Positions 1 to 64,000 of a stretch of DNA of 64,000 bases are shown here, in pieces. How positions within the stretch are numbered: position 1 is the first letter of the stretch; each line of letters opens with the position of its first letter. Both the position numbers and the translations under genes were made by a program. This stretch comes from a virus. The notes beneath the pieces were generated by a model. It was not told the DNA's origin. It made no database searches and was given only the letters and a program-made list of their open reading frames with translations. Location of the stretch: UHGV virus genome UHGV-0057547; one strand, 5' to 3'.

Positions 1-2
1 AT

Positions 3-116
3 AGGAGTACGGCTCAAGTGATTGGAGTGGGTGAAATTCCCTTAAATGGAAGTGGGTTGCCCTTAACAGGTAATGCTGAAGGTGAAGAAATAGTCTACTC
101 TCATGTGAAAGCATGA
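3..116 (+). CDS. 3' end of an upstream gene (partial)
   Basis: Frame open from the window edge to TGA at 114-116; locally GC-richer than intergenic DNA. Confidence 0.25.
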   Translation, partial: RSTAQVIGVGEIPLNGSGLPLTGNAEGEEIVYSHVKA

Positions 117-327
117 GCAGTTCTTTGAAATTAAATGTTAAAAATTTAATAAAGAACGATATGTATGTAGCGAATACATATGAATATAAAGGAATCAGGC
201 TGATGGTAGTGGTCGCCAAACATTAAAAGTAGGTAGAAATAAAAAAGTAAGATTCAATGGTGAAGTTCAAGCAAAAGACCAAGAAGTACTTGTTTATGGT
301 GCTCCACACTTAAAAACAATAAGTGGA

Positions 328-3300
328 ATGGATGGTATAAAGCCACGACATTTATTATTAAATAATGCTCATAAATTAACTGCTGTTGAATGTCCAAATA
401 ATACAGAATTAATAAATATTCAGATTGATAACTGTTCTTATTTACAAAGATTGAATTTACAAGGTTGTAGTTCTTTAGGTAACTTAACATCTTCACAAGT
501 ACTTATAGTTGATGGATGTAATAATTTAAGATATTTAAATGCATATGGTACAATAATTACATCAATAAGAACTAATCAAGAAGGTGGAAACTTAGTTGAA
601 CTATATGTACCTAAAACTTTACAAACATTATCATTAAGAAATCAATATAGTTTAACAACTATAGGAATACCTAATGCTAATGTTCATGGTGATAGTAGAT
701 TATATGACCTTAGAAATAAAGCTAGTAATATAGCAACATTTTCATTAATAAATTGTCCTTTAGTTAATAGATTGACTTACAATTCATCATATAATATTAA
801 TAGTAATTTCTTTGATATACATGGGAATGAAAGAACTTCAAGTGAAATATCTTCTTTAACTTATGTTGGAAAATGGAGAAGGTTGATGGATTGGGGAAAT
901 GGATTAGCTAATGCTAGTGAGATTCATATAGAAAACAGTTGTCTTGATATTGAGGAAATGTCATTTAGAGGTAGTAGTAAATTAGAAAACTTAACATTAA
1001 GAAACTTACCTAATTTAAAGACGTTAATGATAGGAGCAAACTGTGCTGGTTATAGATGGAATACACAAAATAATAATTATGAATCAGATAGATATGATAC
1101 TTATGGTGAATTTAATTGGTCAGGATTAGTTATAAGAGATTGTCCTAATATAGAAGATTTTAGATTTCAAGAATTATTCCCATTCAATTGGAATGGTGGA
1201 TGGAATGGCAACTTAAGTTATCTTACATTTAAAGAAGGTACTAATTCTCTAAATCTTGCTGAAAAATTCCCTAATTTAAAAACATTTTTCTGTAATTTGG
1301 CGACTCAAAATATACATCAAATAATTTTACCTCAATCATTAACTTGTTTAAATACAAGTGCTTGGCAAACAAAACATGATGAAGGTTATCCACATGAAGT
1401 TAAATTAGAAAAATTTAATATAAATAGCGTTTATTTTGAAGGAGAACATACAGATGACTATGTAGGTATTGATTTAGGAAATCATTTAATGCATGATGTT
1501 AGAATAGTAGCACCTTATGCAACTGAATTAATAGGATTAAATATTAAAAATGAATGGGTTAATCCTATATTCCAAACATTTAAAGAAGATAATCATGAAA
1601 CAAGACCTTCATTAACACCTCAAGGTAAAATAGATTTATCTGAATTTAAATGGAAAAGAATATCAAACTGGTTTCAATACATTGACTTTACTAAAGGAAC
1701 TTGTGAAATAGTACAACCTACTAATTGGGATAGTTTCCTAAAAAACATTGAAAGAGCAAGTGGTATGTTCTATCGTTGCAAGAATCCTAATTTCACTTGG
1801 GAATTTGCAATGAAATTCTTTGGTAAAATGGCTGATACAAGTGATAAAAATACAATGTATAAATATGCACAATTAAAAGAACAAACTAGTTTTGAAGAAG
1901 ATGCTGTTGATATGATTTCTAATAAAGGAGCGTTTTATTATGATTATCAAGCTAAACCATTTGAAGGAACTAATTTAAAATATGTTAAATCTATACAGTT
2001 AACAGCAACAGATGGATGTTATGGCTTATTTTATGGTTGCGAAAGTATTATAAAAGTTGGAGATATAAGCATGACAGGAAATAATAACAACTGGTATGCT
2101 AATGAGAGTTTTTTCCAAGATGCAGTAAATCTTGAAGAAGTTGGAAACATTTATTCAACAAGAAATAAAGAAAATGGAACTACGACTAGTGCTCATGCAT
2201 TTTTTAGAAATTGTAAAAAATTAAGAAAAATAGGTAGAATTGATATGTCTGTATCAAATGGCAATTATATGTTTAATGAGTGTACTTCCTTAGTAGATGG
2301 AAGTATAGAACAATTACCATATACTGGAAAGATGACTAATGGTGCTTATATGTTTAGAAACACTAGATTTACAACAATTGAATTGGAAAATTTATCTAGT
2401 TTACAAAATGCTGATAATATGTTTTCTGCTAATCCTAATTTAAAAACAATTCATTTACCAAATATAGATAGAACAAGTCCTTTAAATAATTTGGCAAATA
2501 CATTTAATGGAGATAAGTCCTTAACAAAAATAACAATTGAAGGAGATACTTTACCAATTGGATTAAAAACTATGACTGGTACTTTTAATGGTTGTATTTC
2601 ATTAACTTCATTACCACCAATTCCTCAAGATTTTACATATGATATAAATATGCAATATTGTTGTTATAATTGTGATTCTTTAACTGATGATACGATTTAT
2701 AAAGTAATACCATACAGATGTACACATACTCAATACATGTATGGTTATTGTGATGGATTAATTAATCCAATAGTAGAAGTTAAATCTGATAGTGTTTATG
2801 CTAGACAAATGTTTGAATATTGTAAAAATATTAAAACATTAACAGTTAATTTTACAGGTAGATTATTAAGAACAAGTATGTATTTTGCTCAATATTGTAC
2901 AAATATGACTCAATTTAATATGAAGTTTCCCGATTCTTTATATATGCATGATTATTATGAAACTGGTGTTGCTCATTATAATATGTTACAATATTGTGAA
3001 AATTTATCTATTGTGAATTTAGACATGAGTAGTTTATCAAAGACTAATACTAGAAGTGATTTTGGTGGTATGTTTTATCAAGATAAACATATTACAGAAA
3101 TACATGGATTAGATTTAACATATTTAAAGAAAGTTGTACATCCATTAACATCTAATGGGCAAGACCACTACGATTGGCATAATGATTCTATCACATATGG
3201 TGGTTCATATGATGACTTAAGTGTGCTTGAATTAACTGGTAAACTAAATACAAGTTATAACTTTAGAAATATAACTACAATAACACATACTAAAGAAATA

Positions 3301-3456
3301 CTAAAACATCTTGATGTTGTTACTAATGAAACTTTAGGTTTAACTTATAATATTATGGATGCTATTAATGATGAATTAACTGAATATGTTGACCCTGAAT
3401 TAAAACAATTAGCCCTTACAGCAAGAGATAATGGATGGACTTTCGTAGTTGTATAG
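328..3456 (+). CDS. Tail fibre / receptor-binding protein with leucine-rich repeats (BspA-type LRR blocks in the C-terminal half)
   Basis: 1042-aa ORF. N-terminal LxxLxLxN-type repeats. Central and C-terminal repeated F.NC.SL..I.LP blocks typical of BspA-like LRRs. First gene of the plus-strand structural block. Confidence 0.55.
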   Translation: MDGIKPRHLLLNNAHKLTAVECPNNTELINIQIDNCSYLQRLNLQGCSSLGNLTSSQVLIVDGCNNLRYLNAYGTIITSIRTNQEGGNLVELYVPKTLQTLSLRNQYSLTTIGIPNANVHGDSRLYDLRNKASNIATFSLINCPLVNRLTYNSSYNINSNFFDIHGNERTSSEISSLTYVGKWRRLMDWGNGLANASEIHIENSCLDIEEMSFRGSSKLENLTLRNLPNLKTLMIGANCAGYRWNTQNNNYESDRYDTYGEFNWSGLVIRDCPNIEDFRFQELFPFNWNGGWNGNLSYLTFKEGTNSLNLAEKFPNLKTFFCNLATQNIHQIILPQSLTCLNTSAWQTKHDEGYPHEVKLEKFNINSVYFEGEHTDDYVGIDLGNHLMHDVRIVAPYATELIGLNIKNEWVNPIFQTFKEDNHETRPSLTPQGKIDLSEFKWKRISNWFQYIDFTKGTCEIVQPTNWDSFLKNIERASGMFYRCKNPNFTWEFAMKFFGKMADTSDKNTMYKYAQLKEQTSFEEDAVDMISNKGAFYYDYQAKPFEGTNLKYVKSIQLTATDGCYGLFYGCESIIKVGDISMTGNNNNWYANESFFQDAVNLEEVGNIYSTRNKENGTTTSAHAFFRNCKKLRKIGRIDMSVSNGNYMFNECTSLVDGSIEQLPYTGKMTNGAYMFRNTRFTTIELENLSSLQNADNMFSANPNLKTIHLPNIDRTSPLNNLANTFNGDKSLTKITIEGDTLPIGLKTMTGTFNGCISLTSLPPIPQDFTYDINMQYCCYNCDSLTDDTIYKVIPYRCTHTQYMYGYCDGLINPIVEVKSDSVYARQMFEYCKNIKTLTVNFTGRLLRTSMYFAQYCTNMTQFNMKFPDSLYMHDYYETGVAHYNMLQYCENLSIVNLDMSSLSKTNTRSDFGGMFYQDKHITEIHGLDLTYLKKVVHPLTSNGQDHYDWHNDSITYGGSYDDLSVLELTGKLNTSYNFRNITTITHTKEILKHLDVVTNETLGLTYNIMDAINDELTEYVDPELKQLALTARDNGWTFVVV

Positions 3457-3468
3457 GAGAGTGGTAAA

Positions 3469-4041
3469 ATGAAAATTTATGTAAATAATTTAGGAATAAC
3501 TTGTGTTGAACCTGATGAAGGTTATCTTCTTAAAAAAGGAGATATGATATGTAAAAAAGCATATTTAGGTATTAACGATAGAGCCGAATTATATGAACAA
3601 ATCGTTGATGAAAATTATGTTTATAAAGAAGAGGATGAAAAAGAAGAAGTAACGGAAACTTCTTCTTTGGATTCTATTAAAGCTGAATTAATTAAATTAA
3701 GTAAATCAAAATTAGCTACTTACTTAGAAGAACATCCATTATTTTCTAAAGCTAAATATAAGGAAGGTAGATATTATAATGTAGATAGTGACCATCAATC
3801 AAGAATTGCTTCACAATTATTATTGTATCAAGGTAACATATCACTGGGTTTAGAGTATCAATTAACATGGAATGATACAGGTAGTGTATGTGAAAATTGG
3901 ACTTTTGAAGAATTGTTTAAATTATCCAATGAAATAAATGCTTATATAAAACCAATAATAAAAAAACAACAAGAAATAGAAGTAGATATAAGAAATACTG
4001 AAACTAAAGAAGAATTAGATAAAATAGAAATAAAATATTAA
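3469..4041 (+). CDS. Hypothetical protein, possible tail-fibre accessory/chaperone
   Basis: 190-aa ORF with RBS GGAGAG, immediately downstream of the fibre gene. Acidic. Confidence 0.35.
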   Translation: MKIYVNNLGITCVEPDEGYLLKKGDMICKKAYLGINDRAELYEQIVDENYVYKEEDEKEEVTETSSLDSIKAELIKLSKSKLATYLEEHPLFSKAKYKEGRYYNVDSDHQSRIASQLLLYQGNISLGLEYQLTWNDTGSVCENWTFEELFKLSNEINAYIKPIIKKQQEIEVDIRNTETKEELDKIEIKY

Positions 4042-4062
4042 CGAGTGCAAAAGTCTTATTAT

Positions 4063-4100
4063 ACCTATGAGAGTAAATACTTTCATAGGTATTTTTTATT
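4063..4100 (+). terminator. Rho-independent terminator
   Basis: 8-bp stem ACCTATGA/TCATAGGT followed by ATTTTTTATT. Confidence 0.6.
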
Positions 4101-4997
4101 ATGGAAGGAGTGAAAAAAATGGATACAGAACATGGAAAAATTAATTTAGAAGAATGGGTAAATAAAGAAATTATCAAGGCTAATAAAATAAATAAATATA
4201 ACCAAAATATTGATAATTTATGGATACAAATAGAATATTTAGATTCACTAATTGGAGAAAATGTAGAATCTAATAAAATTATTTTCCATAGTGGATTAGA
4301 AGATGTTGGTGGTGATACAGTAGAAGATTTCTTAAATTATGTAAAAAATCAATTATGGTTATTAGGAAGTGCTCATATAGATATAAATAATTCCATTAAA
4401 ACAATTCAAACCAATTTTAATAATTTAGAAAATAAAAAATATAAAGCTACAGATGTAGAATTCAAAAAATATACATATGTAAATGTTGGAGATTTTTTAA
4501 ATTATTTAGACAATCAATTAACTGCAACTAATGATAAGGTTAAAACGAATGAAAAAAGTATAACAGCTACAAATACTAATGTATCAGAAAATGCCAATAG
4601 CATTACAGGTTTAAGAACTCAATTGAAAGGTATTAATACTTCTCTAGCTTCTATAAAACAAACTACTGATTCATTAAAAAATTTAACTGCTGATAAAATA
4701 ATCTTTGATAATAAAGATTATTCAAATATTATTAACGTTAATGATTTTTTAATTTTCTTAGATAATGCAATAAAAACTAATACAGGTAATATAGATATTA
4801 ATAAAGCAAATATTGAAAATGTTAAAAAAAGTTTAAATAATTTAAATGCTACTGAAGTAAAATATAATAATGAGAATTATTCTAATGTTAATGATTTTTT
4901 AAATTATTTAAATGAAAGTGTTCAAAATAATAAAAAAAATATAGATGAAATTTTAAAGAAAATAGAAGAAATTTCAAATAAATTAAACACTAATTAA
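4101..4997 (+). CDS. Asn/Lys-rich coiled-coil protein
   Basis: 298-aa ORF with RBS GGAAGGAG. Repeated DFLNYL-N-(Q/A/E) heptad-like blocks occur four times. Confidence 0.4.
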   Translation: MEGVKKMDTEHGKINLEEWVNKEIIKANKINKYNQNIDNLWIQIEYLDSLIGENVESNKIIFHSGLEDVGGDTVEDFLNYVKNQLWLLGSAHIDINNSIKTIQTNFNNLENKKYKATDVEFKKYTYVNVGDFLNYLDNQLTATNDKVKTNEKSITATNTNVSENANSITGLRTQLKGINTSLASIKQTTDSLKNLTADKIIFDNKDYSNIINVNDFLIFLDNAIKTNTGNIDINKANIENVKKSLNNLNATEVKYNNENYSNVNDFLNYLNESVQNNKKNIDEILKKIEEISNKLNTN

Positions 4998-5006
4998 TAT
5001 TAAATT

Positions 5007-5414
5007 TTGGTGATAATAATGAAAAATAATCTAATTAAAAATATGATATTATTTGTAATATTTGGTTTATTGTATTGTGGACTTGAAATATTATGGAGAG
5101 GATATACTCATCCATCTATGTTTATAGTAGGTGGTATATGTTGTTTACTAGTTGGATTGATTAATGAAATAACTCCTAATATGCCTATGTGGTTACAATG
5201 TTTATTGAGTGCTATTATTATAACAATAATAGAATTTTTCAGTGGTTGTATTCTTAATCTATGGTTAAATTTAGGTGTATGGAATTACACAAATATGCCA
5301 TTTAACTTATTAGGACAGGTGTGTTTACCTTTTTCAATGACATGGTTCTTCTTGTCATACATTGCCATAAAATTAGACGATTGGCTAAGAAGAATATTGT
5401 TTCATGAAGGGTAA
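5007..5414 (+). CDS. Small integral membrane protein (about 4 TM)
   Basis: 135-aa ORF with four hydrophobic segments. Possible holin-like or membrane accessory protein. Confidence 0.4.
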   Translation: MVIIMKNNLIKNMILFVIFGLLYCGLEILWRGYTHPSMFIVGGICCLLVGLINEITPNMPMWLQCLLSAIIITIIEFFSGCILNLWLNLGVWNYTNMPFNLLGQVCLPFSMTWFFLSYIAIKLDDWLRRILFHEG

Positions 5415-5446
5415 CTATTAATAAAAGTCTTATTATACTCATGTAA

Positions 5447-5488
5447 AGAGTTGTTTCTTTACATGAGTATTTTTATTTAAAATTAAGG
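5447..5488 (+). terminator. Rho-independent terminator
   Basis: 13-bp perfect stem ACTCATGTAAAGA/TCTTTACATGAGT with loop GTTGTT, then ATTTTTATTT. Confidence 0.7.
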
Positions 5489-5498
5489 AGATGATAAA

Positions 5499-5885
5499 AT
5501 GAGAGTAAATTTATCAATAGATAATAAAGATAAAGTTATTGAATTTCATTATAAAAAAGTGAAAGGGAATATTACAATTAAATTCATAGATGATGATACT
5601 GGTGAAGTTATAAAAACAAAAATATTATCTGATTTAGAACTTGGTACACATAATATAAAACCTACAGAAATAGAAGGATATAAGTTTGTAGGGGAAGAGA
5701 TTGTTGAAGAAACAGAAGATGAAGAAGAATATGAAGACTATGATGAAGATGAATTAGAATTAGATGATGAAGAATACGACGAAGAAATAGAAGAAGATGA
5801 CGACGAAATAGAAGAATTAGAAGATGATGAATTAGATTCTATTAAAAAATTTGTAGATGGATTAAGTGGAAAGGATGGGAAATAG
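5499..5885 (+). CDS. MucBP-like beta domain protein with poly-acidic C-terminal tail
   Basis: RBS AAGGAGATG. N-terminal ~70 aa resemble a MucBP-type fold (v.Y.d..G..i......G......P..I.GY). C-terminal 60 aa are almost entirely E/D/Y. Confidence 0.35.
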   Translation: MRVNLSIDNKDKVIEFHYKKVKGNITIKFIDDDTGEVIKTKILSDLELGTHNIKPTEIEGYKFVGEEIVEETEDEEEYEDYDEDELELDDEEYDEEIEEDDDEIEELEDDELDSIKKFVDGLSGKDGK

Positions 5886-6269
5886 ATGGATAATAAAGAG
5901 CTATTAGAACAATTAAAAAAATGCCTTAATATATGTGATAATTTAAAAGCTGAGAAAAAAGAATTAATGCAACAATTAGAAGAAACAAAACAAGAAAATG
6001 AACAATTATCTAAAACTTTAGTTGAAGCAAATAACGCAGTTGTTGAAACAATAGAAGTCTTAGGAAAAACAAATGAATCTATTATGGAATTTAAGGAAGG
6101 TGTTTTAAATTATCAAGCCTATGTAACAGTTTCTTTAGATAATATGTATAAAAAAGTTAACAGTATCATAGAAAATGAAGAAGTAAAAAAAGAAGATTTA
6201 AGTAACTTTAAAGCTGAAGTAGAAAATACAATAAAAGAATTAGAAGAATTAAATAAAGGATTAAGCTGA
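5886..6269 (+). CDS. Coiled-coil protein
   Basis: 127-aa ORF overlapping the previous stop (TAGATG). Heptad-rich. Confidence 0.35.
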   Translation: MDNKELLEQLKKCLNICDNLKAEKKELMQQLEETKQENEQLSKTLVEANNAVVETIEVLGKTNESIMEFKEGVLNYQAYVTVSLDNMYKKVNSIIENEEVKKEDLSNFKAEVENTIKELEELNKGLS

Positions 6270-6270
6270 G

Positions 6271-7224
6271 GTGAGTTTAATGGATAAAAAAGAAAAAGAA
6301 GATGATAAAAAAGTAGATGTACTTAGCAGTTCTTTATCAACAACAGTTAAAAAAAATTATACAATGGAACAAAGTAAGATTAAATTATTTTGGAATAAAG
6401 GAATTACTGGAGAAGGAATAAAAGTTGGAATAGTAGATACAGGTTTACAATTAGACCATCCTATGTATAATGGAAAAATATTATGTGGTAAAAATTTCTC
6501 TAATGATGGTAATTCTGAAAATGATTTATCTAGTAATCATTATCATGGAACTGCTGTAACATCTTTAGTATGTGGAGATTATATGAATTATCAAGCCTAT
6601 GGTATAGCACCTGATTGCAAAATTGTAATAGGTAAAGCTATGAATGATAAAGGTGTAGGTAATGCTACTAATATAGCTAATGCAATAACATATTGCGTAC
6701 AACAAGGAGTGGATATAATTAACTGTTCTTTAGGTTGTGTAGATGATACACAAGTATTAAGAAATGCTGTAAATTTAGCAGTTTCAAGTGGCATATCAAT
6801 AGTTTGTGCTAGTGGTAATGATGGTCATAATGATACAGATGGAAGTGTTAGGGAAGTAAGATACCCTGGTGCTTATGGTGAGAGTATTTGTGTAGGTGCA
6901 ATAGATATAAATTTTAAAGTAACTGATTTTAGTAATTCAAATGAATTTATTGATGTTGTAGCACCAGGACAAGATATATTATGTGCTTATCCTGGTGATA
7001 AATATGCTATAATAAGTGGAACTTCATTTGCCACACCTATAATAAGTGGGATGTTAGCATTACTTAAACAAAAATTTAGAGTAGACTTTAAAAGAGACCC
7101 AGTTGAATCAGAATTATATGGTATGCTATTAAAATATACTAGAGAAATTAAAGGTGTTTCAAGACAGCAACAAGGACATGGTTACATAGATTGTTCAATC
7201 AAACGCATAAAAACAATAAAATAG
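6271..7224 (+). CDS. Subtilisin-like serine protease (peptidase S8)
   Basis: Catalytic triad contexts GIVDTGL (Asp), HGTAVTS (His), GTSFATP (Ser). Confidence 0.8.
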   Translation: MSLMDKKEKEDDKKVDVLSSSLSTTVKKNYTMEQSKIKLFWNKGITGEGIKVGIVDTGLQLDHPMYNGKILCGKNFSNDGNSENDLSSNHYHGTAVTSLVCGDYMNYQAYGIAPDCKIVIGKAMNDKGVGNATNIANAITYCVQQGVDIINCSLGCVDDTQVLRNAVNLAVSSGISIVCASGNDGHNDTDGSVREVRYPGAYGESICVGAIDINFKVTDFSNSNEFIDVVAPGQDILCAYPGDKYAIISGTSFATPIISGMLALLKQKFRVDFKRDPVESELYGMLLKYTREIKGVSRQQQGHGYIDCSIKRIKTIK

Positions 7225-7258
7225 TTTACTTTTAATAATATTATTTGTATAATATAAA
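7225..7258 (+). promoter_or_regulatory. Plus-strand copy of the consensus promoter (TTTACT-N17-TATAAT)
   Basis: TTTACT at 7225-7230, 17-nt spacer, TATAAT at 7248-7253. Same family as the minus-strand repeats. Confidence 0.55.
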
Positions 7259-7289
7259 TATATTAATAATTATTAAAGGAGAGATATTA

Positions 7290-8249
7290 ATGAATGAAAA
7301 TAAATATTATGTTTATGAATGGATTAGATTAGATACAAATGAACCCTTTTATGTAGGAAAGGGATGTGGGAATAGATGGAAGGAATTATTAAATAGAAAT
7401 AATTGGTTTTTACGCATAGTTAATAAAATACCTTGTGTTGTTAATATATTACATGATAATTTAAAGGAACAAATGGCATATGATTTAGAAGTATGGTATA
7501 TAAGAGAATATAGAGATATAATAGGATATAATATGTGTAATATTTCTGATGGTGGAGAAGGTAGTGGATTATGTGGAGAAGCCAATGGTTTTTATGGTAA
7601 ACATCATACTGAAGAAACAAAACAAAAAATAGGTGAAAAATCAAAAGAAAGAAACCAAGGTGAACTTAATCCTTTTTATGGTAAACATCATAGTGAAGAA
7701 ACTAAACAAAAAATGCGTGGAAGAAAAAAATCTCAAGAAGAAATTGAAAAAATAAGAAAAGCAGTTATGGGGAAACAGTATTTTTATGAGAATAATCCTA
7801 AATCTAAAAAAATAATATGTCTTAATACATTAAAAGTATATAATTGTATTAAATTAGCCATAGATGAATTTGGAACAGAAGGTATTTATAATGTAGTTAG
7901 TGATAAATGTTCTCAAAAATCTATTGTATATAATAATGAAAATTATTATTTTATGTATTATGATGAATATTTAAATAGTTCAGAAGAAGAAATAAAAAAT
8001 AGAATGAATTCAAATAAAGATAAAAGAGTTATATGTCTTAACACATTGGAAGTATTTTCAACAATTAAAAGTGCTAAAGATAAATATAATATTTGTTCAA
8101 TAAGTGATTGTTGTAGAGGTAAAGCAAAATCTTGTGGTAAATTAAATGGTGAAAAATTAGTATGGATGTATTATAAAGATTATTTATTATTATCAGAAGA
8201 TGAAGTAGAATATAAAATAAAAACAGTAAACAAGAATTTACCTAAATAA
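7290..8249 (+). CDS. GIY-YIG homing endonuclease with NUMOD3-like repeats
   Basis: N-terminal YYVYEW...FYVGKG (GIY-YIG) motif. Two GKHH(T/S)EETKQK repeats. C-terminal C-C-x-G-K...G-x-K-W-x-Y module. RBS AAAGGAGAG before ATG 7290; the track ORF starts at 7245. Confidence 0.75.
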   Translation: MNENKYYVYEWIRLDTNEPFYVGKGCGNRWKELLNRNNWFLRIVNKIPCVVNILHDNLKEQMAYDLEVWYIREYRDIIGYNMCNISDGGEGSGLCGEANGFYGKHHTEETKQKIGEKSKERNQGELNPFYGKHHSEETKQKMRGRKKSQEEIEKIRKAVMGKQYFYENNPKSKKIICLNTLKVYNCIKLAIDEFGTEGIYNVVSDKCSQKSIVYNNENYYFMYYDEYLNSSEEEIKNRMNSNKDKRVICLNTLEVFSTIKSAKDKYNICSISDCCRGKAKSCGKLNGEKLVWMYYKDYLLLSEDEVEYKIKTVNKNLPK

Positions 8250-8279
8250 AATATTTATAAAATATAAGGTGGTGATAAA

Positions 8280-10187
8280 ATGCGAATCAAAAAAATTTAT
8301 TTCAATAGACTTTATAATCAATGGAAAGGTGAACCTTTATATGTAGAAGATGGTTTGAGAGATGATTGTTTATATGTAAGAATAATGGATGTTAAATATG
8401 AAGATGGTTCAATAAATGCAGTAACTGCTGATTTTAAAGATTTAAATGGTTATTCGTATTCTGTTTTAGGAGAAACAGATTATAAGAAAAAGTTGGCTAT
8501 ATTTAAAATACCTTTATCAATATTAAGCAATAATGGTGTTTATGAAGTAGGTTTTTCAATATCTTATAATTCTAAAGATACAAATAAAAATTATAAAAAG
8601 ACAGCTATCCAAACTTTTGAAATTGTAGATGCTATTGAATCAGATGATGAAGCTATCCAAAATGACCCTAAATATCCTATATTAACTGATTTAATTAATC
8701 AATTAGCAAATTATAAAATAGATATGACTGATTATCCTAAAAAAGAAGAAGTTGACAAAATAATAGATTTAAGATTTGATAATTTTCCAATTGATAAAAT
8801 AGTAGAAAAAATTCAAGAAGATGGATATATAACACAAGAAAAAGTAAATGAAATATTAAGAGATTATGTAAAGAAATTCGATTTAGGTGATTATGCTAAA
8901 AGAACTGATTTAAATAAATATGTTCCTTATATAACTTTTAATAATGCACTAGATAGATATATCTTAAAGAAAACAGTTGAAGATAATTATGTTTTAAAAG
9001 AAAATGGAAAACAATTATCTACTCATGATTTTACAGATGAATTATATGATAAATTAGTAGGTATTGATATAAATAATATTGAAGTTGATTTACATGAATA
9101 TCAAAAAATAATAGATAATAATTTAGATACAAATAATAAGGAAATAACTAAAGCTATAAATGAAGTAAATAAAAAGATACCAACTAAAACTAGTCAATTA
9201 AATAATGATAGCAATTATGTTGTCAGAAATGAATTGCATAATCATAATAATATGGATATATTAAATAATATTACATATTTTGATATAAATAGATGGAATA
9301 ATAAATCTGATTTTAGTGGTAGATATAATGACCTTGAAGGATTACCAAATATACCTTCAAAGACATCTGAATTAATTAATGATAGTAATTATGTTAATAA
9401 TAATTATGTACTTAAAAAAATAGCTGAGGCTAGTTTAAATAAAGATGTTGATTTGAGTGCTTATGCTACTAAAGATTTTGTAATTGATAACTTATCATCT
9501 GATGTTAAGAATTTGACGATAGTTAATTCAAGTGCTAAAGTTAGCCAAAATATTATAGATTATTTAAATGAAATTGTTAAATGTTTCCTAACTAATGATA
9601 CAATTAGAAATAATAAGATAAAATATTATTATATATTAAGAGGTAAAATAAATCCATTAGATGACGAATTTAAATTAAGTGTTAATGATGAATATTATAC
9701 TAATGTTTCTTATATTTCTATGTTAAATATAGAATGTAAAATATTAACAACGTTTTTATTTGCTAATGAAGGAATGATAAGATTAGAAACACCTGTCGAA
9801 GCAATTGTTGGTGGGGATGGAGTATATATAAATTTATCTATTACTGAATTAGGTAATGTTTATCTTAACAATAATAACAATAATATTGATATAGATGATA
9901 TTGTACAATCAATTATAAGTGATGATAGAAATAATTTATCTGAATTTAAAACATATTCAAATTCTATGATTGAAAATAGATTATTAGAAGTTAATGCTGA
10001 TATAACTGAAGTTTCAGATAATCTAAGTGGAGTTGGAAATAGAGTAAACTACTTGGAACAAAGAGAAACTTATTTTACTGAATCTTTGAATAATATTAAA
10101 AATTTACCTCAATTATCTTTTAATGATAATGGTGAATTAGTTGTAACTATTAATGGAGTTAGTAAAACTTTTATCCCTAAAGGATAG
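8280..10187 (+). CDS. Tail fibre / baseplate-associated receptor-binding protein
   Basis: 635 aa with RBS AAGGTGGTG. Repeated 'P(T/S)KTS(Q/E)L(N/I)NDSNYV' collagen-like fibre motifs. Asn-rich. Confidence 0.55.
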   Translation: MRIKKIYFNRLYNQWKGEPLYVEDGLRDDCLYVRIMDVKYEDGSINAVTADFKDLNGYSYSVLGETDYKKKLAIFKIPLSILSNNGVYEVGFSISYNSKDTNKNYKKTAIQTFEIVDAIESDDEAIQNDPKYPILTDLINQLANYKIDMTDYPKKEEVDKIIDLRFDNFPIDKIVEKIQEDGYITQEKVNEILRDYVKKFDLGDYAKRTDLNKYVPYITFNNALDRYILKKTVEDNYVLKENGKQLSTHDFTDELYDKLVGIDINNIEVDLHEYQKIIDNNLDTNNKEITKAINEVNKKIPTKTSQLNNDSNYVVRNELHNHNNMDILNNITYFDINRWNNKSDFSGRYNDLEGLPNIPSKTSELINDSNYVNNNYVLKKIAEASLNKDVDLSAYATKDFVIDNLSSDVKNLTIVNSSAKVSQNIIDYLNEIVKCFLTNDTIRNNKIKYYYILRGKINPLDDEFKLSVNDEYYTNVSYISMLNIECKILTTFLFANEGMIRLETPVEAIVGGDGVYINLSITELGNVYLNNNNNNIDIDDIVQSIISDDRNNLSEFKTYSNSMIENRLLEVNADITEVSDNLSGVGNRVNYLEQRETYFTESLNNIKNLPQLSFNDNGELVVTINGVSKTFIPKG

Positions 10188-10289
10188 TCTAAAAGTCTTA
10201 TTAAATAAGTGAAGAAATATAATATAAAATAAAAATAATTAGCATATAATAAATCTTTGAACATATTATATATCAAGGGGTGATGATAT

Positions 10290-11654
10290 ATGAAGTTTAA
10301 AGATTTAAATAAAATAAAAAATGGTATTGTGAAAATTGGAACTACAATAATATTGATATTTTCAATAAGTTTAAATTCTATTTTTATAAGTTTTGGAAAT
10401 ATTAATTATTCTAATAATACACAAATACAAATATTAAATGAGGTGAATGAAGAAGTGAAAACTCAAAACGGATTTACATTATTGGAAAATCAAAAAGATG
10501 TAAAAAATTGGTTAGCAAAACAAAAAGTGAGTAGAAAAATAACTAAATTACAAGTACATCATATGGATTTACCTAATTATTCTACATGGGAAAAGACAGA
10601 TAAAAAATTATTTTCTGAACCACATTTTGGAAGAACACAATCTTTAGATAGTTATGGAAAATCTAAATGGGGTAGTGGAGCTAGTGATGGACATGGTCAT
10701 CATATTGCCCAACATTTTAACATTTTCCCTGATGGAAAGATAACAACAGGTAGAAATCTTAATTCCACTCCAATTGGTATTAGAGGTTGGAACACAGGTG
10801 CAATTTGCATAGAGATATACGGATGTTTTGACAAGGGGCACGATAAAATGACATCTGCCCAAAAAGAAGCAGTGATTTATCTTTATGGTGAATTATGTAA
10901 GAGATTTGATATTCCAGTTAATACTACTCATATAAGACCACATTGTTGGTTTACTGCCGGTGGTACTTATCTTGGAAAATATAACCCTAATAGAAGTGCT
11001 AAAACTTGTCCAGGAACAAACTTTTGGGGAGTTGGATGTAGTCCTGAAGGCTTTGCTAAATTTATAGCAGATATTAAAAATTATGTCAATGGTAAAGGTA
11101 TTAAAGTTCCAGTTATTAAGAAAGTAGACAGAACAGGAGAAAAAGATGTACCTAATTATACAGTACAAGTAATAACAGACTCATTAAATGTAAGATATGG
11201 AGCTAGTACTAGTTATGATAAAATATATGCACTTAAAAAAGGTGAGAAAGTTGTAATAACACATGAGAAAGACGGATGGGGATTGATTCAAGGTGCTAAA
11301 GGTTGGATATCTTTAAATAATAAATATGTGAAAAAAGTTAAAGTTAAAAAAGACGATGAAGTAAAGAAAGATACCGATACAAAAAAAGATGAAGAAAAAA
11401 ATGAAACAACTTTTTATAGAGTTGTAACAGGTTCTTATTCAGATAGAGATAATGCTATAGCAGAACAAGATAAATTAAAGAAATTAGGATATGATGCATT
11501 CTTAGTTACTGCTGAAGTCAATAAAAAAATAATATTTAGAGTAGTAGCTGAATCTTTTAAAGATAAAAAAGAAGCTGAAAATTTAATGACACAATTGAAG
11601 AAAAAAGGTTATGACCCTTTTATAGTTATATATGTAAAAAATAATACAAATTAA
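10290..11654 (+). CDS. Cell-wall hydrolase (endolysin/exolysin): N-terminal signal-anchor, amidase-like catalytic domain, SH3b, two SPOR domains
   Basis: Hydrophobic segment at residues 14-35. Catalytic region has His/Cys-rich zinc-amidase-like motifs. SH3b-like 'VQVITDSLNVRYGAST..GEKVVITHEKDGWGLI'. Two SPOR-like repeats 'FYRVVTGSYSDRDNA...LGYDAFLV' and 'IFRVVAESFKDKKEA...GYDPFIV'. Confidence 0.65.
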   Translation: MKFKDLNKIKNGIVKIGTTIILIFSISLNSIFISFGNINYSNNTQIQILNEVNEEVKTQNGFTLLENQKDVKNWLAKQKVSRKITKLQVHHMDLPNYSTWEKTDKKLFSEPHFGRTQSLDSYGKSKWGSGASDGHGHHIAQHFNIFPDGKITTGRNLNSTPIGIRGWNTGAICIEIYGCFDKGHDKMTSAQKEAVIYLYGELCKRFDIPVNTTHIRPHCWFTAGGTYLGKYNPNRSAKTCPGTNFWGVGCSPEGFAKFIADIKNYVNGKGIKVPVIKKVDRTGEKDVPNYTVQVITDSLNVRYGASTSYDKIYALKKGEKVVITHEKDGWGLIQGAKGWISLNNKYVKKVKVKKDDEVKKDTDTKKDEEKNETTFYRVVTGSYSDRDNAIAEQDKLKKLGYDAFLVTAEVNKKIIFRVVAESFKDKKEAENLMTQLKKKGYDPFIVIYVKNNTN

Positions 11655-11668
11655 GGAGAAGATAAGAT

Positions 11669-11947
11669 ATGATAGATTTAAATATTTTAACAAATTATGT
11701 AGTTTTACTAGTGGTAGGAATTTGTGTGTGTATAGGATATATACTTAAAAATAGTTGTCCTAAACTAGATAATAAATATATACCACTTATAATGGGATTA
11801 TTAGGATTGGTACTTAATATTTGGTTAAGCAATTGGCAAATTAGTGGTGAAATAGTATTAGGTGGATTATTCAGTGGATTAGCTAGCGTTGGATTGCACC
11901 AGTCATTTAAACAATTAATAAATGGAAACAAAAAAGAAGATAAATAA
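11669..11947 (+). CDS. Holin (phi-LC3 / LL-H family-like)
   Basis: 92 aa with two or three TM helices. Motif GLASVGLHQ. Directly downstream of the lysin. RBS AAGGAGAAG. Confidence 0.65.
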   Translation: MIDLNILTNYVVLLVVGICVCIGYILKNSCPKLDNKYIPLIMGLLGLVLNIWLSNWQISGEIVLGGLFSGLASVGLHQSFKQLINGNKKEDK

Positions 11948-11950
11948 TAA

Positions 11951-11990
11951 AAAGGCTAGAGAAAATAATCTCTAGCCTTTAATTTTTTTA
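11951..11990. terminator. Bidirectional rho-independent terminator at the strand switch
   Basis: GGCTAGAG / CTCTAGCC stem flanked by A-run and T-run. Lies between convergent genes ending at 11947 (+) and 12000 (-). Confidence 0.7.
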
Positions 11991-11999
11991 TAATATTTT

Positions 12000-12239
12000 T
12001 TATTTAAAACTTAATACAATATCATGTGATTTTATGATTCTATTATCTTTGTATTTATCTCTAATTTCATCAGTACTATTATATATTCTCACATTGTTAG
12101 TAGTTTCAGTTAAATCTATAGTGATAGCTTTTTGCTTAACATAATCCCATCCGATTAATAAATATCTATCTCCATCTATAATTATATCACCACTAGTAGC
12201 TAAATCTCCTTTAGGATAGTTTTTCTTTTTAATTTCCAT
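12000..12239 (-). CDS. Hypothetical protein
   Basis: 79-aa ORF, RBS GGAGGG. Confidence 0.4.
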   Translation of the reverse strand: MEIKKKNYPKGDLATSGDIIIDGDRYLLIGWDYVKQKAITIDLTETTNNVRIYNSTDEIRDKYKDNRIIKSHDIVLSFK

Positions 12240-12242
12240 GTG

Positions 12243-12929
12243 TTATCCCTCCTTTATTCTTATATAATCTTTTAAATACATCCATTTAAATCCTTTGTGT
12301 TTTTTTAATTTACCGTTGCAACATCTGTTTATATGAGAAGCATAACCATTAACATCTCTCGAAGCTTCAGCTAAACTTTCATATATACATATAAATTCAT
12401 TTTCTAATGAAAGTTTTACAACTTTTATTTTATTTGGATTGTTTTCTCTACAATACCTTCCTTTTAATGTATTTGATATTTTTTCTTTTTGTTCCTGTGT
12501 TTTTGCTTTACCTTTATTAGCATTTGATATCTTTTTATTTCTTTCAACATTTCCCCATACATTTATTTTATTATGTTTATCCCACTCTTCTCCATATGCT
12601 AAACTACATTGACATTGTCCTATTGACCAATAATATTTTTGAAGTTCATATTCAAATTTTAAAGCATCTTGTTCATTTTTAAATTCTTGAACCACTTCAA
12701 TATTATAATTATAATTTATACTTTTTACATATTCTAGCCATACTTCATTCCTTCTACTTTTACCTTCTTCCAGTTTTCTATCATAGTTTTTACGTTCATT
12801 ATTAATTGTACCTTTTCCTACATAAAAAACTTCTTTAGTTTCTTTATTAATATATTTATACACATAATATGTTTTATTCATTTTTATCAACTCTAGGGTA
12901 TGGGTTTTTACAACAAAAATCGCCTTCAT
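12243..12929 (-). CDS. GIY-YIG homing endonuclease, free-standing, overlapping the 3' end of thyX
   Basis: YYVYKYI...FYVGKGT motif. C-terminal CCNGKLKKHKGFKWMY module. The start may be the ATG at 12881; the longer start at 12929 has a good RBS inside thyX. Confidence 0.7.
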   Translation of the reverse strand: MKAIFVVKTHTLELIKMNKTYYVYKYINKETKEVFYVGKGTINNERKNYDRKLEEGKSRRNEVWLEYVKSINYNYNIEVVQEFKNEQDALKFEYELQKYYWSIGQCQCSLAYGEEWDKHNKINVWGNVERNKKISNANKGKAKTQEQKEKISNTLKGRYCRENNPNKIKVVKLSLENEFICIYESLAEASRDVNGYASHINRCCNGKLKKHKGFKWMYLKDYIRIKEG

Positions 12930-13620
12930 TGCATTTACCTCTTACACAATCTGCACCAGCATATTTAAATAAAGTAGGTGCTACTTCTTTACATAATCTT
13001 AACATTTCATTAGCTAGTTCACATATAGGTTCTTGTGCTCTATGGCAACATCTTTTATTAAAGAAATGTAATAATTCTCTTACATTCATAGTCATTACCA
13101 TTTTAGTTTCACAAGCATTAGGCAACATTCCTCTTGCATTTTCATTTGCTACTTTTTCTGCATTCATACCATTAGTTGGATAATCATTTATTTCTACATA
13201 TTCTTTTATTATTTTTTGCCATTTAATATACTTGTCTAATATCTCCATCATATCTTCATGCCATTCATCTGCCATATCCATCTCTTTTACCACATTAGGT
13301 GTAGTGTGTTTAAATGTTTCATCAAGATTAACATATCTTTGAGATTGTTGACTATATGAAGCCACTCTGTGACGGACAATTTGATGTGAAATTGTTCTAT
13401 CAATTCCTTCAATAGCAAATGTAAACGAAACATGTTCTAATGGGCTATCGTGACCTATTTCAATTAAATGTGCTAAAAATTTTTCTATTTTTTCAGGAGT
13501 AAGTTTCTCCATTATTTCATCTACACCAACTTTACTATAACATAATTTTGCAGATTGGGCAATTACTTCTTCAGGATTTGGTGTATGTGCTAATATTTTT
13601 ACTTTTAATAAATCATTCAT
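12874..13620 (-). CDS. thyX: Flavin-dependent thymidylate synthase ThyX
   Basis: ThyX signature RHRxxSxxxxSQRY present as HQIVRHRVASYSQQSQRY. Confidence 0.85.
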   Translation of the reverse strand: MNDLLKVKILAHTPNPEEVIAQSAKLCYSKVGVDEIMEKLTPEKIEKFLAHLIEIGHDSPLEHVSFTFAIEGIDRTISHQIVRHRVASYSQQSQRYVNLDETFKHTTPNVVKEMDMADEWHEDMMEILDKYIKWQKIIKEYVEINDYPTNGMNAEKVANENARGMLPNACETKMVMTMNVRELLHFFNKRCCHRAQEPICELANEMLRLCKEVAPTLFKYAGADCVRGKCNEGDFCCKNPYPRVDKNE

Positions 13621-13667
13621 ATATTTCTCTCTCCTATCAAATTATATTATATTATATTATTATTTAT

Positions 13668-13787
13668 TTATTTTCTTTTTCTTCTATTTCTTTTTGCATT
13701 TCTTTTTTTACTACTTCTTTGTACATTGTTTAATAATATTTGAAAAGTATATCTAGCTCTATCCATTCCTTGTAATTCGTTTGACAT
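13668..13787 (-). CDS. Small basic protein (39 aa), not in ORF track
   Basis: RBS GGAGTTGG, 7 nt, ATG. Product MSNELQGMDRARYTFQILLNNVQRSSKKRNAKRNRRKRK. Confidence 0.25.
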   Translation of the reverse strand: MSNELQGMDRARYTFQILLNNVQRSSKKRNAKRNRRKRK

Positions 13788-13814
13788 ATTTACCAACTCC
13801 TTTATTAATCATTT

Positions 13815-13852
13815 ACTTATATTATACTATTATTCTTGTTAAAAGTAAAGTA
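13815..13852 (-). promoter_or_regulatory. Consensus promoter repeat (TTTACT-N17-TATAAT)
   Basis: -10 at 13821-13826 and -35 at 13844-13849 on the minus strand, spacer 17. Confidence 0.55.
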
Positions 13853-13855
13853 TTT

Positions 13856-14161
13856 TTATATTAACATTGCAAATCTTGATATTTCAAAACCATTTAAGTA
13901 ATATGTGAATTCATATATTTTCAATCCATCTATTCTTTTTTCTTCTTTAGTATGTAAACTTAATGGATACATAGTTAAACTTTGCATTTTTTCTTTTAAC
14001 TCATTAGCAAAATGAAATAATTCTTCTTTCTTCCATTCTGTAAATTTATTAGTATCATAACATATTGATTCACATCTTAATATTCTTTCATTAAAATATT
14101 TTATCTCAATATCTACAAAATCCATTAACTTATTTCTATCATTATTATATTCGTCTCCCAT
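13856..14161 (-). CDS. Hypothetical protein
   Basis: 101-aa ORF, RBS AGGAGGG. Confidence 0.4.
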   Translation of the reverse strand: MGDEYNNDRNKLMDFVDIEIKYFNERILRCESICYDTNKFTEWKKEELFHFANELKEKMQSLTMYPLSLHTKEEKRIDGLKIYEFTYYLNGFEISRFAMLI

Positions 14162-14173
14162 TAATACCCTCCT

Positions 14174-14623
14174 TTATATATCATCATTATATTTAAGACA
14201 ATTGATACCCCTTAAAGAAGCTAATTTCTTACTTAATGGTGCATCATAATCTTCTAAATATATTATTGTAGTTATACCACTGTTAATAATTGCTTTCATA
14301 CAATTGACACATGGAAAAGTTGTTACATAAAGAGTAGCACTTTCGCAAGATACCCCTACTTTAGCACATTGTAAAATTGCATTCATTTCTGCATGGACTG
14401 CAAAACAAGTATCTAAATTTTCTCCACTTTTACTTTCTTTTCTTATACAGTAACCTTTATCACAACAAGGTTCTATACCTTGTGGTGAGCCATTATATCC
14501 TGTTGCTAATATCCTTTTATCTTTTACTATTACTGCTCCTACTTGCCTAGATAAACAACTAGAACGTTTAGCTATGTCTAAACATACAGTCATAAAATAT
14601 TCTTCCCATGTTAATCTTCGCAT
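14174..14623 (-). CDS. dCMP deaminase (cytidine/deoxycytidylate deaminase family)
   Basis: Zinc-binding motifs HAEMNAI and PCVNCMKAI. Confidence 0.8.
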   Translation of the reverse strand: MRRLTWEEYFMTVCLDIAKRSSCLSRQVGAVIVKDKRILATGYNGSPQGIEPCCDKGYCIRKESKSGENLDTCFAVHAEMNAILQCAKVGVSCESATLYVTTFPCVNCMKAIINSGITTIIYLEDYDAPLSKKLASLRGINCLKYNDDI

Positions 14624-14639
14624 TCAATCATCTCCTTTG

Positions 14640-14675
14640 TTTATATTATACTATTAATATTATTAAAAGTAAATA
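14640..14675 (-). promoter_or_regulatory. Consensus promoter repeat
   Basis: -10 at 14645-14650, -35 at 14668-14673, spacer 17. Confidence 0.55.
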
Positions 14676-14706
14676 AAATCCTAAGAAAAAATTCTTAGGA
14701 TTTTTT
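14676..14706 (-). terminator. Rho-independent terminator
   Basis: AATCCTAAGAA/TTCTTAGGATT stem plus T-run, directly downstream of the permease gene. Confidence 0.6.
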
Positions 14707-14708
14707 AA

Positions 14709-15887
14709 TTATTTCAATTCTTTGTGATTTAAGATTATATTTAATATAATTCCAATTATAGCAGATAACGCTAAAGAAGATAATACTACAGTTCCTAATG
14801 TTAATGTAAATCCACCTAGTCCTATAATTAACATGATTATTATAATAATTATATGTTTTATAGATTCATATGATTTGTTATCTTTTAATGACTTCATACC
14901 AACCCAAGCTATCATAAAATAAAGTTGTAAACTAATTGCTCCTACCACAAAACTAGGGATTGATTGTAGTGTTCCACTAAAATAACCACACAAAGATAAG
15001 ATTATAGCTAATATACCTGCCCTTCTAGTTAACTTGCTATCATATTGTTTTGTTAAAGCTAATACCGAAGTTGATTCTCCATAAGTAGTATTTCCTACAC
15101 TTCCAAATAATCCTCCTAAAGCAGTAGCTAAACCATCTCCAATTAATGTTTTATGCAAACCAGGGTTTTCTATGAAATTTTTATTAGTAACAACGCTTAA
15201 TGTAGTTATATCTCCTATATGTTCCAAGCAAGTTACTAATGCGACAGGGGCAATAATCATAATTGCCGTTAAATCAAATTTAGGTAATACTATACTAGGT
15301 AACATTATACTTTGTGATTGTGTTACAATAGAAAAATCAACTAAACCACATGAAATAGATATTACATATCCAACTAATAATGCTATCATTATTCCTAATT
15401 GTTTTAATAATCTTTTTCCAAATAATAGAATTAATAATGATATACTTAAAGATATTATAGCTATCAATACATTTCCTTGTATATTTGTTATAGCACTAGG
15501 AACTAAAGATAATCCAATTATTATTATCATTGTCCCTGTTATATGAGGTGGCAATATTTTATTAATTTTGTTTACCCCTATCTTATAGATTAATAGTGCA
15601 AATACAATATATATTAATCCTACTATTATAAATCCACCACAACTATATTCATAACCATATTGTGAGACAATCATGGACATAGGAGTTATAAAAGCAAAAC
15701 TAGAGCCTAAGAATGCCGGTACTTTATTTTTTGTAATAAAACCAAATAACAAAGTACCAACGCCAGCAGTGAATAACGCAGTAGATGGAGGAAATCCAAC
15801 CAATAATGGCACGAGCGTAGTTGCTCCTACACAAGCCAATAATATTTGTAAGCTTAATAACCATTCTTTTATATTTTGTTTTTTCAT
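14709..15887 (-). CDS. uraA: Uracil permease (NCS2 family, UraA/PyrP-like)
   Basis: 12-14 TM. Strong resemblance to UraA blocks (GATxLVPxL...GxGTLLFxxITKxKxPAxLGSSFAFIxP and TTYGEsxxVxAxT). Confidence 0.8.
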   Translation of the reverse strand: MKKQNIKEWLLSLQILLACVGATTLVPLLVGFPPSTALFTAGVGTLLFGFITKNKVPAFLGSSFAFITPMSMIVSQYGYEYSCGGFIIVGLIYIVFALLIYKIGVNKINKILPPHITGTMIIIIGLSLVPSAITNIQGNVLIAIISLSISLLILLFGKRLLKQLGIMIALLVGYVISISCGLVDFSIVTQSQSIMLPSIVLPKFDLTAIMIIAPVALVTCLEHIGDITTLSVVTNKNFIENPGLHKTLIGDGLATALGGLFGSVGNTTYGESTSVLALTKQYDSKLTRRAGILAIILSLCGYFSGTLQSIPSFVVGAISLQLYFMIAWVGMKSLKDNKSYESIKHIIIIIIMLIIGLGGFTLTLGTVVLSSLALSAIIGIILNIILNHKELK

Positions 15888-15946
15888 TATACCAAATCCT
15901 TTCTCTATCTCTCATGGATAGAATTAAAATTATTTATTATATTATT

Positions 15947-16321
15947 TTAATCTAAAACATACCATTTATCATTAATTTCATCAAATGTAAATAAATTATC
16001 ATTACAACGATAATATGTTTTACTATCGTAATATACAGCCATTACCTCATTTTCTGATAAACAATATGCAATTTTACTATCTACACTTTGTATCACATAC
16101 CCATCTTTAAATGCCTTAAATGCTTCAGTAAAATCATACTCTTTCTTTTCTAATTCAAGTTCCAAATCATCAGGAATAGTATTAATTCTATAAACATTAT
16201 AGATTAACCCAAATTCAATTCCATTTTCTGTTTTTGTAATATATCTTATATCACTTTTATCATCAACACTTTTATACTTTTCACCAACTTTTATATTATT
16301 GATAACATCTATAAATTTCAT
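15947..16321 (-). CDS. Hypothetical protein
   Basis: 124-aa ORF, RBS GGAGGGA. Confidence 0.4.
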   Translation of the reverse strand: MKFIDVINNIKVGEKYKSVDDKSDIRYITKTENGIEFGLIYNVYRINTIPDDLELELEKKEYDFTEAFKAFKDGYVIQSVDSKIAYCLSENEVMAVYYDSKTYYRCNDNLFTFDEINDKWYVLD

Positions 16322-16349
16322 ATTATCCCTCCTTTAAAATATTATTTAT

Positions 16350-16865
16350 TTATTTCATATTACCTTTTATTACATTCATAATATTTTTCATGTCATTATT
16401 AGTAAAAGTAAAATAATTAATATTATTAGATTCTAATATATGTTGTGTTATATTATCTATTTCTATAGCCTTTTCTTCATTTTGAAGTCTACCATTTTCT
16501 TGATATACTGTTTGTCTTCTTAATAAGAAATTAAGATTATTATATTGATTAAATGTTTTTAAGCATAAATCACATAATTCCTTATTATCTTGATTATAAG
16601 CATTAGTTAAAAGTATTGGTCTATCAGTAACTATTATATCAACTTTTCCATTAACTCTAAATAATCTATGATTTTGTTTAGCAAATATATATAGTTCATC
16701 TTTAAAAGTTTCACCTCTCCTTTCCCATACAAGGTCTTTAGCAAATTCAGTAACCATCTCACAGTCATATCCTTCGGTTTTAAGTTCTGCAAATATTTTA
16801 GCCATAAGAGTAGATTTACCAACTCCAGCACCACCAAATAAATTAACCACTAGAGTGTTTTTCAT
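16350..16865 (-). CDS. P-loop NTPase, possible (d)NMP kinase
   Basis: Walker A NLFGGAGVGKSTL at the N-terminus; 171 aa. Confidence 0.45.
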   Translation of the reverse strand: MKNTLVVNLFGGAGVGKSTLMAKIFAELKTEGYDCEMVTEFAKDLVWERRGETFKDELYIFAKQNHRLFRVNGKVDIIVTDRPILLTNAYNQDNKELCDLCLKTFNQYNNLNFLLRRQTVYQENGRLQNEEKAIEIDNITQHILESNNINYFTFTNNDMKNIMNVIKGNMK

Positions 16866-16990
16866 TGTTCATCCCACCTTTTATAAAAATAAAATATATT
16901 AATATAATACTTATTTACATTTTCTTATGTCAATAGTTTTAATAAATCTTCTACACATAATATTCCACCAAATTCTTTCTCTATCTCTAT

Positions 16991-17749
16991 TTAATCAGTT
17001 ATCTCTACCTCATATTTATATAATGCTTCATATAATTTATTTGGTATTTTATCTTTATATTTATCAGCAACTTCTTTAATTCCTTTTTCTTTAAATTGTT
17101 TGTATACTTGAAATGCTTCTTCTTTAGTTTGATAACGTCCTAAATGCTTACCCTTATAGCTACTCGCATACTTATTGTCTTTTGTTTCATATACACCTAT
17201 TGGACATTTACCTCTTCGCTTTTTATTTGTTTCAAAAGATTTGTTGATGCTACTTGGAATAAAAACACACGTTTCAGGAGAGTATATTTTATTACCTTTT
17301 ATTAAAATATCTTTATCTAATTCCATTTTCTCTCTTTCTATTTCATAATAATTTTCATAAAACCATTTAGCATAATTTTGGAAACATAAAAATTCGTCAC
17401 AAACTTTACAATCTTTATAAGCAGGTTCTTTTATTAAATATTTTTTATTATAACATCTTTTTAACATTGATAACCATTTGGAAAATGCAACAGTTATCTT
17501 TTTATCAATATAAGTTGGAAAATTACCTTCTCCTAAATATCCTACTCCATAATATCTAGGCTCATATGGACACAACACTGCTCCTTTACTAAAATTTTTA
17601 TATGTTTTACAATAAGCAATATAATTATATTTAGGAAACAATATATCTACATCATTTCTTCCTTTACATTTTATTATTATCATCTTGCTTCCAAAATTAT
17701 TATAATTAACTTCTCCTGTTCTATCTTTAAACCAACCTTTACTTGGCAT
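16991..17749 (-). CDS. HNH-type homing endonuclease with C-terminal AP2-like DNA-binding domain
   Basis: N-terminal NFGSKMIII...GAVLCPYEPRYYGVGY motif shared with 56215..56985. C-terminal GVYETKDNKYASSYKGKHLGRYQTKEEA (AP2-like). Confidence 0.55.
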   Translation of the reverse strand: MPSKGWFKDRTGEVNYNNFGSKMIIIKCKGRNDVDILFPKYNYIAYCKTYKNFSKGAVLCPYEPRYYGVGYLGEGNFPTYIDKKITVAFSKWLSMLKRCYNKKYLIKEPAYKDCKVCDEFLCFQNYAKWFYENYYEIEREKMELDKDILIKGNKIYSPETCVFIPSSINKSFETNKKRRGKCPIGVYETKDNKYASSYKGKHLGRYQTKEEAFQVYKQFKEKGIKEVADKYKDKIPNKLYEALYKYEVEITD

Positions 17750-19163
17750 TGTTAATCCTCCATTCTTTTAATATATCCTCAGCACATAAAATTCCTTGAC
17801 TACATGCAGTTGTTAAACCACGCCCCATTCCACTACAATCACCTATAAAATATATATTAGAATTAGAACTTTTACCATATTTATCTATCAATACTTTATT
17901 ACTATGGAATTTCGCTTCCAATCCATATAGCAATGTATTATCTCCATTTATACCTGGTACTATCTTATCTAATTCTTCTATAAATTCTAATATAGTTACT
18001 AATGTTCTATATGGTATAGAACTTGTTAAGTCACCTTTGTATACATTTGCAGTAGGTATTATATCTAATTCTCTTATTCTTTCTTCGGTACTTCTTCTAT
18101 TTAGTTTAATATCTTTTAAACTTTGAAGTATAACGCTTCCTTTTCCTAAAGAATTTGTTGCTTGGATTATTGTATAGGCATAATCCTCTAAAGGATTTTC
18201 TAAGTCTTCATTAAAATTTCTACTAACTAATATTGCAAAGTTTGTATTATCTGATTTCTTATCTGCATAAGCATGACCATTAGCAGTAAATAATTTTTTA
18301 TCACCATGAGAATAACTTTCTACAGTTACAAATCCACTAGGATTTGTGCAAAACATTCTTGATTTATCTCCAAAACTTCCTTGAAAATATATTTTACATT
18401 CATAAAAATTATCGTTTAATCTTTTCATTACTTTATTAGGTACTTCTATTCTAACTCCCATATCTACCCTACCATTCTTATAATCTATGGCATTATTTTC
18501 ACATATTTCTTTTACTAGTTTATTGCCAGTTCTTCCCATCGCTACTATTATTTTATCAAATATAAAAGTTTTATATTCTTTATTTTGCAAACAATATACA
18601 TATTTATCCTTAACAGTAAATACTTCACATTCACTAATTATTTCTACTCCATGTTCTTCTAAAAAATACAACATTCTTTTATATACTGTTCTGCTATTCT
18701 CTGTTCCTAGATGAATTGTAATACAATCGCCTATATCTAATTTAGGATTATCTTTAATTATTTGCATTATTTCTTTTGCTTCTTCAGTATGTTCTTTTCC
18801 ATATGCTTTAGATTTAAATTCTTCTATTCCAAATTGTTGATATATTTCATAAGTCTTTTTTAAATATTTAGTTATCTCTTCTTCGGTCATTAATTCAGCC
18901 ATATCTCCTCCTACTCTACCTGTAGTATCAAAGTTAAGTTTGCTATCTGAAAAACTTCCAGCTCCACCACAACCATGTGTTATAGAACATATTTTACATT
19001 TTTTACAAGATGTGTCAGCAGTTACAAAACATTTTCTTTTATCTATTGTCTTTCCTTTTTCTAACATTGTTATATTAGCACCATCAAATCCATTATTGAT
19101 TAATTCTATTGCTGTAAAAATTCCTGAAGCACCAGTTCCAATTATTCCTATATTATTATACAA
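17739..19163 (-). CDS. FAD-dependent oxidoreductase (COG2509-like)
   Basis: N-terminal GxGxxG (IIGTGASGIFTA) dinucleotide fold. Cys cluster CKKCKICSITHGCGGAG; 474 aa. Confidence 0.5.
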   Translation of the reverse strand: MYNNIGIIGTGASGIFTAIELINNGFDGANITMLEKGKTIDKRKCFVTADTSCKKCKICSITHGCGGAGSFSDSKLNFDTTGRVGGDMAELMTEEEITKYLKKTYEIYQQFGIEEFKSKAYGKEHTEEAKEIMQIIKDNPKLDIGDCITIHLGTENSRTVYKRMLYFLEEHGVEIISECEVFTVKDKYVYCLQNKEYKTFIFDKIIVAMGRTGNKLVKEICENNAIDYKNGRVDMGVRIEVPNKVMKRLNDNFYECKIYFQGSFGDKSRMFCTNPSGFVTVESYSHGDKKLFTANGHAYADKKSDNTNFAILVSRNFNEDLENPLEDYAYTIIQATNSLGKGSVILQSLKDIKLNRRSTEERIRELDIIPTANVYKGDLTSSIPYRTLVTILEFIEELDKIVPGINGDNTLLYGLEAKFHSNKVLIDKYGKSSNSNIYFIGDCSGMGRGLTTACSQGILCAEDILKEWRINNAK

Positions 19164-19189
19164 TATATCATCTCCAATCTAATGTCTTT

Positions 19190-19228
19190 AATGTTATTAT
19201 ACTAAATCAATTATAAAAAGTCAACAAT
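19190..19228 (-). promoter_or_regulatory. Consensus promoter repeat (TTGACT-N17-TATAAT)
   Basis: -10 at 19197-19202, -35 at 19220-19225, spacer 17. Confidence 0.55.
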
Positions 19229-19260
19229 TTTATAAAAAAATAGGAAGAAAATTTCTTCCT
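19228..19260 (-). terminator. Repeated terminator hairpin AATAGGAAGAA/TTCTTCCTATT
   Basis: Downstream of dut. Same hairpin recurs at 54.15, 55.31 and 59.51 kb. Confidence 0.6.
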
Positions 19261-19271
19261 ATTTTATATTG

Positions 19272-19841
19272 TTATCTACTTGATGTCGTCCCAAAGCCCC
19301 CTCTATTTTCTGTACCTAAATCATCAGTTTCATTAAATTCAATAGTTGGTGGAATTTGACATATCTCCATTTGACATATTTTGTCACCTTTTTTAATCCA
19401 CGTTCCACTTACAGTTACTTTGTGTCCATTTATTATAACTTTTTCAGTTTGTTTTGCCATAGTACATTGACAAGGATACATATAAACGTCTTCATTCCCG
19501 CAGTATGAATTATCAATTATTGCGACGTGATTGGTTTGTATTATCCCCCACGTTTTAAAAGTTGAACTTCTAGGATATAATTTAGCCATATAACCTTCAG
19601 GTAATTTTAATGAAAATCCTAGAGATACTAATGCTTGACCCATATAAGGAATAAATACATCTTCATATGCATATAAATCTATAAAGTCACCTTTTGATAT
19701 TTTTAATAATTTATTAGCACCTTCTAAATATTTTATATCTGCTTTTAAAGTTTTAGTATCTTCAGAAGTATCATCTATAATATCTTCTCCTTTTGTATCT
19801 TTTAATCCTTTAAAATATTTATTTAAATCTATATTTTCCAT
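19272..19841 (-). CDS. dut: dUTP diphosphatase (trimeric dUTPase)
   Basis: Motifs PRSS (motif 2), GIIDNSYCGE (motif 3), C-terminal RGGFGTT (motif 5). Confidence 0.8.
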   Translation of the reverse strand: MENIDLNKYFKGLKDTKGEDIIDDTSEDTKTLKADIKYLEGANKLLKISKGDFIDLYAYEDVFIPYMGQALVSLGFSLKLPEGYMAKLYPRSSTFKTWGIIQTNHVAIIDNSYCGNEDVYMYPCQCTMAKQTEKVIINGHKVTVSGTWIKKGDKICQMEICQIPPTIEFNETDDLGTENRGGFGTTSSR

Positions 19842-20077
19842 TATTCATTTTCTCCTTTTTTATTTTCTTCTTCTTTTTCAGTTTCTCTTATGATTTCATT
19901 AATTTTACCTATAATTATTTCATTCATTTTTGTTAATGCATCACTTAATTCTTCTGAATCTTCTTTAGTCATTTTTTCTTTTATATCTATTTTTTTACCA
20001 TTTATCTCTAATTCATATATTTCTAATGCTAAAGTACCATTCTCACCAATTAATAATTCACCTATTTGGTCTTTCAT
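19841..20077 (-). CDS. Hypothetical acidic protein
   Basis: 78-aa ORF overlapping the dut start. Confidence 0.35.
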   Translation of the reverse strand: MKDQIGELLIGENGTLALEIYELEINGKKIDIKEKMTKEDSEELSDALTKMNEIIIGKINEIIRETEKEEENKKGENE

Positions 20078-20099
20078 AAGTATCAGCTCCTTATATTTT

Positions 20100-20137
20100 A
20101 TTTATATTATACTATTATTTTTCTTTATTGTCAAGAG
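20100..20137 (-). promoter_or_regulatory. Consensus promoter repeat (TTGACA-N17-TATAAT)
   Basis: -10 at 20106-20111, -35 at 20129-20134. Confidence 0.55.
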
Positions 20138-20164
20138 AAATTTTAAATTTTTTCTTTTAATCAT

Positions 20165-20695
20165 CTATTTTATATTATTTATTTTTTTATATAAACAATA
20201 GGCGAGCCCGACAGCATCCATCATATCAGAATTTTTATCTTTATTATCTCTATCATTGTATTCACCTAAGTCTATAACATTCTTCCTAAGCCATTTAAAT
20301 GCCCCTTCTTTTGATTTGCCAGTACCCGTTGCTATCTTTCTCCATTGAGAAGGAGAATAGATATAAATTAAATTATATCCATTCTCAAGTAACAATGTTA
20401 TTATTCCACCTTGTAATTTAGCAAGTGTTTTACCAGTTCCTTGATGTTTTCCTATATAATTATCTTCTATTGATATGTGGGTTACATTATATGATTTGCA
20501 TAATTCAAGACAAGTATGTGCAATGTATTGTATTTTTTTATTTTCATCACTATTGAAATCTTTTGTCTTTATAGGTAATCTATCATAAGCTATAACTTCT
20601 CCTGTTTCTCCATCTAATATAGCAAGACCACTACTTTTTATACTAGCATCAATTCCTAATATTATCTTCTTTTTCTCCAAAACAAACAACTCCAT
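20165..20695 (-). CDS. RuvC-like Holliday-junction resolvase
   Basis: N-terminal ILGIDASIKSSGLAIL with catalytic Asp context, as in phage RuvC-type resolvases. Confidence 0.65.
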   Translation of the reverse strand: MELFVLEKKKIILGIDASIKSSGLAILDGETGEVIAYDRLPIKTKDFNSDENKKIQYIAHTCLELCKSYNVTHISIEDNYIGKHQGTGKTLAKLQGGIITLLLENGYNLIYIYSPSQWRKIATGTGKSKEGAFKWLRKNVIDLGEYNDRDNKDKNSDMMDAVGLAYCLYKKINNIK

Positions 20696-20707
20696 TTATA
20701 TTATGTT

Positions 20708-21355
20708 TTATTTCTTCTTTGTTTTCTTACTTTTACTTTCTTCACATTCTTTAATATGTTTATTTATTATAGCTTTTACTTCTTTAATTGCTTCATCTAA
20801 TCGACCATTACTATTTTTTACTTCACTATATACAGTATGAACTCTAAAAGGCATAAAACGTTCATAATCATCTTTTAATCTTCTATCAATTTCTGCTTCT
20901 AAGTCACCTCTAGCTAATGCTCTAGCTTTTATTTCTTCTTGTGGAGCAGTTATAAATATTGGAACTATCTTATTATTTCCTACATATGCTTTAAGTTCTT
21001 TAAAACCAATTGAATCAACTATAACTATCAAATAATTATCTTTTTCCAATTCTGCTCTTTCTATACCATATCTCCAAGTTGCATCTTTTTCTATGCCATT
21101 TTCTTCTACTTTAGTATGATATACTCTTTGTTCTACAAAATCTGTTCCTCTTTCAAAGAAATCTTTATCATTAATAAAATAATATTCTACACCATCTGTC
21201 TCACCATTTCTCATAGGTCTAGTTGTTGTGCTAATTATTGGTTTTACATTTTCCATATCTTTTAATACCTGCTTAAGTATCGTATCTTTACCAGCACCCA
21301 TATAGCCAAGTAATACAAATATCTTTTTAGCCTTTACATTTCTACTCATTAACAT
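20708..21355 (-). CDS. gmk: Guanylate kinase-like (d)NMP kinase
   Basis: P-loop GYMGAGKDT. Guanylate kinase signature STTTRPMRNGETDGVEYYF. Confidence 0.7.
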   Translation of the reverse strand: MLMSRNVKAKKIFVLLGYMGAGKDTILKQVLKDMENVKPIISTTTRPMRNGETDGVEYYFINDKDFFERGTDFVEQRVYHTKVEENGIEKDATWRYGIERAELEKDNYLIVIVDSIGFKELKAYVGNNKIVPIFITAPQEEIKARALARGDLEAEIDRRLKDDYERFMPFRVHTVYSEVKNSNGRLDEAIKEVKAIINKHIKECEESKSKKTKKK

Positions 21356-21374
21356 CTCTCCTTTTATCCATTTA

Positions 21375-21411
21375 CTTATATTATACTATCATTCTTATTA
21401 AAAGTCAATTA
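21375..21411 (-). promoter_or_regulatory. Consensus promoter repeat
   Basis: -10 at 21380-21385, -35 at 21403-21408, spacer 17. Confidence 0.6.
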
Positions 21412-21627
21412 TTTTTCTTCCCATTTTGTATTTTTATAATCTGCTTCTATTTTTTCTAATACTTCATCAATTGTCAATTCACCACTTACACCTTTACTCA
21501 AAGAAAATAACATTGAACAATAATTATATATTGGACAAAATTCTTCACATTGCATAATTGTATCACATGGTAAATTAGAAAAATCAACTAATAATTTGCC
21601 TAATTCTAAGAGTTTATTTTCATCCAT
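21409..21627 (-). CDS. Small Cys-rich hypothetical protein
   Basis: 72-aa ORF, RBS AAGGAG. Confidence 0.35.
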   Translation of the reverse strand: MDENKLLELGKLLVDFSNLPCDTIMQCEEFCPIYNYCSMLFSLSKGVSGELTIDEVLEKIEADYKNTKWEEK

Positions 21628-21639
21628 ATTATCAACTCC

Positions 21640-21680
21640 TTTATCTATATAATACTATTAATATTATTAAAAGTCAAGAG
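21640..21680 (-). promoter_or_regulatory. Consensus promoter repeat (variant -10)
   Basis: TATTAT-type -10 and TTGACT -35 upstream of 21409..21627. Confidence 0.45.
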
Positions 21681-21726
21681 TATAAAAAGAAAAAACCTAG
21701 ATAAATATTTATCTAGGTTTTAAATT

Positions 21727-24700
21727 TTAATTACATTTGCTATATCCACAATTTAAACATGAATCACATCCATTAGTTTTTATTAATGATGACTCTCCAC
21801 ATTCAGGACACACATTTCCTTTAAGTTCTTCTTTTTTATCATTATTCTTATTTGATTTTTCAACAACTTTCTCTATAACCTTTTCTTCTTTTCCTATCTC
21901 TTTTAAAAATGCCTTCATTTCTTTTAATATAGCCATACCACAATAACTACCATCTGATAAATGATTTCCTTTTCCTCTTTCTCTAGTAAAACTTGGACAA
22001 GCTGATACTCCAGCAAAACTTTTTTCAATCATAGATAAATCTCCACCAATTCTAAGTATAGAGGACATTAATATAGCTATACATTGTAAATTCTTTTCAC
22101 ATCCACCACTACCACTCTTAGTTATATAGACATCTTGTATAGTGTTTTCACTAGGAGACCAACCTATAAATAATTTAAGTTTTCCACAACCAATTATTAA
22201 ATTACGTTTAACATAATAAGTATCTTCTGCTAAAGATTTCCATTGACCACGTTTTAATAATTCTTTTTCTTCGTCTTCTTTTTCATCTTTTGTTGTAAGA
22301 ACACCTTGTCTAGCACATCCATCACGATATATTGTTAATCCTTTTAATCCTTCTTTCCATGCCTCCATATACAATTCTTCAACTTCTTCTACTGTTGCTT
22401 CATTTGGTAAATTTATAGTTGAACTAATTGAAGCATCTATATGTTTTTGCCATACCCCTTGCATTTTAACTCTCATGTGAGGATTTAAAGTTTGGGCAGT
22501 TACAAAGAAATTAGGTAATTCTTCTTCCTCGTTTAAACCATGAAGTTCCATATATTCTTTTGCTATTGGAGTGTATACTTTATAATAAACATCTCCTTCT
22601 TTATGAAGTGATTCAGTTTTTCTAGTATATGATAAATTAAATATAGGTTCTATACCACCACTTACCCCTATCATTGTAGATATTGAACCAGTTGGTGCTA
22701 TTGTTAATAACTGAGAATTTCTAAGTCCATATTTCTTTACTAACTCATAAGTTTCTACACTTGCATTTTTTATTAAAAATTCAGAAGTTAATATAGAAGG
22801 TTTATATTTAGGATAATGACCTTCTTCTTTAGAAAGTAATGCACTAACTTTTATTGATTCATCTGCTAATATTTTGCCTATAGTATCACATATTTCTGTT
22901 GCTTCATCAGTATCATATTTTAATTCAAGTTTAATTAACATATCAGCTATACCCATAACACCAATTCCTATTTGTCTATAATCTCTAACGGTATCTCTTT
23001 GTATTTGCAATGGATGTAGTGGTAAACCTTGGTCTAATACATCATTCATTGCTTTTACTATTGTATGAATATCTTTCTTAAATGCACATATATCAAAAAT
23101 TTTATCATTAACATAAGCTGATAAATTTATACTTCCTAATAAACAGCTTCCACCATTTGGAAGTGGTTCTTCTGCGCAATTATGAGCCACATAACCTTCT
23201 ATTATCCCCCAATGGTTTCTAGGCTCTTTAAAATCATATACTAACTTTTTACCATTATCTTTTATATTTCTAACATAAGGAACTCTACTTTCTATTAATT
23301 TATTAAGTTTTATCTTTTTATAAGTTTGATAAAATCCTATAAATTGTGCAAATAATAATATATCATCATATTTATTTATATTTACATCATAACTTTCTCT
23401 ACATTCATATTCACCATTTTCAAATTCTACCATATGTTTTTTATTTATTGTTAAATTTGCAGTTATCCCAAAATCTTTTTCTAAATTATTTATAAGTTCT
23501 AAAGCAAATTCTTTACAAGTTGTTTTATAACTTATTCTTTTATTTGAATTAACACACCCATTAGCAGAAAAACAACCTTGTAAAAAGTTTGCTTTTTGAT
23601 TTAGATTCCATTCATTATAAGCCTTAGGCATGATTCTATTTGGTAATACTTCTTGTGAAAACTGAAGTTGTTCTAGTAAATCATTATAACCTTGTAAATA
23701 TATAGCTCTATATGATTTTGTAGTATATTCATCATTTTCAAATAAATATCTTATATCTCCATCTTTAACACCTATATTAACTTCTATTCCATTATGCCAT
23801 TCACTGTTTAATCTACTTAATTGTCCATCTCCTTGTATAAAGCCTAATTTAATAAACAATTCATCATCTTTTATTGTTTTATATATTTTAGGCATAATTT
23901 TTTTATTTTTTAAATTTTTAGCTTCACATTCCTCTCCATTGATAGTCATAAATCTATGGTCAGGAGTACATGTTATTTCTTTATTGTTTGATAGTATTAA
24001 TTTTATTGTATCCTTTTCACCATTACACCATACTTTTCCTTTTGAAACTAAACCATCATAACTATATATTAATGGTTCTGTATCACATAATTCTTTTAAA
24101 GTTTTAAATCCTTCATGTGTTAATAATTTCATATCTCCAGTAAAACAAGGATTTACACCTGCATATTCAAATTCATCATCTTCACTTAATAAATTATAAT
24201 CTTCTATTCTTGACCAATATAATATCCCAGGTTCTGCGAAGTCCCAGTTGTTTCTACATAATAATTTAAATACTTCTTTAGCTTTAACAACTTTTTCCAT
24301 TTTATCATTTTCTGCTTCAAAATGTAATACCCAATCTTCATCATTTTCTACTGCCTTCATAAAATCATCATTAACTCTTACTGATATATTTGCTTTAGTA
24401 ACTTTATTTAAATCTGTTTTTATATTTATGAAGTCTATAAGTTCGGGATGCGTACAATCTAATGATAGCATCAAAGCTCCTCTACGACCATTCTGACCAA
24501 TTGTAGATGTGACCTGAGAGAAGGTATCCATAAAACTACAAGCTCCAGTAGTTTCTTTAGAAGCATTATTTACTTTCATACCTTTAGCTCTTAGCTTAGA
24601 TATGTCGACCCCACAACCTCCTCCATAAGAAAATGTTCTAGCCAAATCACTACAAGTTTTATATATATCTTCTATACTATCATCTGTTTTAAGTACATAA

Positions 24701-24927
24701 CAATTTGAATACGTTACTTTTTTACCATGTTTTTCTAATCCTCTATTGCTTAAAATTCTTCCTCCAAACAAAAATTTCTTATCTCTAATTAATTGTTTAA
24801 GTTCTTCATTTTTATTTGATACTCTATCTAACCAATCTTCAAAACTTTCACCCTCAAATTGATATTTATTATGCCATATATCAATTCCTAATTGATTATC
24901 TTCTCCTAGCCATTCTTTTATATCCAT
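21727..24927 (-). CDS. nrdJ: Class II (B12-type) ribonucleotide reductase NrdJ-like, interrupted by an in-frame intein
   Basis: YGGGCGVDISKLR block. NPC...(intein)...CAEEPLPNGGSCLL active-site region. C-terminal Cys-rich zinc ribbon CPECG...CDSCLNCGYSKC. Start likely ATG 24927 (RBS AAGGAGAGAT); the track gives 24975. Confidence 0.8.
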   Translation of the reverse strand: MDIKEWLGEDNQLGIDIWHNKYQFEGESFEDWLDRVSNKNEELKQLIRDKKFLFGGRILSNRGLEKHGKKVTYSNCYVLKTDDSIEDIYKTCSDLARTFSYGGGCGVDISKLRAKGMKVNNASKETTGACSFMDTFSQVTSTIGQNGRRGALMLSLDCTHPELIDFINIKTDLNKVTKANISVRVNDDFMKAVENDEDWVLHFEAENDKMEKVVKAKEVFKLLCRNNWDFAEPGILYWSRIEDYNLLSEDDEFEYAGVNPCFTGDMKLLTHEGFKTLKELCDTEPLIYSYDGLVSKGKVWCNGEKDTIKLILSNNKEITCTPDHRFMTINGEECEAKNLKNKKIMPKIYKTIKDDELFIKLGFIQGDGQLSRLNSEWHNGIEVNIGVKDGDIRYLFENDEYTTKSYRAIYLQGYNDLLEQLQFSQEVLPNRIMPKAYNEWNLNQKANFLQGCFSANGCVNSNKRISYKTTCKEFALELINNLEKDFGITANLTINKKHMVEFENGEYECRESYDVNINKYDDILLFAQFIGFYQTYKKIKLNKLIESRVPYVRNIKDNGKKLVYDFKEPRNHWGIIEGYVAHNCAEEPLPNGGSCLLGSINLSAYVNDKIFDICAFKKDIHTIVKAMNDVLDQGLPLHPLQIQRDTVRDYRQIGIGVMGIADMLIKLELKYDTDEATEICDTIGKILADESIKVSALLSKEEGHYPKYKPSILTSEFLIKNASVETYELVKKYGLRNSQLLTIAPTGSISTMIGVSGGIEPIFNLSYTRKTESLHKEGDVYYKVYTPIAKEYMELHGLNEEEELPNFFVTAQTLNPHMRVKMQGVWQKHIDASISSTINLPNEATVEEVEELYMEAWKEGLKGLTIYRDGCARQGVLTTKDEKEDEEKELLKRGQWKSLAEDTYYVKRNLIIGCGKLKLFIGWSPSENTIQDVYITKSGSGGCEKNLQCIAILMSSILRIGGDLSMIEKSFAGVSACPSFTRERGKGNHLSDGSYCGMAILKEMKAFLKEIGKEEKVIEKVVEKSNKNNDKKEELKGNVCPECGESSLIKTNGCDSCLNCGYSKCN
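23179..24147 (-). mobile_element. Intein with LAGLIDADG homing endonuclease domain inside the RNR
   Basis: 323 in-frame codons begin with Cys directly after extein GVNP and end ...VAHN, followed by Cys. Two LAGLIDADG-like motifs (LGFIQGDGQL, FLQGCFSANGCV). Placed at the conserved NPC(G/A)E active-site motif. Confidence 0.75.
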
Positions 24928-24984
24928 ATTATCTCTCCTTTTCAAATCTAATATAACCACTATATATTGTAGCATATAAAAAAT

Positions 24985-25122
24985 AAGACACTATATATTG
25001 TATTTTATAACCCCTAACCGTGAACTACCAACAAGCTAAAACTTATTTGCTTCTTAGGTAAAGTTACTATTGCAACTAATTTACTAAGCTCAAAAGGTCG
25101 TTCCAACCTCTATTTTTTTTAT
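24985..25122 (-). ncRNA. Putative omega-RNA (reRNA) / right end of the IS605-family element
   Basis: Locally GC-rich, structure-prone 130-nt segment directly 3' of the tnpB stop, the position where TnpB guide RNAs are encoded. Confidence 0.5.
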
Positions 25123-26223
25123 TTATTTATTTAATATTCTTAGTCCTTCATATAATATATTAATACTAGCGTTAATATCTCTATCATGATGTTTGCCACA
25201 ATATGGACAATCAAATTCTCTTATAGATAATTCTTTTTTACCAGTATTATTTCCACAATTACTACATATTTGACTAGAAGGATAATATTTGTCTATGATA
25301 ACGACAGTTCTACCATACCAATTAGCCTTATATTCTAATTGTCTTCTAAATTCATACCATGATACTTCGCTTATTGCTTTGGCTAACTTATGATTTTGTA
25401 AAAGATTTTTTACTTGTAAATCTTCTAAACATATTACTTGGTTTTCGTTTATAAGTTCAGAAGATAATTTATGTAAAAAATCTTTTCTTTGATTAGTTAT
25501 TTTTTCATAAGCTTTAGCTAAGTCAACTCTAGCCTTATTTTTATTCTTACTTCCTTTTTTCTTCCTAGATAAATCTCTTTGTAGTTTTTTTATTTTATTT
25601 TCTTGTTTTCTTAGCCATTTAGGATTAGAATATTTAACTCCATCACTAATTATAGCAAAATCAGTTAATCCTAAATCTATACCAACCGCAAATTCATTTT
25701 TAGGCAATTCTTTTATCTCTTGTTCTACTAATATAGATATATAATATTTACCACTAGGATTTTTAGATATCGTCGCCGATTTAATCTTTCCATCTTTAGG
25801 AATTTGTCTATGTTGTTTAATTCTAACTAGAGTTTTCAATTTAGGTAATTTAATATGTTTATCATCAACTATTCTAAGGATTTGTGTTTTTTGATTATTA
25901 TTTGTAGTATAACTATAATAATTATTTTTTTTAGATTTAAATTTAGGAAAACCTACATTTCTATCTCTAAAAAAATTTTTATATGCTTTATCTAAATCCA
26001 TTTGTGTATTTGCTAATGCTTGACTATCCACTTCTTTTAACCATGGAAATTCTTTTTTGTATTGAGCAGGTCTATTATACAACATTTTATTGTTCTTTTT
26101 ATAATATTCAATTTTATCATTTAACATTTTATTATAAATAAATCTTACACTACCAAAGCATTTAGAAAAATATATTTCTTGTTCTTTATTTGGATATAAT
26201 CTAAATTTATATGCTTTTAACAT
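25123..26223 (-). CDS. tnpB: TnpB (IS200/IS605-family OrfB, RuvC-like RNA-guided nuclease)
   Basis: 366 aa. RuvC-I ([11 protein letters not shown]), RuvC-II Glu region, C-terminal zinc finger CSNCG...CPYCG, then Ruv[15 protein letters not shown]. No tnpA nearby. Confidence 0.85.
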
Positions 26224-26439
26224 TTTTTCACCTCCTATCTTTAATTATTTATATATTCTTGCAATTGTTTTTCTATACTTACTATGAAATTTTACAATAT
26301 TATTCCTTTCATCTCGTTAGCTAAAATCAATTAATATTTATAAAATTTCATAAGTTGATATAATGTTAAAGTTTGTTGTTTTTCTAATGAAGCTAATATA
26401 TTATTCATAATTCATCTCTCCTTTATTAAGATTATTTTA

Positions 26440-26478
26440 ATTATATTATACTAATATTATTTATAAAAATCAATAGAA
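26440..26478 (-). promoter_or_regulatory. Promoter repeat with weak -35
   Basis: TATAAT at 26445-26450 (minus); -35 TTGATT. Confidence 0.35.
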
Positions 26479-26519
26479 TACATGTATATTTTGTAAATCT
26501 TTTGATAATAATATTAGTA

Positions 26520-26606
26520 TCAAAGAGTTATCAACGTGCTTTCATGATGAATACAACCTATCGCCTTTTTACCAACTGACTAATTGTAAATTTGATAACT
26601 CTTTAA
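26520..26606. repeat. Long inverted repeat (14-bp perfect stems, 56-nt loop)
   Basis: AAAGAGTTATCAA ... TTGATAACTCTTT immediately downstream of the stop of 26612..27598. Confidence 0.5.
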
Positions 26607-26611
26607 TAGAA

Positions 26612-27598
26612 TTATTTTGCTGAATTATCTGCGTTGTGTAAAGCTAATAATCTAGCATAGTTTAAATACCCAATTTTTCTAACCAATTTTTCAGATGAAT
26701 ATCCATTTTTAAATATCATATGATTATTTATTAACCAAGCTATATCCATAATATCTCTATCACAAAATTTAGTATATTTTATTAATATATTTATCACATC
26801 ATAAGCTGACATATTTTCATGATTGTAATAATGACAGTATCTATTTTCCTTATCTTCTGTTTTTGCTATTGGTTTACTTATATCATGTAACATAGAAGCT
26901 ATTAATAAATTTTTATCAAGTTTATCAACCTCTTTTATTTTTTTATAACAAAAATACATATGTTTACTCAAGGATAAATTATGCCATTTACTATCTTGTG
27001 ACATTTCTACACAACTACTTAGTCCTAATTCAATTAATAAATCAATGTATTCTTTATAATTATTACATTCAATAAATCTTTCTTTATCCATACCTAAGTT
27101 ATTTTTTCTTCTGTTATTAATATATAATTTTCTTCCAATATCATAATCTATAATAACTTCATCGAATCCTTCACATTTATGTGGTATTTCTATATTCTTA
27201 TACATTCTTTCTATAACTTCATCAGGAACTCGTTTGCTCCTTGTATCATTATCTATAATACAATCTATTAAATTTTTATATTTAAACAAACAAATTGCTT
27301 TAGAATAATATTTTTTCATTTCTTTTAATAAAGCTCTTCTACGTTTACTAGATATATTTGTAGCTTCATATATAGTTATATGACCATTAGATAAACTTCT
27401 TTTCGTTCTTTCCTTCATTATATCAAATATTTCTTTATTTTTACTTTGGTCTTTTATATCATTTAATAACTCTTTTCTAATTTCATCCGATGATATAACT
27501 TCTATATTTTTATCCTTATTTTCTTCTATATAATCTTTAACCCAAGATGTTTTTCCACTTCCAGGTATCCCAACTGTAACAATTAAAATTCCTTTCAT
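26612..27598 (-). CDS. P-loop polynucleotide-kinase-like domain fused to an HD phosphohydrolase domain (RNA/DNA end-repair candidate)
   Basis: Walker A GIPGSGKTS (AAA_33-like kinase) at the N-terminus. C-terminal H..D motif LHDISKP...HYYNHENM. Confidence 0.55.
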   Translation of the reverse strand: MKGILIVTVGIPGSGKTSWVKDYIEENKDKNIEVISSDEIRKELLNDIKDQSKNKEIFDIMKERTKRSLSNGHITIYEATNISSKRRRALLKEMKKYYSKAICLFKYKNLIDCIIDNDTRSKRVPDEVIERMYKNIEIPHKCEGFDEVIIDYDIGRKLYINNRRKNNLGMDKERFIECNNYKEYIDLLIELGLSSCVEMSQDSKWHNLSLSKHMYFCYKKIKEVDKLDKNLLIASMLHDISKPIAKTEDKENRYCHYYNHENMSAYDVINILIKYTKFCDRDIMDIAWLINNHMIFKNGYSSEKLVRKIGYLNYARLLALHNADNSAK

Positions 27599-27636
27599 TT
27601 ACATCACTCCTTAAAAATAATAGTTTGTGTACTTTA

Positions 27637-27672
27637 GTTATATTATACACAAACTATTATTGAAAGTCAATT
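27637..27672 (-). promoter_or_regulatory. Consensus promoter repeat
   Basis: -10 at 27642-27647, -35 at 27665-27670, spacer 17. Confidence 0.55.
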
Positions 27673-27686
27673 ATTTTTTATTATTT

Positions 27687-28619
27687 TTATTTATTATCTT
27701 CATCATCTTCATATTTACTTAATATTTCACCTAATGTTTTAGATGATTCATCTTCAACTTCATCCTCTTTATCTTCTACTTCTTCATCTTCATCATCTTC
27801 TTTATGACATTTGCAATTTCCGTCACATTCACAATTTCCACCACATTTGCATTCTTTCTTATCTTCCATTCCTTCATCTCCTTCCTCATCTTCATCATCA
27901 TTTAATCCTAAAATTTCAGATAAACCTGTGTGTAATAAAGTTATTGCTAATTCTCCTTCTTCCATATCCATTAATTGAGCAAAGGTTTGGACTGCTAAAG
28001 CAGTTGCTTGATTAAATTTTTCATCTAATTCATCCCAATCAGGTTCACAACCTTCATATCCATAATTTATTATTCCTAACTCTATTGCTTCCTCATAGCC
28101 ATAGTATATACATTTTAATCTACTTGCTTCAATTTGTTCTTCAGGTATATTTGTTTGTTCTCTTATCATCTTATCATATAAATCATCCATATAATCACTA
28201 TGGTCTAAATCACTTCTAACTTCTTCTCTATATCCCATATAATGAGAACGACTACTATGATTCATACCAGCAAATAATTTATCTGCTGTCCTTTTATTAA
28301 ATGCTATATATATTATGAATGCCATAGACATACAAGTTATTCCATTCGCTATTAAAGGTATCCCTAATTCTTGCATCTCTTTTATTCTTGATATAATTAA
28401 GTTACCATCATATATATTTCCTCCGGGAGAGTTTATAGTAACTGTTATCATAGGAAATTTTTGTTGCATAATTTCTTTTATATAAGAAGTCTCCATTTTA
28501 TATGATGTAAATTCATCTATTATATCTTGTGTTTCTTCAATAAACTTATTAGATACATTATCATCAATTATTCCAGTTATAAATAATTCAGTTCTTAATC
28601 TATTTTTTTTATCTACCAT
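27687..28619 (-). CDS. ClpP-family serine protease with Cys-rich / acidic C-terminal extension
   Basis: ClpP core INSPGGNIYDG...GITCMSMAF. The tail carries KECKCGGNCECDGNCKCHKEDDEDEE (metallothionein-like) and a poly-acidic end. Confidence 0.6.
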   Translation of the reverse strand: MVDKKNRLRTELFITGIIDDNVSNKFIEETQDIIDEFTSYKMETSYIKEIMQQKFPMITVTINSPGGNIYDGNLIISRIKEMQELGIPLIANGITCMSMAFIIYIAFNKRTADKLFAGMNHSSRSHYMGYREEVRSDLDHSDYMDDLYDKMIREQTNIPEEQIEASRLKCIYYGYEEAIELGIINYGYEGCEPDWDELDEKFNQATALAVQTFAQLMDMEEGELAITLLHTGLSEILGLNDDEDEEGDEGMEDKKECKCGGNCECDGNCKCHKEDDEDEEVEDKEDEVEDESSKTLGEILSKYEDDEDNK

Positions 28620-28667
28620 ATCAACTATATCTTCCCTCTTATGAGGTACTTCCTTTCTTATTATTTT

Positions 28668-28704
28668 AATTATATTATACTAAGAAATTTATTAAAAGTA
28701 AATA
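28668..28704 (-). promoter_or_regulatory. Consensus promoter repeat
   Basis: -10 at 28674-28679, -35 at 28697-28702. Confidence 0.55.
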
Positions 28705-28706
28705 GA

Positions 28707-29270
28707 TTATTTCAATATTTCTATTTCTAAAGTTGTAGGATTAATATTTATGATTTCTACAATATTTTTTTGTTGTAAAGCATATCTAATAGTATACCAT
28801 GTCCCACCATGTTTTTCATGATTCCAACATGAAATAAGAACATTAGAATTATCTATCATTAATTCATTTCTTTTTATTAATTTTGCAATATGATACTCTC
28901 CTTCTATTGTATCTTTAACTTTATATTGTTCTACAGTATCAACATAAATAACCTCATCACATTTCGACTTCATAATATTATAAACTTCAATATCATTCTT
29001 TCTCCATTTTTTATATTGTTTTTCAAAAGGTATACAACCTATTATGTTAGTTTTTTGTCTACTAAACCATAATTCCTCAAAAGCTATTGTATCAAATCCT
29101 AATGCTAAACCATTATAAGCATTATTTATTTCACCATATTTATTTTCAACATAAGAAAAAACTTCTTGTAATTTATCTCTTAATATGTCATATTTTTTAC
29201 TATAAATACTACCACCATATAATTTTTGAACCCTATGACCAGTGAAGGATATGTTAACCATATATTTCAC
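28707..29270 (-). CDS. DUF1273 / SLOG-fold protein (YoqJ-like)
   Basis: N-terminal ISFTGHRVQKL motif typical of DUF1273. Confidence 0.45.
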   Translation of the reverse strand: MKYMVNISFTGHRVQKLYGGSIYSKKYDILRDKLQEVFSYVENKYGEINNAYNGLALGFDTIAFEELWFSRQKTNIIGCIPFEKQYKKWRKNDIEVYNIMKSKCDEVIYVDTVEQYKVKDTIEGEYHIAKLIKRNELMIDNSNVLISCWNHEKHGGTWYTIRYALQQKNIVEIININPTTLEIEILK

Positions 29271-29913
29271 CTACTTTTATTATATTTTTATTATCTAAAA
29301 TTAAACATCCATTATCTGTTATTGCATAATTTAAAGTTTGTTTAAAAGAACAATCTAAAAATCTATTAAATTCTCTAAATAATTCTTCATGATTTTCTTT
29401 ATCATAATGGACAAATAAGTTAACTATATCTATTAACCCTATTCCTTCATATTTCATTGGTATTGCATTTGTCATTACTACATAATATTCTAATAAGCAT
29501 AATACCCCAGCTGACTCCCCTATTACAATTTTGTTATCTAATTGTTTTATTATATCTAATAATTTATATTTCTTTAACATCATCATTAGCATATCCATAG
29601 AACCACCAGTAAAATATATTACATCTGACGTATTTATTAGCCATTTAATGAGGTTTAAATTGTCTAAAGGAGTAATTACATTAAAATCTTTAATCCCATA
29701 CTCTCTAAAGTGTTTAAAGTGTTTATTATAAAATTTACCATTATATTGTAAATCAGTTTGATTTTTAAATAAGTATTCTAAGTCACAAGCAAATGGAATA
29801 CATGCTACTCTTGAATTAGGCTTTATATATTCTTTAACTTTATCATAACATTGCTTATCTTCTAAATAATTAGCATTAGATAATAATATATATTTATTCA
29901 TATTAATCACCAC
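29254..29913 (-). CDS. Peptidase S51-like (dipeptidase E / class I glutamine amidotransferase-like)
   Basis: IYFTGGSMDMLM ... IGESAGVL motif pair. Confidence 0.5.
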   Translation of the reverse strand: MVINMNKYILLSNANYLEDKQCYDKVKEYIKPNSRVACIPFACDLEYLFKNQTDLQYNGKFYNKHFKHFREYGIKDFNVITPLDNLNLIKWLINTSDVIYFTGGSMDMLMMMLKKYKLLDIIKQLDNKIVIGESAGVLCLLEYYVVMTNAIPMKYEGIGLIDIVNLFVHYDKENHEELFREFNRFLDCSFKQTLNYAITDNGCLILDNKNIIKVGEIYG

Positions 29914-29916
29914 CTT

Positions 29917-30141
29917 TTAATATATTTGTCTAAAGAATTGCAATGTATTTGAACAACGTGTATTATAAGTTACGATTATTTCAATTCCTTTATAAAATTC
30001 TCCGGTCTTTATACGATATCCAGTTTCTTTAGACAATTCATTAGCAAAACATTGTTGCATAACACAACTGTTTGGAGATATACCAGTCTGCTTATAAAAT
30101 TCTTTTCTTTTTTCTGTAAAAAATTTTTCATATATATCCAT
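29917..30141 (-). CDS. Hypothetical protein
   Basis: 74-aa ORF. Confidence 0.3.
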   Translation of the reverse strand: MDIYEKFFTEKRKEFYKQTGISPNSCVMQQCFANELSKETGYRIKTGEFYKGIEIIVTYNTRCSNTLQFFRQIY

Positions 30142-30153
30142 AATATCACTCTC

Positions 30154-30522
30154 CTATCTTTCAGCACTAAAAAGCGCACCACTTTCAACATGATATAAAG
30201 TAATTGTTACTTGTGGTTTATATCCATAATCTTTATAATAATTTTTAATTAATTTAGCTAAACTATCTACATCTTCAATAATATCACGATTATCAGCTAC
30301 TGTTACTATTATATTATTTCCATTATTTATAACTTTAGCATTATAAAAACTGCCACATAAAGTTCCTTCTACCTCAGAATCCACCTGTTTCATTGTAACG
30401 AATGGTTTATTTGTTTCACTTAGTCCACTATTACCTGTGCCTAATGCAATAATTCCTGCAAATGTTGTAAGTCCTAACGTTAATCCTATACCTAGTCCTA
30501 AAATTTTATTATTTACTTTCAT
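30154..30522 (-). CDS. Secreted or membrane-anchored small protein
   Basis: N-terminal hydrophobic signal-like segment GLGIGLTLGLTTFAGIIALG. Confidence 0.4.
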   Translation of the reverse strand: MKVNNKILGLGIGLTLGLTTFAGIIALGTGNSGLSETNKPFVTMKQVDSEVEGTLCGSFYNAKVINNGNNIIVTVADNRDIIEDVDSLAKLIKNYYKDYGYKPQVTITLYHVESGALFSAER

Positions 30523-30552
30523 ATTATCAACTCCTTTTATTTATCTTATTTA

Positions 30553-30588
30553 CTTATATTATACTACTACTCTTATTAAAAGTCAATA
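30553..30588 (-). promoter_or_regulatory. Consensus promoter repeat
   Basis: -10 at 30558-30563, -35 at 30581-30586. Confidence 0.6.
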
Positions 30589-30617
30589 TAAATAAAAAAA
30601 AGGATAAGCTAATTTAT

Positions 30618-31898
30618 TTAACTTATCCTTTTATATCTTTTATTATGATTCCAATTTATATATTTCCATACTAATTTAGTCCCATCTTTTAACTTACCAC
30701 AATAATTTCTTTTACCTTGACAACATGAACATAAATTTTTAATATTAATATTATAATATGCAGAACCTTCATTTAAAGTATAAAAAATTCTATTTGTTGT
30801 TATACATATAACACTTCTTGATTTAGAATTATTTTTTCCACTATTTCTAATACCTTTTTCTTTTCTTGATTTTTCTACACTATAATCACATTTACCTATA
30901 ATATATCCATGCTTTAAATATTTTGCAACTGTTTGACGACATATATTTAATATATTACCTATTTCAACCGTATTATGTATTCCACTATTCCATAATTTCC
31001 AAGCCTTTATACATAAACTATTTTGACTTTCTTCCCATGCTAATTTCCAATCAATATTGCTTAAGTCAAAACATGGTGACAACTCTTTTATGATATTTTC
31101 TTTTAACCATTCTAATTCACTATATCTACAATCAATTACTATATAATTATTAATATGATTTTTAGCACATTTATATTTAAATAAATCATTCATTTGTTCT
31201 TGTTTTAAAGGTTTCCAATAATTTGCTTTATTTTCTATATAATGTTGTTCTCCATGAGTTTCTATTATCATGTTATGTCTAGGTAAATAAAAATCATATT
31301 CAAAATATCCACACCATTTAAAATTTGATTTATTTAATTGATATATAAAATCTTCATCTAATTGTTTTAATACATTTGACATAAACTTTTCAGTTATAGG
31401 TAAACCATCAGAACAAAATTCACATGAATATCTTCTTTTTACTACATTATCTAATATTTTTTTATTTTTTGATATATTACCACAATCTAAACATTTAAAA
31501 TAATATTTTTTATGACTTTTACAAGATATATTATAACAATCATCAAAAATTAAATCATTCTCAGTTATAGCAATCATTTTAGCTACATTTGGATAATTAT
31601 ATGCTAAACTATCTTTATAATGAACTTTATGATTTCCACAATATCCACATTTTCTATTATTATAAAAATTACTACAACTTATTTCGTACCCAATTTTATT
31701 GCCTTCTCTATCATAATTATGGTAATCATTTTCTAAACAATATAGCCAAACTTTTTTATTTGATTGTTTTCTGATTTCATAAGGATGAATATCTAACTCA
31801 TTATTCTTCTCCCAATTCCATATGTCATTTAAATTTAATCCTAATTCAACTTCTATATGATAAGCAAACGAATTATCATATTTTATTTTCTTATTCAT
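30618..31898 (-). CDS. Homing-endonuclease-like protein: Zn-ribbons + PD-(D/E)XK (DUF559-like) nuclease domain + shared C-terminal DNA-binding module
   Basis: Multiple CxxC pairs. YDFYLPRHNMIIETHGEQHY nuclease motif. C-terminal CSCCQGKRNYCGKLKDGTKLVWKYI. Paralog of 52646..54067. Confidence 0.5.
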   Translation of the reverse strand: MNKKIKYDNSFAYHIEVELGLNLNDIWNWEKNNELDIHPYEIRKQSNKKVWLYCLENDYHNYDREGNKIGYEISCSNFYNNRKCGYCGNHKVHYKDSLAYNYPNVAKMIAITENDLIFDDCYNISCKSHKKYYFKCLDCGNISKNKKILDNVVKRRYSCEFCSDGLPITEKFMSNVLKQLDEDFIYQLNKSNFKWCGYFEYDFYLPRHNMIIETHGEQHYIENKANYWKPLKQEQMNDLFKYKCAKNHINNYIVIDCRYSELEWLKENIIKELSPCFDLSNIDWKLAWEESQNSLCIKAWKLWNSGIHNTVEIGNILNICRQTVAKYLKHGYIIGKCDYSVEKSRKEKGIRNSGKNNSKSRSVICITTNRIFYTLNEGSAYYNINIKNLCSCCQGKRNYCGKLKDGTKLVWKYINWNHNKRYKRIS

Positions 31899-32082
31899 TT
31901 ATACCATCTTCTTTATGTAATAATTCAAAATATTTTAAATCACATAAATATAATATCATTTCTGTTCTATTCATATCTAATTTATCACATATGTATTCGA
32001 TTCTATCATTTTCTATTTTATTAATTTTCATTGTTATAAGTTTATCTTTTTTCAAACTAATCTCTCCTTTAAAGTAAAACAA
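31891..32082 (-). CDS. Hypothetical protein
   Basis: 63-aa ORF. Confidence 0.3.
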   Translation of the reverse strand: MFYFKGEISLKKDKLITMKINKIENDRIEYICDKLDMNRTEMILYLCDLKYFELLHKEDGINE

Positions 32083-32133
32083 GGTATATACAAATATATA
32101 ACATATCTGTATATACCTTTAATAAGACTTACT

Positions 32134-34040
32134 TTATATGAAAAATATACTATTATCTTTATCAGCACAAATTATTTTAGTAGTTTTATTTGATTTTCTA
32201 AGTTCTTCTTCCATCTTATCTCTAAATTTATATTTACTATCATCGCTATGATGTATAACAATTAAATTAGTATTGATACCTTTCATCATTTTAATTATTT
32301 CTTTTCCTTGTATATGAGAAGACCATGTATTATATCTTATGACTTTAGCTTTCTTTTTAAATGACATATTTTCAATTTTAACTTCTTTAGTATTGTCGTT
32401 TAATAATAATCCTCCTACTGTTGTTGGAGCACAATAACCAATTATCATTATAGTATAATTACTATCCTCTATATTTGCTTTTAAATGATTTAATATTCTA
32501 CCTATATTACACATGCCAGCAGATGATATTACAATTTTTTGTTGTTCTTTATTAAGTGCTAAATTCATAGATGTCTCAAAGTCTTTTACAAAATGAAGTT
32601 TTTCCCATGATAATATTTGTTCAAATATGTCTTTATCTTCCTTGTTTAATATTTGTTTATAAACATCATTGATTTCCAAAGAAAGTTTACCATCTAAGAA
32701 TATAGGAGTTTTAAAATTTGGGTCATTAGAAAAAGTATTATATAAGTAATATAATAAATCTTGAGTTCTAGCTTGAGCAAAAGCTGGTATTAAAATTGAA
32801 TGACCTTGTTTTAATTCATTAATTATATCATCTTTCATTTTTTTTCTTTCTTTTTCAATATCTTTTGCATTAAATCCTCTTGATAAATCTGAATAAGTTG
32901 CTTCTGTTATTACTAAATTGGCATTTGATATAGTTTTAGTTTTTTTACGGAATGGTTGTTGATTATTAAAACTACCTGTATCTCCACTATAATATATTTT
33001 TTTTGTAACTCCACTTGGCATTTTAAAGAATAATTCTATTGAAGTTGCTCCTACTATATGGTTATTTGGCAAAAGTCTAAAGCTAACATATTCATTTAAC
33101 TCATGTATAACATCTTCTTCATAAGTAGAAGTTTTTGATAACATTCTATATACATCGCTTTCAGTATAAAGAGGTTCTACCTTATATCCTTGATTACTCA
33201 TTTGTCTACAATTTCTTTGTAATATATAAGCACCATCTATCAATAAAGGTTCAGATAATTCTTTATTCTCATAACCCATAATAAATTTATCTACATTATC
33301 TACTATAGCTGGTAGATTTCCTATATGGTCTAGTGATTTCAAAGATGTGAATGAGATACAAAACAAGCTTTTATTTGACCACATTCACAAACTTTTTCAA
33401 CCACCCCCTTATTAACCACATATTCTTCTCTTAAAGCACCATTCATTTGAACCATACCACATTCAATAAGAACTTTTTCATAGTCTCCTTCTTTTGTTGG
33501 ATATGATAAAAGTATAGATGTTCCAACAACACCATTATGACTTTCTCCTACAAATTCAACTATTACTTTATTTTTATTTTTCTTACTTATAATATATGGA
33601 TTCTTTTTCTTCTTTTTCTTTTTCTTAATTACATTGAGATTTTCTTTTCTACAATCTAAAAAATCACCATTTATAAACTCTATTTTATTATCATTTCCTA
33701 ATATATAATTTTGTAAAGTTGTATTTTTGCCTAGCACATCTCCAATAATACAAGAATGTTTTTTGTTCCATCTTACATTTTTACATGTTTTTACATCGTC
33801 TAAATCTATCAACACTCTTTCTTCAAGCTCTTCTTGAAACAAGGCATCATACAATACAATTTCAGCATAATCTTTATGTATTATTATTTCATTATTGTCA
33901 AATTCTGTTATAGGACTATCTGATATACAGAAACCATATTTCCTATATTCGTCCCAATGTTTTTTGCAAAGTCCATTTTTATTTTTTTTGCTTAATAGTT
34001 TTCCACATTGGTTACAGTATTTTTTATTATCTTTGTTCAT
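32134..34040 (-). CDS. HNH-endonuclease N-terminal domain fused to an MBL-fold beta-CASP-type nuclease, with the MBL HxHxDH motif interrupted by an 11-nt stop-containing insert
   Basis: Two track ORFs (33339..34040 and 32134..33384). Frame A ends FVSHSHL-TGA. Frame B continues DHIGNLP after the 11-nt TGAAATCACTA (plus strand 33331-33341). Removing it restores FVSHSHLDHIG. The N-terminal 140 aa carry a Zn-finger and HNH-like motif INGDFLDCRKENLNV. Confidence 0.55.
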
Positions 34041-34184
34041 TTATTTCCCTCCATCCATACCCTGATACATATATTTTTACATTTTTAATAATAATGTTCT
34101 TTGAATGATAAATCTATTTTTCATCTTATCACCTCATTATCTACATATATTAAATAAGTCAAACTCTTTATAATTATTTATTTA

Positions 34185-34220
34185 CTTATATTATACTATT
34201 GCTATTATTAAAAGTCAAGG
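34185..34220 (-). promoter_or_regulatory. Consensus promoter repeat
   Basis: -10 at 34190-34195, -35 at 34213-34218. Confidence 0.6.
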
Positions 34221-34338
34221 AGTAAATTTTATTTCACTTCCCTTATCTTATTTGCTAAATAATTAGTTTGCAAAAAGTAATCACCTAGACTATGTGCAAA
34301 TAATATTTTTAATAACATTTAAACCTCCTAATAAAATC

Positions 34339-34551
34339 TTATTTTCTTATTGTATATCCTTTATCCTTTATATTTTCTAATTTTCTACCACAGATAGGAC
34401 AAAAGTTAATTTCTATATTTATTTCAGGTACATGAGGACTATCAAAATCTATATCTAATCTATTACCATCCATCACATCAATGTAAGCTCCTGTATCAGT
34501 AACCATATAACTATCACTGTTACATAAAAAACATTTTTCCATATTCAACAT
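34339..34551 (-). CDS. Small zinc-ribbon protein
   Basis: CxxC ... CPICG pairs; 70 aa. Confidence 0.35.
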   Translation of the reverse strand: MLNMEKCFLCNSDSYMVTDTGAYIDVMDGNRLDIDFDSPHVPEINIEINFCPICGRKLENIKDKGYTIRK

Positions 34552-34575
34552 TCCTCCTTTTATTTATCTTATTTA

Positions 34576-34611
34576 CTTATATTATACTATTACTATTATT
34601 AAAAGTCAAGG
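34576..34611 (-). promoter_or_regulatory. Consensus promoter repeat
   Basis: -10 at 34581-34586, -35 at 34604-34609. Confidence 0.6.
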
Positions 34612-34619
34612 AGTAGAAA

Positions 34620-35018
34620 TTAATCTACTCCTAATTCTGCAATATTTGTATTAAAATTTTCATTTAAGTATTCACGCAAAATATGCCTATGGCAAAAATC
34701 AGTAGACTTTTCATAGCATAATAGCACAATTTCCGTATCTGTAATTCCTTCATAATCATATAAGTCTTCAAGTATTTGCTCTAAGTCTAACTCTTTTAAT
34801 TTATCAGTATACGCATTTATAAAATCTTCTTGTGACATTTTGTTGTTCTTTAGTTTAAAAACATTGTCACTAGATGGAGCTAATAATTTATATTCCATAT
34901 AATACTCTTCTCTATCTAAGAACCATTTAGGCAAACTGGTTGAAATTAATACAGGCATATATCTATTCTTTTCTTCTTTTGGCAACCTAGAAAATTTCGC
35001 ATAATAACTAGTCTTCAT
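34620..35018 (-). CDS. DUF488-like protein
   Basis: ISTSLPKW ... LLAPS pattern. Confidence 0.35.
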   Translation of the reverse strand: MKTSYYAKFSRLPKEEKNRYMPVLISTSLPKWFLDREEYYMEYKLLAPSSDNVFKLKNNKMSQEDFINAYTDKLKELDLEQILEDLYDYEGITDTEIVLLCYEKSTDFCHRHILREYLNENFNTNIAELGVD

Positions 35019-35031
35019 AAAATTCCTCCTT

Positions 35032-36630
35032 TTATTTATTTAATTTTCTATATTCATATTCTTCTTTATTTAATTCTTCTATTTCTTCTTCATTAAGTAA
35101 ATGATATTCATCACACCATATTTCAAACTCTCCATTTTGTACCCACTTTGTTTTAATTATTGTATTTCCGTCTTTATCTGTTGTTTCAACTTCTTTTTTT
35201 TCTTTTTTTGCCTTTTGGAACATATGATATACATTAATTACACTAAATGCTTTAAACGGTTGTGCTTCATAAAATCCTTCACCAACTTTTACCTCCATAG
35301 TTTTTCCAGTGCTTATATTAAAAATCCATGCTTTTTTATTCTTAAATTTAGTTACAACGTCAATAACAATACAAGTTGATGAATCATAATCTTCAAAATA
35401 ATAATTACATTCTCCAGTCATTTCAAGATTAATTTTAACTTTATCTATTGATGGCATTTCGCTATCTTCTATGTTCGACATTAATTCATTACATAATTCT
35501 AATGCTTTTTCTACTTTATATTGTTTATATTTATCTTCTTTACTCTTTTCAGTTGCATATTTTTCTATTATTTCTTTAGGGTATGGTAAATTAATTTTAT
35601 TAAATGATACTTCACCTTTTTTACTTTTTATTTTTTTACTTATTATATTTTCATATAACTTTATTATATCTAATAATTTTTGAGATTTACCAAATTCCTT
35701 GAAGAAATCTATTGATATCAGTATATTGAGTTGTCTTGAGTTTATAGATGTTTTATCATTTAAATCAATAAGTAAATCCATAAAACTATCATATTTATTA
35801 TCTTTTAACATATATAATTCTTGTGATACTTGTTCGTTCATATATTTTATACTAGCCATACCTTTATATATAGAGTTACTTTCTTTATCCATAAAATATT
35901 CAGCTTTAGAATATCTAAATTTAGGAGGTAATAATTTTATATCAAAATAGCTTAATTCTTTTATTAGTCTATTTGTTCTAGTTGAATCATCGGAATAAAT
36001 AGATAGGGCAACTGTATAATACTCAAGAGGATAATGTGATTTTAAAAATGCACCATATAGACTATCATAAGCATAAGAAAGTGAATGTGAAGCATTGAAT
36101 GAATATTTTGAAGCATCATTAACTACTTGCCATGTTTCTTCAAAACCATCTATTGAACCAACTTTATCTATCCAACCTTTTTTTAATTTTTCTTCTAGTT
36201 CTATTAATTCTTTTTCTTTAAATTTTTTCTTTGATATTTTTTTTATAATTCCATATGTTTCAGGTTCAGGAATACCTAACCATATTAAATATTTCATAAT
36301 AGATTCTTGATACATTAAATAATGATAACTATCTTCTAATAAATCATCTAATTCTTTTACGCCTGTTGTATATGGTTTCCTTTCTATAAAATTATCTAAT
36401 AAAGAAGCAAATCCAGGTCTAATAGATGCAACAAAAGCACTCATTTCAGCTACACTAGAAATTTTATATCTTGATGCTAAATTAGTTGCAAAATCTGAAT
36501 CAGATTGATTTATTGTGCAAGTTATTTTATCTTCATATATTTTAAATGTTTTTTCATCTAACATTTTTTCTAATTCTTTAATAGTTGGTATTTTAATATT
36601 AGCTAATTCACAAGTTTTTCTTATTAAAGT
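35032..36630 (-). CDS. dnaE: DNA polymerase III alpha (DnaE-like), exon 2 (fingers and C-terminal domains)
   Basis: IRPGF...FIERKPYTTG...YQESIMKYLIWLGIPEPETYG block matches the DnaE fingers. The frame stays open upstream of the annotated ATG (36564) to about 36630. Confidence 0.65.
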   Translation of the reverse strand, partial: TLIRKTCELANIKIPTIKELEKMLDEKTFKIYEDKITCTINQSDSDFATNLASRYKISSVAEMSAFVASIRPGFASLLDNFIERKPYTTGVKELDDLLEDSYHYLMYQESIMKYLIWLGIPEPETYGIIKKISKKKFKEKELIELEEKLKKGWIDKVGSIDGFEETWQVVNDASKYSFNASHSLSYAYDSLYGAFLKSHYPLEYYTVALSIYSDDSTRTNRLIKELSYFDIKLLPPKFRYSKAEYFMDKESNSIYKGMASIKYMNEQVSQELYMLKDNKYDSFMDLLIDLNDKTSINSRQLNILISIDFFKEFGKSQKLLDIIKLYENIISKKIKSKKGEVSFNKINLPYPKEIIEKYATEKSKEDKYKQYKVEKALELCNELMSNIEDSEMPSIDKVKINLEMTGECNYYFEDYDSSTCIVIDVVTKFKNKKAWIFNISTGKTMEVKVGEGFYEAQPFKAFSVINVYHMFQKAKKEKKEVETTDKDGNTIIKTKWVQNGEFEIWCDEYHLLNEEEIEELNKEEYEYRKLNK

Positions 36631-36985
36631 CCAAACGGTAACTGCAAGATACGTTAATACCGTTCCTTTCGGAATACTTTAACACCCATTTAAGGGTCGG
36701 ACTAGACTATACCTTTATCTTCGACATTACTCGTTAAGATATGCCTATTATAGTCGTTGAAGGTTTCCCATCTTAAAGGGACTTCCCTGCTGATTATCCA
36801 TTCATTCACCCTTAGCACTCTCACAAGGCTTTTATTTCAGCTTAGGCAATCCTTATAATTTTTTCTGCTTTCGCAACCATCAAGTTTAATGTTACCATTT
36901 ACTTTGTGGTTTATAAGGCTTTAGGAACTCCCAGCAATTTAAGGCATCATAATCTACATAATTTCTTATATAGACGACTATTAAA
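36631..36985 (-). ncRNA. Group I self-splicing intron (ORF-less) in dnaE
   Basis: Structured, GC-richer 355-420-nt ORF-free segment between the two DnaE halves. P/Q/R/S core elements occur in the right order on the minus strand (AAAUUGCUGGGAG; AAUCAGCAGGGAAG; UUCAACGACUAUAA; AAGGUAUAGUCUAGUCCG, giving P7 GACUA/UAGUC). Candidate IGS GUCGU pairs with exon end AUGAU. Exact 3' splice site unresolved. Confidence 0.75.
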
Positions 36986-38668
36986 TTAATCATTCTTTAA
37001 ATATTTATAAACATCACAATTATAACCATCTAAATTACAACATATTCCTTCTTTAGTTTTTATTAAACCAATTTCTTCTGAAACATTTTTATCATATAGT
37101 AACATTGAACAAGGTGATTCTGATATACTTTCCACTACTCCCTTAAATACTTTTGAATCTTTTATTATTTTTCCCCAATATTCATCGTTTTCATATTGCT
37201 CTAAATTTTTAGCTATTTCATCGTATTTACTAACATGCATATCATTTGCTTTACACCATAATCTAAAAGCAGATGAATCTTGTAAAGGTTTATATGATAA
37301 AATCCAAGCACAATTTTCTTCGCCTAATAAATCTTTAGTTGCTTGTATAAAAACTGAACGGTCTTCTGTATTTAAATCAACATCGGGTAATGAACGAGTA
37401 CCTAATATACGTTCTATACTCATAAATCTAGTTGGATACAATGGAACTGGTGCTGATAATCTATCTATTTCTGTTAAGCCTAATAATTTGTTTATAAGAA
37501 AACTTACAGCAGAACCTCTTCCTGTCTTAGTTAATAAGCCATTATATTTATTTATTGCTCTTTGACATATTTTATAATCTAATATAAAATAATCTTCCAT
37601 ATGTGTTTTCTCAATTATATTAAATTCATATCTTATAGCTTCTAAATATTCATTCCATCTCTCTTTAGGTATTGTATCTCTTATTTCCATCCATCTTTTA
37701 TTAATTATATCTTTTAATTCTTTATTTGGATTATTTGATATTGATGGCATTTTAATTTCTTTATCTAATATAATATTTTCACATTCATCAAAAATTAAAG
37801 TATTATTAATTGCATCTTTTATTTGCTCTTCATTTAATATATTTTGTTTATTATATCGTTCTATTATAGTTTCTACATCAGGATAATCTAATATAAAGTT
37901 TGTTTCTTCTTTATATATGATGCCTTTTGCTTTAAGAAATAATTCTCTATAAATATAATCTTGTGGATTAATATAATGTGAATCGTTACCATGAATAATA
38001 TTAATATTATATTTTTCACTTAAGCATAGAATTTTTTTATTAAGATTTTTTTGTATATCTTCATTATGGTTTTGAACTTCTAAATAAAAATTATTACCAA
38101 AATATTCTTTCATTTTTATAATCCAATCGTCTAAGCCTTCATCATTTCTTAAACGACCAGCAACACAAGCAGTTGTTATAATTGTATTATTTGGATTAAT
38201 ACTAAATAATAATTCATCATCTATTCTATTTTTATAATATACCCCATCTATATTGCTATAGGATAATATTCTATTTAAGTCTCTATATCCATCTTTATTT
38301 TTTGCTATTATAACTAAGTGATAATTAGAGTTATCTTTTTCTTTTCTATCTTTAACATAATATGCTTCTGCACCAACTACCATTTTAATACCTTTATATG
38401 ATTTATCGCATGTATCTTTATATTTACATTTTTCACAATTATGTTTTGTATATTCATTATTTTCTTGAGTAAGTTTTACACATACTTCACTACATAAAGT
38501 ATTTGCTTCATATACATTACCTTGATAACCATGTTCAGTAGTAAAATATATTGCATCTTTACCATCTAATTCAATTGCTCTAACTATATATTCTATTGGT
38601 TTAGTAACCACATCTAAACTTTTAATATTGCTATATATTTTATGTGAATGATAATTATTACATCTCAT
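36986..38668 (-). CDS. dnaE: DNA polymerase III alpha (DnaE-like), exon 1 (PHP and palm domains)
   Basis: PHP start NNYHSHKIYS. GRGSAVSFLINKLLGLTEIDRL. Catalytic LPDVDL (PDxD). Ends ...YLKND at the position of the third catalytic Asp. Confidence 0.7.
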   Translation of the reverse strand: MRCNNYHSHKIYSNIKSLDVVTKPIEYIVRAIELDGKDAIYFTTEHGYQGNVYEANTLCSEVCVKLTQENNEYTKHNCEKCKYKDTCDKSYKGIKMVVGAEAYYVKDRKEKDNSNYHLVIIAKNKDGYRDLNRILSYSNIDGVYYKNRIDDELLFSINPNNTIITTACVAGRLRNDEGLDDWIIKMKEYFGNNFYLEVQNHNEDIQKNLNKKILCLSEKYNINIIHGNDSHYINPQDYIYRELFLKAKGIIYKEETNFILDYPDVETIIERYNKQNILNEEQIKDAINNTLIFDECENIILDKEIKMPSISNNPNKELKDIINKRWMEIRDTIPKERWNEYLEAIRYEFNIIEKTHMEDYFILDYKICQRAINKYNGLLTKTGRGSAVSFLINKLLGLTEIDRLSAPVPLYPTRFMSIERILGTRSLPDVDLNTEDRSVFIQATKDLLGEENCAWILSYKPLQDSSAFRLWCKANDMHVSKYDEIAKNLEQYENDEYWGKIIKDSKVFKGVVESISESPCSMLLYDKNVSEEIGLIKTKEGICCNLDGYNCDVYKYLKND

Positions 38669-38692
38669 ATATATTCTCCCTTCCTTCCTTTA

Positions 38693-38728
38693 TATATATT
38701 ATACTATAAATTTTATTAAAAGTAAAAT
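38693..38728 (-). promoter_or_regulatory. Consensus promoter repeat
   Basis: -10 at 38698-38703, -35 at 38721-38726. Confidence 0.55.
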
Positions 38729-38760
38729 AGGATAGAGAATTTATCTCTATCCTTAATAAA

Positions 38761-39219
38761 TTAATATATTAATATAATATTATCTAAATATTTTCCATTA
38801 TTATTGACAGTCAATGGTAATAGATAGTGAATTATTATATCACTATTTATATTAATATCACTATCACCTATACAATCAATAAAAACTTGGTCAACTCGCA
38901 TACCTTTAATTTCTTCTATATTATAATCTTTTTTTATTATTATTAGAATTTTTTCTTGATTACCTATTAAACAATCTATAATTATTTTATTAGGTATTTT
39001 TCTTATATTCATAATATCCATACAATCCATATATGTGACTATTGCCTTATGGATTGTACTATAAGTTTCCTCTATATCCGATGTTATAAATAATAATGTT
39101 CCATGATTTTTTTCTCTAAATACCCAATAATTATCTAATAATTTTTCAAAGGTTCTAACTCTTTTACTTTTTCTAATGTGTAATACACTATCACAATATT
39201 GAAATAATTCTTTTTTCAT
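38761..39219 (-). CDS. Hypothetical protein
   Basis: 152-aa ORF, RBS AGGAGGAG. Confidence 0.4.
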   Translation of the reverse strand: MKKELFQYCDSVLHIRKSKRVRTFEKLLDNYWVFREKNHGTLLFITSDIEETYSTIHKAIVTYMDCMDIMNIRKIPNKIIIDCLIGNQEKILIIIKKDYNIEEIKGMRVDQVFIDCIGDSDININSDIIIHYLLPLTVNNNGKYLDNIILIY

Positions 39220-39255
39220 TTTTATATAACTCCTCCCTTTTATATGAAATTTTAT

Positions 39256-48541: not shown

Positions 48542-48542
48542 A

Positions 48543-49070
48543 TTATTCTTCTCCTTTATCTTCATTATAACTAAACACATCATTAAATCTATCTAAATCT
48601 AATAAATTATTTCTTTTCAAAACATTCAAAACGGCGATTATTCTGCAACTATTATCATTGCAATTTAAACATAAATCGTCTATTATACATTTACTACAAG
48701 AATCATAATCAATTGCATGTGTGACTTTATTGAAAAAATTTGCAAATGCTTTTTTTGAATGTTCTTTTTCTCGGACACAACAATATTCTTCAATTAATTG
48801 CTCTTTAGTTTTTCCACTGTTAGCTAATAAATAATTTAATAAATCATCTGCACTATATTCTACCAATTCAAGCATTTCAAAAGAAAAAGTAAGTGGATAA
48901 TATTTAGAATCAAGTATTTTACAAGTTCTATGTTTTTCATCTACATTTATAACAGTAAATATCATATTTTCAAATTGTTTCATACCATCTAAATAAACAA
49001 TTCCATCATAACATTCACCTACAATTAAACCACTTTTTAATCTAACTTTATCTCCATTTTTTATTTTCAT
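48543..49070 (-). CDS. Hypothetical protein with C-terminal Cys cluster
   Basis: 175 aa. CSKCIIDDLCLNCNDNSC. Confidence 0.4.
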   Translation of the reverse strand: MKIKNGDKVRLKSGLIVGECYDGIVYLDGMKQFENMIFTVINVDEKHRTCKILDSKYYPLTFSFEMLELVEYSADDLLNYLLANSGKTKEQLIEEYCCVREKEHSKKAFANFFNKVTHAIDYDSCSKCIIDDLCLNCNDNSCRIIAVLNVLKRNNLLDLDRFNDVFSYNEDKGEE

Positions 49071-49097
49071 AATATCATCTCCTAATTATTTTATTAT

Positions 49098-49481
49098 TTA
49101 TTCTTTATCATAACTACTCACATCTATTATTTCACCACAAACAGGACATCTTAATTCAACAATAGTTATCACATTTGTTGGTGTAACCGTATATACAAAA
49201 CTTTTATATCCTGTATCACATTTTTTGTAATGTTCGTGTATAAATTCATCTGCTCTTTTCTTTTGTACATCACTTAATGTGACTAAACTATTTCTTTTGT
49301 AAAACTCTAATTCTTCTCTTAATCTTGTTAATTCCTCATCTTTAAATTTTTCGTCTTTAACTTCTAAATATGCTTGTCTATAATCTTCTTTATCTTCTTG
49401 TAATAGGTTTATTAACGCTTCTAATTCTTTTAACGTATTTTTTATATCTTTCCCTCTAAGAACGGCTTTTCTCCAATTCAT
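49098..49481 (-). CDS. Hypothetical protein with C-terminal zinc ribbon
   Basis: 127 aa. CPVCGEII at the C-terminus. Preceded by the conserved leader element. Confidence 0.4.
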   Translation of the reverse strand: MNWRKAVLRGKDIKNTLKELEALINLLQEDKEDYRQAYLEVKDEKFKDEELTRLREELEFYKRNSLVTLSDVQKKRADEFIHEHYKKCDTGYKSFVYTVTPTNVITIVELRCPVCGEIIDVSSYDKE

Positions 49482-49585
49482 AATAATTCCTCCTTATTAA
49501 CAATAATATGAAAATACTAAACTATCATTTTCCGTTTCAATATTTATTCTTAAATTTCCCTATTCAACGTGTTCTTTTTCACTTT

Positions 49586-49650
49586 ATATAAGCTACTCAA
49601 GTTTTTATAACACTCCAAGGGCGTAAATTCGGATTTGAACATCCCTACAT
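49586..49650 (-). promoter_or_regulatory. Conserved structured 5'-leader element, copy A
   Basis: Core ACTCAAGTTT.TAT.A.ACTCC.AGGGCGTAAATTCGGA..TGAAC shared with 63010..63075. Lies between the promoter and the gene start. Confidence 0.45.
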
Positions 49651-49682
49651 ATCTATTGCTTTGTTTTTTTATTTCTTATTTA

Positions 49683-49716
49683 CTTATATTATACTATTAC
49701 TCTTATAGGATTTTTA
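49683..49716 (-). promoter_or_regulatory. Promoter repeat with degenerate -35
   Basis: TATAAT at 49688-49693 (minus); -35 region replaced (AAATCC). Confidence 0.35.
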
Positions 49717-50286
49717 TATATTTTCATAATAATTTAAAATTTCACCTAAGCAATAATCCAATTCTTCCCAATTGTCAACTCTAGTATGAACACTAGATTT
49801 TATATTTTTATTATGTGGTGCAGAAAACAATATTGTATATGCAAAAGGATGGTATTTCTTATAATTGTCTAAATTCCCTATATAATCATCTACTAATACA
49901 TCGGCTGATACAATATGCTTACAATCAGTATTTACAAATTTATCAAAATATTTATCTATTTCATATTTTCTTAATAATTCTATTTTCTTTTCAAAAGTAT
50001 TTTCTTCTTCAGTAGCAGAAACCAATATAAAATGTACACCTTTATTGTGATATTTTTCTAAGACATCTTTTATAATTTCACTTTTTATTTTCATCTCAAG
50101 TATAATGTTGGAGTCTTCTAATAATTGGAATAATCCATGTGTAAACTTTGTTCTATCTATTTTCCAATCGGTTACATCATTTTCAACAGTAAAATTTGTT
50201 CCATATTTCTCATTATATTTATCTACTAAAGTTGGTATAAAATTTATAAGAACATCATCATTATCTAAAGCTACAGTTAATTCCAT
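49714..50286 (-). CDS. 5'(3')-deoxyribonucleotidase (HAD superfamily, NT5C-like)
   Basis: N-terminal DxDxV motif ALDNDDVL. HAD-like downstream blocks. Confidence 0.65.
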   Translation of the reverse strand: MELTVALDNDDVLINFIPTLVDKYNEKYGTNFTVENDVTDWKIDRTKFTHGLFQLLEDSNIILEMKIKSEIIKDVLEKYHNKGVHFILVSATEEENTFEKKIELLRKYEIDKYFDKFVNTDCKHIVSADVLVDDYIGNLDNYKKYHPFAYTILFSAPHNKNIKSSVHTRVDNWEELDYCLGEILNYYENI

Positions 50287-50298
50287 ATTCTCACCCCA

Positions 50299-50718
50299 CT
50301 AATCAAATTTTTCCATTTCATAATCTAACAACATGAATTTTTCATTTGTAAGTTGTGGTAAATTCTTAATCCAATTACGTAATTCAGTCCATGTTAATAA
50401 TAGTAATTGTTCTTTTGTAAATAATTCAACTTCTTCTTTACTATAATATCTTCTTATTGTCATTAATTCACTATCATCAATAGTCCAATTATTTGGAATA
50501 TTTTTTGCATATACTTTCAATCTAAATCCACCTATGGTATTAAATTTTATATATGTTCCCATATGATATACACCATTATCTGTTTCAAAGAATTCTTTAA
50601 TATGTCCTTCACAACAGAAATCTGTAAAATATCCCATTTCATTTAATGCAATTATGTCGTCTACTATATTATCATCTAATTCAAATACTTTAGTTTCTTT
50701 AATTAACATATACATCAC
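50299..50718 (-). CDS. Hypothetical protein
   Basis: 139-aa ORF. Confidence 0.35.
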   Translation of the reverse strand: MMYMLIKETKVFELDDNIVDDIIALNEMGYFTDFCCEGHIKEFFETDNGVYHMGTYIKFNTIGGFRLKVYAKNIPNNWTIDDSELMTIRRYYSKEEVELFTKEQLLLLTWTELRNWIKNLPQLTNEKFMLLDYEMEKFD

Positions 50719-50729
50719 TCCCCTTATTT

Positions 50730-51035
50730 TTAATCTAAATATTTTGAATCTAAACTTTTCATTCTTCTCATTGGTAAGTCTTTGTATTTCTTTAATATTT
50801 CTTTATTAGACATTGGTTTTAAATACCATTCACCTAATTCCTCATCTTTTTCAGTTATCATTGTTATATTTCCAACTTTGTTGCATTCTACACAATACTT
50901 ACATAAAAAATAACCATTTATATCGCTAACATATACTAAACATTCTTTGTATTCGTGTTTATGATTTGATTTTTTAACTGTTTTATGTTTCTTCTTTTTA
51001 TATTTTGGTATTTCATTTTCATTATAATTTTTCAT
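50730..51035 (-). CDS. Small Cys-rich (zinc-finger) protein
   Basis: HKHEYKECLVYVSDINGYFLCKYCVECNKVG. Confidence 0.35.
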   Translation of the reverse strand: MKNYNENEIPKYKKKKHKTVKKSNHKHEYKECLVYVSDINGYFLCKYCVECNKVGNITMITEKDEELGEWYLKPMSNKEILKKYKDLPMRRMKSLDSKYLD

Positions 51036-51200
51036 TTATTTCACACCATCCTTTTTTATTATTCTTTCTAAATCATCAACTATTTGTGAATAGACTATCC
51101 ATTTTCCAAATTCTGTTTCAGTTTGAAAGTCTCTAAATCTTTCTTCTGTTTCAAATAAATTTTTCTTATATATTTCTAATAAGTTTTCTATTTCTTTATT
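51036..51200 (-). CDS. Micro-ORF (about 54 aa), coupled TAAATG to the next gene
   Basis: RBS GGAGAG. Product begins MNKEIENLLEIYKK. Confidence 0.3.
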   Translation of the reverse strand, partial: NKEIENLLEIYKKNLFETEERFRDFQTETEFGKWIVYSQIVDDLERIIKKDGVK

Positions 51201-51227
51201 CATTTATTTTTCTCTCCTTTATCTTAT

Positions 51228-51263
51228 TTACTTATATTATACCATTGATATTATTAAAAGTCA
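51228..51263 (-). promoter_or_regulatory. Consensus promoter repeat
   Basis: -10 at 51233-51238, -35 at 51256-51261. Confidence 0.55.
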
Positions 51264-51301
51264 ATAAGTATTTAATAAAAAAACTGAGAAAATTTTCTCA
51301 G

Positions 51302-51583
51302 TTATATTACTAAACAAAGTAATGCAAACATTATTATTATAATTACTATTATTATAAAAGTAATTGCTTTTGCAATAACATAAATTTGTTGATATAAAAA
51401 ATCATCATCTGTATTCATATTTATATCTTTTTCTTTACAATAATCTACAATTTCATCTGAGACTTTTTTATATAATTCACTTTCTTCACCATCTTTAAAT
51501 AGTTTTATGCAGGGCAATAAGAAAAAAAATATTAAATATGATGCAAAACAAATAAAACAAAATATTAATAAAAATTTTGGCAT
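51302..51583 (-). CDS. Small membrane protein
   Basis: Two hydrophobic helices flank an acidic middle; 93 aa. Confidence 0.35.
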   Translation of the reverse strand: MPKFLLIFCFICFASYLIFFFLLPCIKLFKDGEESELYKKVSDEIVDYCKEKDINMNTDDDFLYQQIYVIAKAITFIIIVIIIIMFALLCLVI

Positions 51584-51594
51584 ATAAACATCTC

Positions 51595-52686
51595 CTATTT
51601 ATTATAATTTTTATATTCTTTAATTAGCTTCTTTGTATAATTAAATAAACTATTCGAATCTTTTCTTTGTATTTCAACATCATACCATTCCATAGGTGTT
51701 CTTGAATAAAAATCCCCAAACCCTCCTGGTGCAACATGACCATTATGTACTCCCATACCTATTTCAGTACCATAATATATGCATATATCATTATTTTTAA
51801 AAGAGAACATTATTTCTAAAGCTTGTTTTATTTTATTAATATCATGATTAAAACTTACAGATATTCTCGTTTGGTCGTGATTGTCTAAAAATATAACAGA
51901 CCTTTCTTCATTATTGTCAATAACTAAATGTTGTTTATTTATAACTGTGTTTTTAACCCATCCAGCTTCCTGGAAGTTAAATGTCTTCATACCTGTTTCT
52001 TTTGCATACATATCACTTATTTCAAAACTATCCCATGCTTCTCCTACAATATATGCGTTAGGTTTTATTGAATAAACCATATTACAGAACCATTTCCAAA
52101 ATTCAATCTTATCACCACTTGCAAAAATAATAGCATCAAGTCTAAAACCATCTACCTTATGTTCTAATAACCAAAATCTAATTACACTTTCAATCATTTC
52201 TCTAACTTTTTCAGATTGATTATTAAGTTGTGGCATTTGCTCTGACCAAGGGGCTAGATACCATTTTTTATTACTATAGCAGTATTTCCATTGGTTATTT
52301 ATTTGAACATCAGACCAAAAGTAGCAGTCATTTTTTCCTTCTATACTCTCTTGAAATAATTTATGATGATATCCGGTATGACATAAAACTAAATCTAATA
52401 ATACTTCTAAACCATTTTCATGTGCCTTTTTAATAAAATTATCAAAATCTTCTAAAGTCCCATATTGTTCTCTAATTTTAAAATATGAATCTACAGAATA
52501 CCCATGTTCATTATCAGATGGATGAATAGGAGTTAACCATAAAGTTGTAACTCCCAATTCTACAAAATAAGGTATTTTTTCAGTTAAATCTTTAAAATCT
52601 CTACAAAATGATGGAAAATATATTTCATATATCACTCTTCTTTTTTTATTCATTTTTTTCTTCACACTCCTTGATATAATCTTCAT
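51595..52686 (-). CDS. Glycoside hydrolase family 13 (alpha-amylase superfamily catalytic domain)
   Basis: GH13 signature regions DLVLCH, GFRLDAI (nucleophile Asp), GEAW (acid/base Glu), FLDNHD. Confidence 0.7.
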   Translation of the reverse strand: MKIISRSVKKKMNKKRRVIYEIYFPSFCRDFKDLTEKIPYFVELGVTTLWLTPIHPSDNEHGYSVDSYFKIREQYGTLEDFDNFIKKAHENGLEVLLDLVLCHTGYHHKLFQESIEGKNDCYFWSDVQINNQWKYCYSNKKWYLAPWSEQMPQLNNQSEKVREMIESVIRFWLLEHKVDGFRLDAIIFASGDKIEFWKWFCNMVYSIKPNAYIVGEAWDSFEISDMYAKETGMKTFNFQEAGWVKNTVINKQHLVIDNNEERSVIFLDNHDQTRISVSFNHDINKIKQALEIMFSFKNNDICIYYGTEIGMGVHNGHVAPGGFGDFYSRTPMEWYDVEIQRKDSNSLFNYTKKLIKEYKNYNK

Positions 52687-54067
52687 AATACATCCATTTT
52701 AATTTTGTTCCATCTTTTAATTTACCAGCATGTTCTCTTTCACCATTACAACAACTAGAAATATTACTTTTTCCCATATTGAAATATTCTTCAGCTTCGC
52801 ATATAGAATCAAATTTTTTATCTATTGTTATACAATATACTTCTCGTGAACCATAATGATTACGACCTCTATTTTTATTATATCCTATCCTTTTACTTTC
52901 TTCTATTGTATAATCACATTTATCACATTCCACTCCTCTTTTTAGGAATTTTACAACAAGACTTCTATTTATTTTTAACATATCTCCTATTTTAACAACA
53001 TCATGTATTCCACTATTCCATAATTCCCAAGATTTAACACATAAGCTATTTTGACTTTCTTCCCATGCTAATTCCCAATCAATATTAGATAAATCAAAAC
53101 AATCACTAAGTTCTTTTATGATGTTTTCTTTTAACCAATTAAGTTCACTATATCTACAATCAATTGTAATATAATTATCAATATGATTTTTAGCACATTT
53201 ATATTTAAATAAGTCGTTCATTTTTGTTTCGTCTAATTTTCCCCAATTTCCTCCTGGTTGAACATAATGTTGTCCTCCATGTGTTTCTATTATCATATTT
53301 AAGCTAGGAATATAAAAATCATATTCATAATTATTACACCAAGTAAAATTTGTTTTTGATAAATGTAATATATAATCAATTTTCAATTGACTTAATATGT
53401 TTAGCATAAATTTTTCAGGTATGTTTATTCTATCTCCACATATATAACATGAATAACCTCTTTTTACTATATTAGACAAAAGTTTTTTATCTCGTGATAT
53501 TGCGTTACAATCTAAACATTTGAAATAAAACTTTCTATTACTATAACACGATATTTTATAACAATCTTCAAAAGTTAAGTTGTTTTTAGGTATCGCAATC
53601 ATCTTAGCTATTTTGGGATAGTTATAAGCTAAGGAATCCTTTGGATGAAGTTTATTTTGTTTTCTACAATAGCTACATCTATTTCCTTCATAAAAATGTG
53701 AGCAAGTAACACTGTATCCACCATAATCATTATGATAATCACATTTAAGACAATATAACCATATTTTCCTATTACTCCTTTTAGTAATCTGATAAGGATT
53801 AATTCCATTTTTATTATTTTTATCCCAATTCCAAATATCATTTATGTTTAATTTTAATTCTTTTTCTATATAATATCCTATAGTTTCTTCATATCTAATT
53901 GGATGTTTTACTGACCCATCTTTAAAATCTCTATAACTTCTATGCTTAATGATAACTCCATCTTCAAATTGAATACTTATATCTTGATTATTTATGTATT
54001 CTATTATAGTTATTTTCTCACCTTTTTTATTATAGTTGCTTTCTCCTACTCTATTTATTAAAGGCAT
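52646..54067 (-). CDS. Homing-endonuclease-like protein (Zn-ribbons + PD-(D/E)XK DUF559-like + C-terminal module), paralog of 30618..31898
   Basis: YDFYIPSLNMIIETHGGQHY. C-terminal ISSCCNGEREHAGKLKDGTKLKWMYY. Confidence 0.5.
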   Translation of the reverse strand: MPLINRVGESNYNKKGEKITIIEYINNQDISIQFEDGVIIKHRSYRDFKDGSVKHPIRYEETIGYYIEKELKLNINDIWNWDKNNKNGINPYQITKRSNRKIWLYCLKCDYHNDYGGYSVTCSHFYEGNRCSYCRKQNKLHPKDSLAYNYPKIAKMIAIPKNNLTFEDCYKISCYSNRKFYFKCLDCNAISRDKKLLSNIVKRGYSCYICGDRINIPEKFMLNILSQLKIDYILHLSKTNFTWCNNYEYDFYIPSLNMIIETHGGQHYVQPGGNWGKLDETKMNDLFKYKCAKNHIDNYITIDCRYSELNWLKENIIKELSDCFDLSNIDWELAWEESQNSLCVKSWELWNSGIHDVVKIGDMLKINRSLVVKFLKRGVECDKCDYTIEESKRIGYNKNRGRNHYGSREVYCITIDKKFDSICEAEEYFNMGKSNISSCCNGEREHAGKLKDGTKLKWMYYEDYIKECEEKNE

Positions 54068-54101
54068 TTATCATAATCGCTCCCTCCATTTATATTATTT
54101 A

Positions 54102-54137
54102 CTTATATTATACTATTACCATTATTAAAAGTCAACA
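54102..54137 (-). promoter_or_regulatory. Consensus promoter repeat
   Basis: -10 at 54107-54112, -35 at 54130-54135. Confidence 0.6.
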
Positions 54138-54147
54138 ATTATTAATA

Positions 54148-54182
54148 AAAAAATAGGAAGAAATTTATTCTTCCTATTTTTA
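54148..54182 (-). terminator. Repeated terminator hairpin AATAGGAAGAA/TTCTTCCTATT
   Basis: Identical to the hairpin at 59512-59542. Confidence 0.6.
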
Positions 54183-54183
54183 T

Positions 54184-54276
54184 TCATTTAAACAAATCAG
54201 TTACAGCAAGTATAAAAATAAATAAACATATTGCGCATAAAACAATCGCTATTATCATACCTAATGTTTGTAACAT
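54184..54276 (-). CDS. Hydrophobic micro-protein (30 aa), first of a tandem pair
   Basis: RBS AAGGAGAAT. Product MLQTLGMIIAIVLCAICLFIFILAVTDLFK. Confidence 0.45.
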   Translation of the reverse strand: MLQTLGMIIAIVLCAICLFIFILAVTDLFK

Positions 54277-54290
54277 CTTATTCTCCTTTA

Positions 54291-54383
54291 TTATCTAAAT
54301 ATTTCTGCTACACTAACTGCAAACATGAATAAACATCCAACACACAAAGCACTTACTACTATTGCACCTAATATTTGTAACAT
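54291..54383 (-). CDS. Hydrophobic micro-protein (30 aa), second of a tandem pair
   Basis: RBS GGAGATG. Product MLQILGAIVVSALCVGCLFMFAVSVAEIFR. Confidence 0.45.
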   Translation of the reverse strand: MLQILGAIVVSALCVGCLFMFAVSVAEIFR

Positions 54384-54404
54384 ATCAACATCTCCTTCGT
54401 ATCA

Positions 54405-54572
54405 TTAATCTTCATTGTCATAAATAAATACTTGAATAAAACAATTACAATTTTTACATTCATAGGAATACACCATTCCATCGTATCCTCTAATTCCTTC
54501 ATCATATAATGTTTTCTCATCTACTAATTTTAATTCTCCATCACAGTTTATACATCTTTTGTTATTATTCAT
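54405..54572 (-). CDS. Micro-ORF zinc-ribbon protein (about 55 aa)
   Basis: RBS GGAGAAG. Product MNNNKRCINCDGELKL...YECKNCNCF. Confidence 0.35.
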   Translation of the reverse strand: MNNNKRCINCDGELKLVDEKTLYDEGIRGYDGMVYSYECKNCNCFIQVFIYDNED

Positions 54573-54787
54573 TCTATCTTCTCCTATTTTGAAATTTTAT
54601 ATTATAACCTCCAATTATTTTTGTTGCTTATTATTTTCATAGTATTTATAGTATTTACATGAGTATGCTCTATGAACATCGTAATTAATATTATGACCAT
54701 CTATATAACACAAATTTTTTACACTATAAAAACAATCTTTACAATTTTTAGTATGTGTTAATTCTTTTTCTTCCATAATATCACCAC

Positions 54788-55207
54788 CTATAAATTAGTA
54801 CTATCATAACTACCAAATGCTTTTACTTTTAAAATCAAATAATCTACTTCTGTCATTTTCATTTTATCTAAATACATAGAATAAAATTTTGTATTATTAC
54901 CATCTACTAAATATGTCACTCTCATATCAGCTATTCTATTTTTATCTTTTAATAATACTTTACCATTTATTTCTACGAATTGATTTCCTTCACTATCTTT
55001 ATAATAAGTGTAATTTAATTTTTGTATATATTTACTATATGCTTTATCTAATGTTGTATCTTTATTTATATTAGATTTTATATTTTTTACTGAATTAATT
55101 GCATTTACTTTTTCTTCATGTTTTTTGTAACCTACAATACTAGTTACTAAAGTTAAAACTATCAATCCTAACCCTATATATTTTTTTATCTTTTTACTTA
55201 TTTTCAT
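54788..55207 (-). CDS. Secreted or membrane-anchored protein
   Basis: N-terminal signal-anchor KKYIGLGLIVLTLVTSIVG; 139 aa. Confidence 0.4.
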   Translation of the reverse strand: MKISKKIKKYIGLGLIVLTLVTSIVGYKKHEEKVNAINSVKNIKSNINKDTTLDKAYSKYIQKLNYTYYKDSEGNQFVEINGKVLLKDKNRIADMRVTYLVDGNNTKFYSMYLDKMKMTEVDYLILKVKAFGSYDSTNL

Positions 55208-55263
55208 TTACATCTCTCCTTTAATCACCACTTTCATAAAATTATTTATCATTTGTTTATTTA

Positions 55264-55299
55264 CTTATATTATACTATTGCTATTATTAAAAGTCAATG
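55264..55299 (-). promoter_or_regulatory. Consensus promoter repeat
   Basis: -10 at 55269-55274, -35 at 55292-55297. Confidence 0.6.
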
Positions 55300-55307
55300 A
55301 TTATTGT

Positions 55308-55342
55308 AAAAAAATAGAAAGAAAATTATTCTTTCTATTTTT
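55308..55342 (-). terminator. Terminator hairpin AATAGAAAGAAAA/TTCTTTCTATT
   Basis: Variant of the repeated hairpin, plus U-run. Confidence 0.55.
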
Positions 55343-55390
55343 ACTATTTTATTTTATAACATCTCAATCAATCATTTAACGTCACCTCTT

Positions 55391-56068
55391 TTAATATTTT
55401 ATAGCATTTTGCTTATTCATAAAGAAGTGTATTCCAGTTGAACATTCATTCCATCTATTCTCATCAAAATTATCTACTTTTACTATCTCTCCAACTTTAT
55501 ATATAAAATTAATATCATAGTCACTAGGGGTACTTTCTATTTTTTCACCAGTATCAATCTTTTCTATATCTAATACTTTAGCTTTATCACATCTACATTT
55601 AAGAGTTGTAGCACTATTTCTTTTGCTATCCTCCATTATTAGTAATTTAACAATATACTTTCCAACTTTCTTATACCCTATAAAACTACCTTCTTCAGGA
55701 CAAGCTAAATTATATCCTATAGTATACATATTTGTTTTAACATTATTTAAATTTGCATTATTTAAATTAGAGCTATATAAATTAGCATTATATAAACTAG
55801 CACCACTTAAATTAGCATTATATAAACTAGCACCACTTAAATTAGCACTATTTAAATTAGCACCACTTAAATCAACACCTCTTAAATTAGCACATCTTAA
55901 ATCGGCACTATTTAAATCGGCACTATTTAAATTAGCACATCTTAAATCAATATTATATAAATTAGCATATCTTAAATCAGCACCTCTTAAATTAGCACAT
56001 TCTCCACCTTCACCATTTAACCATAATTTATGATTTTTTAATATTTCATTTAATTTATTTATTTCCAT
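55391..56068 (-). CDS. Pentapeptide-repeat protein with C-terminal globular domain
   Basis: About 20 tandem A(N/D)LxxA(D/N)L pentapeptides (LRGADLRYANLYNIDLRCANLNSADL...) over residues 20-110. Confidence 0.7.
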   Translation of the reverse strand: MEINKLNEILKNHKLWLNGEGGECANLRGADLRYANLYNIDLRCANLNSADLNSADLRCANLRGVDLSGANLNSANLSGASLYNANLSGASLYNANLYSSNLNNANLNNVKTNMYTIGYNLACPEEGSFIGYKKVGKYIVKLLIMEDSKRNSATTLKCRCDKAKVLDIEKIDTGEKIESTPSDYDINFIYKVGEIVKVDNFDENRWNECSTGIHFFMNKQNAIKY

Positions 56069-56099
56069 TTAACATCTCTCCTTTTATTAATTTATTTAA

Positions 56100-56134
56100 T
56101 TATATTATACTATTGCCATCATTAAAAGTCAATT
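56100..56134 (-). promoter_or_regulatory. Consensus promoter repeat
   Basis: -10 at 56104-56109, -35 at 56127-56132. Confidence 0.6.
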
Positions 56135-56214
56135 AATTTTCATAAAAAACTTTATATAATTTATATGTTTCAATCAAATCACGCTTTGATAATATTTCTT
56201 GAGGTGAATGCATG

Positions 56215-56985
56215 CTAATCATCATATTCTATTTCATATTTACACATAGCGTTATATAGTTTTTGTGGTATGAGTTCTATATATTCATTAGCTATTTTTC
56301 GTATGACCGATTCTTTATATTGTTTATAAGCCTGAAATGCTTCTTCTTGTGTAGGATATGTTCCTATAGTAGTCCATTTTTTGTAACCATTACTACAATA
56401 TGCTTGATAATTTCCTGAAGGTAATACACGTACACCTAATGGCAGTTCTCCTCTATTTCTTTTGCTATTAACAAATAAACTATTTATAGTTTGAGGTACA
56501 AATACACAAGTATCAGGACTGTATATTTTATTATTTTTAACTAATATATCTTTATCTAATGCCATATTCTTGGCATTATCTATTTCATAATAATTCTCCT
56601 CAAACCATTGAGCAAATATTTGGAAATTGCACCATTCGCCACACACCGTACATCCTATGTATGATGGTTCTTTTTGTTGAAATTTTTTATAATAGCACCT
56701 TTTTAGCATATTGTTCCATGTATTATATGCTTTTTTACTATTTAAAGAAGAATATATTCCTTCTCCCATGTATCCATGTCCCCATAAACGTGCTTCATAA
56801 GGACATTTTATGTTTCCAATATTAAATTCTTTATAGTCCGAATTGTATTTTGTCCAATTATATTCAGGAAAATAAACATCCATACTTCTTGAATTTTTAT
56901 ATCTTGTTATTATCATGACACTTCCAAAATTATTAGTTTTTTCTTCTCCTGTTCTATCTATTTTAGCTACCATATTTTTATACAC
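56215..56985 (-). CDS. HNH-type homing endonuclease with AP2-like domain (paralog of 16991..17749)
   Basis: NFGSVMIITRYKN...NIKCPYEARLWGHGYMGEG. C-terminal GVRVLPSGNYQAYCSNGYKKWTTIGTYPTQEEAFQAY. Confidence 0.55.
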   Translation of the reverse strand: MYKNMVAKIDRTGEEKTNNFGSVMIITRYKNSRSMDVYFPEYNWTKYNSDYKEFNIGNIKCPYEARLWGHGYMGEGIYSSLNSKKAYNTWNNMLKRCYYKKFQQKEPSYIGCTVCGEWCNFQIFAQWFEENYYEIDNAKNMALDKDILVKNNKIYSPDTCVFVPQTINSLFVNSKRNRGELPLGVRVLPSGNYQAYCSNGYKKWTTIGTYPTQEEAFQAYKQYKESVIRKIANEYIELIPQKLYNAMCKYEIEYDD

Positions 56986-56988
56986 CTC

Positions 56989-58605
56989 TTATTTATTACT
57001 TTCATAAAAAACTTTATATAATTTATATGTCTCATATAAATCACGCTTACTAATTGTTTCCATAGGGCTATGCATGGATGCCGTAGGCACACCAGCATCC
57101 ATTGTTTCCATTCCTCTTATTCCAAAGAACATAGCAACTGTTCCTCCACCAGTTTCACTAACTTTAGTTGTATCAACTTGATATTTTACATTATTATCAA
57201 CACATAAACCTTTAATATATTCTCTCATCTCTATACTTGCATCATTTCCTCGTTTTAATCCAGTAAATGGTACTAATGCAACACCATTACCACATACTGC
57301 TTTGGCACTATCTTCAAAGTGACTACTATAATTACTATCAAATCCACCAGTTACATCTGCACTAATTACCTTTGTATTTCTCATAAACTCTCTAGTCAAT
57401 AATGTATGTCCATTTGCTAAAATAAGAAATATATCATCTATAAATTGAGTTTCAGCACCACTCATTTGTCCACTTCCAGTTTCTTCATAAGCAGTGAATA
57501 AAGCTATCTTTGTTCTTTTATTAGGCTTGCTAGTTAATATAGCTTCTAATTCAGCATAAGCACAACTTTTATCATCATGTCCATAACCTAATAATAAATC
57601 TTTATCTAATCCCATTTCTAAAGTTCTAAAATAAGGTACAAAACTTAAATCAGCTAATTCAAAATTCTCTTTTGTTATTCCATATTCTTTTTCTAGCATT
57701 TCAAATAATTCTTCTTTATTTCCATTACTCATTCTTACTAATAATTTATCATAAGACAAGTCTTTCACTTCTTTTCTACCTCTTAAATGAGGCAATAAAC
57801 TAGTTATAGAAAATAAATATCCTTTTTCTCCAGTATTTATATATTTGATTTCATCATCTACTTTTATTTTTCCAACCATTACAAAAGGTCTATCCAACCA
57901 TAATTGTGGTATTATTCCTCCATATGGTTGTGTTTTTATAAATGTTCCATCATCATTAGATACAAATGGTTCACCTACTATAACATCTAATCTAGGACTA
58001 TCAATATGACTTACTATTAAATTAGCACCTTCTGATATATCTTCACCTACTTCTACTAAAGCTATCAATTTATCTCTAAATTCAAATATTAATTTATCTC
58101 CTACATTAAAGTGTTTATAATTATAAGTTTTATATCCCACATCTTCTGCTTTATCTTTTATATATTTTAATACTTGTGTTTCATGTAAGCCTTCTTCTAA
58201 TAAATATTTATATTCATCTATAAAATTATCCTCTTCATTATTATCTTGTGCCTTATATAATTCTTCTAATAAAACATCTAATACATCTCTATCTTTTTCT
58301 TCATCAATTATTTCTTTTAAGGTATCATATTTTATATCAGGAAGCCATTTTGAATACATAACATTATCTCTAAATATTATTTTTATTCTTGATTTTTTAG
58401 CTATAATAGATTTTGTGTTTAATTCATAAATCTTTTTCCATTGAGTTGGCAATTCTCTTCCATTCGACCAATAATAACCCAATTCTTCTAATGATATTAA
58501 TACTTGCTCAATAACTTCTTTATCATCATTAACTTCTATTATAACTTGTTTATCATTTTTTTTACTTAATTCCTCTATTAAACTTGTTATCCTTCTTATA
58601 CTCAT
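56989..58605 (-). CDS. Two-domain protein with C-terminal M42/M18-type aminopeptidase-like domain
   Basis: C-terminal half has metallopeptidase-like blocks (GHDDKSCAYAELEA, TAYEETGSG, SMHSPMETISKRD); 538 aa. Confidence 0.45.
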   Translation of the reverse strand: MSIRRITSLIEELSKKNDKQVIIEVNDDKEVIEQVLISLEELGYYWSNGRELPTQWKKIYELNTKSIIAKKSRIKIIFRDNVMYSKWLPDIKYDTLKEIIDEEKDRDVLDVLLEELYKAQDNNEEDNFIDEYKYLLEEGLHETQVLKYIKDKAEDVGYKTYNYKHFNVGDKLIFEFRDKLIALVEVGEDISEGANLIVSHIDSPRLDVIVGEPFVSNDDGTFIKTQPYGGIIPQLWLDRPFVMVGKIKVDDEIKYINTGEKGYLFSITSLLPHLRGRKEVKDLSYDKLLVRMSNGNKEELFEMLEKEYGITKENFELADLSFVPYFRTLEMGLDKDLLLGYGHDDKSCAYAELEAILTSKPNKRTKIALFTAYEETGSGQMSGAETQFIDDIFLILANGHTLLTREFMRNTKVISADVTGGFDSNYSSHFEDSAKAVCGNGVALVPFTGLKRGNDASIEMREYIKGLCVDNNVKYQVDTTKVSETGGGTVAMFFGIRGMETMDAGVPTASMHSPMETISKRDLYETYKLYKVFYESNK

Positions 58606-58624
58606 TTAACATTTCTCCTTCTTC

Positions 58625-59431
58625 TTATTTATTATTCTCTATTCTATCTTTAGACATATTAAAATAATCCTTATCCAATTCTATACCTATAAAATTCCTA
58701 TTAGTCTTTAAACAAGCAACTCCTGTACTACCACTTCCCATTGTAAAGTCCAATACTAAATCATCTTCATTAGTATAAGTCTTAATTAAATATTCTAATA
58801 ATTCAACAGGTTTTTGAGTAGGATGGACACCACCTCTTCTCACCTTATTAAATTCAATTAATGTTATTGGATTTTTATATTCATATGTTTTTTTATATTC
58901 TTTTCCTTTACCCATACATTTAAAATCAGCATATGCACCTGCTTGAATATTGTTGCCACCACTTTTATAGGTTTTTCTCTTTTAATCATTTGTGGATAAT
59001 ATATTGTCTTTTCTCCATTTTTCGTAAATACACATATATCTTCAGTTTGTTGCATAGGTCTATATTTCGCATTTCCCATACCACTAGGTATTTTCTTATT
59101 CCAATCCCATCTATATTTAAATCCCTTTAAATTACTACATATTAAATTACTTGTAAATGGTTCATTCCCAAATAAACATATAGCCCCATTAGGTTTTATC
59201 AACTTATTTATTCTTTCCCACATTTCATTAAATGGAATTACACTATCCCATTTACATGTAGTAGTTCCGATTTCAACCATACGGAGGGTCAGTAAGTATA
59301 CAATCTACTTGTATATCATGTTCTATTAAATAATCCATTACTTCTAAACAATCTCCATTAAATAGAACACAATTAGAGTCTCCGTATGAATTGAAATCAC
59401 CTCCTTTAACTAAATCATTTAAATCTATCAT
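58625..59431 (-). pseudogene. Beta-class DNA (N6-adenine or N4-cytosine) methyltransferase split over three reading frames
   Basis: Fragment A 59273..59431 (…DCILTDPPYG, then TGA). Fragment B 59280..58864, +1 relative to A (…KWDSVIPFNEMWERINKLIKPNGAICLFG). Fragment C 58915..58625, -1 relative to B (…GVHPTQKPVELLEYLIK…DLVLDFTMGSGSTGVAC). Motif order DPPY … HPTQKP … FxGSGST is that of one contiguous beta-class MTase. Confidence 0.6.
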
Positions 59432-59471
59432 ATTAAATAATCACCTATCCTTTTCTTTATTATCTTATTTA

Positions 59472-59507
59472 CTTATATTATACTATTATTCTTATTAAAA
59501 GTCAATA
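59472..59507 (-). promoter_or_regulatory. Consensus promoter repeat
   Basis: -10 at 59477-59482, -35 at 59500-59505. Confidence 0.6.
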
Positions 59508-59509
59508 AT

Positions 59510-59545
59510 TATTTAATAAAAAATAGGAAGAAATTTATTCTTCCT
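59510..59545 (-). terminator. Repeated terminator hairpin AATAGGAAGAA/TTCTTCCTATT
   Basis: Downstream of 59558..60616. Confidence 0.6.
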
Positions 59546-59557
59546 ATTTTATTTACT

Positions 59558-60616
59558 TTATCTATTTTCTTTTATTAAATCTTTCATTTCTTCTATACAT
59601 AATTCTAATGCTTCGGCATTATCTTGTATTGCTTCATCTAATGTTCTTTGTACTCCTTCTGAATCAGTACCTAATGCTTTATTCATAATCAATATAGCCT
59701 TATCTCTTAATCCTAATTCAGCACATTCTCCACCTAATTTAACTACATCTTCTTTTATTTCATCTATATCTCTATACTTTTCTGTAAACTCTCCTATTGT
59801 AGCTTGTTTTCTTTCTGTTGTTATATTATCTTCACCAAAACCTTTTATTGCTCTTTCTACTTCTGTCCATACTTTCTTAGCACTATCTTTTTCATTTTTT
59901 TCTAATTCTATTTCTAATGGCATTCTTACATATTTATTAGTTTTGTTTTTACCAAAAGAAGTTTTACATTCATCAGTTACTAAAAATCTGTGAACTTTTC
60001 CTTCATCATCATATCTTTTATCTATAAACCAAACGTAATCCATTTCTTTTTTTAGTATATCTAAAATTCTTTTATTAGATTGTGGTTCATATCTTAAATA
60101 ACTATGTCCTTTATTATCAGTTAATTCTTCTACAGTAGCATGGCAAGTCCATACAATATTCCAACCAGCAGATTTTATAGGGTCAAATATTTCATCAAAA
60201 TATCTAGTTACTAAACCATAAGCACCATTCCATTTTTTTACTTCATCCATAAATTGTTTACCTGCTCTTGATAGTATATATGATTCTATATACGAACCAA
60301 CTTTAGTAGCAGTATCGACAATCAATGTTGAATATCCTAATTCTTCAATACTTTTTGGGTCAGATAAAACTTTTGACATTTCTTTTAAATCTTTAAATGA
60401 TGCAACTTCTATTTCATTTGCACAAAGACAAGCTTTTGCACCATATTCAGTAGCTAACATTAAATGTTTCCCTTCAAACATACCACTAACCAATGATGTT
60501 TTTCCACCATCAGGTAAAGAATAAACTAAATAAGAATATGAACGTGGGTCTATACTTACTTTTTTCTCTTTATTTTCTTGAGTTCTTTTTTTAATATCAT
60601 TTAAATTTAGTGCCAT
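59558..60616 (-). CDS. RecA-like recombination ATPase (AAA_24 / Sak4-like)
   Basis: P-loop YSLPDGGKTSLV followed by RecA-fold pattern; 352 aa. Confidence 0.5.
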   Translation of the reverse strand: MALNLNDIKKRTQENKEKKVSIDPRSYSYLVYSLPDGGKTSLVSGMFEGKHLMLATEYGAKACLCANEIEVASFKDLKEMSKVLSDPKSIEELGYSTLIVDTATKVGSYIESYILSRAGKQFMDEVKKWNGAYGLVTRYFDEIFDPIKSAGWNIVWTCHATVEELTDNKGHSYLRYEPQSNKRILDILKKEMDYVWFIDKRYDDEGKVHRFLVTDECKTSFGKNKTNKYVRMPLEIELEKNEKDSAKKVWTEVERAIKGFGEDNITTERKQATIGEFTEKYRDIDEIKEDVVKLGGECAELGLRDKAILIMNKALGTDSEGVQRTLDEAIQDNAEALELCIEEMKDLIKENR

Positions 60617-60647
60617 TATACATCTCTCCTTTTTATTAACTTATTTA

Positions 60648-60683
60648 CTTATATTATACTATCACTCTTATTAAAAGTCAATA
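60648..60683 (-). promoter_or_regulatory. Consensus promoter repeat
   Basis: -10 at 60653-60658, -35 at 60676-60681. Confidence 0.6.
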
Positions 60684-60697
60684 TTTATTTTTAAATT

Positions 60698-61171
60698 TTA
60701 TATTTCAAACATAATTTCTAATTCTAACATTTTATTCATTCTCAAAAGATAACCTAACGCATAGTCACCCATTTCAACCTCTCTCAAATTATCTTTTTCA
60801 TTTTTTATATATTCCCTTAAGTTATACATATTGATATAATATAATTTATCTACTTCTGATAAGTAGTAAAACATTACATCACACTTTGTTTTCTCAAAGC
60901 AACCTTTCGTTCCATAATGCTTATTACTTGTATATTCATATACTATATTTTTAGAAAGATGTGCTTGAGTATCAGTTTTTACTTCTATCTTTAATAAATC
61001 ACCATTTTTACAAATCAATATGAAGTCGACATCGTTATCTCTCCAAAATTTATCATCTCTAACATCTATTATATCTTGTGTAAAATTTTCTTTTTGTAAG
61101 TATTCTATTGTTTTTATCTCTCCTATTTCACCAGTTTTAAGGTCTATTATAAATTTATCGTTATTCCCCAT
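60698..61171 (-). CDS. PD-(D/E)XK nuclease-fold protein
   Basis: D...DVDFIL...IEVK arrangement typical of the restriction-endonuclease-like fold. Confidence 0.4.
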   Translation of the reverse strand: MGNNDKFIIDLKTGEIGEIKTIEYLQKENFTQDIIDVRDDKFWRDNDVDFILICKNGDLLKIEVKTDTQAHLSKNIVYEYTSNKHYGTKGCFEKTKCDVMFYYLSEVDKLYYINMYNLREYIKNEKDNLREVEMGDYALGYLLRMNKMLELEIMFEI

Positions 61172-61185
61172 AATCTCTCTCCATT

Positions 61186-61226
61186 ATCCTATAAAAATAG
61201 AGATAGGAAATCAATCAGCTATCTCT
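61186..61226 (-). terminator. Rho-independent terminator
   Basis: AAATAGAGATAG / CTATCTCTATTT stem downstream of ssb. Confidence 0.55.
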
Positions 61227-61256
61227 ATTTTTATTTTATATTATACTATTTTTATA

Positions 61257-62264
61257 CTAGAATGGTAAATCTGTTGAAGTCTTTTTACCAAATCCTTTAT
61301 GTGCAGTAAAATCTTTTGGTTGGTCTTGTTTAAGTTCTTCTAGTTTTCTTTCGTATTCTTCTACACCTTTGCTATATAATTCTAAGTTAAATGCATTATC
61401 ACCTTCATATTCTTCTTCTTCAAGTGGGAAACCACCTATTGCTCTTATTTCTCTTACAACTTTTGTAGAAGGTGTAAATTCAACTTTTTTACCAAATCCT
61501 CTTTTACTAGTTGGTGTTTCTTCTTCAACTGCAACTACTTTTACTGTTGGTACTATTGAAGTTGATACAACTACATTTTCTTCAAATTCACTTTCTACGA
61601 AATCTTTAGCACCTTCAAATTCGTCATCACTATTAAAATCTTCTTTTTTCATTACTATTTCAAATTTATCAACTGCTACACTTTCTTCTCTATCTCCCCA
61701 TGCATTTCTATATTCAGGAACAGTTAATTCAAATTTTATATATTCCCCATCACTATCTTCTAATATAACTGGAACTTTACTTACTACACCTATTAATTCA
61801 CCTTCTAAATAAGGTTCTTTAGCATCTGTTTCTTTTGCTCTATTTACAAAGTTCACAGATAATCTAAAGTTTGAATTTAATTGACCATCTCTCATATAAT
61901 GATTCATTGAAATTTTAATACCTTTATTAGCATATACAAAATCACATTCTTCTAAGCTACCTACTGTTGTTGCTTCATCTTTTTCAGGTTTTGCATCACT
62001 ACTCATTCTTTTATTTGTTACTGTACTATCCAAAGATTTATATTCATCTCTTATAGTTTTAAGTGCTTGATAAGATTTATTTGCACTACCTGTTGATGTA
62101 AATTCATTTGCAAATATAGTTAAGTCAACTTCTTGATTTTCAGCAATTCTTAATTTTAATTGTCCCATCATCCAATTTTTTCTAGTTTCTTTGTTTACAC
62201 CTAACATTATATTTTTACTTATTAAATAACCACCACATTTTACTCTATTACATTCTAAAGCCAT
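61257..62264 (-). CDS. ssb: Single-stranded DNA-binding protein with acidic C-terminal tail ending DLPF
   Basis: Acidic C-terminal region ending ...GFGKKTSTDLPF, matching the SSB D-(I/L)-P-F tip. 335 aa; sits next to recombination genes. Confidence 0.5.
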   Translation of the reverse strand: MALECNRVKCGGYLISKNIMLGVNKETRKNWMMGQLKLRIAENQEVDLTIFANEFTSTGSANKSYQALKTIRDEYKSLDSTVTNKRMSSDAKPEKDEATTVGSLEECDFVYANKGIKISMNHYMRDGQLNSNFRLSVNFVNRAKETDAKEPYLEGELIGVVSKVPVILEDSDGEYIKFELTVPEYRNAWGDREESVAVDKFEIVMKKEDFNSDDEFEGAKDFVESEFEENVVVSTSIVPTVKVVAVEEETPTSKRGFGKKVEFTPSTKVVREIRAIGGFPLEEEEYEGDNAFNLELYSKGVEEYERKLEELKQDQPKDFTAHKGFGKKTSTDLPF

Positions 62265-62305
62265 TATACATCTCTCCTTTTTATTTTTATTTATTTATTA
62301 TTTTA

Positions 62306-62341
62306 ATTATATTATACTATTACTCTTATTAAAAGTCAATA
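62306..62341 (-). promoter_or_regulatory. Consensus promoter repeat
   Basis: -10 at 62311-62316, -35 at 62334-62339. Confidence 0.6.
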
Positions 62342-62343
62342 TC

Positions 62344-62589
62344 TTAATAGAAAAACATTTTTGAAAAAAAACTATTAACCATTTCTTCATCTATAAATTC
62401 TACTAGTTTATTGTCATCATCTTTATAAGTATGTATTTTCATTACTTTTTCATTATTTTCATCATATCCTAATGTTACTACATAGCTATTCTTACCATTG
62501 TATCCTATTTTAACTACATTCTTACTTCTTATTGGTATAAATTTACCATCATATATAGTTATTGCTCTAGGTTCTCTCATGTACATCAA
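62344..62589 (-). CDS. Hypothetical protein
   Basis: 81-aa ORF. Confidence 0.35.
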   Translation of the reverse strand: MMYMREPRAITIYDGKFIPIRSKNVVKIGYNGKNSYVVTLGYDENNEKVMKIHTYKDDDNKLVEFIDEEMVNSFFSKMFFY

Positions 62590-62592
62590 CTC

Positions 62593-62766
62593 CTATTTAT
62601 CATATATTTTAAAATCATCTGATACTACTTGAAAATACTTACCATCTAGTTTCATAGAACTATTATTTAGCATTTTACAAAGTTCATTTGCATATTCTTC
62701 ATCTACTCCCATACAAAATAATTCATCAGGTTTCATTTTATACAAGTCTCTAACTAAAATTTTCAT
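62593..62766 (-). CDS. Micro-ORF (57 aa), overlapped ATGA with the upstream ORF
   Basis: Product MKILVRDLYKMKPDELFCMGVDEEYANELCKMLNNSSMKLDGKYFQVVSDDFKIYDK. Confidence 0.35.
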   Translation of the reverse strand: MKILVRDLYKMKPDELFCMGVDEEYANELCKMLNNSSMKLDGKYFQVVSDDFKIYDK

Positions 62767-62942
62767 TTTCCATCAACCCCTAATTCTTTTAAAATTTTAT
62801 TTTCTAATTCATTAGTTGTCATTTCTAGTATCCCATTTATCAAGTGACCGAACATTCTAGTTTTTTCTAATTCTATTATTTCTACTGAAACATCATTACC
62901 TTTTCTAATAAATATTACTTTACAATCTTTTTCAGCTATCAC
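62763..62942 (-). CDS. Small ORF (about 59 aa, GTG start)
   Basis: Product (M)IAEKDCKVIFIRKGNDVSVEIIELEKTRMFGHLINGILEMTTNELENKILKELGVDGK. Lies downstream of leader copy B. Confidence 0.25.
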   Translation of the reverse strand: MIAEKDCKVIFIRKGNDVSVEIIELEKTRMFGHLINGILEMTTNELENKILKELGVDGK

Positions 62943-63009
62943 ACAATAACGTTTCAGTGCTTGTTACAATTTCAGAACAAGCTTCCCTATTCATCGTATC
63001 CTCTTTCCT

Positions 63010-63075
63010 TTTTACAAAGTACTCAAGTTTGTATGATACTCCCAGGGCGTAAATTCGGAACTGAACTTTCCTATT
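63010..63075 (-). promoter_or_regulatory. Conserved structured 5'-leader element, copy B
   Basis: Same core as 49586..49650; the hairpin stem differs by compensatory changes (UACAAA/UUUGUA vs UUAUAA/UUAUAA). Confidence 0.45.
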
Positions 63076-63088
63076 TATTTCTTATTTA

Positions 63089-63124
63089 CTTATATTATAC
63101 TACTACTCTTATTAAAAGTCAATA
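63089..63124 (-). promoter_or_regulatory. Consensus promoter repeat
   Basis: -10 at 63094-63099, -35 at 63117-63122. Confidence 0.6.
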
Positions 63125-63139
63125 ATTATTTTAAAAAAA

Positions 63140-64000
63140 TTATTCAACATTTGTATCGTCTATTCCTTCCTTATCAAATCTTATATATTCTCTGCCTTTC
63201 CAGGTCGCAAACCTAAATCCATATTCACCTTGTTTATTTGTGCTTATCTCAAAATAGCTTATAGTTATTACTTTACCTATTAATTCATCTTTATGTTCCC
63301 AATAATATTTTCTTTCACTATCATTAAATCCTGAACCAACATAATTAGTATAAATTTTATCGTTATATTTAAATTGAACTTCAATTTTACCTAAAGTGCC
63401 AACTAATCTTCCTTCTCCTTCTATTATATCTGTTACTAATACATCTCCATCTTGAAACTTTTTAACCTTCATTATTGTTTTAGGTCGTTTACCAAATTCA
63501 TATTTACCATTTAAATCATTCAACATTAAACCTTCTAATTGTTGACTTACAACTTCATTTAACTTACTATATATCTCATCAATATCTTTAGTAATACCAA
63601 ATTTAGGAACAAGTCTTATAAACTCATTTCCCTTTCCAATTTTTTCTTCCATAAGTTTTAATCTTTCTGTATATGTCATGTTGCATTTACCCTTGTGATA
63701 ATCTTCTATTGGTGTCATATCAAACACAACAAATTCTAAACCTTCCTTATTATCTGATTTACTATTTACAATAGTTGTTGTTAATCTAAAGTTTTCATCG
63801 GAAGGTATATTGTCATAATTAATTCTGATAAGTTCACCATCTATGAAATAACCATCCAATTTCAATTCTTCTAATGCTTTATTTATTTGATTTAACCCTT
63901 CTACTACTTTACCTTGTCTTGACTTATGAAGTATTCTATTGTTTTCAATCATAGCACTATTTCTAACTCCATCAAGTTTTAAACTCATAGATACTTCATT
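63140..64000 (-). CDS. ATP-dependent DNA ligase (nucleotidyltransferase superfamily), 5'-partial at the window edge
   Basis: Motif I KLDGVR (lysine adenylation site). Downstream EGLMLNDLNGKYEFGKR and KVKK (motifs IV and V). The frame is open to the window end. Confidence 0.6.
   Translation of the reverse strand, partial: NEVSMSLKLDGVRNSAMIENNRILHKSRQGKVVEGLNQINKALEELKLDGYFIDGELIRINYDNIPSDENFRLTTTIVNSKSDNKEGLEFVVFDMTPIEDYHKGKCNMTYTERLKLMEEKIGKGNEFIRLVPKFGITKDIDEIYSKLNEVVSQQLEGLMLNDLNGKYEFGKRPKTIMKVKKFQDGDVLVTDIIEGEGRLVGTLGKIEVQFKYNDKIYTNYVGSGFNDSERKYYWEHKDELIGKVITISYFEISTNKQGEYGFRFATWKGREYIRFDKEGIDDTNVE

What the first reader, a model, noticed from the sequence alone, without database searches (positions are those of the whole stretch)
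12243..19841. Phage-encoded uracil permease embedded in a pyrimidine-salvage cluster (ThyX, dCMP deaminase, dUTPase)
A full-length 12-14-TM NCS2 transporter closely resembling UraA/PyrP sits between dCMP deaminase and thyX on one side and dUTPase on the other. Guanylate kinase, class II RNR and a 5'-deoxynucleotidase lie further along. Soluble nucleotide-metabolism AMGs are common in large phages. A nucleobase importer is not. It implies the phage boosts uracil uptake to feed dUMP to dTMP synthesis via ThyX for its AT-rich genome. The presence of ThyX and dUTPase argues against a dU-containing genome.
Basis: partly seen in the sequence, partly recalled or inferred. Interest (0 to 1): 0.55.

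Follow-up and report, generated by a model that had tools for sequence, protein, structure and literature searches.

The report
Phage-carried PyrP-type uracil permease gene
A group of large gut phages that probably infect Clostridia carries its own intact copy of a bacterial uracil-uptake transporter among its thymidine-nucleotide-making genes, most likely to pull in extra uracil for the phage's very AT-rich DNA; this is unusual but has an annotated precedent and no experimental test.

Summary
Window 14709-15887 (-) encodes a full-length 392-aa NCS2/NAT permease. It scores Pfam Xan_ur_permease 4e-74 and hits E. coli UraA at 1.5e-68. The model superposes on UraA at TM 0.87, and every uracil-contacting residue is kept.

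It lies between dCMP deaminase and ThyX on one side and dUTPase on the other. Guanylate kinase and an intein-bearing class II RNR follow.

It is not host contamination. The same module recurs in all the independent 12-215 kb metagenome and IMG/VR contigs examined. The phage permeases form one clade, 54-97% identical to each other. That clade is sister to PyrP of Clostridium disporicum and Peptostreptococcaceae, at 60% identity or less. dN/dS is 0.08.

The closest bacterial homologue examined sits in a pyrR-pyrP operon with PyrR attenuator RNAs. The phage copy has none.

Best explanation: a captured PyrP that imports uracil under phage control. Host Upp and the phage RNR, dUTPase and ThyX would then turn it into dTMP.

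- two homing endonuclease genes;
- an AAA_28 P-loop protein probably co-transcribed with the permease;
- a conserved FAD/Cys4 flavoprotein of unknown function;
- cassette-like allelic replacement of the permease;
- the annotated 'uracil permease' of related phage c-st.

Verdict: new member of a known kind, moderate interest.

The parts
14709..15887 (-). PyrP/UraA-type NCS2 nucleobase:cation symporter, 392 aa
   Evidence: PF00860 4e-74. NCBIfam uracil permease 322 bits. UraA 3qe7 1.5e-68. Model TMq 0.87 to UraA 5xls. Uracil-contact residues kept. dN/dS 0.079 against L001.
14675..14704 (-). Terminator-like hairpin (13-bp stem followed by a T-rich, A-interrupted tail) directly after the permease stop codon
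   Evidence: sequence read. It lies inside the swapped cassette.
16904..16933 (-). Promoter-like site (TTGACA-18-TATTAT, 11 of 12 matches) upstream of AAA_28; putative start of an AAA_28 / ORF124 / permease transcription unit
   Evidence: This is a consensus match only. Overall promoter-like counts are not enriched over shuffles.
16350..16865 (-). AAA_28 P-loop NTPase/kinase-like protein (the PHROG label is 'thymidylate kinase'); substrate unknown
   Evidence: PF13521 1.1e-11. phrog_2107 5.7e-22. No informative PDB relative. Conserved beside the permease in L001, L086 and L092.
15947..16321 (-). Conserved 124-aa ORF of unknown function immediately upstream of the permease
   Evidence: 90-94% identical in the related IMG/VR contigs that carry it, and at the same position. 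Only a weak DUF7381 hit.
14174..14623 (-). dCMP deaminase (ComEB-like zinc deaminase)
   Evidence: PF00383 9e-27; ComEB model 1.9e-41, below its cut-off.
13856..14161 (-). Conserved 101-aa ORF of unknown function
   Evidence: 85-88% identical in related contigs. No family hit.
12874..13620 (-). ThyX flavin-dependent thymidylate synthase
   Evidence: PF02511 4.4e-65; TIGR02170 181 bits against a cut-off of 88. Replaced by ThyA plus DHFR in L089 and L093.
12243..12929 (-). NUMOD-like homing endonuclease candidate; overlaps the 3' end of thyX and is variably present
   Evidence: Weak PF22083 hit, 1.2e-3. Present in L088, L101 and L103; absent in L001 and L086.
16991..17749 (-). HNH homing endonuclease, variably present
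   Evidence: phrog_953 6e-57. Absent at this position in L086-L088. The flank alignments skip it.
17739..19163 (-). FAD-dependent protein (COG2509 / VP0956-like) with four invariant cysteines; function unknown
   Evidence: PF07992 and PF21688. 3nlc is the only good sequence and fold match. C45, C53, C56 and C59 are invariant. Syntenic in all clade members examined, but also found without a permease in L096.
19272..19841 (-). Trimeric-type dUTPase
   Evidence: PF00692 1.2e-10. PDB YncF 3.8e-32 and SPbeta YosS 3.8e-30.
20708..21355 (-). Guanylate kinase-like protein
   Evidence: PF00625 1.8e-13. TIGR03263 1.7e-23, below its cut-off.
21727..24975 (-). Class II (adenosylcobalamin) ribonucleoside-diphosphate reductase NrdJ, interrupted by an intein
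   Evidence: TIGR02504 477 bits against a cut-off of 400; intein N-terminal domain hit. Intein and LAGLIDADG domains in homologues.
49714..50286 (-). NT5C-type 5'(3')-deoxyribonucleotidase
   Evidence: PF06941 8.3e-15.

Best explanation
The gene is a PyrP-type uracil:H+ symporter. An ancestor of this clade of roughly 140-215 kb, 25% GC gut phages captured it once from a Clostridia host of the Peptostreptococcaceae / Clostridium sensu stricto type. It has been kept under purifying selection since.

Proposed mechanism:
1. The permease is transcribed from phage promoters within the leftward replication and nucleotide-metabolism block, probably together with the AAA_28 and ORF124 genes. It lacks the PyrR attenuator that throttles the bacterial pyrP gene when pyrimidines are plentiful.
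2. The protein is inserted into the host membrane and raises uracil uptake during infection.
3. Host Upp/PyrR converts uracil to UMP, and host kinases make UDP.
4. The phage NrdJ makes dUDP.
5. After phosphorylation to dUTP, the phage dUTPase gives dUMP. The phage dCMP deaminase supplies dUMP as well.
6. The phage ThyX gives dTMP for a genome that is about 75% A+T.

Shown here: the identity, fold and binding residues of the permease; its phage residency; its conservation and selection; its origin; and the absence of a detectable PyrR element.

Inferred: the substrate (uracil), the direction of transport, the timing of expression, the dependence on host Upp, and the benefit to phage yield.
For: Family and fold:
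- PF00860 4e-74. The best NCBIfam model is uracil permease.
- UraA structures are the top sequence hits at 1.5e-68.
- The AlphaFold model (pLDDT 70) superposes on UraA 5xls at TMq 0.87.

Binding site:
- UraA S72, F73, E241, G289, E290, Y342 and I345 are all retained. Apart from G289 (114 of 119), they are invariant in 119 phage-clade sequences. The roles of these residues are taken from PMC5539350.
- The first residue of the NAT motif is Glu, as in UraA.

Orthology to PyrP:
- The closest named bacterial homologue (Romboutsia, 50% identity) lies in an lspA-rluD-pyrR-pyrP arrangement.
- That locus has PyrR-binding RNA matches before pyrR and before pyrP.
- No such match appears in window 14500-17200 at the same threshold.

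Genuine phage gene:
- Identical synteny (RNR, Gmk, RuvC, dUTPase, FAD protein, permease, dCMP deaminase, ThyX or ThyA+DHFR, lysis genes) in contigs from the independent samples examined and from IMG/VR.
- GC and GC3 match the neighbouring genes.
- The phage permeases are monophyletic. No bacterial homologue above 60% identity was found.

Selection: dN/dS 0.079 at dS 0.28.

Pathway logic: NrdJ, dUTPase, dCMP deaminase and ThyX are all present, and each passes a curated Pfam or NCBIfam threshold or has a strong PDB match. ThyX alternates with ThyA+DHFR in sister phages.
Against: - No transport, expression or labelling data exist.
- The score is below the NCBIfam uracil-permease equivalog cut-off (322 against 477). 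The pyrR-linked Romboutsia PyrP also fails it (332).
- The NAT motif deviates from the consensus: E-S-T-S instead of E-N-x-G. G293->S is specific to the phage clade, in 119 of 119 sequences against 3 of 78 bacterial ones. Specificity or kinetics may therefore differ.
- The proton-coupling His245 of UraA is Asp here. This is shared with all 78 bacterial homologues compared.
- No upp, tdk or nucleoside phosphorylase was found in the 64-kb window, so the pathway depends on unverified host enzymes.
- The host is unknown.
- The model has low confidence (pLDDT below 50) around residues 265-281, which contain E271.
- The promoter assignment is only a consensus match in AT-rich DNA.
Confidence: 0.62

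Rival explanations
1. It is a lysogenic-conversion (moron-like) gene. The permease is expressed from the prophage or phage-plasmid state and benefits the lysogen by improving pyrimidine scavenging, rather than serving lytic DNA synthesis.
For: The nearest cultured relatives, phiCD211 and c-st, are, from my own knowledge, temperate or plasmid-like prophages; one search shows only the similarity. The ORF is followed by its own terminator-like hairpin. It behaves as a discrete exchangeable cassette. c-st carries its permease close to the toxin genes.
Against: The gene is co-oriented with, and embedded in, the nucleotide-metabolism and replication block. No high-scoring promoter-like site was found directly upstream of it; the nearest strong match lies ahead of AAA_28. 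Its composition is identical to that of its neighbours. Its position between dUMP-producing and dUMP-consuming enzymes is conserved across the whole clade. No integrase or partition genes were seen in the window, though the rest of the genome was not examined.
Confidence: 0.15
2. It is a transporter of the same family but with a different or broader substrate: thymine as in RutG, another pyrimidine or analogue, or a modified base.
For: Within the uracil cluster of NCS2, specificity varies. UraA is uracil-specific and RutG takes uracil and thymine (PMC6308229). There are clade-specific changes in the NAT motif next to the binding Glu: G293->S in 119 of 119 sequences and N291->S in 33 of 119. 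Two alleles only about 61% identical circulate in otherwise near-identical phages. The window also has a DUF1599 'nucleotide modification associated' domain protein.
Against: All residues that contact uracil in UraA are conserved. The sister group is the PyrP orthologue set, one member of which is linked to pyrR. Thymine import would make ThyX, dCMP deaminase and dUTPase less necessary, yet all are retained.
Confidence: 0.15
3. It has a non-transport role: a membrane protein used for superinfection exclusion, masking of a receptor, or perturbing the membrane.
For: The cassette-like allelic replacement with deep divergence resembles loci involved in phage-phage or phage-host conflict.
Against: Invariance of the buried substrate-binding residues across 119 sequences, together with dN/dS of 0.08, points to selection on transport chemistry. 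Synonymous divergence between the alleles is also near saturation (dS about 0.9-1.0). That indicates recombination with an old allele rather than positive selection.
Confidence: 0.03
4. It is host DNA present through misassembly, transduction or a mis-set prophage boundary.
For: Most other NCS2 hits in phage databases appear from their record names and sizes to be contaminated or fragmentary records, but they were not inspected.
Against: The same gene sits in the same internal position in every independent assembly examined, from different studies. It is flanked on both sides by phage genes. No bacterial genome match above 60% identity was found. GC3 is the same as in the neighbouring genes.
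Confidence: 0.01

Closest known systems
Bacillus subtilis-type PyrP / E. coli UraA uracil:H+ symporters (NCS2/NAT family, COG2233, uracil cluster)
   Same: The fold is the 14-TM 7+7 fold (TM 0.87 to UraA). Identity is 36-38% to UraA and 48-60% to Clostridia PyrP orthologues. All uracil-coordinating residues are retained. The length and domain organisation match.
   Different: The gene is encoded by a phage and has no PyrR attenuator. It is shorter (392 aa against 429), with trimmed loops and termini. The NAT motif reads E-S-T-S, and the Gly-to-Ser change is specific to the phage clade. His245 is Asp, as in the bacterial relatives compared here. It falls below the NCBIfam equivalog cut-off.
Clostridium botulinum phage c-st CST091 (and D-1873) 'uracil permease'
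   Same: It is an NCS2 permease in a related large clostridial phage (PolIII alpha 55% identical). It is also placed among nucleotide-salvage genes: nucleoside 2-deoxyribosyltransferase, thymidine kinase and deoxyribonucleotidase. Both Glu residues are kept.
   Different: It is only 28% identical to the window protein and 24% to UraA. F73, H242 and G289 differ. It therefore looks like a separate lineage or an independent capture. Its neighbouring genes imply base-to-deoxynucleoside salvage rather than the RNR/dUTPase/ThyX route.
Soluble phage nucleotide-metabolism auxiliary genes (RNR, ThyX/ThyA, dCMP deaminase, dUTPase, as in T4-like and other large phages)
   Same: The same apparent purpose, enlarging the dTTP supply for phage DNA. 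The genes are physically clustered and co-oriented.
   Different: This is an integral membrane importer acting on the extracellular pool, not a cytoplasmic enzyme. It needs the host membrane-insertion machinery.

Membership tests
NCS2/NAT (Pfam Xan_ur_permease, COG2233) | Significant full-length match to the family profile, above the curated threshold | tested here: met
   PF00860 at 250 bits against a gathering score of 27, covering profile positions 3-386 of 389. TIGR00801 ncs2 at 288 bits, just under its cut-off of 291.8.
NCS2/NAT (Pfam Xan_ur_permease, COG2233) | 14-TM 7+7 inverted-repeat fold with core and gate domains | tested here: met
   The AlphaFold model (pLDDT 70, pTM 0.66) matches UraA 5xls, 8omz and 3qe7 at TMq 0.82-0.87 over about 395 columns, and UapA at 0.81.
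NCS2/NAT (Pfam Xan_ur_permease, COG2233) | NAT signature motif [Q/E/P]-N-x-G-x-x-x-x-T-[R/K/G] in TM10 (motif recalled from the literature) | tested here: inconclusive
   The window reads E271-S-T-S-V-L-A-L-T-K. The first, T and K positions fit. N is replaced by S (33 of 119 phage sequences) and G by S (119 of 119 phage sequences, 3 of 78 bacterial).
Uracil permease UraA/PyrP subgroup | Uracil-coordinating residues: E241 and E290 side chains, F73 and G289 backbone, S72 via water, and gate residues Y342 and I345 (PMC5539350) | tested here: met
   These map to S63, F64, E222, G270, E271, Y323 and I326 in the window protein. They are invariant in 119 phage-clade sequences, apart from G289 at 114 of 119.
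Uracil permease UraA/PyrP subgroup | Proton-coupling His245 of UraA | tested here: not met
   The residue is Asp226. All 78 bacterial homologues compared, including the pyrR-linked Romboutsia PyrP orthologue, also have Asp. This therefore separates E. coli UraA from the PyrP-type proteins compared here, not phage from bacterium.
Uracil permease UraA/PyrP subgroup | Score above the NCBIfam 'uracil permease' equivalog cut-off (PRK10720, 477 bits) | tested here: not met
   322 bits. The pyrR-linked Romboutsia PyrP (332) and the C. disporicum homologue (371) also fail it. The cut-off is therefore too strict for Clostridia orthologues.
Uracil permease UraA/PyrP subgroup | Closest cellular relatives are pyr-operon-linked PyrP orthologues | tested here: met
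   The sister group in the NJ tree is C. disporicum, Peptostreptococcaceae and Tissierella. The Romboutsia member lies in lspA-rluD-pyrR-pyrP with PyrR RNA sites.
Uracil permease UraA/PyrP subgroup | Demonstrated uracil transport | not testable with these tools
   Needs uptake assays or 5-FU sensitivity assays.
Phage auxiliary metabolic gene | Encoded inside a bona fide phage genome, flanked by phage genes, and conserved among related phages | tested here: met
   The lysis cassette lies on one side and the replication block on the other. Synteny is conserved in all contigs examined, including seven IMG/VR UViGs.
Phage auxiliary metabolic gene | Maintained by purifying selection in the phage lineage | tested here: met
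   dN/dS 0.079 (dS 0.28) against L001. dN/dS is 0.34 at saturating dS against the other allele. These values are comparable to those of ThyX and dCMP deaminase.
Phage auxiliary metabolic gene | Expressed during infection and altering host metabolism | not testable with these tools
   Only consensus promoter and terminator matches are available.

The most novel reading that the evidence does not exclude
The permease is one part of a previously undescribed phage salvage route, not a simple uracil booster. In this reading the two deeply diverged permease alleles that are swapped as cassettes have different base specificities, for example uracil versus thymine or a modified pyrimidine. They would work with the co-transcribed AAA_28 kinase-like protein and the conserved FAD/Cys4 (probably Fe-S) flavoprotein to process an imported base. 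Alternatively, the allelic turnover could reflect conflict in which the surface-exposed permease is itself a target.
Probability: 0.08. Interest if true: 0.7.

Novelty: new member of a known kind. Interest (0 to 1): 0.42.

Why it matters
Phage auxiliary genes for nucleotide supply are almost always soluble enzymes acting on the host's internal pools. A conserved integral-membrane importer would mean a phage clade also taps the external nucleobase pool. It would do so free of the host's PyrR feedback control.

The gut lumen is, from general knowledge, likely to contain free uracil. Uptake there could influence burst size. It could also link phage success to diet- or microbiota-derived pyrimidines. 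Infected cells might also become more sensitive to fluoropyrimidine drugs.

The case is easy to test, because uptake and 5-FU assays in standard mutants exist. It also provides a naturally diverged set of about 120 PyrP variants for studying transporter specificity.

Tried and rejected
- Megablast of the 7.6-kb interval against 50,697 phage records found no match. No cultured close relative exists. Protein-level relatives are phiCD211 and c-st.
- The first genome-contig scan, with the single protein, found nothing. Against that, among the top 120 database hits only one carries an NCBI source, and it lies on phage contigs.
- Plasmid collection: only TnpB matched at the DNA level, and permease matches were 47% identical or less. 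No phage-plasmid relative was found and no host could be named.
- The cluster look-up gave no organism names.
- Four of the six literature searches (for phage uracil or nucleobase permeases and COG2509) found no relevant paper.
- I tested whether the FAD protein is functionally coupled to the permease and rejected obligate coupling. A 66% identical homologue sits in another phage with no permease. All four combinations of the permease and FAD alleles occur. Its fold matches only the uncharacterised VP0956.
- The PDB search for the AAA_28 protein gave only spurious P-loop (RecA concatemer) hits.
- The PyrR attenuator search at gathering threshold failed even on the bacterial control. The E-value threshold was needed.
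- The simple hydropathy segmentation was too noisy to count TM helices. I used the structural superposition instead.

Full report
**What is in the interval**

Window 12243-19841 is part of a long leftward-transcribed block in a genome of 25.5% GC. On the minus strand, reading from right to left, the genes are:

- dUTPase, 19272-19841. PF00692; PDB YncF 3.8e-32 and SPbeta YosS 3.8e-30.
- A 474-aa FAD-dependent protein, 17739-19163.
- An HNH endonuclease, 16991-17749. phrog_953 6e-57.
- An AAA_28 P-loop protein, 16350-16865.
- A 124-aa ORF, 15947-16321.
- The NCS2 permease, 14709-15887.
- dCMP deaminase, 14174-14623.
- A 101-aa ORF, 13856-14161.
- ThyX, 12874-13620. TIGR02170 at 181 bits against a cut-off of 88.
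- A NUMOD-like endonuclease candidate, 12243-12929.

Further along lie RuvC, guanylate kinase, an intein-containing class II NrdJ (TIGR02504 at 477 bits against a cut-off of 400) and a TnpB gene. The NT5C deoxynucleotidase is at 49714-50286. The block converges on a holin and endolysin cassette at 10290-11947, with a bidirectional terminator-like hairpin at 11951-11980.

**The permease itself**

- The protein is 392 aa. It matches Xan_ur_permease almost end to end at 4e-74.
- Its best NCBIfam model is uracil permease PRK10720. RutG and xanthine permease score lower.
- Its best solved relatives are the E. coli UraA structures, at 1.5e-68.
- An AlphaFold model built from 16 homologues has moderate confidence (pLDDT 70). 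It superposes on UraA at TMq 0.82-0.87 over the whole chain.
- In UraA, uracil is held by the Glu241 and Glu290 side chains, the backbone of Phe73 and Gly289, and Ser72 through a water molecule. The gate residues Tyr342 and Ile345 close over it. His245 is implicated in proton coupling (PMC5539350).
- In an alignment of 119 phage-clade proteins, 78 bacterial homologues and UraA, all the contact residues are retained in the window protein: S63, F64, E222, G270, E271, Y323 and I326.
- His245 is Asp. This holds in every bacterial homologue compared, so it is a feature of the PyrP-type proteins compared here and not a defect.
- The one clade-specific oddity is in the NAT motif, which reads E-S-T-S rather than E-N-x-G. 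The Gly-to-Ser change is found in 119 of 119 phage sequences but only 3 of 78 bacterial ones.

**It is a real phage gene**

- A search of the 5.8-billion-protein collection gave 120 listed relatives at 59-97% identity.
- Every context I examined was a phage contig with the same module. This covered 15 contigs holding seven of these proteins. Some contigs were fragments of a few kb to 41 kb, and others were 140-205 kb.
- Seven IMG/VR viral contigs also carry the permease, most of them with the full module. One is a 147-kb contig whose permease is 97% identical.
- The module reads: RNR, Gmk, RuvC, dUTPase, FAD protein, AAA_28 or another small gene, permease, dCMP deaminase, ThyX, lysis genes.
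- In one sub-lineage, ThyX is replaced at the same position by ThyA plus DHFR. This non-orthologous displacement supports a genuine thymidylate-synthase function at this locus.
- GC (28%) and GC3 (15%) of the permease match its neighbours.
- No bacterial genome yielded a homologue above 60% identity.
- In a neighbour-joining tree the phage proteins form one clade. Its sister group is the PyrP set of Clostridium disporicum, Romboutsia, Intestinibacter, Asaccharospora, Clostridioides, Metaclostridioides, Tepidibacter and Tissierella.
- Against a 95%-identical relative, dN/dS is 0.079 at dS 0.28. This is similar to ThyX (0.11) and dCMP deaminase (0.08).

Misassembly, transduction and pseudogenisation are thus excluded. 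The evidence points to one old capture from a Clostridia host, followed by vertical inheritance.

**Relation to bacterial PyrP and its regulation**

The Romboutsia homologue (50% identity) lies in the order lspA, rluD, pyrR, permease. From my own knowledge, this is the arrangement of the B. subtilis pyr operon, whose PyrP is the experimentally defined uracil permease. At a permissive threshold, Rfam finds PyrR-binding-site matches upstream of pyrR (35 bits) and between pyrR and the permease (44 bits, E 1.5e-4) in that locus. The same search over window 14500-17200 finds none.

Instead, the phage gene lies downstream of a near-consensus sigma-70-like site at 16933-16904, ahead of AAA_28. It is followed immediately by a 13-bp hairpin with a T-rich tail at 14704-14675. 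A plausible AGGA ribosome-binding site lies about 9 nt ahead of the ATG. This suggests an AAA_28 / ORF124 / permease transcription unit that is uncoupled from host pyrimidine feedback. The promoter call is only a consensus match in AT-rich DNA, and such sites are not enriched over shuffles.

**Most likely mechanism**

The phage inserts extra PyrP into the host membrane to raise uracil uptake. Host Upp/PyrR would make UMP; no upp, tdk or nucleoside phosphorylase was found among the window's ORFs. After phosphorylation to UDP, the phage NrdJ, an NDP reductase by its equivalog match, makes dUDP. The phage dUTPase converts the resulting dUTP to dUMP. The dCMP deaminase adds dUMP from dCMP, and ThyX methylates dUMP to dTMP. 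Imported uracil would also feed UTP and CTP for transcription.

A genome of about 75% A+T makes dTTP the obvious bottleneck.

1. Two variably present homing-endonuclease genes (12243-12929 and 16991-17749), plus the RNR intein and a TnpB gene, show that this module is heavily colonised by selfish elements.

2. The permease behaves as an exchangeable cassette. In IMG/VR contigs L101-L103 and in L086-L088, the flanking genes are 91-99% identical in protein to the window. For L101 and L102 the flanking DNA is 93-96% identical. The stretch from about 14664 to 15942, which holds the ORF, the hairpin and the ribosome-binding region, is only about 72% identical in DNA and 60-62% in protein. Synonymous divergence there is near saturation (dS 0.92-1.0 against 0.05-0.19 in the flanks). 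This is recombination with an old allele, not rapid evolution.

3. The FAD protein shows the same two-allele pattern (about 99% against about 75%). All four permease/FAD allele combinations exist, which argues against tight co-adaptation of the two.

4. The FAD protein itself is conserved throughout the clade. It resembles only the uncharacterised Vibrio protein VP0956 (3nlc), by both sequence and fold. It has four invariant cysteines (C45, C53, C56, C59) in a loop modelled with low confidence, which suggests a metal or Fe-S site. It also occurs in another large phage without a permease and distantly in Campylobacter phages. Its role is unexplained.

**Precedent and rarity**

A tblastn search of 50,697 phage records found NCS2 matches in 45 records. 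Most of these records are unannotated, short or multi-contig entries and were not inspected, so they may include host DNA. The clear native case among the annotated hits is C. botulinum phage c-st and its relative D-1873. By PolIII alpha, c-st is a relative of the present phage at 55% identity. Its CST091 'uracil permease' sits beside a nucleoside 2-deoxyribosyltransferase and a thymidine kinase, with a deoxyribonucleotidase nearby. CST091 is only 28% identical to the window protein and lacks several UraA-type residues, so it is a separate lineage.

PHROGs already holds a family for such proteins: phrog_20031, function unknown. I found no paper that discusses a phage nucleobase permease as an auxiliary gene. 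The library searched is limited to open-access text, so this absence is weak evidence.

**Verdict**

The substrate, the timing of expression and the benefit to the phage remain untested.

This is a new, well-populated phage clade carrying a known kind of transporter, with an annotation-level precedent in c-st. It is of moderate interest. The cassette polymorphism and the neighbouring flavoprotein are the most open threads.

Noticed in passing
window 14664-15942; compared with L101, L102, L103, L086-L088: The permease ORF, together with its terminator hairpin and ribosome-binding region, is a swapped cassette. It is about 72% identical in DNA and 60-62% in protein, inside flanks whose genes are 91-99% identical in protein (93-96% in DNA for L101 and L102). 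dS is near saturation in the cassette only. Two old alleles are therefore recombining among near-identical phages.
   Followed up: partly
window 17739-19163 (-): A conserved 474-aa FAD-dependent protein (COG2509 / VP0956-like). It has four invariant cysteines (C45, C53, C56, C59) in a loop modelled with low confidence, possibly an Fe-S or metal site. It is syntenic with the nucleotide module in all clade members examined, but is also present in a phage without the permease (L096) and distantly in Campylobacter phages. It also exists as two alleles, about 99% and about 75% identical. Its function is unknown.
   Followed up: partly
window 49556-49621 (-) and 62983-63047 (-): Two strong matches to the Rfam RAGATH-18 RNA motif (69 and 63 bits against a gathering score of 45), in intergenic positions of the replication block.
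   Followed up: no
window 42995-44854, 51595-52686, 56989-58605, 29254-29913, 27687-28619 (all -): Unusual host-like genes for a phage: a full-length FtsH-type AAA/M41 protease, an alpha-amylase-family enzyme, an M18 aminopeptidase, a peptidase S51 and a ClpP-like protease. A related phage carries a GH77 4-alpha-glucanotransferase (L096).
   Followed up: no
window 36986-38668 and 35032-36564 (-): DNA polymerase III alpha appears split into two ORFs, PHP plus the NTPase domain and the finger plus HHH domains, with about 420 nt between them. The N-terminal part is 64% identical to phiCD211 and 55% to c-st.
   Followed up: no
window 21727-24975 (-), 25123-26223 (-), 12243-12929 (-), 16991-17749 (-), 7245-8249 (+), 52646-54067 (-): A dense load of selfish elements: an intein with a LAGLIDADG domain in NrdJ, an IS605-family TnpB (about 73% DNA identity to copies on C. 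botulinum and C. sporogenes plasmids), and several HNH/NUMOD homing endonuclease genes that are variably present among relatives.
   Followed up: partly
L089, L093 (relatives), at the position equivalent to window 12874-13620: A sister lineage replaces ThyX with ThyA plus DHFR at the same locus. L089 also inserts an N6/N4 DNA methyltransferase between the permease and dCMP deaminase.
   Followed up: partly
window 45572-46096 (-), 34620-35018 (-), 28707-29270 (-): A DUF1599 'nucleotide modification associated domain 1' protein, a DUF488 protein and a YpsA/SLOG-family protein. These are possible hints of nucleotide or DNA modification chemistry and were not examined.
   Followed up: no
window 20106-20134, 21380-21408, 19196-19224, 16904-16933 (-): Four near-perfect sigma-70 consensus sites (11-12 of 12 matches) on the coding strand, placed in intergenic gaps of the nucleotide module. 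This suggests several host-RNAP-dependent promoters.
   Followed up: no

Follow-up and report, generated by a model that had tools for sequence, protein, structure and literature searches.

A putative class 1 intein with a LAGLIDADG-type domain directly before the predicted radical cysteine of a phage class II ribonucleotide reductase

Reductase inteins at the NP|C site

The most frequent site of contiguous inteins in class I and class II ribonucleotide reductases is NP|C (PMC2677866), and group I introns and inteins of Firmicutes phages are known to find refuge in reductase genes (PMC3653736). Inteins at this junction are long established, and the case described here leaves the basic picture unchanged. 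We analysed a 64,000-nucleotide stretch of the virus genome UHGV-0057547 (the window), which belongs to a low-G+C phage of about 200 kb related to Clostridium and Clostridioides phages. The allelic inteins of RIR1, NrdA and NrdJ, including those of the archaeal Pyrococcus type, have the NP|C insertion point in common with the intein of the window. The latter aligns to the intein segment (positions 934–1241) of NCBIfam NF006207, the Pyrococcus-type B12 reductase, in which the extein resumes at 1241. By insertion point and homology, the window intein is assigned to this allelic reductase family, from which it differs in its host, the low-G+C phage. Judging from sequence, the archaeal reductase intein PI-PfuII probably belongs to the same family.

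Allelic inteins have also been annotated in other phages. The Nodularia phages vB_NspS-kac65v151 and vB_NpeS-2AV2 (MK605242, KU230356) contain an 'intein-containing RnR' that is 44–46% identical over the full length. The NP|C junction, the C1...HN/C+1 signature and the GDG/ANG motif pair are common to both, and tnpB lies directly upstream of the reductase in the Nodularia phages as in the window. In contrast, the Nodularia host reductase is a monomeric-type class II enzyme with an extein identity of about 28–37% over short stretches, and the Nodularia intein is longer (336 aa, compared with 323 aa in the window), with an extra loop before block G.

Among inteins of solved structure, PI-PfuI (1DQ3), PI-SceI and TliVMA share the architecture of the window intein, in which a two-motif LAGLIDADG domain interrupts the HINT domain (Foldseek probability 1.0, E about 1e-11 to 1e-16). 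PI-PfuI is likewise a reductase intein, and when PDB sequences were searched with the family profile, no other solved intein with a LAGLIDADG domain was matched (E = 6e-5 for PI-PfuI). These three proteins differ from the window intein in being 360–454 aa long and only 11–17% identical in sequence, and in carrying additional accessory or DNA-recognition domains; their block E contains Asp or Glu, whereas that of the window family contains Asn. The NrdJ-1 split intein, a metagenomic 'fractured gene', has the host enzyme class and the active-site loop in common with the window intein, but is inserted one residue more C-terminally (NPC|SEI, with Ser at +1), is encoded by two genes with a free-standing endonuclease and is without a LAGLIDADG domain. 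Contiguous members of the window intein family were found at the NrdJ-1 position too (NPC|...HN|SEI).

The reductase genes of SPbeta (bnrdE/bnrdF), Brochothrix phage A9 and Twort are intron-intein mosaics, mostly of class Ib, whereas the window nrdJ contains an intein only. Relatives of the window nrdJ have 4–5 interruptions plus the intein, with a group I intron 6–21 nt from the intein site. The NPC(A/G)E active-site codons are a hotspot common to at least three kinds of element, namely a LAGLIDADG intein, an unrelated HNH intein and group I introns at that distance.

The nrdJ gene and its insert

The nrdJ open frame (21727..24975, minus strand) reads ...EFEYAGVNP|CFTGDMKLL...IIEGYVAHN|CAEEPLPNGGSC.... 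Translation likely starts at the second ATG (24927) rather than at the first in-frame ATG, because an AAAGGAGAG ribosome-binding site is located upstream of it and homologues open with MEIKEW or MDIKEW; the precursor is then 1066 aa long, not 1082. The precursor coding sequence (21727..24927, minus strand), which includes a TSCPD domain and a C-terminal Cys4 zinc ribbon, is split by the intein into an N-extein (24148..24927, minus strand; 260 aa, ending in ...EFEYAGVNP) and a C-extein (21727..23178, minus strand; 483 aa and the stop codon), the first residue of which is Cys+1 (23176..23178) of NPCAE.

The spliced extein matched the TIGR02504 NrdJ_Z model with 496.9 bits (cut-off 399.95), and the Pfam domains Ribonuc_red_lgC and TSCPD were detected in the reductase. 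The best solved relative of the extein was Thermotoga maritima NrdJ (1XJE, E = 2.4e-67). In the alignment of NPCAEEPLPNGGSC with NPC322GEIGLSDYEAC333 of 1XJE, the +1 Cys pairs with Cys322 of the NPCGE motif, and the counterparts of C134, N320, C322, E324 and C333 are all kept. From this profile match and these catalytic residues, the host protein is predicted to be a class II (adenosylcobalamin-dependent) ribonucleotide reductase, NrdJ, and Cys+1 to be the thiyl-radical cysteine of its NPCAE motif.

The intein (23179..24147, minus strand) is an in-frame insert of exactly 969 bp, or 323 codons. It begins with Cys1 (24145..24147) directly after GVNP, ends with His322-Asn323 (Asn323 codon, 23179..23181) and is followed by the +1 Cys. 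The probability of 323 open codons arising by chance is about 1e-13 by composition arithmetic (about 9% random stops at 24% G+C), which rules out a fortuitous frame. The G+C contents of the intein (24.0%), the exteins (29%) and the window (25.5%) were not discriminating. A sequence-only reading of the window had proposed this 323-codon insert within the catalytic NPC(G/A)E motif, with Cys1, a His-Asn end and a +1 Cys as its boundaries; the positions proved exact, and the pairing with Cys322 and the intein blocks A, B, F and G agree with the proposal.

The splicing (HINT) domain consists of an N-terminal lobe (23863..24147, minus strand; intein aa 1–95), with block A (Cys1) and block B (T61-P-D-H64, 23956..23967), and a C-terminal lobe (23179..23283, minus strand; intein aa 289–323), with block F (VYDFKEPRNHW) and block G (GYVAHN). 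In the family alignments, C1, T61 and H64 were invariant or nearly so, TH being present in all but a few representatives, and V303, D305, F306, W313, G314, H322 and N323 were invariant. The HN|C junction occurred in the great majority of relatives.

Profile searches and structure modelling gave a consistent assignment. Pfam Intein_splicing (PF14890) scored 38.3 bits on the insert against a cut-off of 35.8; with the whole precursor as query (35.1 bits) the margin is narrow. TIGR01445 (intein N-terminal region) scored 38.6 bits (cut-off 24.5) and covered intein aa 1–68. In profile alignments, the N-terminal lobe aligned with the DnaE, DnaB and DnaX mini-inteins, and the C-terminal lobe with the C-terminal strands of mini-inteins. 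A PDB search with the single intein sequence returned marginal matches only (E ≥ 0.05), and the family profile was required. The AlphaFold2 model of the intein (pLDDT 91.1, pTM 0.86) best matched the TliVMA intein 7QSU (E = 9e-17), PI-PfuI 1DQ3 and PI-SceI in Foldseek; the solved inteins and mini-inteins of DnaB, DnaE, RecA and gp41-1 were also matched, with rmsd values of 2.2–3.0 Å over about 90–96 columns. The modelled fold is that of a HINT domain, and the insertion, the four blocks, the profiles and this predicted fold together identify the insert as a putative class 1 intein. The predicted masses are 121.3 kDa for the precursor, 83.7 kDa for the spliced reductase and 37.7 kDa for the intein. 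The gene is better annotated as nrdJ interrupted by an intein, its mature product being 743 aa long, than as a 'ribonucleotide reductase alpha subunit' of 1066 or 1082 aa.

Empty sites and movement of the intein

The reductase of Clostridioides phage LIBA6276, the closest annotated phage relative (63% identity), reads uninterrupted GVNP|CAEEPLP, and the alignment gap is exactly 323 residues. When the spliced extein was compared with its 120 closest homologues, 112 of them proved to have no intein. The site was also precisely empty in metagenomic sibling alleles, found on one syntenic contig of 199,990 bp and on two others, whose exteins are 98.4–98.7% identical in protein and 96.8–97.0% in DNA. 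The empty junction is AATCC(C/T)|TGCGCAGAA, with nothing extra and nothing missing; on the sibling contig L011 the site reads ...GAATATGCAGGTGTTAATCCC|TGCGCAGAAGAACCTCTTCCAAAT.... These near-identical siblings without the intein show recent movement of the element.

The intein-bearing allele was present on 18 contigs, and its cluster numbers 113 sequences against a handful of empty alleles. In this phage lineage it seems to be nearly fixed, a stage at which decay of the endonuclease is expected to begin. Comparison with the empty alleles for a co-conversion tract detected three silent differences between −6 and +15 (about 0.7 expected) and no wider pattern, and a tract is therefore not convincing. 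The locus is a clean natural case of a phage intein in its polymorphic stage, with bearing and precisely empty alleles in genomes of about 200 kb that are 97% identical at nrdJ. The two kinds of phage form a ready-made donor and recipient pair for measuring intein homing between phages.

An exhaustive search of the intein family (E ≤ 1e-30) yielded representatives of 147 clusters, and in about 100 of these the NP|C junction is unambiguous. Outside the window intein's own cluster, the closest members were 81–94% identical. In one of them (P0149), the intein is 93.8% identical and the exteins are 72.7% and 64.4% identical; the corresponding values in a second (P0146) are 85.4%, 71.5% and 65.8%. 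In a third relative (L004), the intein DNA is 81.5% identical compared with 62–69% for the exteins, and dS is 0.78 compared with 1.06–1.33. The Nodularia cyanophages, with their 44–46% identical intein at the NP|C site of a very different monomeric-type reductase, show a comparable discordance between intein and exteins. An intein that is 94% identical within a reductase whose exteins are 64–73% identical indicates horizontal movement of the intein.

The endonuclease domain and neighbouring elements

The LAGLIDADG-type endonuclease domain (23284..23862, minus strand) covers intein aa ~96–288. Its limits were taken from a mini-intein relative (P0016) without the endonuclease segment, which corresponds to the expected endonuclease-loss stage of the homing cycle. 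Block C, LGFIQGDGQL (23818..23847, minus strand; aa 101–110), contains Asp107 (codon 23827..23829), and block E, FLQGCFSANGCV (23551..23586, minus strand; aa 188–199), contains Asn196 (codon 23560..23562). Pfam LAGLIDADG_3 (PF14528) scored 36.2 bits (cut-off 22.5), the two motifs fall on helices H96–107 and H182–196 of the model, and the domain matched the LAGLIDADG domains of PI-PfuI, PI-SceI and WhiA in Foldseek.

A catalytic acidic residue would be expected to end each LAGLIDADG motif. Block C has Asp107, but block E has Asn196 in its place, so that we assign the domain to the LAGLIDADG type on its fold and sequence, not on canonical two-site catalysis. In the profile alignment to PI-PfuI, D107 falls on the Asp of GDG and N196 on the Glu of AEG. 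Asn at the block E catalytic position was found in all 29 close relatives and in 138 of 141 family representatives, and the block C Asp was kept in 126 of 131. In I-CreI and PI-SceI, an Asp-to-Asn change abolishes the cutting of one strand or both. In the PhoVMA intein, loss of these catalytic residues goes with an inactive endonuclease domain (PMC8966425). The dN/dS ratio against L004 was 0.16 for the endonuclease domain and similarly low, 0.18 and 0.11, for the splicing lobes; the domain is thus under purifying selection. The sequence-only reading had called the endonuclease 'active or once-active'; the two motif strings and the fold match bear out its LAGLIDADG identity, while the replacement of the catalytic Asp/Glu by Asn196 weakens the claim of activity. 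Any such activity is deduced from how the element has evolved, as the canonical catalytic centre is incomplete.

The element is likely a class 1 intein with a nested LAGLIDADG-type homing-endonuclease domain, situated directly before the thiyl-radical Cys of the phage NrdJ, that both splices and homes. The splicing steps are deduced from conserved residues and the homing step from the evolutionary pattern, for which empty-site polymorphism, discordance between intein and exteins and purifying selection give indirect support. The translation product would be a 121-kDa precursor unable to catalyse the reaction, as its NPCAE active-site loop is split by the intein. An N-to-S acyl shift at Cys1, helped by Thr61 and His64 of block B, would be followed by passage of the thioester to the +1 Cys, the future radical cysteine. 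Cyclisation of Asn323, helped by His322, would free the 37.7-kDa intein, and an S-to-N shift would restore the native peptide bond between NP and C, yielding the 83.7-kDa reductase. In a co-infecting intein-less phage genome, the endonuclease domain would recognise and break the uninterrupted ...GGTGT(A/T)AATCC(C/T)|TGCGCAGAAGAACC..., and recombinational repair from the intein-bearing copy would convert the empty allele.

It is possible, though on the whole unlikely, that the intein splices but that its endonuclease is not a canonical double-strand cutter, being either a one-strand nickase with the Asp107 site only or a DNA-binding remnant; the element would then spread by nick-stimulated or ordinary recombination, or through trans-acting endonucleases of neighbouring introns at the same hotspot. 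The near-universal Asn at the position of the PI-PfuI catalytic Glu, next to a retained block C Asp, argues for this reading. Each LAGLIDADG helix contributes one catalytic residue, monomeric enzymes cut the two strands in separate sites, and engineered nickases still stimulate recombination (PMC3017599). A remnant agrees poorly with an Asn that is strictly conserved over 30–54% identity rather than randomly decayed and with the dN/dS of 0.16, which point to a selected function. PI-PfuII, the archaeal reductase intein that is probably of this family, was reported to be an active endonuclease, which counts against this reading. As for a cut in trans, relatives have group I introns 6–21 nt downstream in the same gene, some with HNH or LAGLIDADG open frames nearby, but the window nrdJ has neither an intron nor a free-standing endonuclease. 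With considerable doubt, we propose that the NP|C reductase intein family as a whole may have a naturally asymmetric LAGLIDADG centre (Asp in motif 1, strictly conserved Asn in motif 2), with strand-specific nicking or non-canonical metal ligation that still allows efficient homing in phages. To our knowledge, no natural nicking homing endonuclease has been documented among LAGLIDADG enzymes. Those on record are HNH enzymes (PMC3017599). The family-wide Asn in the second motif could bear on the mode of DNA cutting and on natural nickase scaffolds.

The remaining explanations concern the insert as a whole. A conditional, for example redox-sensitive, switch that delays activation of the reductase and is kept for the benefit of host or phage seems improbable. 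Both splice-junction nucleophiles are Cys, so that a Cys1/+1 Cys disulphide trap can be envisaged, the precursor must be inactive because its active-site loop is split, and the literature documents inteins of replication and repair proteins that splice conditionally. However, no sequence feature points specifically to regulation, the 97%-identical siblings with empty sites indicate that the phage functions without the intein, and an intein that is patchily distributed and horizontally transferred is what one expects of a selfish element. Still more remote is a dead, non-splicing intein, which would reduce this nrdJ copy to a protein-level pseudogene. Degeneration has been described for certain phage reductase genes (PMC3653736), but here C1, T61, H64, D305, H322, N323 and C+1 are all intact and conserved, the intein has a dN/dS of 0.16, and the exteins keep every catalytic residue and are 97–99% identical to the intein-less alleles; the breadth of the allele, on 18 contigs and in 113 clustered sequences, likewise speaks against it. 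It is next to impossible that the reductase lineage has the 323 residues as an accessory domain of its own. This reading is refuted by the absence of the insert from 112 of the 120 best homologues and by the precise empty sites, and the intein and LAGLIDADG models match the insert with an agreeing fold. The sequence-only reading had named such a native domain as its alternative, and the comparison with class II reductases, including the contiguous LIBA6276 protein, decided in favour of an insertion.

A TnpB-only element of IS200/605 type (25020..26323, minus strand) lies about 92 bp upstream of the nrdJ start. Its tnpB (25123..26223) encodes a product with the Pfam domains OrfB_IS605, Cas12f1-like_TNB and HTH_OrfB_IS605, and, measured from the stop at 25123, the first in-frame nrdJ ATG is 147 bp away and the probable start codon 195 bp, in line with the TnpB noted earlier at 150 bp. 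In a BLAST search against the window, the intergenic region of L011 left 25020..26323 unmatched, and the element is thus an independent insertion absent from that sibling contig. A functional link between TnpB and the intein was considered, as tnpB is also upstream in the Nodularia phages, and set aside: the two are separate insertions in the window, and the two TnpB proteins are only 32% identical. We treat the shared arrangement as a probable coincidence. RNA folding of the region between tnpB and nrdJ gave no structure signal (z = 0.0).

The group I intron that the sequence-only reading had placed in the DNA-polymerase gene was recovered in the DNA polymerase III alpha gene (RF00028, 61.9 bits, 36684..36998). 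Permissive filters on the 600-bp gap were needed to detect it; Rfam at gathering thresholds found no group I intron in the whole window or in Clostridioides phage ES-S-0107-01 (L003). The latter has a 657-bp interruption with no Rfam match even at E ≤ 1. This interruption is a probable group I intron, judging from its boundaries (exon ...GCT|, intron ending in ...G) and from the resemblance of its 5' part to the interruption that L005 carries at this position.

Intein in the catalytic motif of the class II ribonucleotide reductase

We translated the ribonucleotide reductase ORF (nrdJ; 21727..24975, minus strand) and located both junctions of the insert, ...EFEYAGVNP↓CFTGDMKLLTHEGF...WGIIEGYVAHN↓CAEEPLPNGGSC... 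Between them lie exactly 323 codons (23179..24147), which start with Cys, end in His-Asn and are followed by Cys. This confirmed the in-frame insert after GVNP proposed in the sequence-only reading, and the two LAGLIDADG-like strings quoted there were present at intein residues 101-110 and 188-199. The chance of a 323-codon open frame at 24% G+C, calculated from base composition, is ~1e-13. The true start of nrdJ is most likely the second ATG (24927), because a ribosome-binding site (AAAGGAGAG) is present and the N-termini of homologues agree; the 1066-aa precursor form is the one present on 18 public contigs.

The protein with the insert removed in silico scored 496.9 bits on TIGR02504 (adenosylcobalamin-dependent NrdJ; cut-off 399.95) and also carries a TSCPD domain and a C-terminal Cys4 ribbon. 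Its best solved relative was Thermotoga maritima NrdJ (1XJE, E=2.4e-67). The post-intein residue was aligned to Cys322 of NPC322GE, the thiyl-radical cysteine, and residues matching Cys134 and Cys333 are conserved too, which bears out the earlier placement of the insertion within the catalytic NPC(G/A)E motif.

The insert alone matched Pfam Intein_splicing (38.3 bits, cut-off 35.8), LAGLIDADG_3 (36.2 bits, cut-off 22.5) and, for the N-terminal splicing region of inteins, TIGR01445 (38.6 bits, cut-off 24.5). An AlphaFold2 model made from 15 sequences was confident (mean pLDDT 91.1, pTM 0.86), and its top Foldseek matches in the PDB were inteins with endonuclease domains, namely the TliVMA intein (E=9e-17), PI-PfuI and PI-SceI, followed by mini-inteins on the two splicing lobes (rmsd ~2.2-3.0 Å) and WhiA on the LAGLIDADG part. 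By every testable criterion, the insert belongs to the allelic family of inteins found at NP↓C in class I/II reductases, and by structure and sequence its endonuclease domain is a member of the LAGLIDADG family. A natural mini-intein relative of 132 aa (P0016), which is without residues ~90-290, delimits the endonuclease domain and represents the expected stage of endonuclease loss.

All class 1 splicing residues are present and conserved: Cys1, Thr61 and His64 (block B), Asp305 and His312 (block F), His322-Asn323 (block G) and Cys+1. We infer that Cys1 of the 121.3-kDa precursor would undergo an N-to-S acyl shift, that the thioester would pass to the +1 Cys, and that Asn323 would then cyclise, followed by an S-to-N shift. 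Splicing is predicted to yield a free intein of 37.7 kDa and an 83.7-kDa reductase whose NP-C bond is native. Since the intein divides the active-site loop and uses the radical cysteine as the +1 nucleophile, the reductase would be active only after splicing.

Empty sites, transfer and selection

The closest annotated phage reductase, that of Clostridioides phage LIBA6276 (63% identity), runs uninterrupted through GVNP↓CAEEPLP, and the gap in its alignment is exactly the 323 intein residues. When the spliced exteins were used for searching, the intein domain was absent from 112 of the 120 homologues listed. The best of these matches (P0035 and P0036, 742 aa) were 98.7% and 98.4% identical to the spliced exteins and are encoded on the sibling contigs L013, L012 and L011; L011 comes from a contig of 199,990 bp that shows synteny with the window. 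Between the window and these siblings, the DNA coding for the exteins is 96.8-97.0% identical, and their empty-site junction, AATCC(C/T)↓TGCGCAGAAGAACC, shows no bases gained or missing. Therefore, the intein is a presence/absence polymorphism inside one phage lineage. The insertion claimed earlier thus stands, and a native conserved domain, which the same reading had named as the alternative, is ruled out by the intein-less homologues and empty sites. The intein-bearing allele is more frequent than the empty one: its cluster at 90% identity holds 113 sequences, on contigs as long as 204,693 bp.

Three silent differences, at positions -6, 0 and +15 from the insertion point, separate the window from the three siblings. 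They sit inside the presumed recognition site (junction 24148..24170 / 23156..23178), where ~0.7 would be expected at the overall divergence of 3%; they could reflect co-conversion or target-site drift and are too few to judge.

Comparisons between genomes gave clear signs of transfer, as the intein is better conserved than its host gene, which is evidence for mobility. Identity to the window was 93.8% for the intein, 72.7% for the N-extein and 64.4% for the C-extein in the homologue P0149, and 85.4%, 71.5% and 65.8%, respectively, in P0146. For the metagenomic relative L004, the intein DNA was 81.5% identical and the four extein segments 62-69%; dS was 0.78 in the intein and 1.06-1.33 in the exteins, and dN 0.13 and 0.28-0.45, respectively. 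In the same pair, dN/dS of the endonuclease domain (0.16) was like that of the two splicing lobes (0.18 and 0.11), indicating the same purifying selection on the endonuclease domain.

An exhaustive HMMER search found 1271 cluster representatives at E<=0.001, 147 of them at E<=1e-30, and the NP↓C junction was unambiguous in ~100 of the best 144 family representatives examined. The NP↓C inteins are a large allelic family rather than a curiosity. Nodularia cyanophages, in whose records an 'intein-containing RnR' is annotated, have an intein 44-46% identical at this junction; their reductase is a class II enzyme of a very different, monomeric type.

Asn in the second LAGLIDADG motif

The acidic residue ending each LAGLIDADG motif binds catalytic metals in characterised enzymes (PMC8966425, PMC3017599). 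Motif 1 of the window intein reads ...GFIQGD107G and motif 2 ...FSAN196G; in a profile alignment to PI-PfuI, Asp107 falls on the Asp of GDG and Asn196 on the Glu of AEG. Since motif 2 thus has Asn in place of the acidic residue, we do not claim canonical two-site catalysis. All 29 close relatives have this Asn, as do 138 of 141 representatives with identities as low as ~30%, which rules out decay in a single lineage, and the motif 1 Asp is retained in 126 of 131 family representatives.

The conservation of this Asn, the low dN/dS and the clear signs of transfer indicate that the domain works with Asn. It may cut both strands with unusual metal ligation, nick one strand, or bind DNA and depend on other nucleases. 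The family-wide Asn in place of a catalytic acidic residue speaks for a non-canonical nuclease, which we consider possible but rather unlikely, and a natural nickase specifically would be a still more doubtful form of it. In the NCBIfam model of the Pyrococcus-type intein-containing reductase, the second intein, which we take to be PI-PfuII, aligns to that of the window, and the extein resumes at the same point. PI-PfuII is reportedly an active endonuclease, and because of this relative standard homing is kept as the best explanation. In standard homing, the endonuclease domain would recognise the uninterrupted site of an intein-less genome during co-infection, provoking repair from the intein-bearing copy. 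The analysis demonstrates the insertion, its polymorphism and the signals of transfer and selection, while splicing and homing are predicted steps.

The window intein is one more member of an already known family; its worth lies in correct annotation, in a naturally occurring donor and recipient with which intein homing between phages can be studied, and in the odd family-wide Asn.

Insertion hotspot and neighbouring elements

The same few NPC codons are used by several elements and are a hotspot. A metagenomic reductase ~70% identical to that of the window (P0115, 977 aa) carries an unrelated 235-aa HNH-domain intein at the same NP↓C position (GVNP↓CLVGDT...VVHN↓CAEEPLP). In four representatives (P0222, P0243, P0245 and P0256), contiguous inteins belonging to the LAGLIDADG family of the window intein lie a codon downstream (NPC↓C...HN↓SEI, +1 Ser), where the split intein NrdJ-1 is reported to sit, suggesting a one-codon site shift within the family. 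The intein is missing from nrdJ of Clostridioides phage ES-S-0107-01 (CP067347), where 657 bp of non-coding sequence (L003 3888..4544) break the gene 6 nt past the intein site (GVNPCA↓EEPLP); within it there is a 78-aa ORF whose N-terminus is NUMOD-like. The edges of the interruption fit a group I intron (the exon ends in T, the insert in G); an Rfam scan of this interruption gave no match even at E<=1.

Intein-bearing metagenomic relatives have a further interruption 2-7 codons past the intein, which in L008 is an Rfam group I intron (3064..3296, 74.6 bits). The extremely mosaic nrdJ genes of L004 (6562..11824), L005 (5296..11361) and L008 (16..5051) hold four or five non-coding interruptions besides the intein, some with LAGLIDADG or HNH ORFs, recurring after window residues ~103, ~149, ~236, ~586-590, ~655, ~745 and ~942; Rfam identifies three of the L008 interruptions as group I introns. 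In the window nrdJ, the intein is the sole interruption.

The sequence-only interpretation was supported, including its side remarks on tnpB and a DNA polymerase intron. A TnpB-only IS of ~1.3 kb (25020..26323; tnpB CDS 25123..26223, minus strand) lies upstream of nrdJ as an insertion separate from the intein. It is absent from L011, which has ~17 bp there (9893..9911), and is likewise a presence/absence polymorphism. In Nodularia phages with the allelic intein (L002 133..1317), a tnpB 32% identical lies directly upstream of the reductase in the same orientation, which may be coincidence. The DNA polymerase III alpha (DnaE) gene (35032..38668, minus strand) is divided between two ORFs, the one at 36986..38668 with PHP and NTPase domains and that at 35032..36564 with finger and HHH domains. 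Its group I intron (36684..36998, minus strand; RF00028, 61.9 bits, E=2.6e-15) was missed by the whole-window Rfam gathering scan and found on scanning the gap alone.

The nucleotide-metabolism and replication module around nrdJ (19272..21355 and 26612..28619) is syntenic with L011. Its genes, besides nrdJ, encode dUTPase-like, RuvC-like and guanylate-kinase-like proteins, a kinase resembling KTI12/AAA_33 with a fused HD-like region, and a ClpP-like protease whose acidic tail is rich in Cys. Contigs of ~200 kb carry an exact match to the window protein, so the probable source is a jumbo-size phage, a distant relative of Clostridium phage c-st and the large Clostridioides phages. Two RAGATH-18 RNA motifs were also matched on the minus strand (49556..49621, 69.4 bits; 62983..63047, 62.9 bits; gathering 44.9), the second directly downstream of an ATP-dependent DNA ligase ORF (63140..63988).

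Follow-up and report, generated by a model that had tools for sequence, protein, structure and literature searches.

A decayed IS605-family tnpB element upstream of a gut-phage ribonucleotide reductase gene, a candidate RNA-guided homing endonuclease gene

Composition of the element

The analysed DNA (the window) is a stretch of 64,000 nucleotides from the virus genome UHGV-0057547. It contains, between 26326 and 25020 on the minus strand, an element of about 1.3 kb inserted in a human-gut phage genome of about 204 kb, upstream of the gene for ribonucleotide reductase (RNR). The components of the element and the features of the adjoining phage DNA are reported in Table 1.

Table 1. Features of the element and of the phage sequences flanking it, in window coordinates
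Feature	Position	Strand	Sequence	Remarks
Promoter-like phage intergenic motif	26431..26473	-	TTGATT-17-TATAAT	Native; found by promoter scan
25-codon phage ORF with ribosome-binding site	26331..26408	-	MNNILASLEKQQTLTLYQLMKFYKY	Native, conserved in empty sites; upstream of the element
Truncated left end	26308..26326	-	TTTTAGCTAACGAGATGAA	Loop, degenerate right hairpin arm, conserved GATGAA
tnpA 3'-end remnant	26241..26291	-		16 codons and stop; tblastn with L106 TnpA, translation
tnpB CDS, 366 aa	25123..26223	-		RuvC triad D183/E267/D349; zinc finger C320/C323/C339/C342
omega-RNA (reRNA) scaffold (predicted), structured core, four helices	25020..25115	-	ends in invariant GTAGTTCAC	Covariation; its end is the right end
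Predicted guide	25000..25019	-	GGTTAGGGGTTATAAA(ATAC)	Native phage flank; 16 nt, 25019 to 25004; 20 nt, 25019 to 25000
Distal NrdR box (putative)	24988..25003	-	ATACAATATATAGTGT	C4, A6, A8, T9, T11 and G13 all present
Proximal NrdR box (putative)	24957..24972	-	CTACAATATATAGTGG	Same six positions present; 15 bp from distal box

The 366-aa product had been recognized as TnpB in a previous, sequence-only reading of this DNA, on account of its RuvC motifs and of a CxxC…CxxC zinc finger. Both assignments hold, as the protein contains the domains HTH_OrfB_IS605 (71.3 bits), OrfB_IS605 (RuvC, 95.4 bits) and Cas12f1-like_TNB (zinc ribbon, 93.3 bits), all scoring above the Pfam gathering cut-offs. Catalytic residues, which that reading had proposed to check for mutations by careful alignment, proved intact: D183, E267 and D349 are aligned with D191, E278 and D361 of ISDra2 TnpB (E=1e-83). 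The triad and the four cysteines of the zinc finger are unchanged in all of the four phage TnpB copies compared, and dN/dS relative to the other phage copies ranges between 0.14 and 0.27, at a divergence of dS 0.3-0.5. On these comparisons, the TnpB nuclease gene is intact and selectively constrained.

TnpB genes are extremely common phage passengers, with homologues in 438 phage records. The identical protein is found, in the same context, on at least 20 contigs, and unannotated metagenomic copies are 80-90% identical to it, while the best bacterial relatives, from Paenibacillus, Clostridium, Enterococcus and others, reach only 58-66%. The closest annotated phage homologue is OrfB/TnpB of Clostridium phage c-st (65.6% aa identity over 98% of the protein), likewise phage-borne and annotated merely as a transposase, but far more diverged than the metagenomic copies. 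Megablast of 24700-26700 against annotated phages, a collection which does not contain this phage, gave no match, and neither a second tnpB nor a solo scaffold or left-end hairpin was found elsewhere in the 64-kb window.

A tblastn search of the 64-kb window with the TnpA of the lineage detected only a 16-codon C-terminal remnant, from 26291 to 26241, in agreement with the previously reported lack of a Y1 TnpA. The remnant matches 39 of 46 nt of the tnpA-tnpB junction of L106, a relative in which the adjoining tnpA is still present. By sequence comparison, the element is derived from a tnpA-tnpB IS605-type element. Its left-end pattern occurs once in the window, against 0.03 occurrences expected by chance. 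In comparison with the intact hairpins of L101, L103 and L106 and with the bacterial copies, TAM, linker and left hairpin arm are absent; the right arm is degenerate, and therefore no hairpin can form. The breakpoint relative to empty sites places the left junction with phage DNA at 26323-26326, ambiguous inside a TTT(T) run, and the same comparison indicates that 17-20 nt of phage flank, TAM included, are also missing. Since tnpA is reduced to 16 codons and the TAM-LE junction, linker and left arm are deleted, TnpA should not move the element. In place of the IS1341-like non-autonomous arrangement postulated from the sequence alone, the locus thus holds a tnpA remnant and a truncated left end from which the TAM-LE junction is gone. 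The comparison of ends, suggested as a way to define both of them and the TAM, was successful for the right end, exactly located at 25020; the left end is truncated and the TAM of the window copy is deleted.

Two candidates for a retained TAM were considered and rejected. The TTGA at 26327-26330, with a G/A polymorphism like that of the empty sites, aligns to the upstream flank of the empty alleles (TTAATTT/TTAGTTT); moreover, sites C and D and the bacterial copies place the true TAM beside the guide match, in a segment which the occupied allele has lost. The TTTAA/GTTAA found 11-12 nt upstream of the L101 and L103 hairpins is phage flank, only 3-7 nt of the linker being left. The same upstream TTTAA/GTTAA was considered as a TAM for L106, a locus without an empty allele for comparison.

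A conserved, covarying scaffold, predicted to be that of the omega-RNA, is located directly 3' of the tnpB stop. RNAalifold revealed compensatory changes in 16 of its 25 pairs; in a MAFFT alignment (A4), 92.4% of the cells are paired and double changes are found in 19 of 27 pairs, against 30-55% paired cells in slid controls. A model built for the scaffold (R1) scores 84.8 bits from 25115 to 25020, with no other match below E=0.4 in the window, and matches downstream of tnpB in every occupied locus searched (80 other loci) and in none of the empty-site loci. Relative to shuffled sequences, the 3' intergenic stretch folds with z=-2.7 in the sense and -0.37 in the antisense orientation. The analysis of structure and covariance, recommended in the sequence-only reading, thus returned a sense-only folding signal and strong covariation support. 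Of the interval there assigned to the omega-RNA (24985-25122), only 25020-25115 is occupied by the scaffold, 24985-25019 being phage flank, which includes the guide and one NrdR box. The further statement that this 3' stretch is the most GC-rich of the region is incorrect, since its GC content of 0.33 (local value about 0.25) is exceeded by that of 24450-24549 within the RNR gene (0.42).

Scanning 24000-27500 against Rfam at an E-value threshold returned nothing relevant, because no omega-RNA family is curated there. In the terminal 70 nt of the tnpB coding sequence no conserved RNA structure was detected; the omega-RNA probably has its 5' end inside the 3' end of tnpB. A long-range pairing between UGAGCU and AGUUCA, present in the single-sequence minimum free energy fold, was not adopted because it conflicts with the covarying helix 2.

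Right end, guide and adjoining phage sequences

The element ends exactly at 25020 with the terminus …GGTAGTTCAC, which is the terminus of the family. Copies of the element cease to be similar at this position, and from 25019 onwards the sequence again matches the empty sites; six copies have …GTAG(T/C)TCAC in common and then diverge. Because the element ends at 25020, the predicted guide corresponds to the adjoining phage sequence GGTTAGGGGTTATAAA; the guide/protospacer sequence reads GGTTAGGGGTTATAAAATAC.

An exact direct repeat of 14 nt, CACTATATATTGTA on the plus strand, is present at 24958-24971 and 24989-25002, with a spacing of 31 nt, and occurs nowhere else in the window. It had been described as a 13-bp repeat; the repeat exists, but it is one nucleotide longer and its second coordinate was 8 nt off. 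A relation to the right end and to the guide or target, as then suggested, does not follow, since the repeat lies outside the element and is unchanged in relatives devoid of it. NrdR operators consist of two 16-bp boxes with C4, A6, A8, T9, T11 and G13, separated by a linker of 15-16 bp and located upstream of an RNR gene (PMC13584703). The direct repeat is native phage DNA, and it fits tandem NrdR operator boxes before the RNR gene. The putative distal box, present in all empty sites, abuts the 16-nt guide and overlaps the 20-nt guide by 4 nt. The proximal one overlaps a TGnTACAAT extended -10-like motif, and is followed after 30 nt by the likely RNR start at 24927, indicated by the L001 gene call and by a ribosome-binding site. 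The arrangement is that of the tandem NrdR boxes known from RNR operons of bacteria, with a pair of 16-bp, partially palindromic boxes joined by a 15-bp linker immediately before an RNR gene; here, in contrast, the putative boxes are contained in a phage genome, where a host NrdR might bind them.

On the other side of the element, the TTGATT-17-TATAAT-type motif at the upstream end of Table 1, of which the window has more than 15 intergenic occurrences, likely gives rise to transcription that extends through the small ORF and tnpB to the omega-RNA.

Occupied and empty sites in related phages

The element shows a presence/absence polymorphism among collinear relatives, with at least 20 occupied contigs and 10 empty ones containing a perfect protospacer. 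The empty sites are uninterrupted and begin exactly at the guide match. In the 10 relatives with a perfect 20-nt protospacer, the preceding bases are ATTGA in eight and ATTAA in two. A single JGI sample, 3300045988, holds both occupied (L002) and empty (L013, L015-L018) genomes. At the occupied locus the guide match is preceded by TTCAC, with no TAM; the predicted cleavage target is intact in the empty allele only. The 16 nt or so beyond the right end had been indicated as the guide, with a protospacer to be sought in the host genome: the matching protospacer was found, but in sibling phages, at their orthologous empty site. An additional target in the host genome is possible.

In the empty sites of three other insertion sites, from the same phage lineage, NTTAA directly precedes the guide match. 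Five multi-copy bacterial relatives all feature TTTAA, a linker of about 20 nt, a hairpin and GATGAA, and terminate in AGTTCAC at the far end. These sequences suggest TTTAA as the TAM of the element family. Empty sites carrying ATTGA, which are most of those with a perfect protospacer, may not be cut by TnpB. A junction produced by precise excision would read FL… followed by GGTTAGGGG.

All four insertion sites for which empty alleles are known have an exact right-end junction and lack the left-end terminus along with 17-20, 21, 194 and 302 nt of flank, respectively. Such losses on the left side may simply be due to unrelated decay.

Among related phages, copies of the lineage are inserted at five or more distinct sites, and the lineage has therefore moved in the past. 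In its own phage lineage the element is fixed. Site A, the one occupied in the window, is filled in one phage background only, apart from L007, a 5.9-kb contig which combines a site-A left flank with a site-B-type tnpB and a site-B right flank, and which may have arisen by recombination or as a chimera of the assembly. At site B, the same locked allele is found in phages with differing neighboring genes, a pattern for which spreading through gene conversion is at least as good an explanation as exclusion alone. Clear co-conversion tracts were not found.

Interpretation as a homing element and alternatives

The preferred reading, to which a probability of about 0.6 is assigned, is that a decayed IS605-family element, locked with respect to TnpA, behaves, whether by homing or by destroying competitors, like a homing endonuclease gene that is free-standing and guided by RNA. 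According to this model, a Y1 transposase could neither excise nor transpose the element. Upon co-infection, sibling genomes devoid of the element would be cleaved by TnpB and its omega-RNA at a point about 15-21 bp inside the protospacer, immediately before the RNR promoter and the NrdR operator; repair from an element-bearing genome would then copy the locked element, left-side deletion included, or, as an alternative outcome, the competitor genome would simply be destroyed. The locus carrying the element would be spared because TTCAC, and no TAM, precedes the guide match. Homing of this kind, TnpA-independent and non-restorative, into co-infecting phages or plasmids has been described as possible (PMC13565253).

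A broader proposal, regarded as rather doubtful, is that in this family of gut phages of about 200 kb IS605-type elements are repeatedly turned into locked RNA-guided homing endonuclease genes, spreading between co-infecting phages through cleavage of empty sites by TnpB. In such a scheme, the common loss at the four sites of the TAM-LE junction and of 17-302 nt of flank, with tnpA gone, would represent repeated locking. Loss on one side only would have a mechanistic origin, for example as the scar of an aborted TnpA cut at the TAM-LE junction followed by end joining, or would be the outcome of selection for non-excisable copies. ATTGA in place of the TTAA core, as found in eight of the 10 empty sites A, would reflect escape from TAM recognition in attacked phages.

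Other readings were weighed against homing. Domestication by the phage, either as a weapon, through exclusion of siblings or targeting of host DNA, or as a regulator, through TldR-like repression at the RNR promoter, is judged improbable. TldRs are transcription factors guided by RNA and derived from TnpB, with a dead nuclease. The vicinity of the target (0-4 nt) to the promoter and NrdR operator of an essential gene of nucleotide metabolism would suit domestication, as would the fixation of the element in its lineage, and phage homing endonucleases are known to kill competitors (PMC13565253). Yet repression of the TldR type is at odds with an intact nuclease triad and with a locus which offers no TAM before the guide match; identity as a TldR was rejected, because the protein is full length, with no C-terminal truncation, and has lost no RuvC residue. 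As to exclusion, the site-B allele, set amid differing neighbor genes, suits gene conversion at least equally; exclusion and homing share the cleavage step, and are therefore inseparable from sequence alone.

There is similarly little likelihood that the element is an inert relic, whose gene and RNA look intact only through recent insertion and which has no activity or effect in the phage. The decay of tnpA and of the left end, and the abundance of TnpB passengers in phage records, are what such a relic would display. Against it stand the dN/dS values among copies already diverged in dS, the catalytic and zinc-finger residues kept in all copies, and scaffold helices which stay paired through compensatory changes, phage copies included; in addition, at four independent sites decay hits only the parts serving TnpA mobility, and never tnpB, the omega-RNA or the right-end junction.

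Finally, an ordinary IS1341-type element, still moved in trans by a TnpA from the host or from another element, with TnpB only restoring it after excision, would agree with the intact right end and omega-RNA, with the past movement to at least five sites and with the tnpA retained by L106, but is very improbable, given a window without tnpA and a left end devoid of the TAM-LE junction, of the linker of about 20 nt, of the left hairpin arm and of any possible hairpin, lost alike at all four sites with known empty alleles.

The proposed homing element shares several features with ISDra2 TnpB of Deinococcus radiodurans (PDB 8EXA, 8BF8, 8H1J): homology along the full length (284 bits, residues 3-361), the D-E-D triad and zinc finger, a scaffold which the 3' end of tnpB encodes and which stops at the right end, a guide provided by the flank past the right end, and a target made of the TAM followed by that flank. 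The two differ in protein size (408 aa against 366 aa), in TAM (TTGAT for ISDra2, PMC11224200, against the TTTAA-like one suggested here) and in organization, as ISDra2 is a complete transposon, having tnpA, tnpB and two intact ends, whereas the window copy has neither tnpA nor a usable left end and resides in a phage. ISAam1 TnpB, of 369 aa and with a 5'-TTTAA TAM (Xiang et al. 2023, as cited in PMC11224200), resembles it in size and TAM, a likeness based on these two features and not on sequence.

A further parallel is provided by the T-even homing endonuclease genes SegF, SegB and Mob, and by the 'transposon non-restorative homing' discussed with them (PMC13565253): a presence/absence polymorphism between collinear phages, and a target which, in the genome devoid of the element, is the orthologous site. 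The outcome to be expected would be biased inheritance, with the flanks co-converted. T-even endonucleases recognize their target by protein, whereas the window element would do so by guide RNA and TAM, and would discriminate self, unlike them, through an insertion which splits the TAM from the target.

TnpB is usually viewed as the agent restoring elements after excision by TnpA, and as a compact genome editor. The locus described here appears to be a natural example of an element, residing in a virus, that has shed its transposase half and kept under selection only the half for the RNA-guided nuclease. Phage TnpB genes being already known as common, the population-level picture of occupied and empty sites is the informative part. 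The occurrence of a matching target in sibling viruses from the same sample makes non-restorative homing, or interference between phages, directly testable with defined sequences, since the guide, two TAM variants (ATTAA and ATTGA) and both alleles, occupied and empty, are available. The analysis also provides a compact 366-aa candidate TnpB of the TTTAA type, whose scaffold of about 96 nt is supported by covariation, and a phage RNR gene bearing putative NrdR operator boxes of the host type.

tnpB gene and omega-RNA scaffold

The hallmarks of TnpB which the sequence-only reading had ascribed to the 366-aa ORF, as well as its location between a ribonucleotide reductase (RNR) gene and a kinase gene, were borne out by database comparison. 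The domains HTH_OrfB_IS605, OrfB_IS605 and Cas12f1-like_TNB each exceed the Pfam cut-offs; the downstream neighbor is an RNR gene with an intein, and the upstream one encodes a P-loop kinase (AAA_33/KTI12) that also has an HD domain. The protein aligns end to end with ISDra2 TnpB, whose structure has been solved (E=1e-83). The same alignment revealed an intact RuvC triad, D183, E267 and D349 corresponding to ISDra2 D191, E278 and D361, and the CxxC…CxxC zinc finger is made up of C320/C323/C339/C342. All seven catalytic and zinc-finger residues are kept in three further copies of the lineage, and pairwise dN/dS values among these and the window copy range between 0.14 and 0.27, at dS 0.1-0.5. 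Judged from its sequence, this nuclease is intact and evolves under purifying selection; its intact triad sets it apart from TldR proteins.

The window is part of a phage genome (~204 kb in all) known from assemblies of several metagenomes. At least 20 contigs encode an identical TnpB, with the same neighbors in all, and the same locus is also present on human-gut contigs. TnpB genes are common in phages: homologues occur in 438 annotated phage records, the closest being that of Clostridium phage c-st (65.6% identical).

An omega-RNA scaffold had been expected 3' of tnpB, and the proposed structure and covariance check was run. In the 103 nt that follow the stop codon, the folding z-score is -2.7 for the sense strand and -0.37 for the antisense strand. 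With nhmmer, this stretch could be aligned over its full length to the sequences behind the stop codon in many bacterial homologues, whose proteins are only 58-66% identical to the window TnpB. When 21 sequences were aligned by plain MAFFT, RNAalifold predicted 25 pairs, and compensatory double changes were seen in 16. A four-helix structure, written onto a MAFFT alignment of 24 sequences, gave 92.4% paired cells, changes on both sides in 19 of 27 pairs and a covariation score of 0.526. Values were far lower in a control in which the 3' partners were slid by 1-3 columns (30-55% paired cells, scores not above 0.14), and none of 500 shuffles attained the observed ones. The covariance model built on this alignment, R1, has one strong match in the 64-kb window, at 25115->25020 (84.8 bits, E=3e-15; next match E=0.44). 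It also matches directly 3' of tnpB in all 80 loci searched that carry the element, with no match found in the empty-site loci. The guide scaffold is thus, on covariation evidence, conserved and covarying, as anticipated. RNAalifold detected no conserved pairing within the final 70 nt of the tnpB coding region; going by the analogy of ISDra2, the 5' end of the omega-RNA is probably located inside tnpB. The 3' stretch has a higher GC content (0.33) than the sequence around it (~0.25) but, contrary to the sequence-only reading, it is not the most GC-rich of the region, since 0.42 is reached within the RNR gene.

Element borders, empty alleles and loss of the left end

Metagenomic tnpB copies, 80-90% identical to that of the window, were recovered together with their contexts. 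These copies occupy at least five different places in related phages; their DNA similarity ends 3' at window position 25020, after a common …GTAGTTCAC, beyond which they diverge. By an independent route, relatives fetched via the adjacent kinase gene provided six phage genomes without the element between kinase and RNR gene. Similarity of these empty sites to the window reaches 26324-26329 and picks up exactly at 25019; the empty allele reads …AAATATTAATTAATTTATTTTTTATTTTATTGA|GGTTAGGGGTTATAAAATACAATATATAGTG…, the window allele …AAATATTAATTGATTT|TAGCTAACGAG…[element]…GGTAGTTCAC|GGTTAGGGGTTATAAAATAC…. Because the similarity between copies ends at 25020 and that with the empty sites restarts at 25019, the right junction is exact.

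The predicted guide is adjacent phage sequence. A perfect 20-nt protospacer is found at the orthologous empty site in ten relatives, preceded by ATTGA in eight and by ATTAA in two; two more relatives (L013, L018) contain diverged protospacers. Occupied and empty genomes are both contained in JGI sample 3300045988.

Features of the element and its surroundings, in window coordinates (LE, RE: left and right end)
Feature	Position	Strand	Basis
tnpB ORF, 366 aa	25123-26223	minus	ORF call and Pfam
Truncated LE TTTTAGCTAACGAGATGAA	26326->26308	minus	loop, degenerate right arm and GATGAA
tnpA C-terminal remnant, 16 codons	26291->26241	minus	tnpA homology, translation
Predicted guide GGTTAGGGGTTATAAA(ATAC)	25019->25004(25000)	minus	flank beyond exact RE junction
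Distal 16-mer box ATACAATATATAGTGT	25003->24988	RNR coding strand	NrdR consensus positions
Proximal 16-mer box CTACAATATATAGTGG	24972->24957	RNR coding strand	NrdR consensus positions
Promoter-like motif copies (examples)	26431-26454, 28660-28683, 62297-62319, 41449-41487, 44881-44903, 20094-20119, 56095-56112		

The canonical form is seen in five bacterial species that carry multiple copies of related elements, in which matching begins directly after TTTAA, proceeds through a ~20-nt linker, a hairpin and GATGAA…, and ceases directly after …AGTTCAC. TTTAA, right behind which these copies start matching, is therefore the target-adjacent motif (TAM) of the family, and it is the TAM reported for ISAam1 TnpB (PMC11224200). 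By its protein and RNA, the window copy belongs to the TnpB/omega-RNA family as a regular, ISDra2-like member with a TAM of the TTTAA type. The hairpin, ATCCCATTAGCnnnGCTAATGGGAT, is retained in phage copies L101, L103 and L106, the last of which also retains a Y1 tnpA upstream of tnpB.

The window copy lacks TAM, linker and left hairpin arm, together with the 17-20 nt of phage DNA preceding the protospacer in empty sites; the truncated LE pattern occurs once in the window, against 0.03 expected by chance. The reported absence of TnpA holds, as only the 16-codon remnant was found and no other tnpA within the 64 kb. In IS200/IS605 elements the Y1 transposase recognizes and cuts the TAM|LE junction, helped by the hairpin; from the loss of both we infer that TnpA can neither excise nor move the window copy. 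The proposed IS1341-like unit was not sustained, the element differing from IS200/IS605 and IS1341 transposons in two defining features, having neither TnpA nor a usable left end.

Empty alleles were obtained for three further insertion sites (B, C, D) besides that of the window (A).

Occupied and empty alleles at four insertion sites; TAM, motif before the guide match in the empty allele; missing flank, in the occupied allele
Site	Occupied	Empty	TAM	Missing flank
A	window	L013-L018, L116-L121	ATTGA/ATTAA	17-20 nt
B	L003, L009	L099	TTTAA	21 nt
C	L101	L126-L130	TTTAA/CTTAA	194 nt
D	L103	L122-L125	ATTAA/GTTAA	302 nt

At all four sites the RE|flank junction is exact and the flank directly follows the TAM in the empty allele, which is the signature of canonical insertion. 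The allele comparison indicates that the left junction was later hit, at each of the four, by a deletion across the TAM|LE boundary. At site B the LE hairpin is lost too, and a ~29-codon 5' fragment of tnpA is kept; at sites C and D the surviving linker measures only 3-7 nt. The recurrent deletion may plausibly derive from aborted cleavage at the TAM|LE boundary, repaired by end joining; selection for non-excisable copies is also plausible.

Proposed mode of action

In the most likely reading, TnpB and omega-RNA would cut the empty allele of a sibling genome during mixed infection; recombination with the occupied genome would copy the locked element into the cut allele, or the competitor genome would be lost. 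The element's own locus would be spared, since the guide match is preceded there by TTCAC, which is not a TAM. Such a cut-and-copy process would correspond to the 'non-restorative' homing listed as theoretically possible for phages and plasmids in a 2026 review (PMC13565253). The weakest point is that ATTGA, which has no TTAA core, stands at most of the perfect empty sites; its prevalence may reflect either a tolerant TAM or escape variants. Of some interest is the population picture, with locked copies at several sites, pairs of guide and exactly matching protospacer among sibling phages that co-occur, and the recurrent one-sided deletion.

RNR promoter and other elements around the locus

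A 13-bp direct repeat had been tentatively related to the element end or to the guide. Its first copy does start at 24958, but the exact repeat is 14 nt long (24958-24971 and 24989-25002, spacing 31 nt) and, being located beyond the element end and unaltered in all empty sites, is not part of the element; no further occurrence of the 14-mer was found in the window. NrdR operators consist of paired 16-bp boxes, partially palindromic, with a 15-16 bp linker and conserved positions C4, A6, A8, T9, T11 and G13 (PMC13584703). Both window boxes have all six positions, with a 15 bp linker, and the repeat is best read as a predicted operator for host NrdR control of the phage RNR gene. An extended -10-like motif, TGnTACAAT, overlaps with the proximal box. 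The true RNR start is likely ATG 24927 (MDIKEW…), which has a GGAGAG ribosome-binding site and is also the start called on contig L001; the longest-ORF start, ATG 24975 (MLQYIVVIL…), falls within the proximal box and is probably spurious.

Selfish elements have a hotspot at the RNR locus. The intein of the window RNR gene (21727-24975, minus) contains a LAGLIDADG domain (Pfam). In L018 (5311-7186) the same RNR gene is interrupted by an intron-like insert of ~1 kb with a 265-aa HTH/LAGLIDADG-like ORF. A different, 840-aa RNR without intein is encoded in L013, L015 and L016 (L015:5337-7859), where the NrdR boxes are identical.

The tnpA of L106 (2070-2489), located beside an 86%-identical tnpB, contains three in-frame TGA, all at Trp positions of Y1 transposases (HVWKKY, YFWKEK, TFWTDGYF), and under genetic code 4 it encodes an intact 140-aa TnpA. 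In its neighbor genes Trp is encoded by TGG, and TGA is never the stop codon. Possible explanations are that stop codons are recoded, that the gene came from a code-4 host, or that it is an unusual pseudogene. Among the 18 long ORFs checked in the window none stops at TGA (16 TAA, 2 TAG), which is compatible with the very low GC content; the 64 kb yielded no tRNA genes.

A ~24-40 nt motif, in sense orientation …TTGAyt-N17-TATAATATAA…, is repeated in numerous intergenic stretches that precede minus-strand genes, and is presumably the standard sigma-70-type promoter of the phage. A similar motif is located directly upstream of tnpB in the site-B copy (L003:2929-2989). The occupied site-B allele also lacks 19 nt of right flank, AATGAGAATCATAGTATAA, belonging to the promoter-like motif that precedes the 107-aa gene downstream (L003:4195-4240 vs L099:2455-2500); this gap starts 14 nt beyond RE, just after the first 14 nt of guide match.

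Two further contigs contain composite arrangements. In L012 the left end of a 90%-identical tnpB copy (3001-4104) is wholly absent, and a second, solo scaffold (2854-2962; R1, 77 bits), with terminus GTAGTTCAC, lies 41 nt upstream of the tnpB start codon, which suggests that one insertion lies in tandem with, or nested in, another, or that a scaffold-only remnant has a guide of its own. L007, a 5.9-kb contig (ERZ27252608 k141_105665), retains the left flank of the window (kinase, small ORF, truncated LE), followed by tnpB of the site-B type and by the right flank of site B with its 107-aa gene. Either two element copies have recombined here, or assembly across the repeat has produced a chimera.

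What the first reader, a model, noticed from the sequence alone, without database searches (positions are those of the whole stretch)
33320..33350. MBL-fold nuclease motif HxHxDH interrupted by exactly 11 nt containing an in-frame UGA: candidate ribosome hop CUU-UGA…CUA
Frame A reads …ACFVSHSHL then UGA. Exactly 11 nt later, in the -1 frame, reading continues DHIGNLPAIV…. Deleting the 11 nt (mRNA UGAAAUCACUA; plus strand 33331-33341) restores a perfect metallo-beta-lactamase motif 2, FVSHSHLDHIG. The take-off codon CUU is followed immediately by a stop. The matching Leu landing codon CUA lies 11 nt downstream, followed by GAC(D). This is the geometry of stop-hopping described for CUU-UAG-CUA in E. 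coli, and in miniature of T4 gene 60 bypassing. Alternatives are an 11-bp insertion pseudogene or a slippage duplication; the flank AUUCACAU resembles the insert AAUCACUA.
Basis: partly seen in the sequence, partly recalled or inferred. Interest (0 to 1): 0.7.

Follow-up and report, generated by a model that had tools for sequence, protein, structure and literature searches.

The report
Conserved ribosome hop in phage nuclease
A gut-phage nuclease gene is broken inside its catalytic motif by an 11-base stop-containing gap, and comparison with about 120 related loci strongly suggests that ribosomes skip the gap on purpose; this would be a rare natural case of short-range translational "hopping", not yet confirmed by experiment.

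Summary
On the minus strand the gene reads …CAT TCA CAT CTT | TGA AAT CAC TA | GAC CAT…, and removing 33341-33331 restores HSHLDH of a beta-CASP metallo-beta-lactamase nuclease.

It is neither an error nor a pseudogene:
- The junction is identical in about a dozen independent assemblies.
- Both halves are under strong purifying selection (dN/dS 0.02-0.2).

Thirteen junction classes in diverged relatives (32-69 % identity) are interrupted at exactly this point. Gaps are 1, 2, 5, 6, 7, 8, 9 or 11 nt, covering all three frames. A stop (UGA, UAG or UAA) always follows a CUN Leu codon, or GUC Val. The codon just 5' of the Asp codon is usually CUA, and GUA in the Val lineage. Only re-pairing of the P-site peptidyl-tRNA downstream gives HxHxDH in every class.

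Interrupted genes alone also carry two other signals:
- a perfect Shine-Dalgarno-like 9-mer about 65 nt upstream;
- a 5' hairpin closing at the take-off codon.

Uninterrupted relatives lack both and use TTA.

Verdict: a programmed stop-hop/bypass cassette, a new natural variant of translational bypassing. The evidence is comparative only. No product or efficiency has been measured.

The parts
33342..34040 (-). ORF1 coding part. It comprises an N-terminal Zn-ribbon / HNH-like domain (~150 aa) plus the first 77 residues of the MBL domain, and ends ...FVSHSHL at the take-off codon.
   Evidence: N-part dN/dS is 0.02-0.44 between interrupted lineages.
33401..33410 (-). [quoted passage not shown]
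   Evidence: present in all 19 distinct interrupted upstream sequences of clades A and B, and absent (0/45) at that place in uninterrupted relatives that encode the same N-K-E-V/I residues; the codon combination has P~8e-4 from codon usage, and this is one of only 2 strong internal SD-like sites in 57 kb of coding sequence.
33341..33395 (-). Predicted 5' stem-loop. The 5' arm is tgtgaatg (33389-33382) and the 3' arm cattcaca (33353-33346, the HxH codons). An outer aaag (33395-33392) pairs with cuuu (33344-33341), so the stem closes at the take-off codon.
   Evidence: Duplex energy of -15..-1 against -60..-19 averages -11.5 kcal/mol in 16 interrupted genes and -5.5 in 19 uninterrupted relatives (MWU p=6e-7, not phylogeny-corrected). 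No positional covariation was found. In the window alone the fold is not significant (z -1.3 for the whole fold, -2.1 for the duplex).
33342..33344 (-). Take-off codon CTT (Leu, the x of HxHxDH).
   Evidence: The take-off column is CTN in 13/13 Leu lineages, whereas other conserved Leu columns are TTA-dominated.
33339..33341 (-). 0-frame stop codon TGA immediately 3' of the take-off codon (a 'shifty stop').
   Evidence: A stop directly follows the take-off codon in all 13 classes. TGA is otherwise practically unused as a stop in the window.
33331..33341 (-). 11-nt coding gap TGAAATCACTA, proposed not to be decoded.
   Evidence: Homologous gaps of 1, 2, 5, 6, 7, 8 and 9 nt occur in relatives.
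33331..33333 (-). Landing codon CTA (Leu). It is the first CUN triplet in any frame after the take-off codon.
   Evidence: Landing is CTA in 9 of 13 Leu representatives and GTA in the Val lineage. The uninterrupted relative L104 has CTA as its single Leu codon.
32134..33330 (-). ORF2. It resumes at codon GAC (Asp of HxHxDH) and runs through the rest of the MBL domain and the beta-CASP domain to stop TAA (32136-32134), 398 codons.
   Evidence: C-part dN/dS is 0.04-0.21.

Best explanation
The two ORFs are one gene for a ~631-aa beta-CASP metallo-beta-lactamase nuclease. It is expressed by programmed short-range translational bypassing (a 'stop-hop').

Proposed steps:
1. The ribosome decodes CUU (Leu) and meets UGA in the A site.
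2. Termination by RF2 would give a 233-aa truncated product.
3. In competition with termination, peptidyl-tRNA-Leu unpairs from CUU.
4. The mRNA slides 11 nt.
5. The anticodon re-pairs with CUA (33333-33331).
6. Decoding resumes at GAC, giving an exact HSHLDH metal-binding motif.

Two upstream signals are proposed to stimulate or direct the forward slide, as proposed for the 5' stem-loop of T4 gene 60. These are a perfect Shine-Dalgarno-like 9-10-mer and a hairpin whose 3' arm ends at the take-off codon. The hairpin would refold on mRNA leaving the ribosome. The SD element would act as an anti-SD anchor or would space trailing ribosomes.

Shown by sequence comparison: the anatomy, its conservation, selection on both halves, the codon matching, and the association of the signals with interruption.
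Inferred: that hopping is the mechanism, the roles of the SD-like element and hairpin, which tRNA is involved, and the efficiency.

The likely biological role, also inferred, is to keep the full-length nuclease low or to couple its level to termination efficiency.
For: 1. **Same site, many lineages.** Thirteen junction classes occur at exactly the HxHx|DH position in relatives of 32-69 % identity. The bypassed lengths are:
   - 1 nt (CTT T GAC)
   - 2 nt (CTC TA GAT)
   - 5 nt
   - 6 nt (CTT TAA CTA; CTG TGA CTT; GTC TGA GTA)
   - 7 nt
   - 8 nt (four variants)
   - 9 nt
   - 11 nt
. All three frames occur, so no single frameshift explains them. Only P-site re-pairing yields HxHxDH in all.
2. 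**Frame flips between near-identical genes.** Genes 96-99.7 % identical in nucleotide sequence differ by a 6-nt frame-0 gap versus an 8-nt frame -1 gap.
3. **Purifying selection on both halves.** It also holds between lineages with different gaps, for example L009 (8 nt) versus L018 (6 nt), C-part omega 0.057.
4. **Codon matching.** The codon 5' of the Asp codon is in the same codon box as the take-off codon in 10 of 13 classes, including Val GUC/GUA in a distant lineage that is probably independent.
   - Take-off is CTN in 13/13 and landing is CTA in 9/13 Leu representatives.
   - The 15 other conserved Leu columns are TTA-dominated.
   - The uninterrupted relative L123 uses TTA.
5. **Stop codon.** A stop immediately follows the take-off codon in every class.
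6. **No start codon for a separate C fragment.** There is no ATG/GTG/TTG in the C frame upstream of Asp in 6 classes (1 nt, 2 nt, the three 6-nt classes, 9 nt).
7. **SD-like element.** Present in 19/19 interrupted versus 0/45 uninterrupted sequences at that place, and built from rare codons with P~8e-4. The Val lineage has its own GGAGG at -39.
8. **Complementarity at take-off.** It is specific to interrupted genes.
9. **Active enzyme after repair.** The repaired protein folds with pLDDT 93 and keeps all beta-CASP catalytic residues.
10. **Literature.** Ribosomes stalled at UGA are known to hop to codons matching the P-site anticodon (PMC6815119). Synthetic stop-hops and the gene 60 signals are described in PMC5009743 and 10.1101/2024.12.09.627546.
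Against: - No protein, ribosome-profiling or reporter data exist. Synthetic stop-hops in E. coli are low-efficiency.
- Three classes lack a matched landing codon:
  - 5 nt: CUU UGA UA GAC, with AUA before GAC;
  - one 8-nt class: CCA;
  - 1 nt: UUU, i.e. a prfB-like +1 shift.
- Six of the thirteen classes have gaps congruent to 2 mod 3. In these an overlapping TTGA/GTGA start exists, which would also fit reinitiation.
- The 5' hairpin shows no positional covariation. In the window alone it is not significant.
- The SD-like element lies too far from the P site for the classical prfB-type action, so its role is guesswork.
- Several classes rest on a single contig (1, 7, 9 nt, the CCA class and the CTG-TGA-CTT class).
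- The statistics are not corrected for shared ancestry.
Confidence: 0.78

Rival explanations
1. Termination-reinitiation (translational coupling). The ribosome terminates at UGA and restarts at the overlapping TTG (TTGA) in the -1 frame. This gives two polypeptides, HxHL-COOH and fMet-Lys-Ser-Leu-Asp-His..., which assemble into a split nuclease. The upstream SD-like element tethers the ribosome, in the manner of a TURBS element.
For: - In the window and in the 5-, 8- and 11-nt classes a TTG or GTG overlaps the stop in the right frame.
- Six of the thirteen classes have gaps congruent to 2 mod 3.
- An SD-like element associated with the interruption could promote reinitiation if the hairpin brings it close.
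- Gene callers annotate the C part as a separate ORF.
Against: - Six classes (1 nt, 2 nt, three 6-nt, 9 nt) have no ATG/GTG/TTG in the C frame before the Asp codon. The conserved DH could therefore not be included.
- The 6-nt and 8-nt classes alternate among 96-99.7 % identical genes, so one mechanism should serve both.
- The model does not explain why both flanking Leu codons are CTN. TTA TGA would create an even better ATGA overlap, yet it is never seen.
- It does not explain the Val/Val match.
- It would cut the chain inside the metal-binding loop, which is predicted at pLDDT ~94.
Confidence: 0.1
2. A simple -1 or +2 ribosomal frameshift at CUU UGA (for example CUU re-pairing on the overlapping UUG). 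The gap is then translated in the -1 frame, giving HSHL-(L)KSL-DH with 3-4 extra residues in the motif.
For: - The -1 frame is open through the gap.
- CUU UGA is a known shifty stop. Relatives L096 (CUU U GAC, +1) and L094/L095 (CUC->CUA, +2) do appear to use overlapping re-pairing.
- UUG can pair with a U34 Leu anticodon through G-U wobble (own knowledge).
Against: - The products would carry insertions of variable length (0 to 4 residues) inside HxHxDH, depending on lineage. The spacing of this motif is invariant in all uninterrupted homologues.
- The in-frame 6- and 9-nt classes and the 7-nt class need different events (readthrough, +1).
- The model does not explain conservation of the CUA/GUA codon next to Asp.
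Confidence: 0.07
3. A pseudogene or an assembly artefact: an 11-bp insertion has inactivated the gene.
For: - A stop and a frame change lie inside a catalytic motif.
- Uninterrupted homologues exist (P0004-P0009, L104, L123).
Against: - The identical junction occurs in about 12 independent assemblies from different projects.
- dN/dS is 0.02-0.2 on both halves, and no other disabling mutation occurs in ~630 codons across 13 diverged classes.
- Dedicated upstream signals co-occur with the interruption.
Confidence: 0.02
4. The gap is removed at the RNA level, by a mini-intron, editing or transcriptional slippage.
For: The phage does use RNA splicing elsewhere: there is a group I intron in DnaE.
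Against: - Gaps of 1-11 nt are far too short for any known self-splicing or BHB intron.
- No Rfam hit covers the site.
- There is no homopolymer run for slippage.
- A mandatory stop codon plus matched flanking codons are translational features, not splicing features.
Confidence: 0.03

Closest known systems
Synthetic 'stop-hops' in E. coli (Weiss, Dunn, Atkins & Gesteland 1987, +5/+6 hops; summarised in PMC5009743)
   Same: Matched codons flank a stop. Peptidyl-tRNA re-pairs a few nucleotides downstream, so 9 nt specify one amino acid. The 6-nt classes here (CUU UAA CUA; CUG UGA CUU; GUC UGA GUA) have exactly this geometry, and the window is an 11-nt version.
   Different: Those were engineered constructs, low in efficiency and without stimulators. 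The 2016 review states that no natural in-frame stop-hops were known. This case is natural, conserved under selection, variable in gap length, and accompanied by upstream signals.
Phage T4 gene 60 50-nt translational bypass
   Same: - Matched take-off and landing codons.
- A stop codon immediately 3' of take-off.
- A 5' stem-loop formed by mRNA exiting the ribosome.
- An SD-like element.
- A single polypeptide made from two ORFs in a phage DNA-metabolism gene.
   Different: - The gap is 1-11 nt instead of 50 nt.
- There is no room for the A-site/take-off stem-loop.
- The nascent-peptide signal is unknown.
- The SD-like element lies ~65 nt 5' of take-off, rather than 6 nt 5' of landing.
- There is no sequence homology.
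- There is no consistent link to a mobA-type homing endonuclease.
Streptomyces phage phiHau3 terminase 10-nt inserts (candidate regulatory bypassing; PMC10732093)
   Same: A short (~10 nt) frame-disrupting insert in a phage gene. Counterpart phages lack the insert. The proposed 5' stimulators are a stem-loop with a flanking internal SD.
   Different: In phiHau3 the slow A-site codon is the rare sense codon UUA, tied to bldA tRNA availability; here it is a stop codon. That case covers few sequences and lacks the 1-11 nt series.
prfB (RF2) +1 programmed frameshift, CUU UGA C
   Same: The same shifty stop, CUU UGA. Relative L096 has literally CUU U GAC, with Asp as the next codon. An SD-like stimulator is present. 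Competition with RF2 termination implies sensitivity to RF2 level.
   Different: In the window the +1 frame is a dead end, and 11 nt must be skipped. The SD-like element is ~60 nt away rather than 3 nt 5' of the CUU codon.
Mitochondrial 'byps' of Magnusiomyces capitatus
   Same: Many short non-coding inserts are bypassed translationally, with matched take-off and landing codons (cited).
   Different: Those inserts are 27-55 nt and GC-rich, and they behave as mobile elements at many sites in many genes. Here there is one fixed site in one gene family, and the gaps are much shorter.

Membership tests
Translational bypassing / hopping (general) | The take-off codon and a non-overlapping landing codon are cognate to the same peptidyl-tRNA. 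| tested here: met
   Window: CUU -> CUA. The same codon box is used in 10 of 13 classes, including Val GUC -> GUA. Exceptions are AUA, CCA and UUU.
Translational bypassing / hopping (general) | A slow-to-decode A-site codon (a stop or a rare codon) lies immediately 3' of take-off. | tested here: met
   UGA, UAG or UAA follows directly in 13/13 classes. TGA is otherwise almost unused as a stop in the window.
Translational bypassing / hopping (general) | A single polypeptide is produced that lacks the residues encoded by the gap. | not testable with these tools
   This needs proteomics or a reporter. The indirect support is that only this product keeps the HxHxDH spacing in every class.
T4 gene 60-type bypass cassette | A take-off (A-site) stem-loop lies within the coding gap. 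| tested here: not met
   The gap is only 11 nt (1-11 nt in relatives), so no hairpin is possible inside it.
T4 gene 60-type bypass cassette | A 5' stem-loop upstream of take-off forms on exiting mRNA. | tested here: inconclusive
   Complementarity is enriched specifically in interrupted genes (p~1e-6 uncorrected). There is no positional covariation, and the window alone gives z -1.3 to -2.1.
T4 gene 60-type bypass cassette | A nascent-peptide signal, and association with a homing endonuclease (mobA). | tested here: not met
   HEG-like neighbours occur only in some loci: window 30618-31898 (DUF4379) and L005 (NUMOD-like). Clade B loci have none. The nascent-peptide effect cannot be tested here.
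prfB-type +1 frameshift | A CUU UGA C shift site whose +1 frame continues the protein, with an SD 3 nt upstream. | tested here: not met
   The window has CUU UGA A, and its +1 frame stops after a few codons. Relative L096 meets the shift-site criterion but has no proximal SD.
beta-CASP metallo-beta-lactamase nucleases (CPSF73 / RNase J / TTHA0252 / Cas14 type) | An MBL fold with an HxHxDH motif plus a beta-CASP insertion domain carrying motifs A-C. | tested here: met
   - Pfam Beta-Casp 1e-25.
- PDB profile hits at 7e-46 to CPSF/Integrator/TTHA0252/type VII Cas14.
- Foldseek TM 0.73-0.81.
- Invariant H168, D194, H416 and H438.
- HxHxDH exists only after the gap is removed.
Pseudogene | Relaxed selection and an accumulation of further disabling mutations. 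| tested here: not met
   dN/dS is 0.02-0.2 on both halves, and there are no other stops or frameshifts in 13 diverged classes.
Self-splicing or BHB intron | A structured intron RNA of sufficient length. | tested here: not met
   The gap is 1-11 nt and there is no Rfam match at the site. The group I intron in DnaE was detected by the same tool.

The most novel reading that the evidence does not exclude
A previously unrecognised, evolvable bypass module, in which an internal SD anchor plus a 5' hairpin 'winch' acts on a shifty stop. It would let ribosomes traverse any gap from 1 to 11 nt. +1 frameshifting, +2 shifting and hops of 5-11 nt would then be interconvertible states of one mechanism, and the module would have arisen at least twice at the same catalytic-motif position (the Leu clades and the Val lineage). 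It would serve as a release-factor-sensitive rheostat for a potentially toxic phage nuclease.
Probability: 0.35. Interest if true: 0.9.

Novelty: new variant of a known kind. Interest (0 to 1): 0.82.

Why it matters
Natural translational bypassing is known from very few systems: T4 gene 60 and its homologues, yeast mitochondrial byps, and the candidate phiHau3 case. Short stop-hops have been seen only in engineered constructs, and the 2016 Atkins review says no natural in-frame stop-hop is known.

This family offers a natural allelic series at a single site. Gaps run from 1 to 11 nt, all three stop codons occur, and there are two take-off amino acids. Uninterrupted controls exist, and candidate stimulators appear and disappear with the gap.

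The series is directly testable with a ~110-nt reporter cassette. It could show how frameshifting grades into hopping, what sets the hop distance, and how an upstream SD and exiting-mRNA folding drive forward sliding.

There is also a practical point for annotation. Gene callers split these genes into two ORFs, and dozens of protein clusters in public databases are such halves.

Tried and rejected
- **Recoded genetic code.** Coding density is 0.89 under code 11 and does not improve with TGA or TAG read as sense. An 11-nt gap could not be fixed by recoding anyway.
- **Phage-encoded tRNA.** No tRNA genes are in the window.
- **Homing-endonuclease immunity** (as with T4 mobA and gene 60). HEG-like neighbours occur only in some loci. 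The idea is kept only as speculation about origin.
- **Conserved hairpin by covariation.** RNAalifold finds only an invariant SD-like:CAUCUU helix. The inner stems are in different registers, so the hairpin claim rests on a thermodynamic comparison only. Whole-region MFE z-scores did not separate interrupted from uninterrupted genes.
- **Close annotated phages.** There is no megablast match. tblastn finds only uninterrupted homologues below 30 % identity, plus an IS-disrupted copy in Clostridium phage c-st.
- **Literature.** Searches for beta-CASP with frameshifting or bypassing in phages found nothing relevant.
- **Internal initiation from the SD-like element.** The spacing to the following ATG/GTG is only 0-2 nt, and the window has no ATG there.
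It is not reproduced in other lineages.
Full report
**1. Observation**

On the minus strand the window reads GTA TCT CAT TCA CAT CTT(33344-42) TGA(33341-39) AAT CAC TA(…33331) GAC(33330-28) CAT ATA GGA.
- ORF1 (34040-33339, 233 aa) ends …FVSHSHL*.
- ORF2 continues in the -1 frame to 32134 as DHIGNLPAIV….
- Removing 33341-33331 gives FVSHSHLDHIG.

The repaired protein matches Pfam Beta-Casp at 1e-25, with weak Lactamase_B and RMMBL hits. A profile of the family hits CPSF73, Integrator-11, TTHA0252, archaeal CPSF and the type VII CRISPR Cas14 nuclease (7e-46 and below). AlphaFold gives pLDDT 93.3 and pTM 0.90, with the junction (L77|D78) in the loop-to-helix turn of the metal site at pLDDT ~94. 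Foldseek confirms the beta-CASP RNase/DNase fold at TM 0.73-0.81.

**2. Not an error, not a pseudogene**

The identical 11-nt junction occurs in four IMG/VR contigs of 50-198 kb and in eight further metagenome contigs from different projects. One assembly (L105) is riddled with A-run indel errors, yet it has the junction intact.

Nei-Gojobori dN/dS between interrupted lineages is 0.02-0.44 for the part before the stop and 0.04-0.21 for the part after it. This includes pairs with different gap lengths. No other stop or frameshift occurs in ~630 codons in any lineage.

**3. The key finding: the interruption is conserved, but its length and frame are not**

A protein search showed full-length 625-630-aa homologues with HxHxDH. 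It also showed many ~400-aa 'proteins' at 47-69 % identity that start a few residues before DH. I fetched their DNA and scanned the viral, genome and metagenome collections. This gave 13 junction classes, all exactly between the x and the D of HxHxDH:

| Junction | Gap |
|---|---|
| CTT T GAC | 1 nt; literally the prfB site CUU UGA C |
| CTC TA GAT | 2 nt; CUC to the overlapping CUA, 0-frame stop UAG |
| CTT TGATA GAC | 5 nt |
| CTT TAA CTA GAC | 6 nt |
| CTG TGA CTT GAC | 6 nt |
| GTC TGA GTA GAC | 6 nt; Val lineage, only 32 % identical |
| CTG TGA A CTA GAT | 7 nt |
| CTG TGA GT CTA | 8 nt |
| CTT TGA AG CTA | 8 nt |
| CTT TGA AA CTA | 8 nt |
| CTT TGA AA CCA | 8 nt |
| CTT TGA GAA CTA | 9 nt |
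| CTT TGA AATCA CTA (the window) | 11 nt |

All three frames and all three stop codons occur. In an NJ tree the interrupted genes form two related clades, with uninterrupted genes nested within them or sister to them. The Val lineage lies far away among uninterrupted lineages. Genes that are 96-99.7 % identical in nucleotide sequence carry either the 6-nt frame-0 gap or the 8-nt frame -1 gap. The frame of the gap is therefore irrelevant to the gene.

**4. Discriminating the mechanisms**

- A single type of frameshift cannot serve frames 0, +1 and -1. It would also insert 0-4 lineage-specific residues into a motif whose spacing is invariant.
- Separate initiation of the C-terminal part is impossible in six classes. 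These have no ATG, GTG or TTG in the C frame between its upstream stop and the Asp codon.
- Re-pairing of the P-site peptidyl-tRNA downstream explains every class and always yields HxH(L/V)DH.
- The codon-level evidence fits this.
  - Leu is TTA in 73 % of cases in this genome, and TTA dominates the 15 other conserved-Leu columns.
  - The take-off column is nevertheless CTN in 13/13 representatives, and the codon next to Asp is CTA in 9/13.
  - The Val lineage has GUC and GUA.
  - Uninterrupted relatives use TTA (L123), or a single CTA (L104) or GTA (L025-27).
- Take-off is never NNA and landing is nearly always NNA. I infer, without having tested it, that one U34 tRNA reads the take-off codon by wobble and the landing codon by Watson-Crick pairing. 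That would favour departure and capture.
- Reinitiation would predict TTA TGA (an ATGA overlap), which is never seen.

**5. Extra signals found only in interrupted genes**

- *SD-like element.* A perfect Shine-Dalgarno-like AAGGAGGTG (AAGGGGGTGG in the window, 33410-33401) lies with its core 63-67 nt before the end of the take-off codon.
  - It is present in all 19 distinct interrupted sequences of the two Leu clades.
  - Uninterrupted relatives encoding the same N-K-E-V/I use AAA GAA GTA/ATA and lack it, 0 of 45.
  - From the window's codon usage the combination has probability ~8e-4.
  - It is one of two strong internal SD-like sites in 57 kb of coding sequence.
  - The Val lineage has its own GGAGG at -39, directly 5' of a local hairpin.
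- *5' hairpin.* The 15 nt ending at the take-off codon are markedly complementary to the 42 nt upstream in interrupted genes.
  - Mean duplex ΔG is -11.5 kcal/mol with z -2.2, against -5.5 and z -0.4 in 19 uninterrupted relatives.
  - Mann-Whitney gives p=6e-7 and 7e-5, not corrected for phylogeny.
  - In the window the arms are 33389-33382 and 33353-33346, and the stem closes at CUUU.
  - Caveats:
    - The arms are in different registers in different lineages.
    - RNAalifold finds only an invariant helix between the SD-like element and CAUCUU.
    - Whole-region MFE z-scores do not separate the sets.
    - The +1 and +2 classes show little of it.

**6. Mechanism proposed**

With CUU in the P site and UGA in the A site, RF2 termination competes with unpairing of peptidyl-tRNA-Leu. 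TGA is practically unused as a stop here: 54 TAA, 15 TAG and 2 TGA. Refolding of the 5' hairpin on mRNA leaving the ribosome would drag the mRNA forward. The SD-like element might act with it, either as an anti-SD anchor or by spacing trailing ribosomes. The anticodon is captured at the first CUN triplet, CUA, 11 nt downstream, and GAC is decoded next.

The steps up to 'signals exist and co-vary with interruption' are shown. The dynamic roles are inferred by analogy with two systems:
- T4 gene 60, for its 5' stem-loop, its SD-like element and the spacing of trailing ribosomes;

Hopping at UGA-stalled ribosomes is established in E. coli (PMC6815119).

**7. Comparison with what is known, and novelty**

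The geometry is that of the synthetic stop-hops of Weiss et al. 1987. The 2016 review by Atkins et al. says that in-frame stop-hopping was demonstrated with synthetic constructs and that 'no occurrences are known' in nature.

It differs from gene 60 in several ways:
- the gap is shorter;
- there is no A-site stem-loop;
- the SD placement is different;
- there is no homology and no consistent homing-endonuclease partner.

It differs from prfB because the window needs an 11-nt move. It differs from phiHau3 because the slow A-site codon is a stop. No close relative exists in annotated phage genomes, and literature searches found no description. I therefore class it as a new natural variant of translational bypassing.

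**8. Weak points**

- There is no experimental product.
- Three classes have imperfect landing codons (AUA, CCA, UUU).
- Some classes are single contigs.
- The statistics ignore shared ancestry.
- The roles of the SD-like element and the hairpin are speculative.
- Reinitiation remains possible for the -1-frame classes taken in isolation.

**9. Context**

The window is a 25 % GC, standard-code phage region: coding density is 0.89, with no gain from recoding. It comes from ~200-kb uncultivated human-gut phages. The gene sits downstream of DnaE, as it does in relatives.

Noticed in passing
window 36684-36998 (-): A group I intron (Rfam RF00028, 61.9 bits against a gathering score of 50) splits the phage DnaE gene. 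The exons are ORFs 36986-38668 (PHP + pol3_alpha) and 35032-36564 (finger + HHH). The whole-window gathering scan missed it; only a targeted scan found it.
   Followed up: yes
window 49556-49621 (-) and 62983-63047 (-): Two copies of the RAGATH-18 RNA motif (69 and 63 bits), function unknown. Their neighbouring genes were not examined.
   Followed up: no
whole window: TGA is almost never used as a stop: among 71 ORFs there are 54 TAA, 15 TAG and 2 TGA. One TGA is the junction itself and the other closes a probably spurious plus-strand ORF (5886-6269). TGA is not used as a sense codon either. This hints at a host in which UGA termination is unusual or slow.
   Followed up: partly
window 30618-31898 (-): A 426-aa ORF just downstream of the nuclease gene. 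It has a DUF4379 treble-clef zinc finger, several CxxC pairs and an 'ETHGEQHY' endonuclease-like motif, and looks like a free-standing homing-endonuclease-type gene. L005 has an I-HmuI NUMOD-like ORF in the equivalent place; clade B loci do not.
   Followed up: partly
window 33591-34040 (-) (residues 1-150 of ORF1): The N-terminal domain is conserved across the subfamily. It has a CxxC…CxxH zinc-ribbon-like start and a degenerate HNH-like motif (IEFINGDFLDCRKENL, with Phe in place of the first His). It has no Pfam hit. It would be the main folded part of the 233-aa termination product.
   Followed up: partly
L072 and L082, about 2670-2680: These distant beta-CASP homologue loci have an in-frame TAG where all relatives encode Gln (GEY*ANNANF). 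This suggests phages in which TAG is recoded to Gln.
   Followed up: no
L105 (about 1046, 1092, 2068): This contig differs from the otherwise identical L098 only by three single-A indels in A-runs, which are assembly or sequencing errors. It keeps the 11-nt junction unchanged.
   Followed up: yes
Clostridium phage c-st AP008983 160535-161092; L095 3142-4146: The only cultured-phage homologue (34 % identity over the N-terminal 190 residues of the MBL part) lies next to, or is truncated by, ISCbt1-d. Relative L095 has an IS605 OrfB/TnpB-like gene just downstream of its nuclease gene.
   Followed up: no
window 42995-44854, 27687-28619, 39256-41052, 34620-35018 (all -): The phage encodes an FtsH-like AAA+/M41 protease, a ClpP-like protease, a DHH-family phosphoesterase and a DUF488 protein near the replication genes. 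This is an unusual proteolysis-rich set for a phage.
   Followed up: no
L091, L092: Two 2.6-kb contigs carrying the 8-nt-gap version of the gene are binned in GTDB species genomes named Anaeroplasma sp. and Bacilli bacterium (fecal MAGs). This is either a host hint or mis-binned phage DNA.
   Followed up: no
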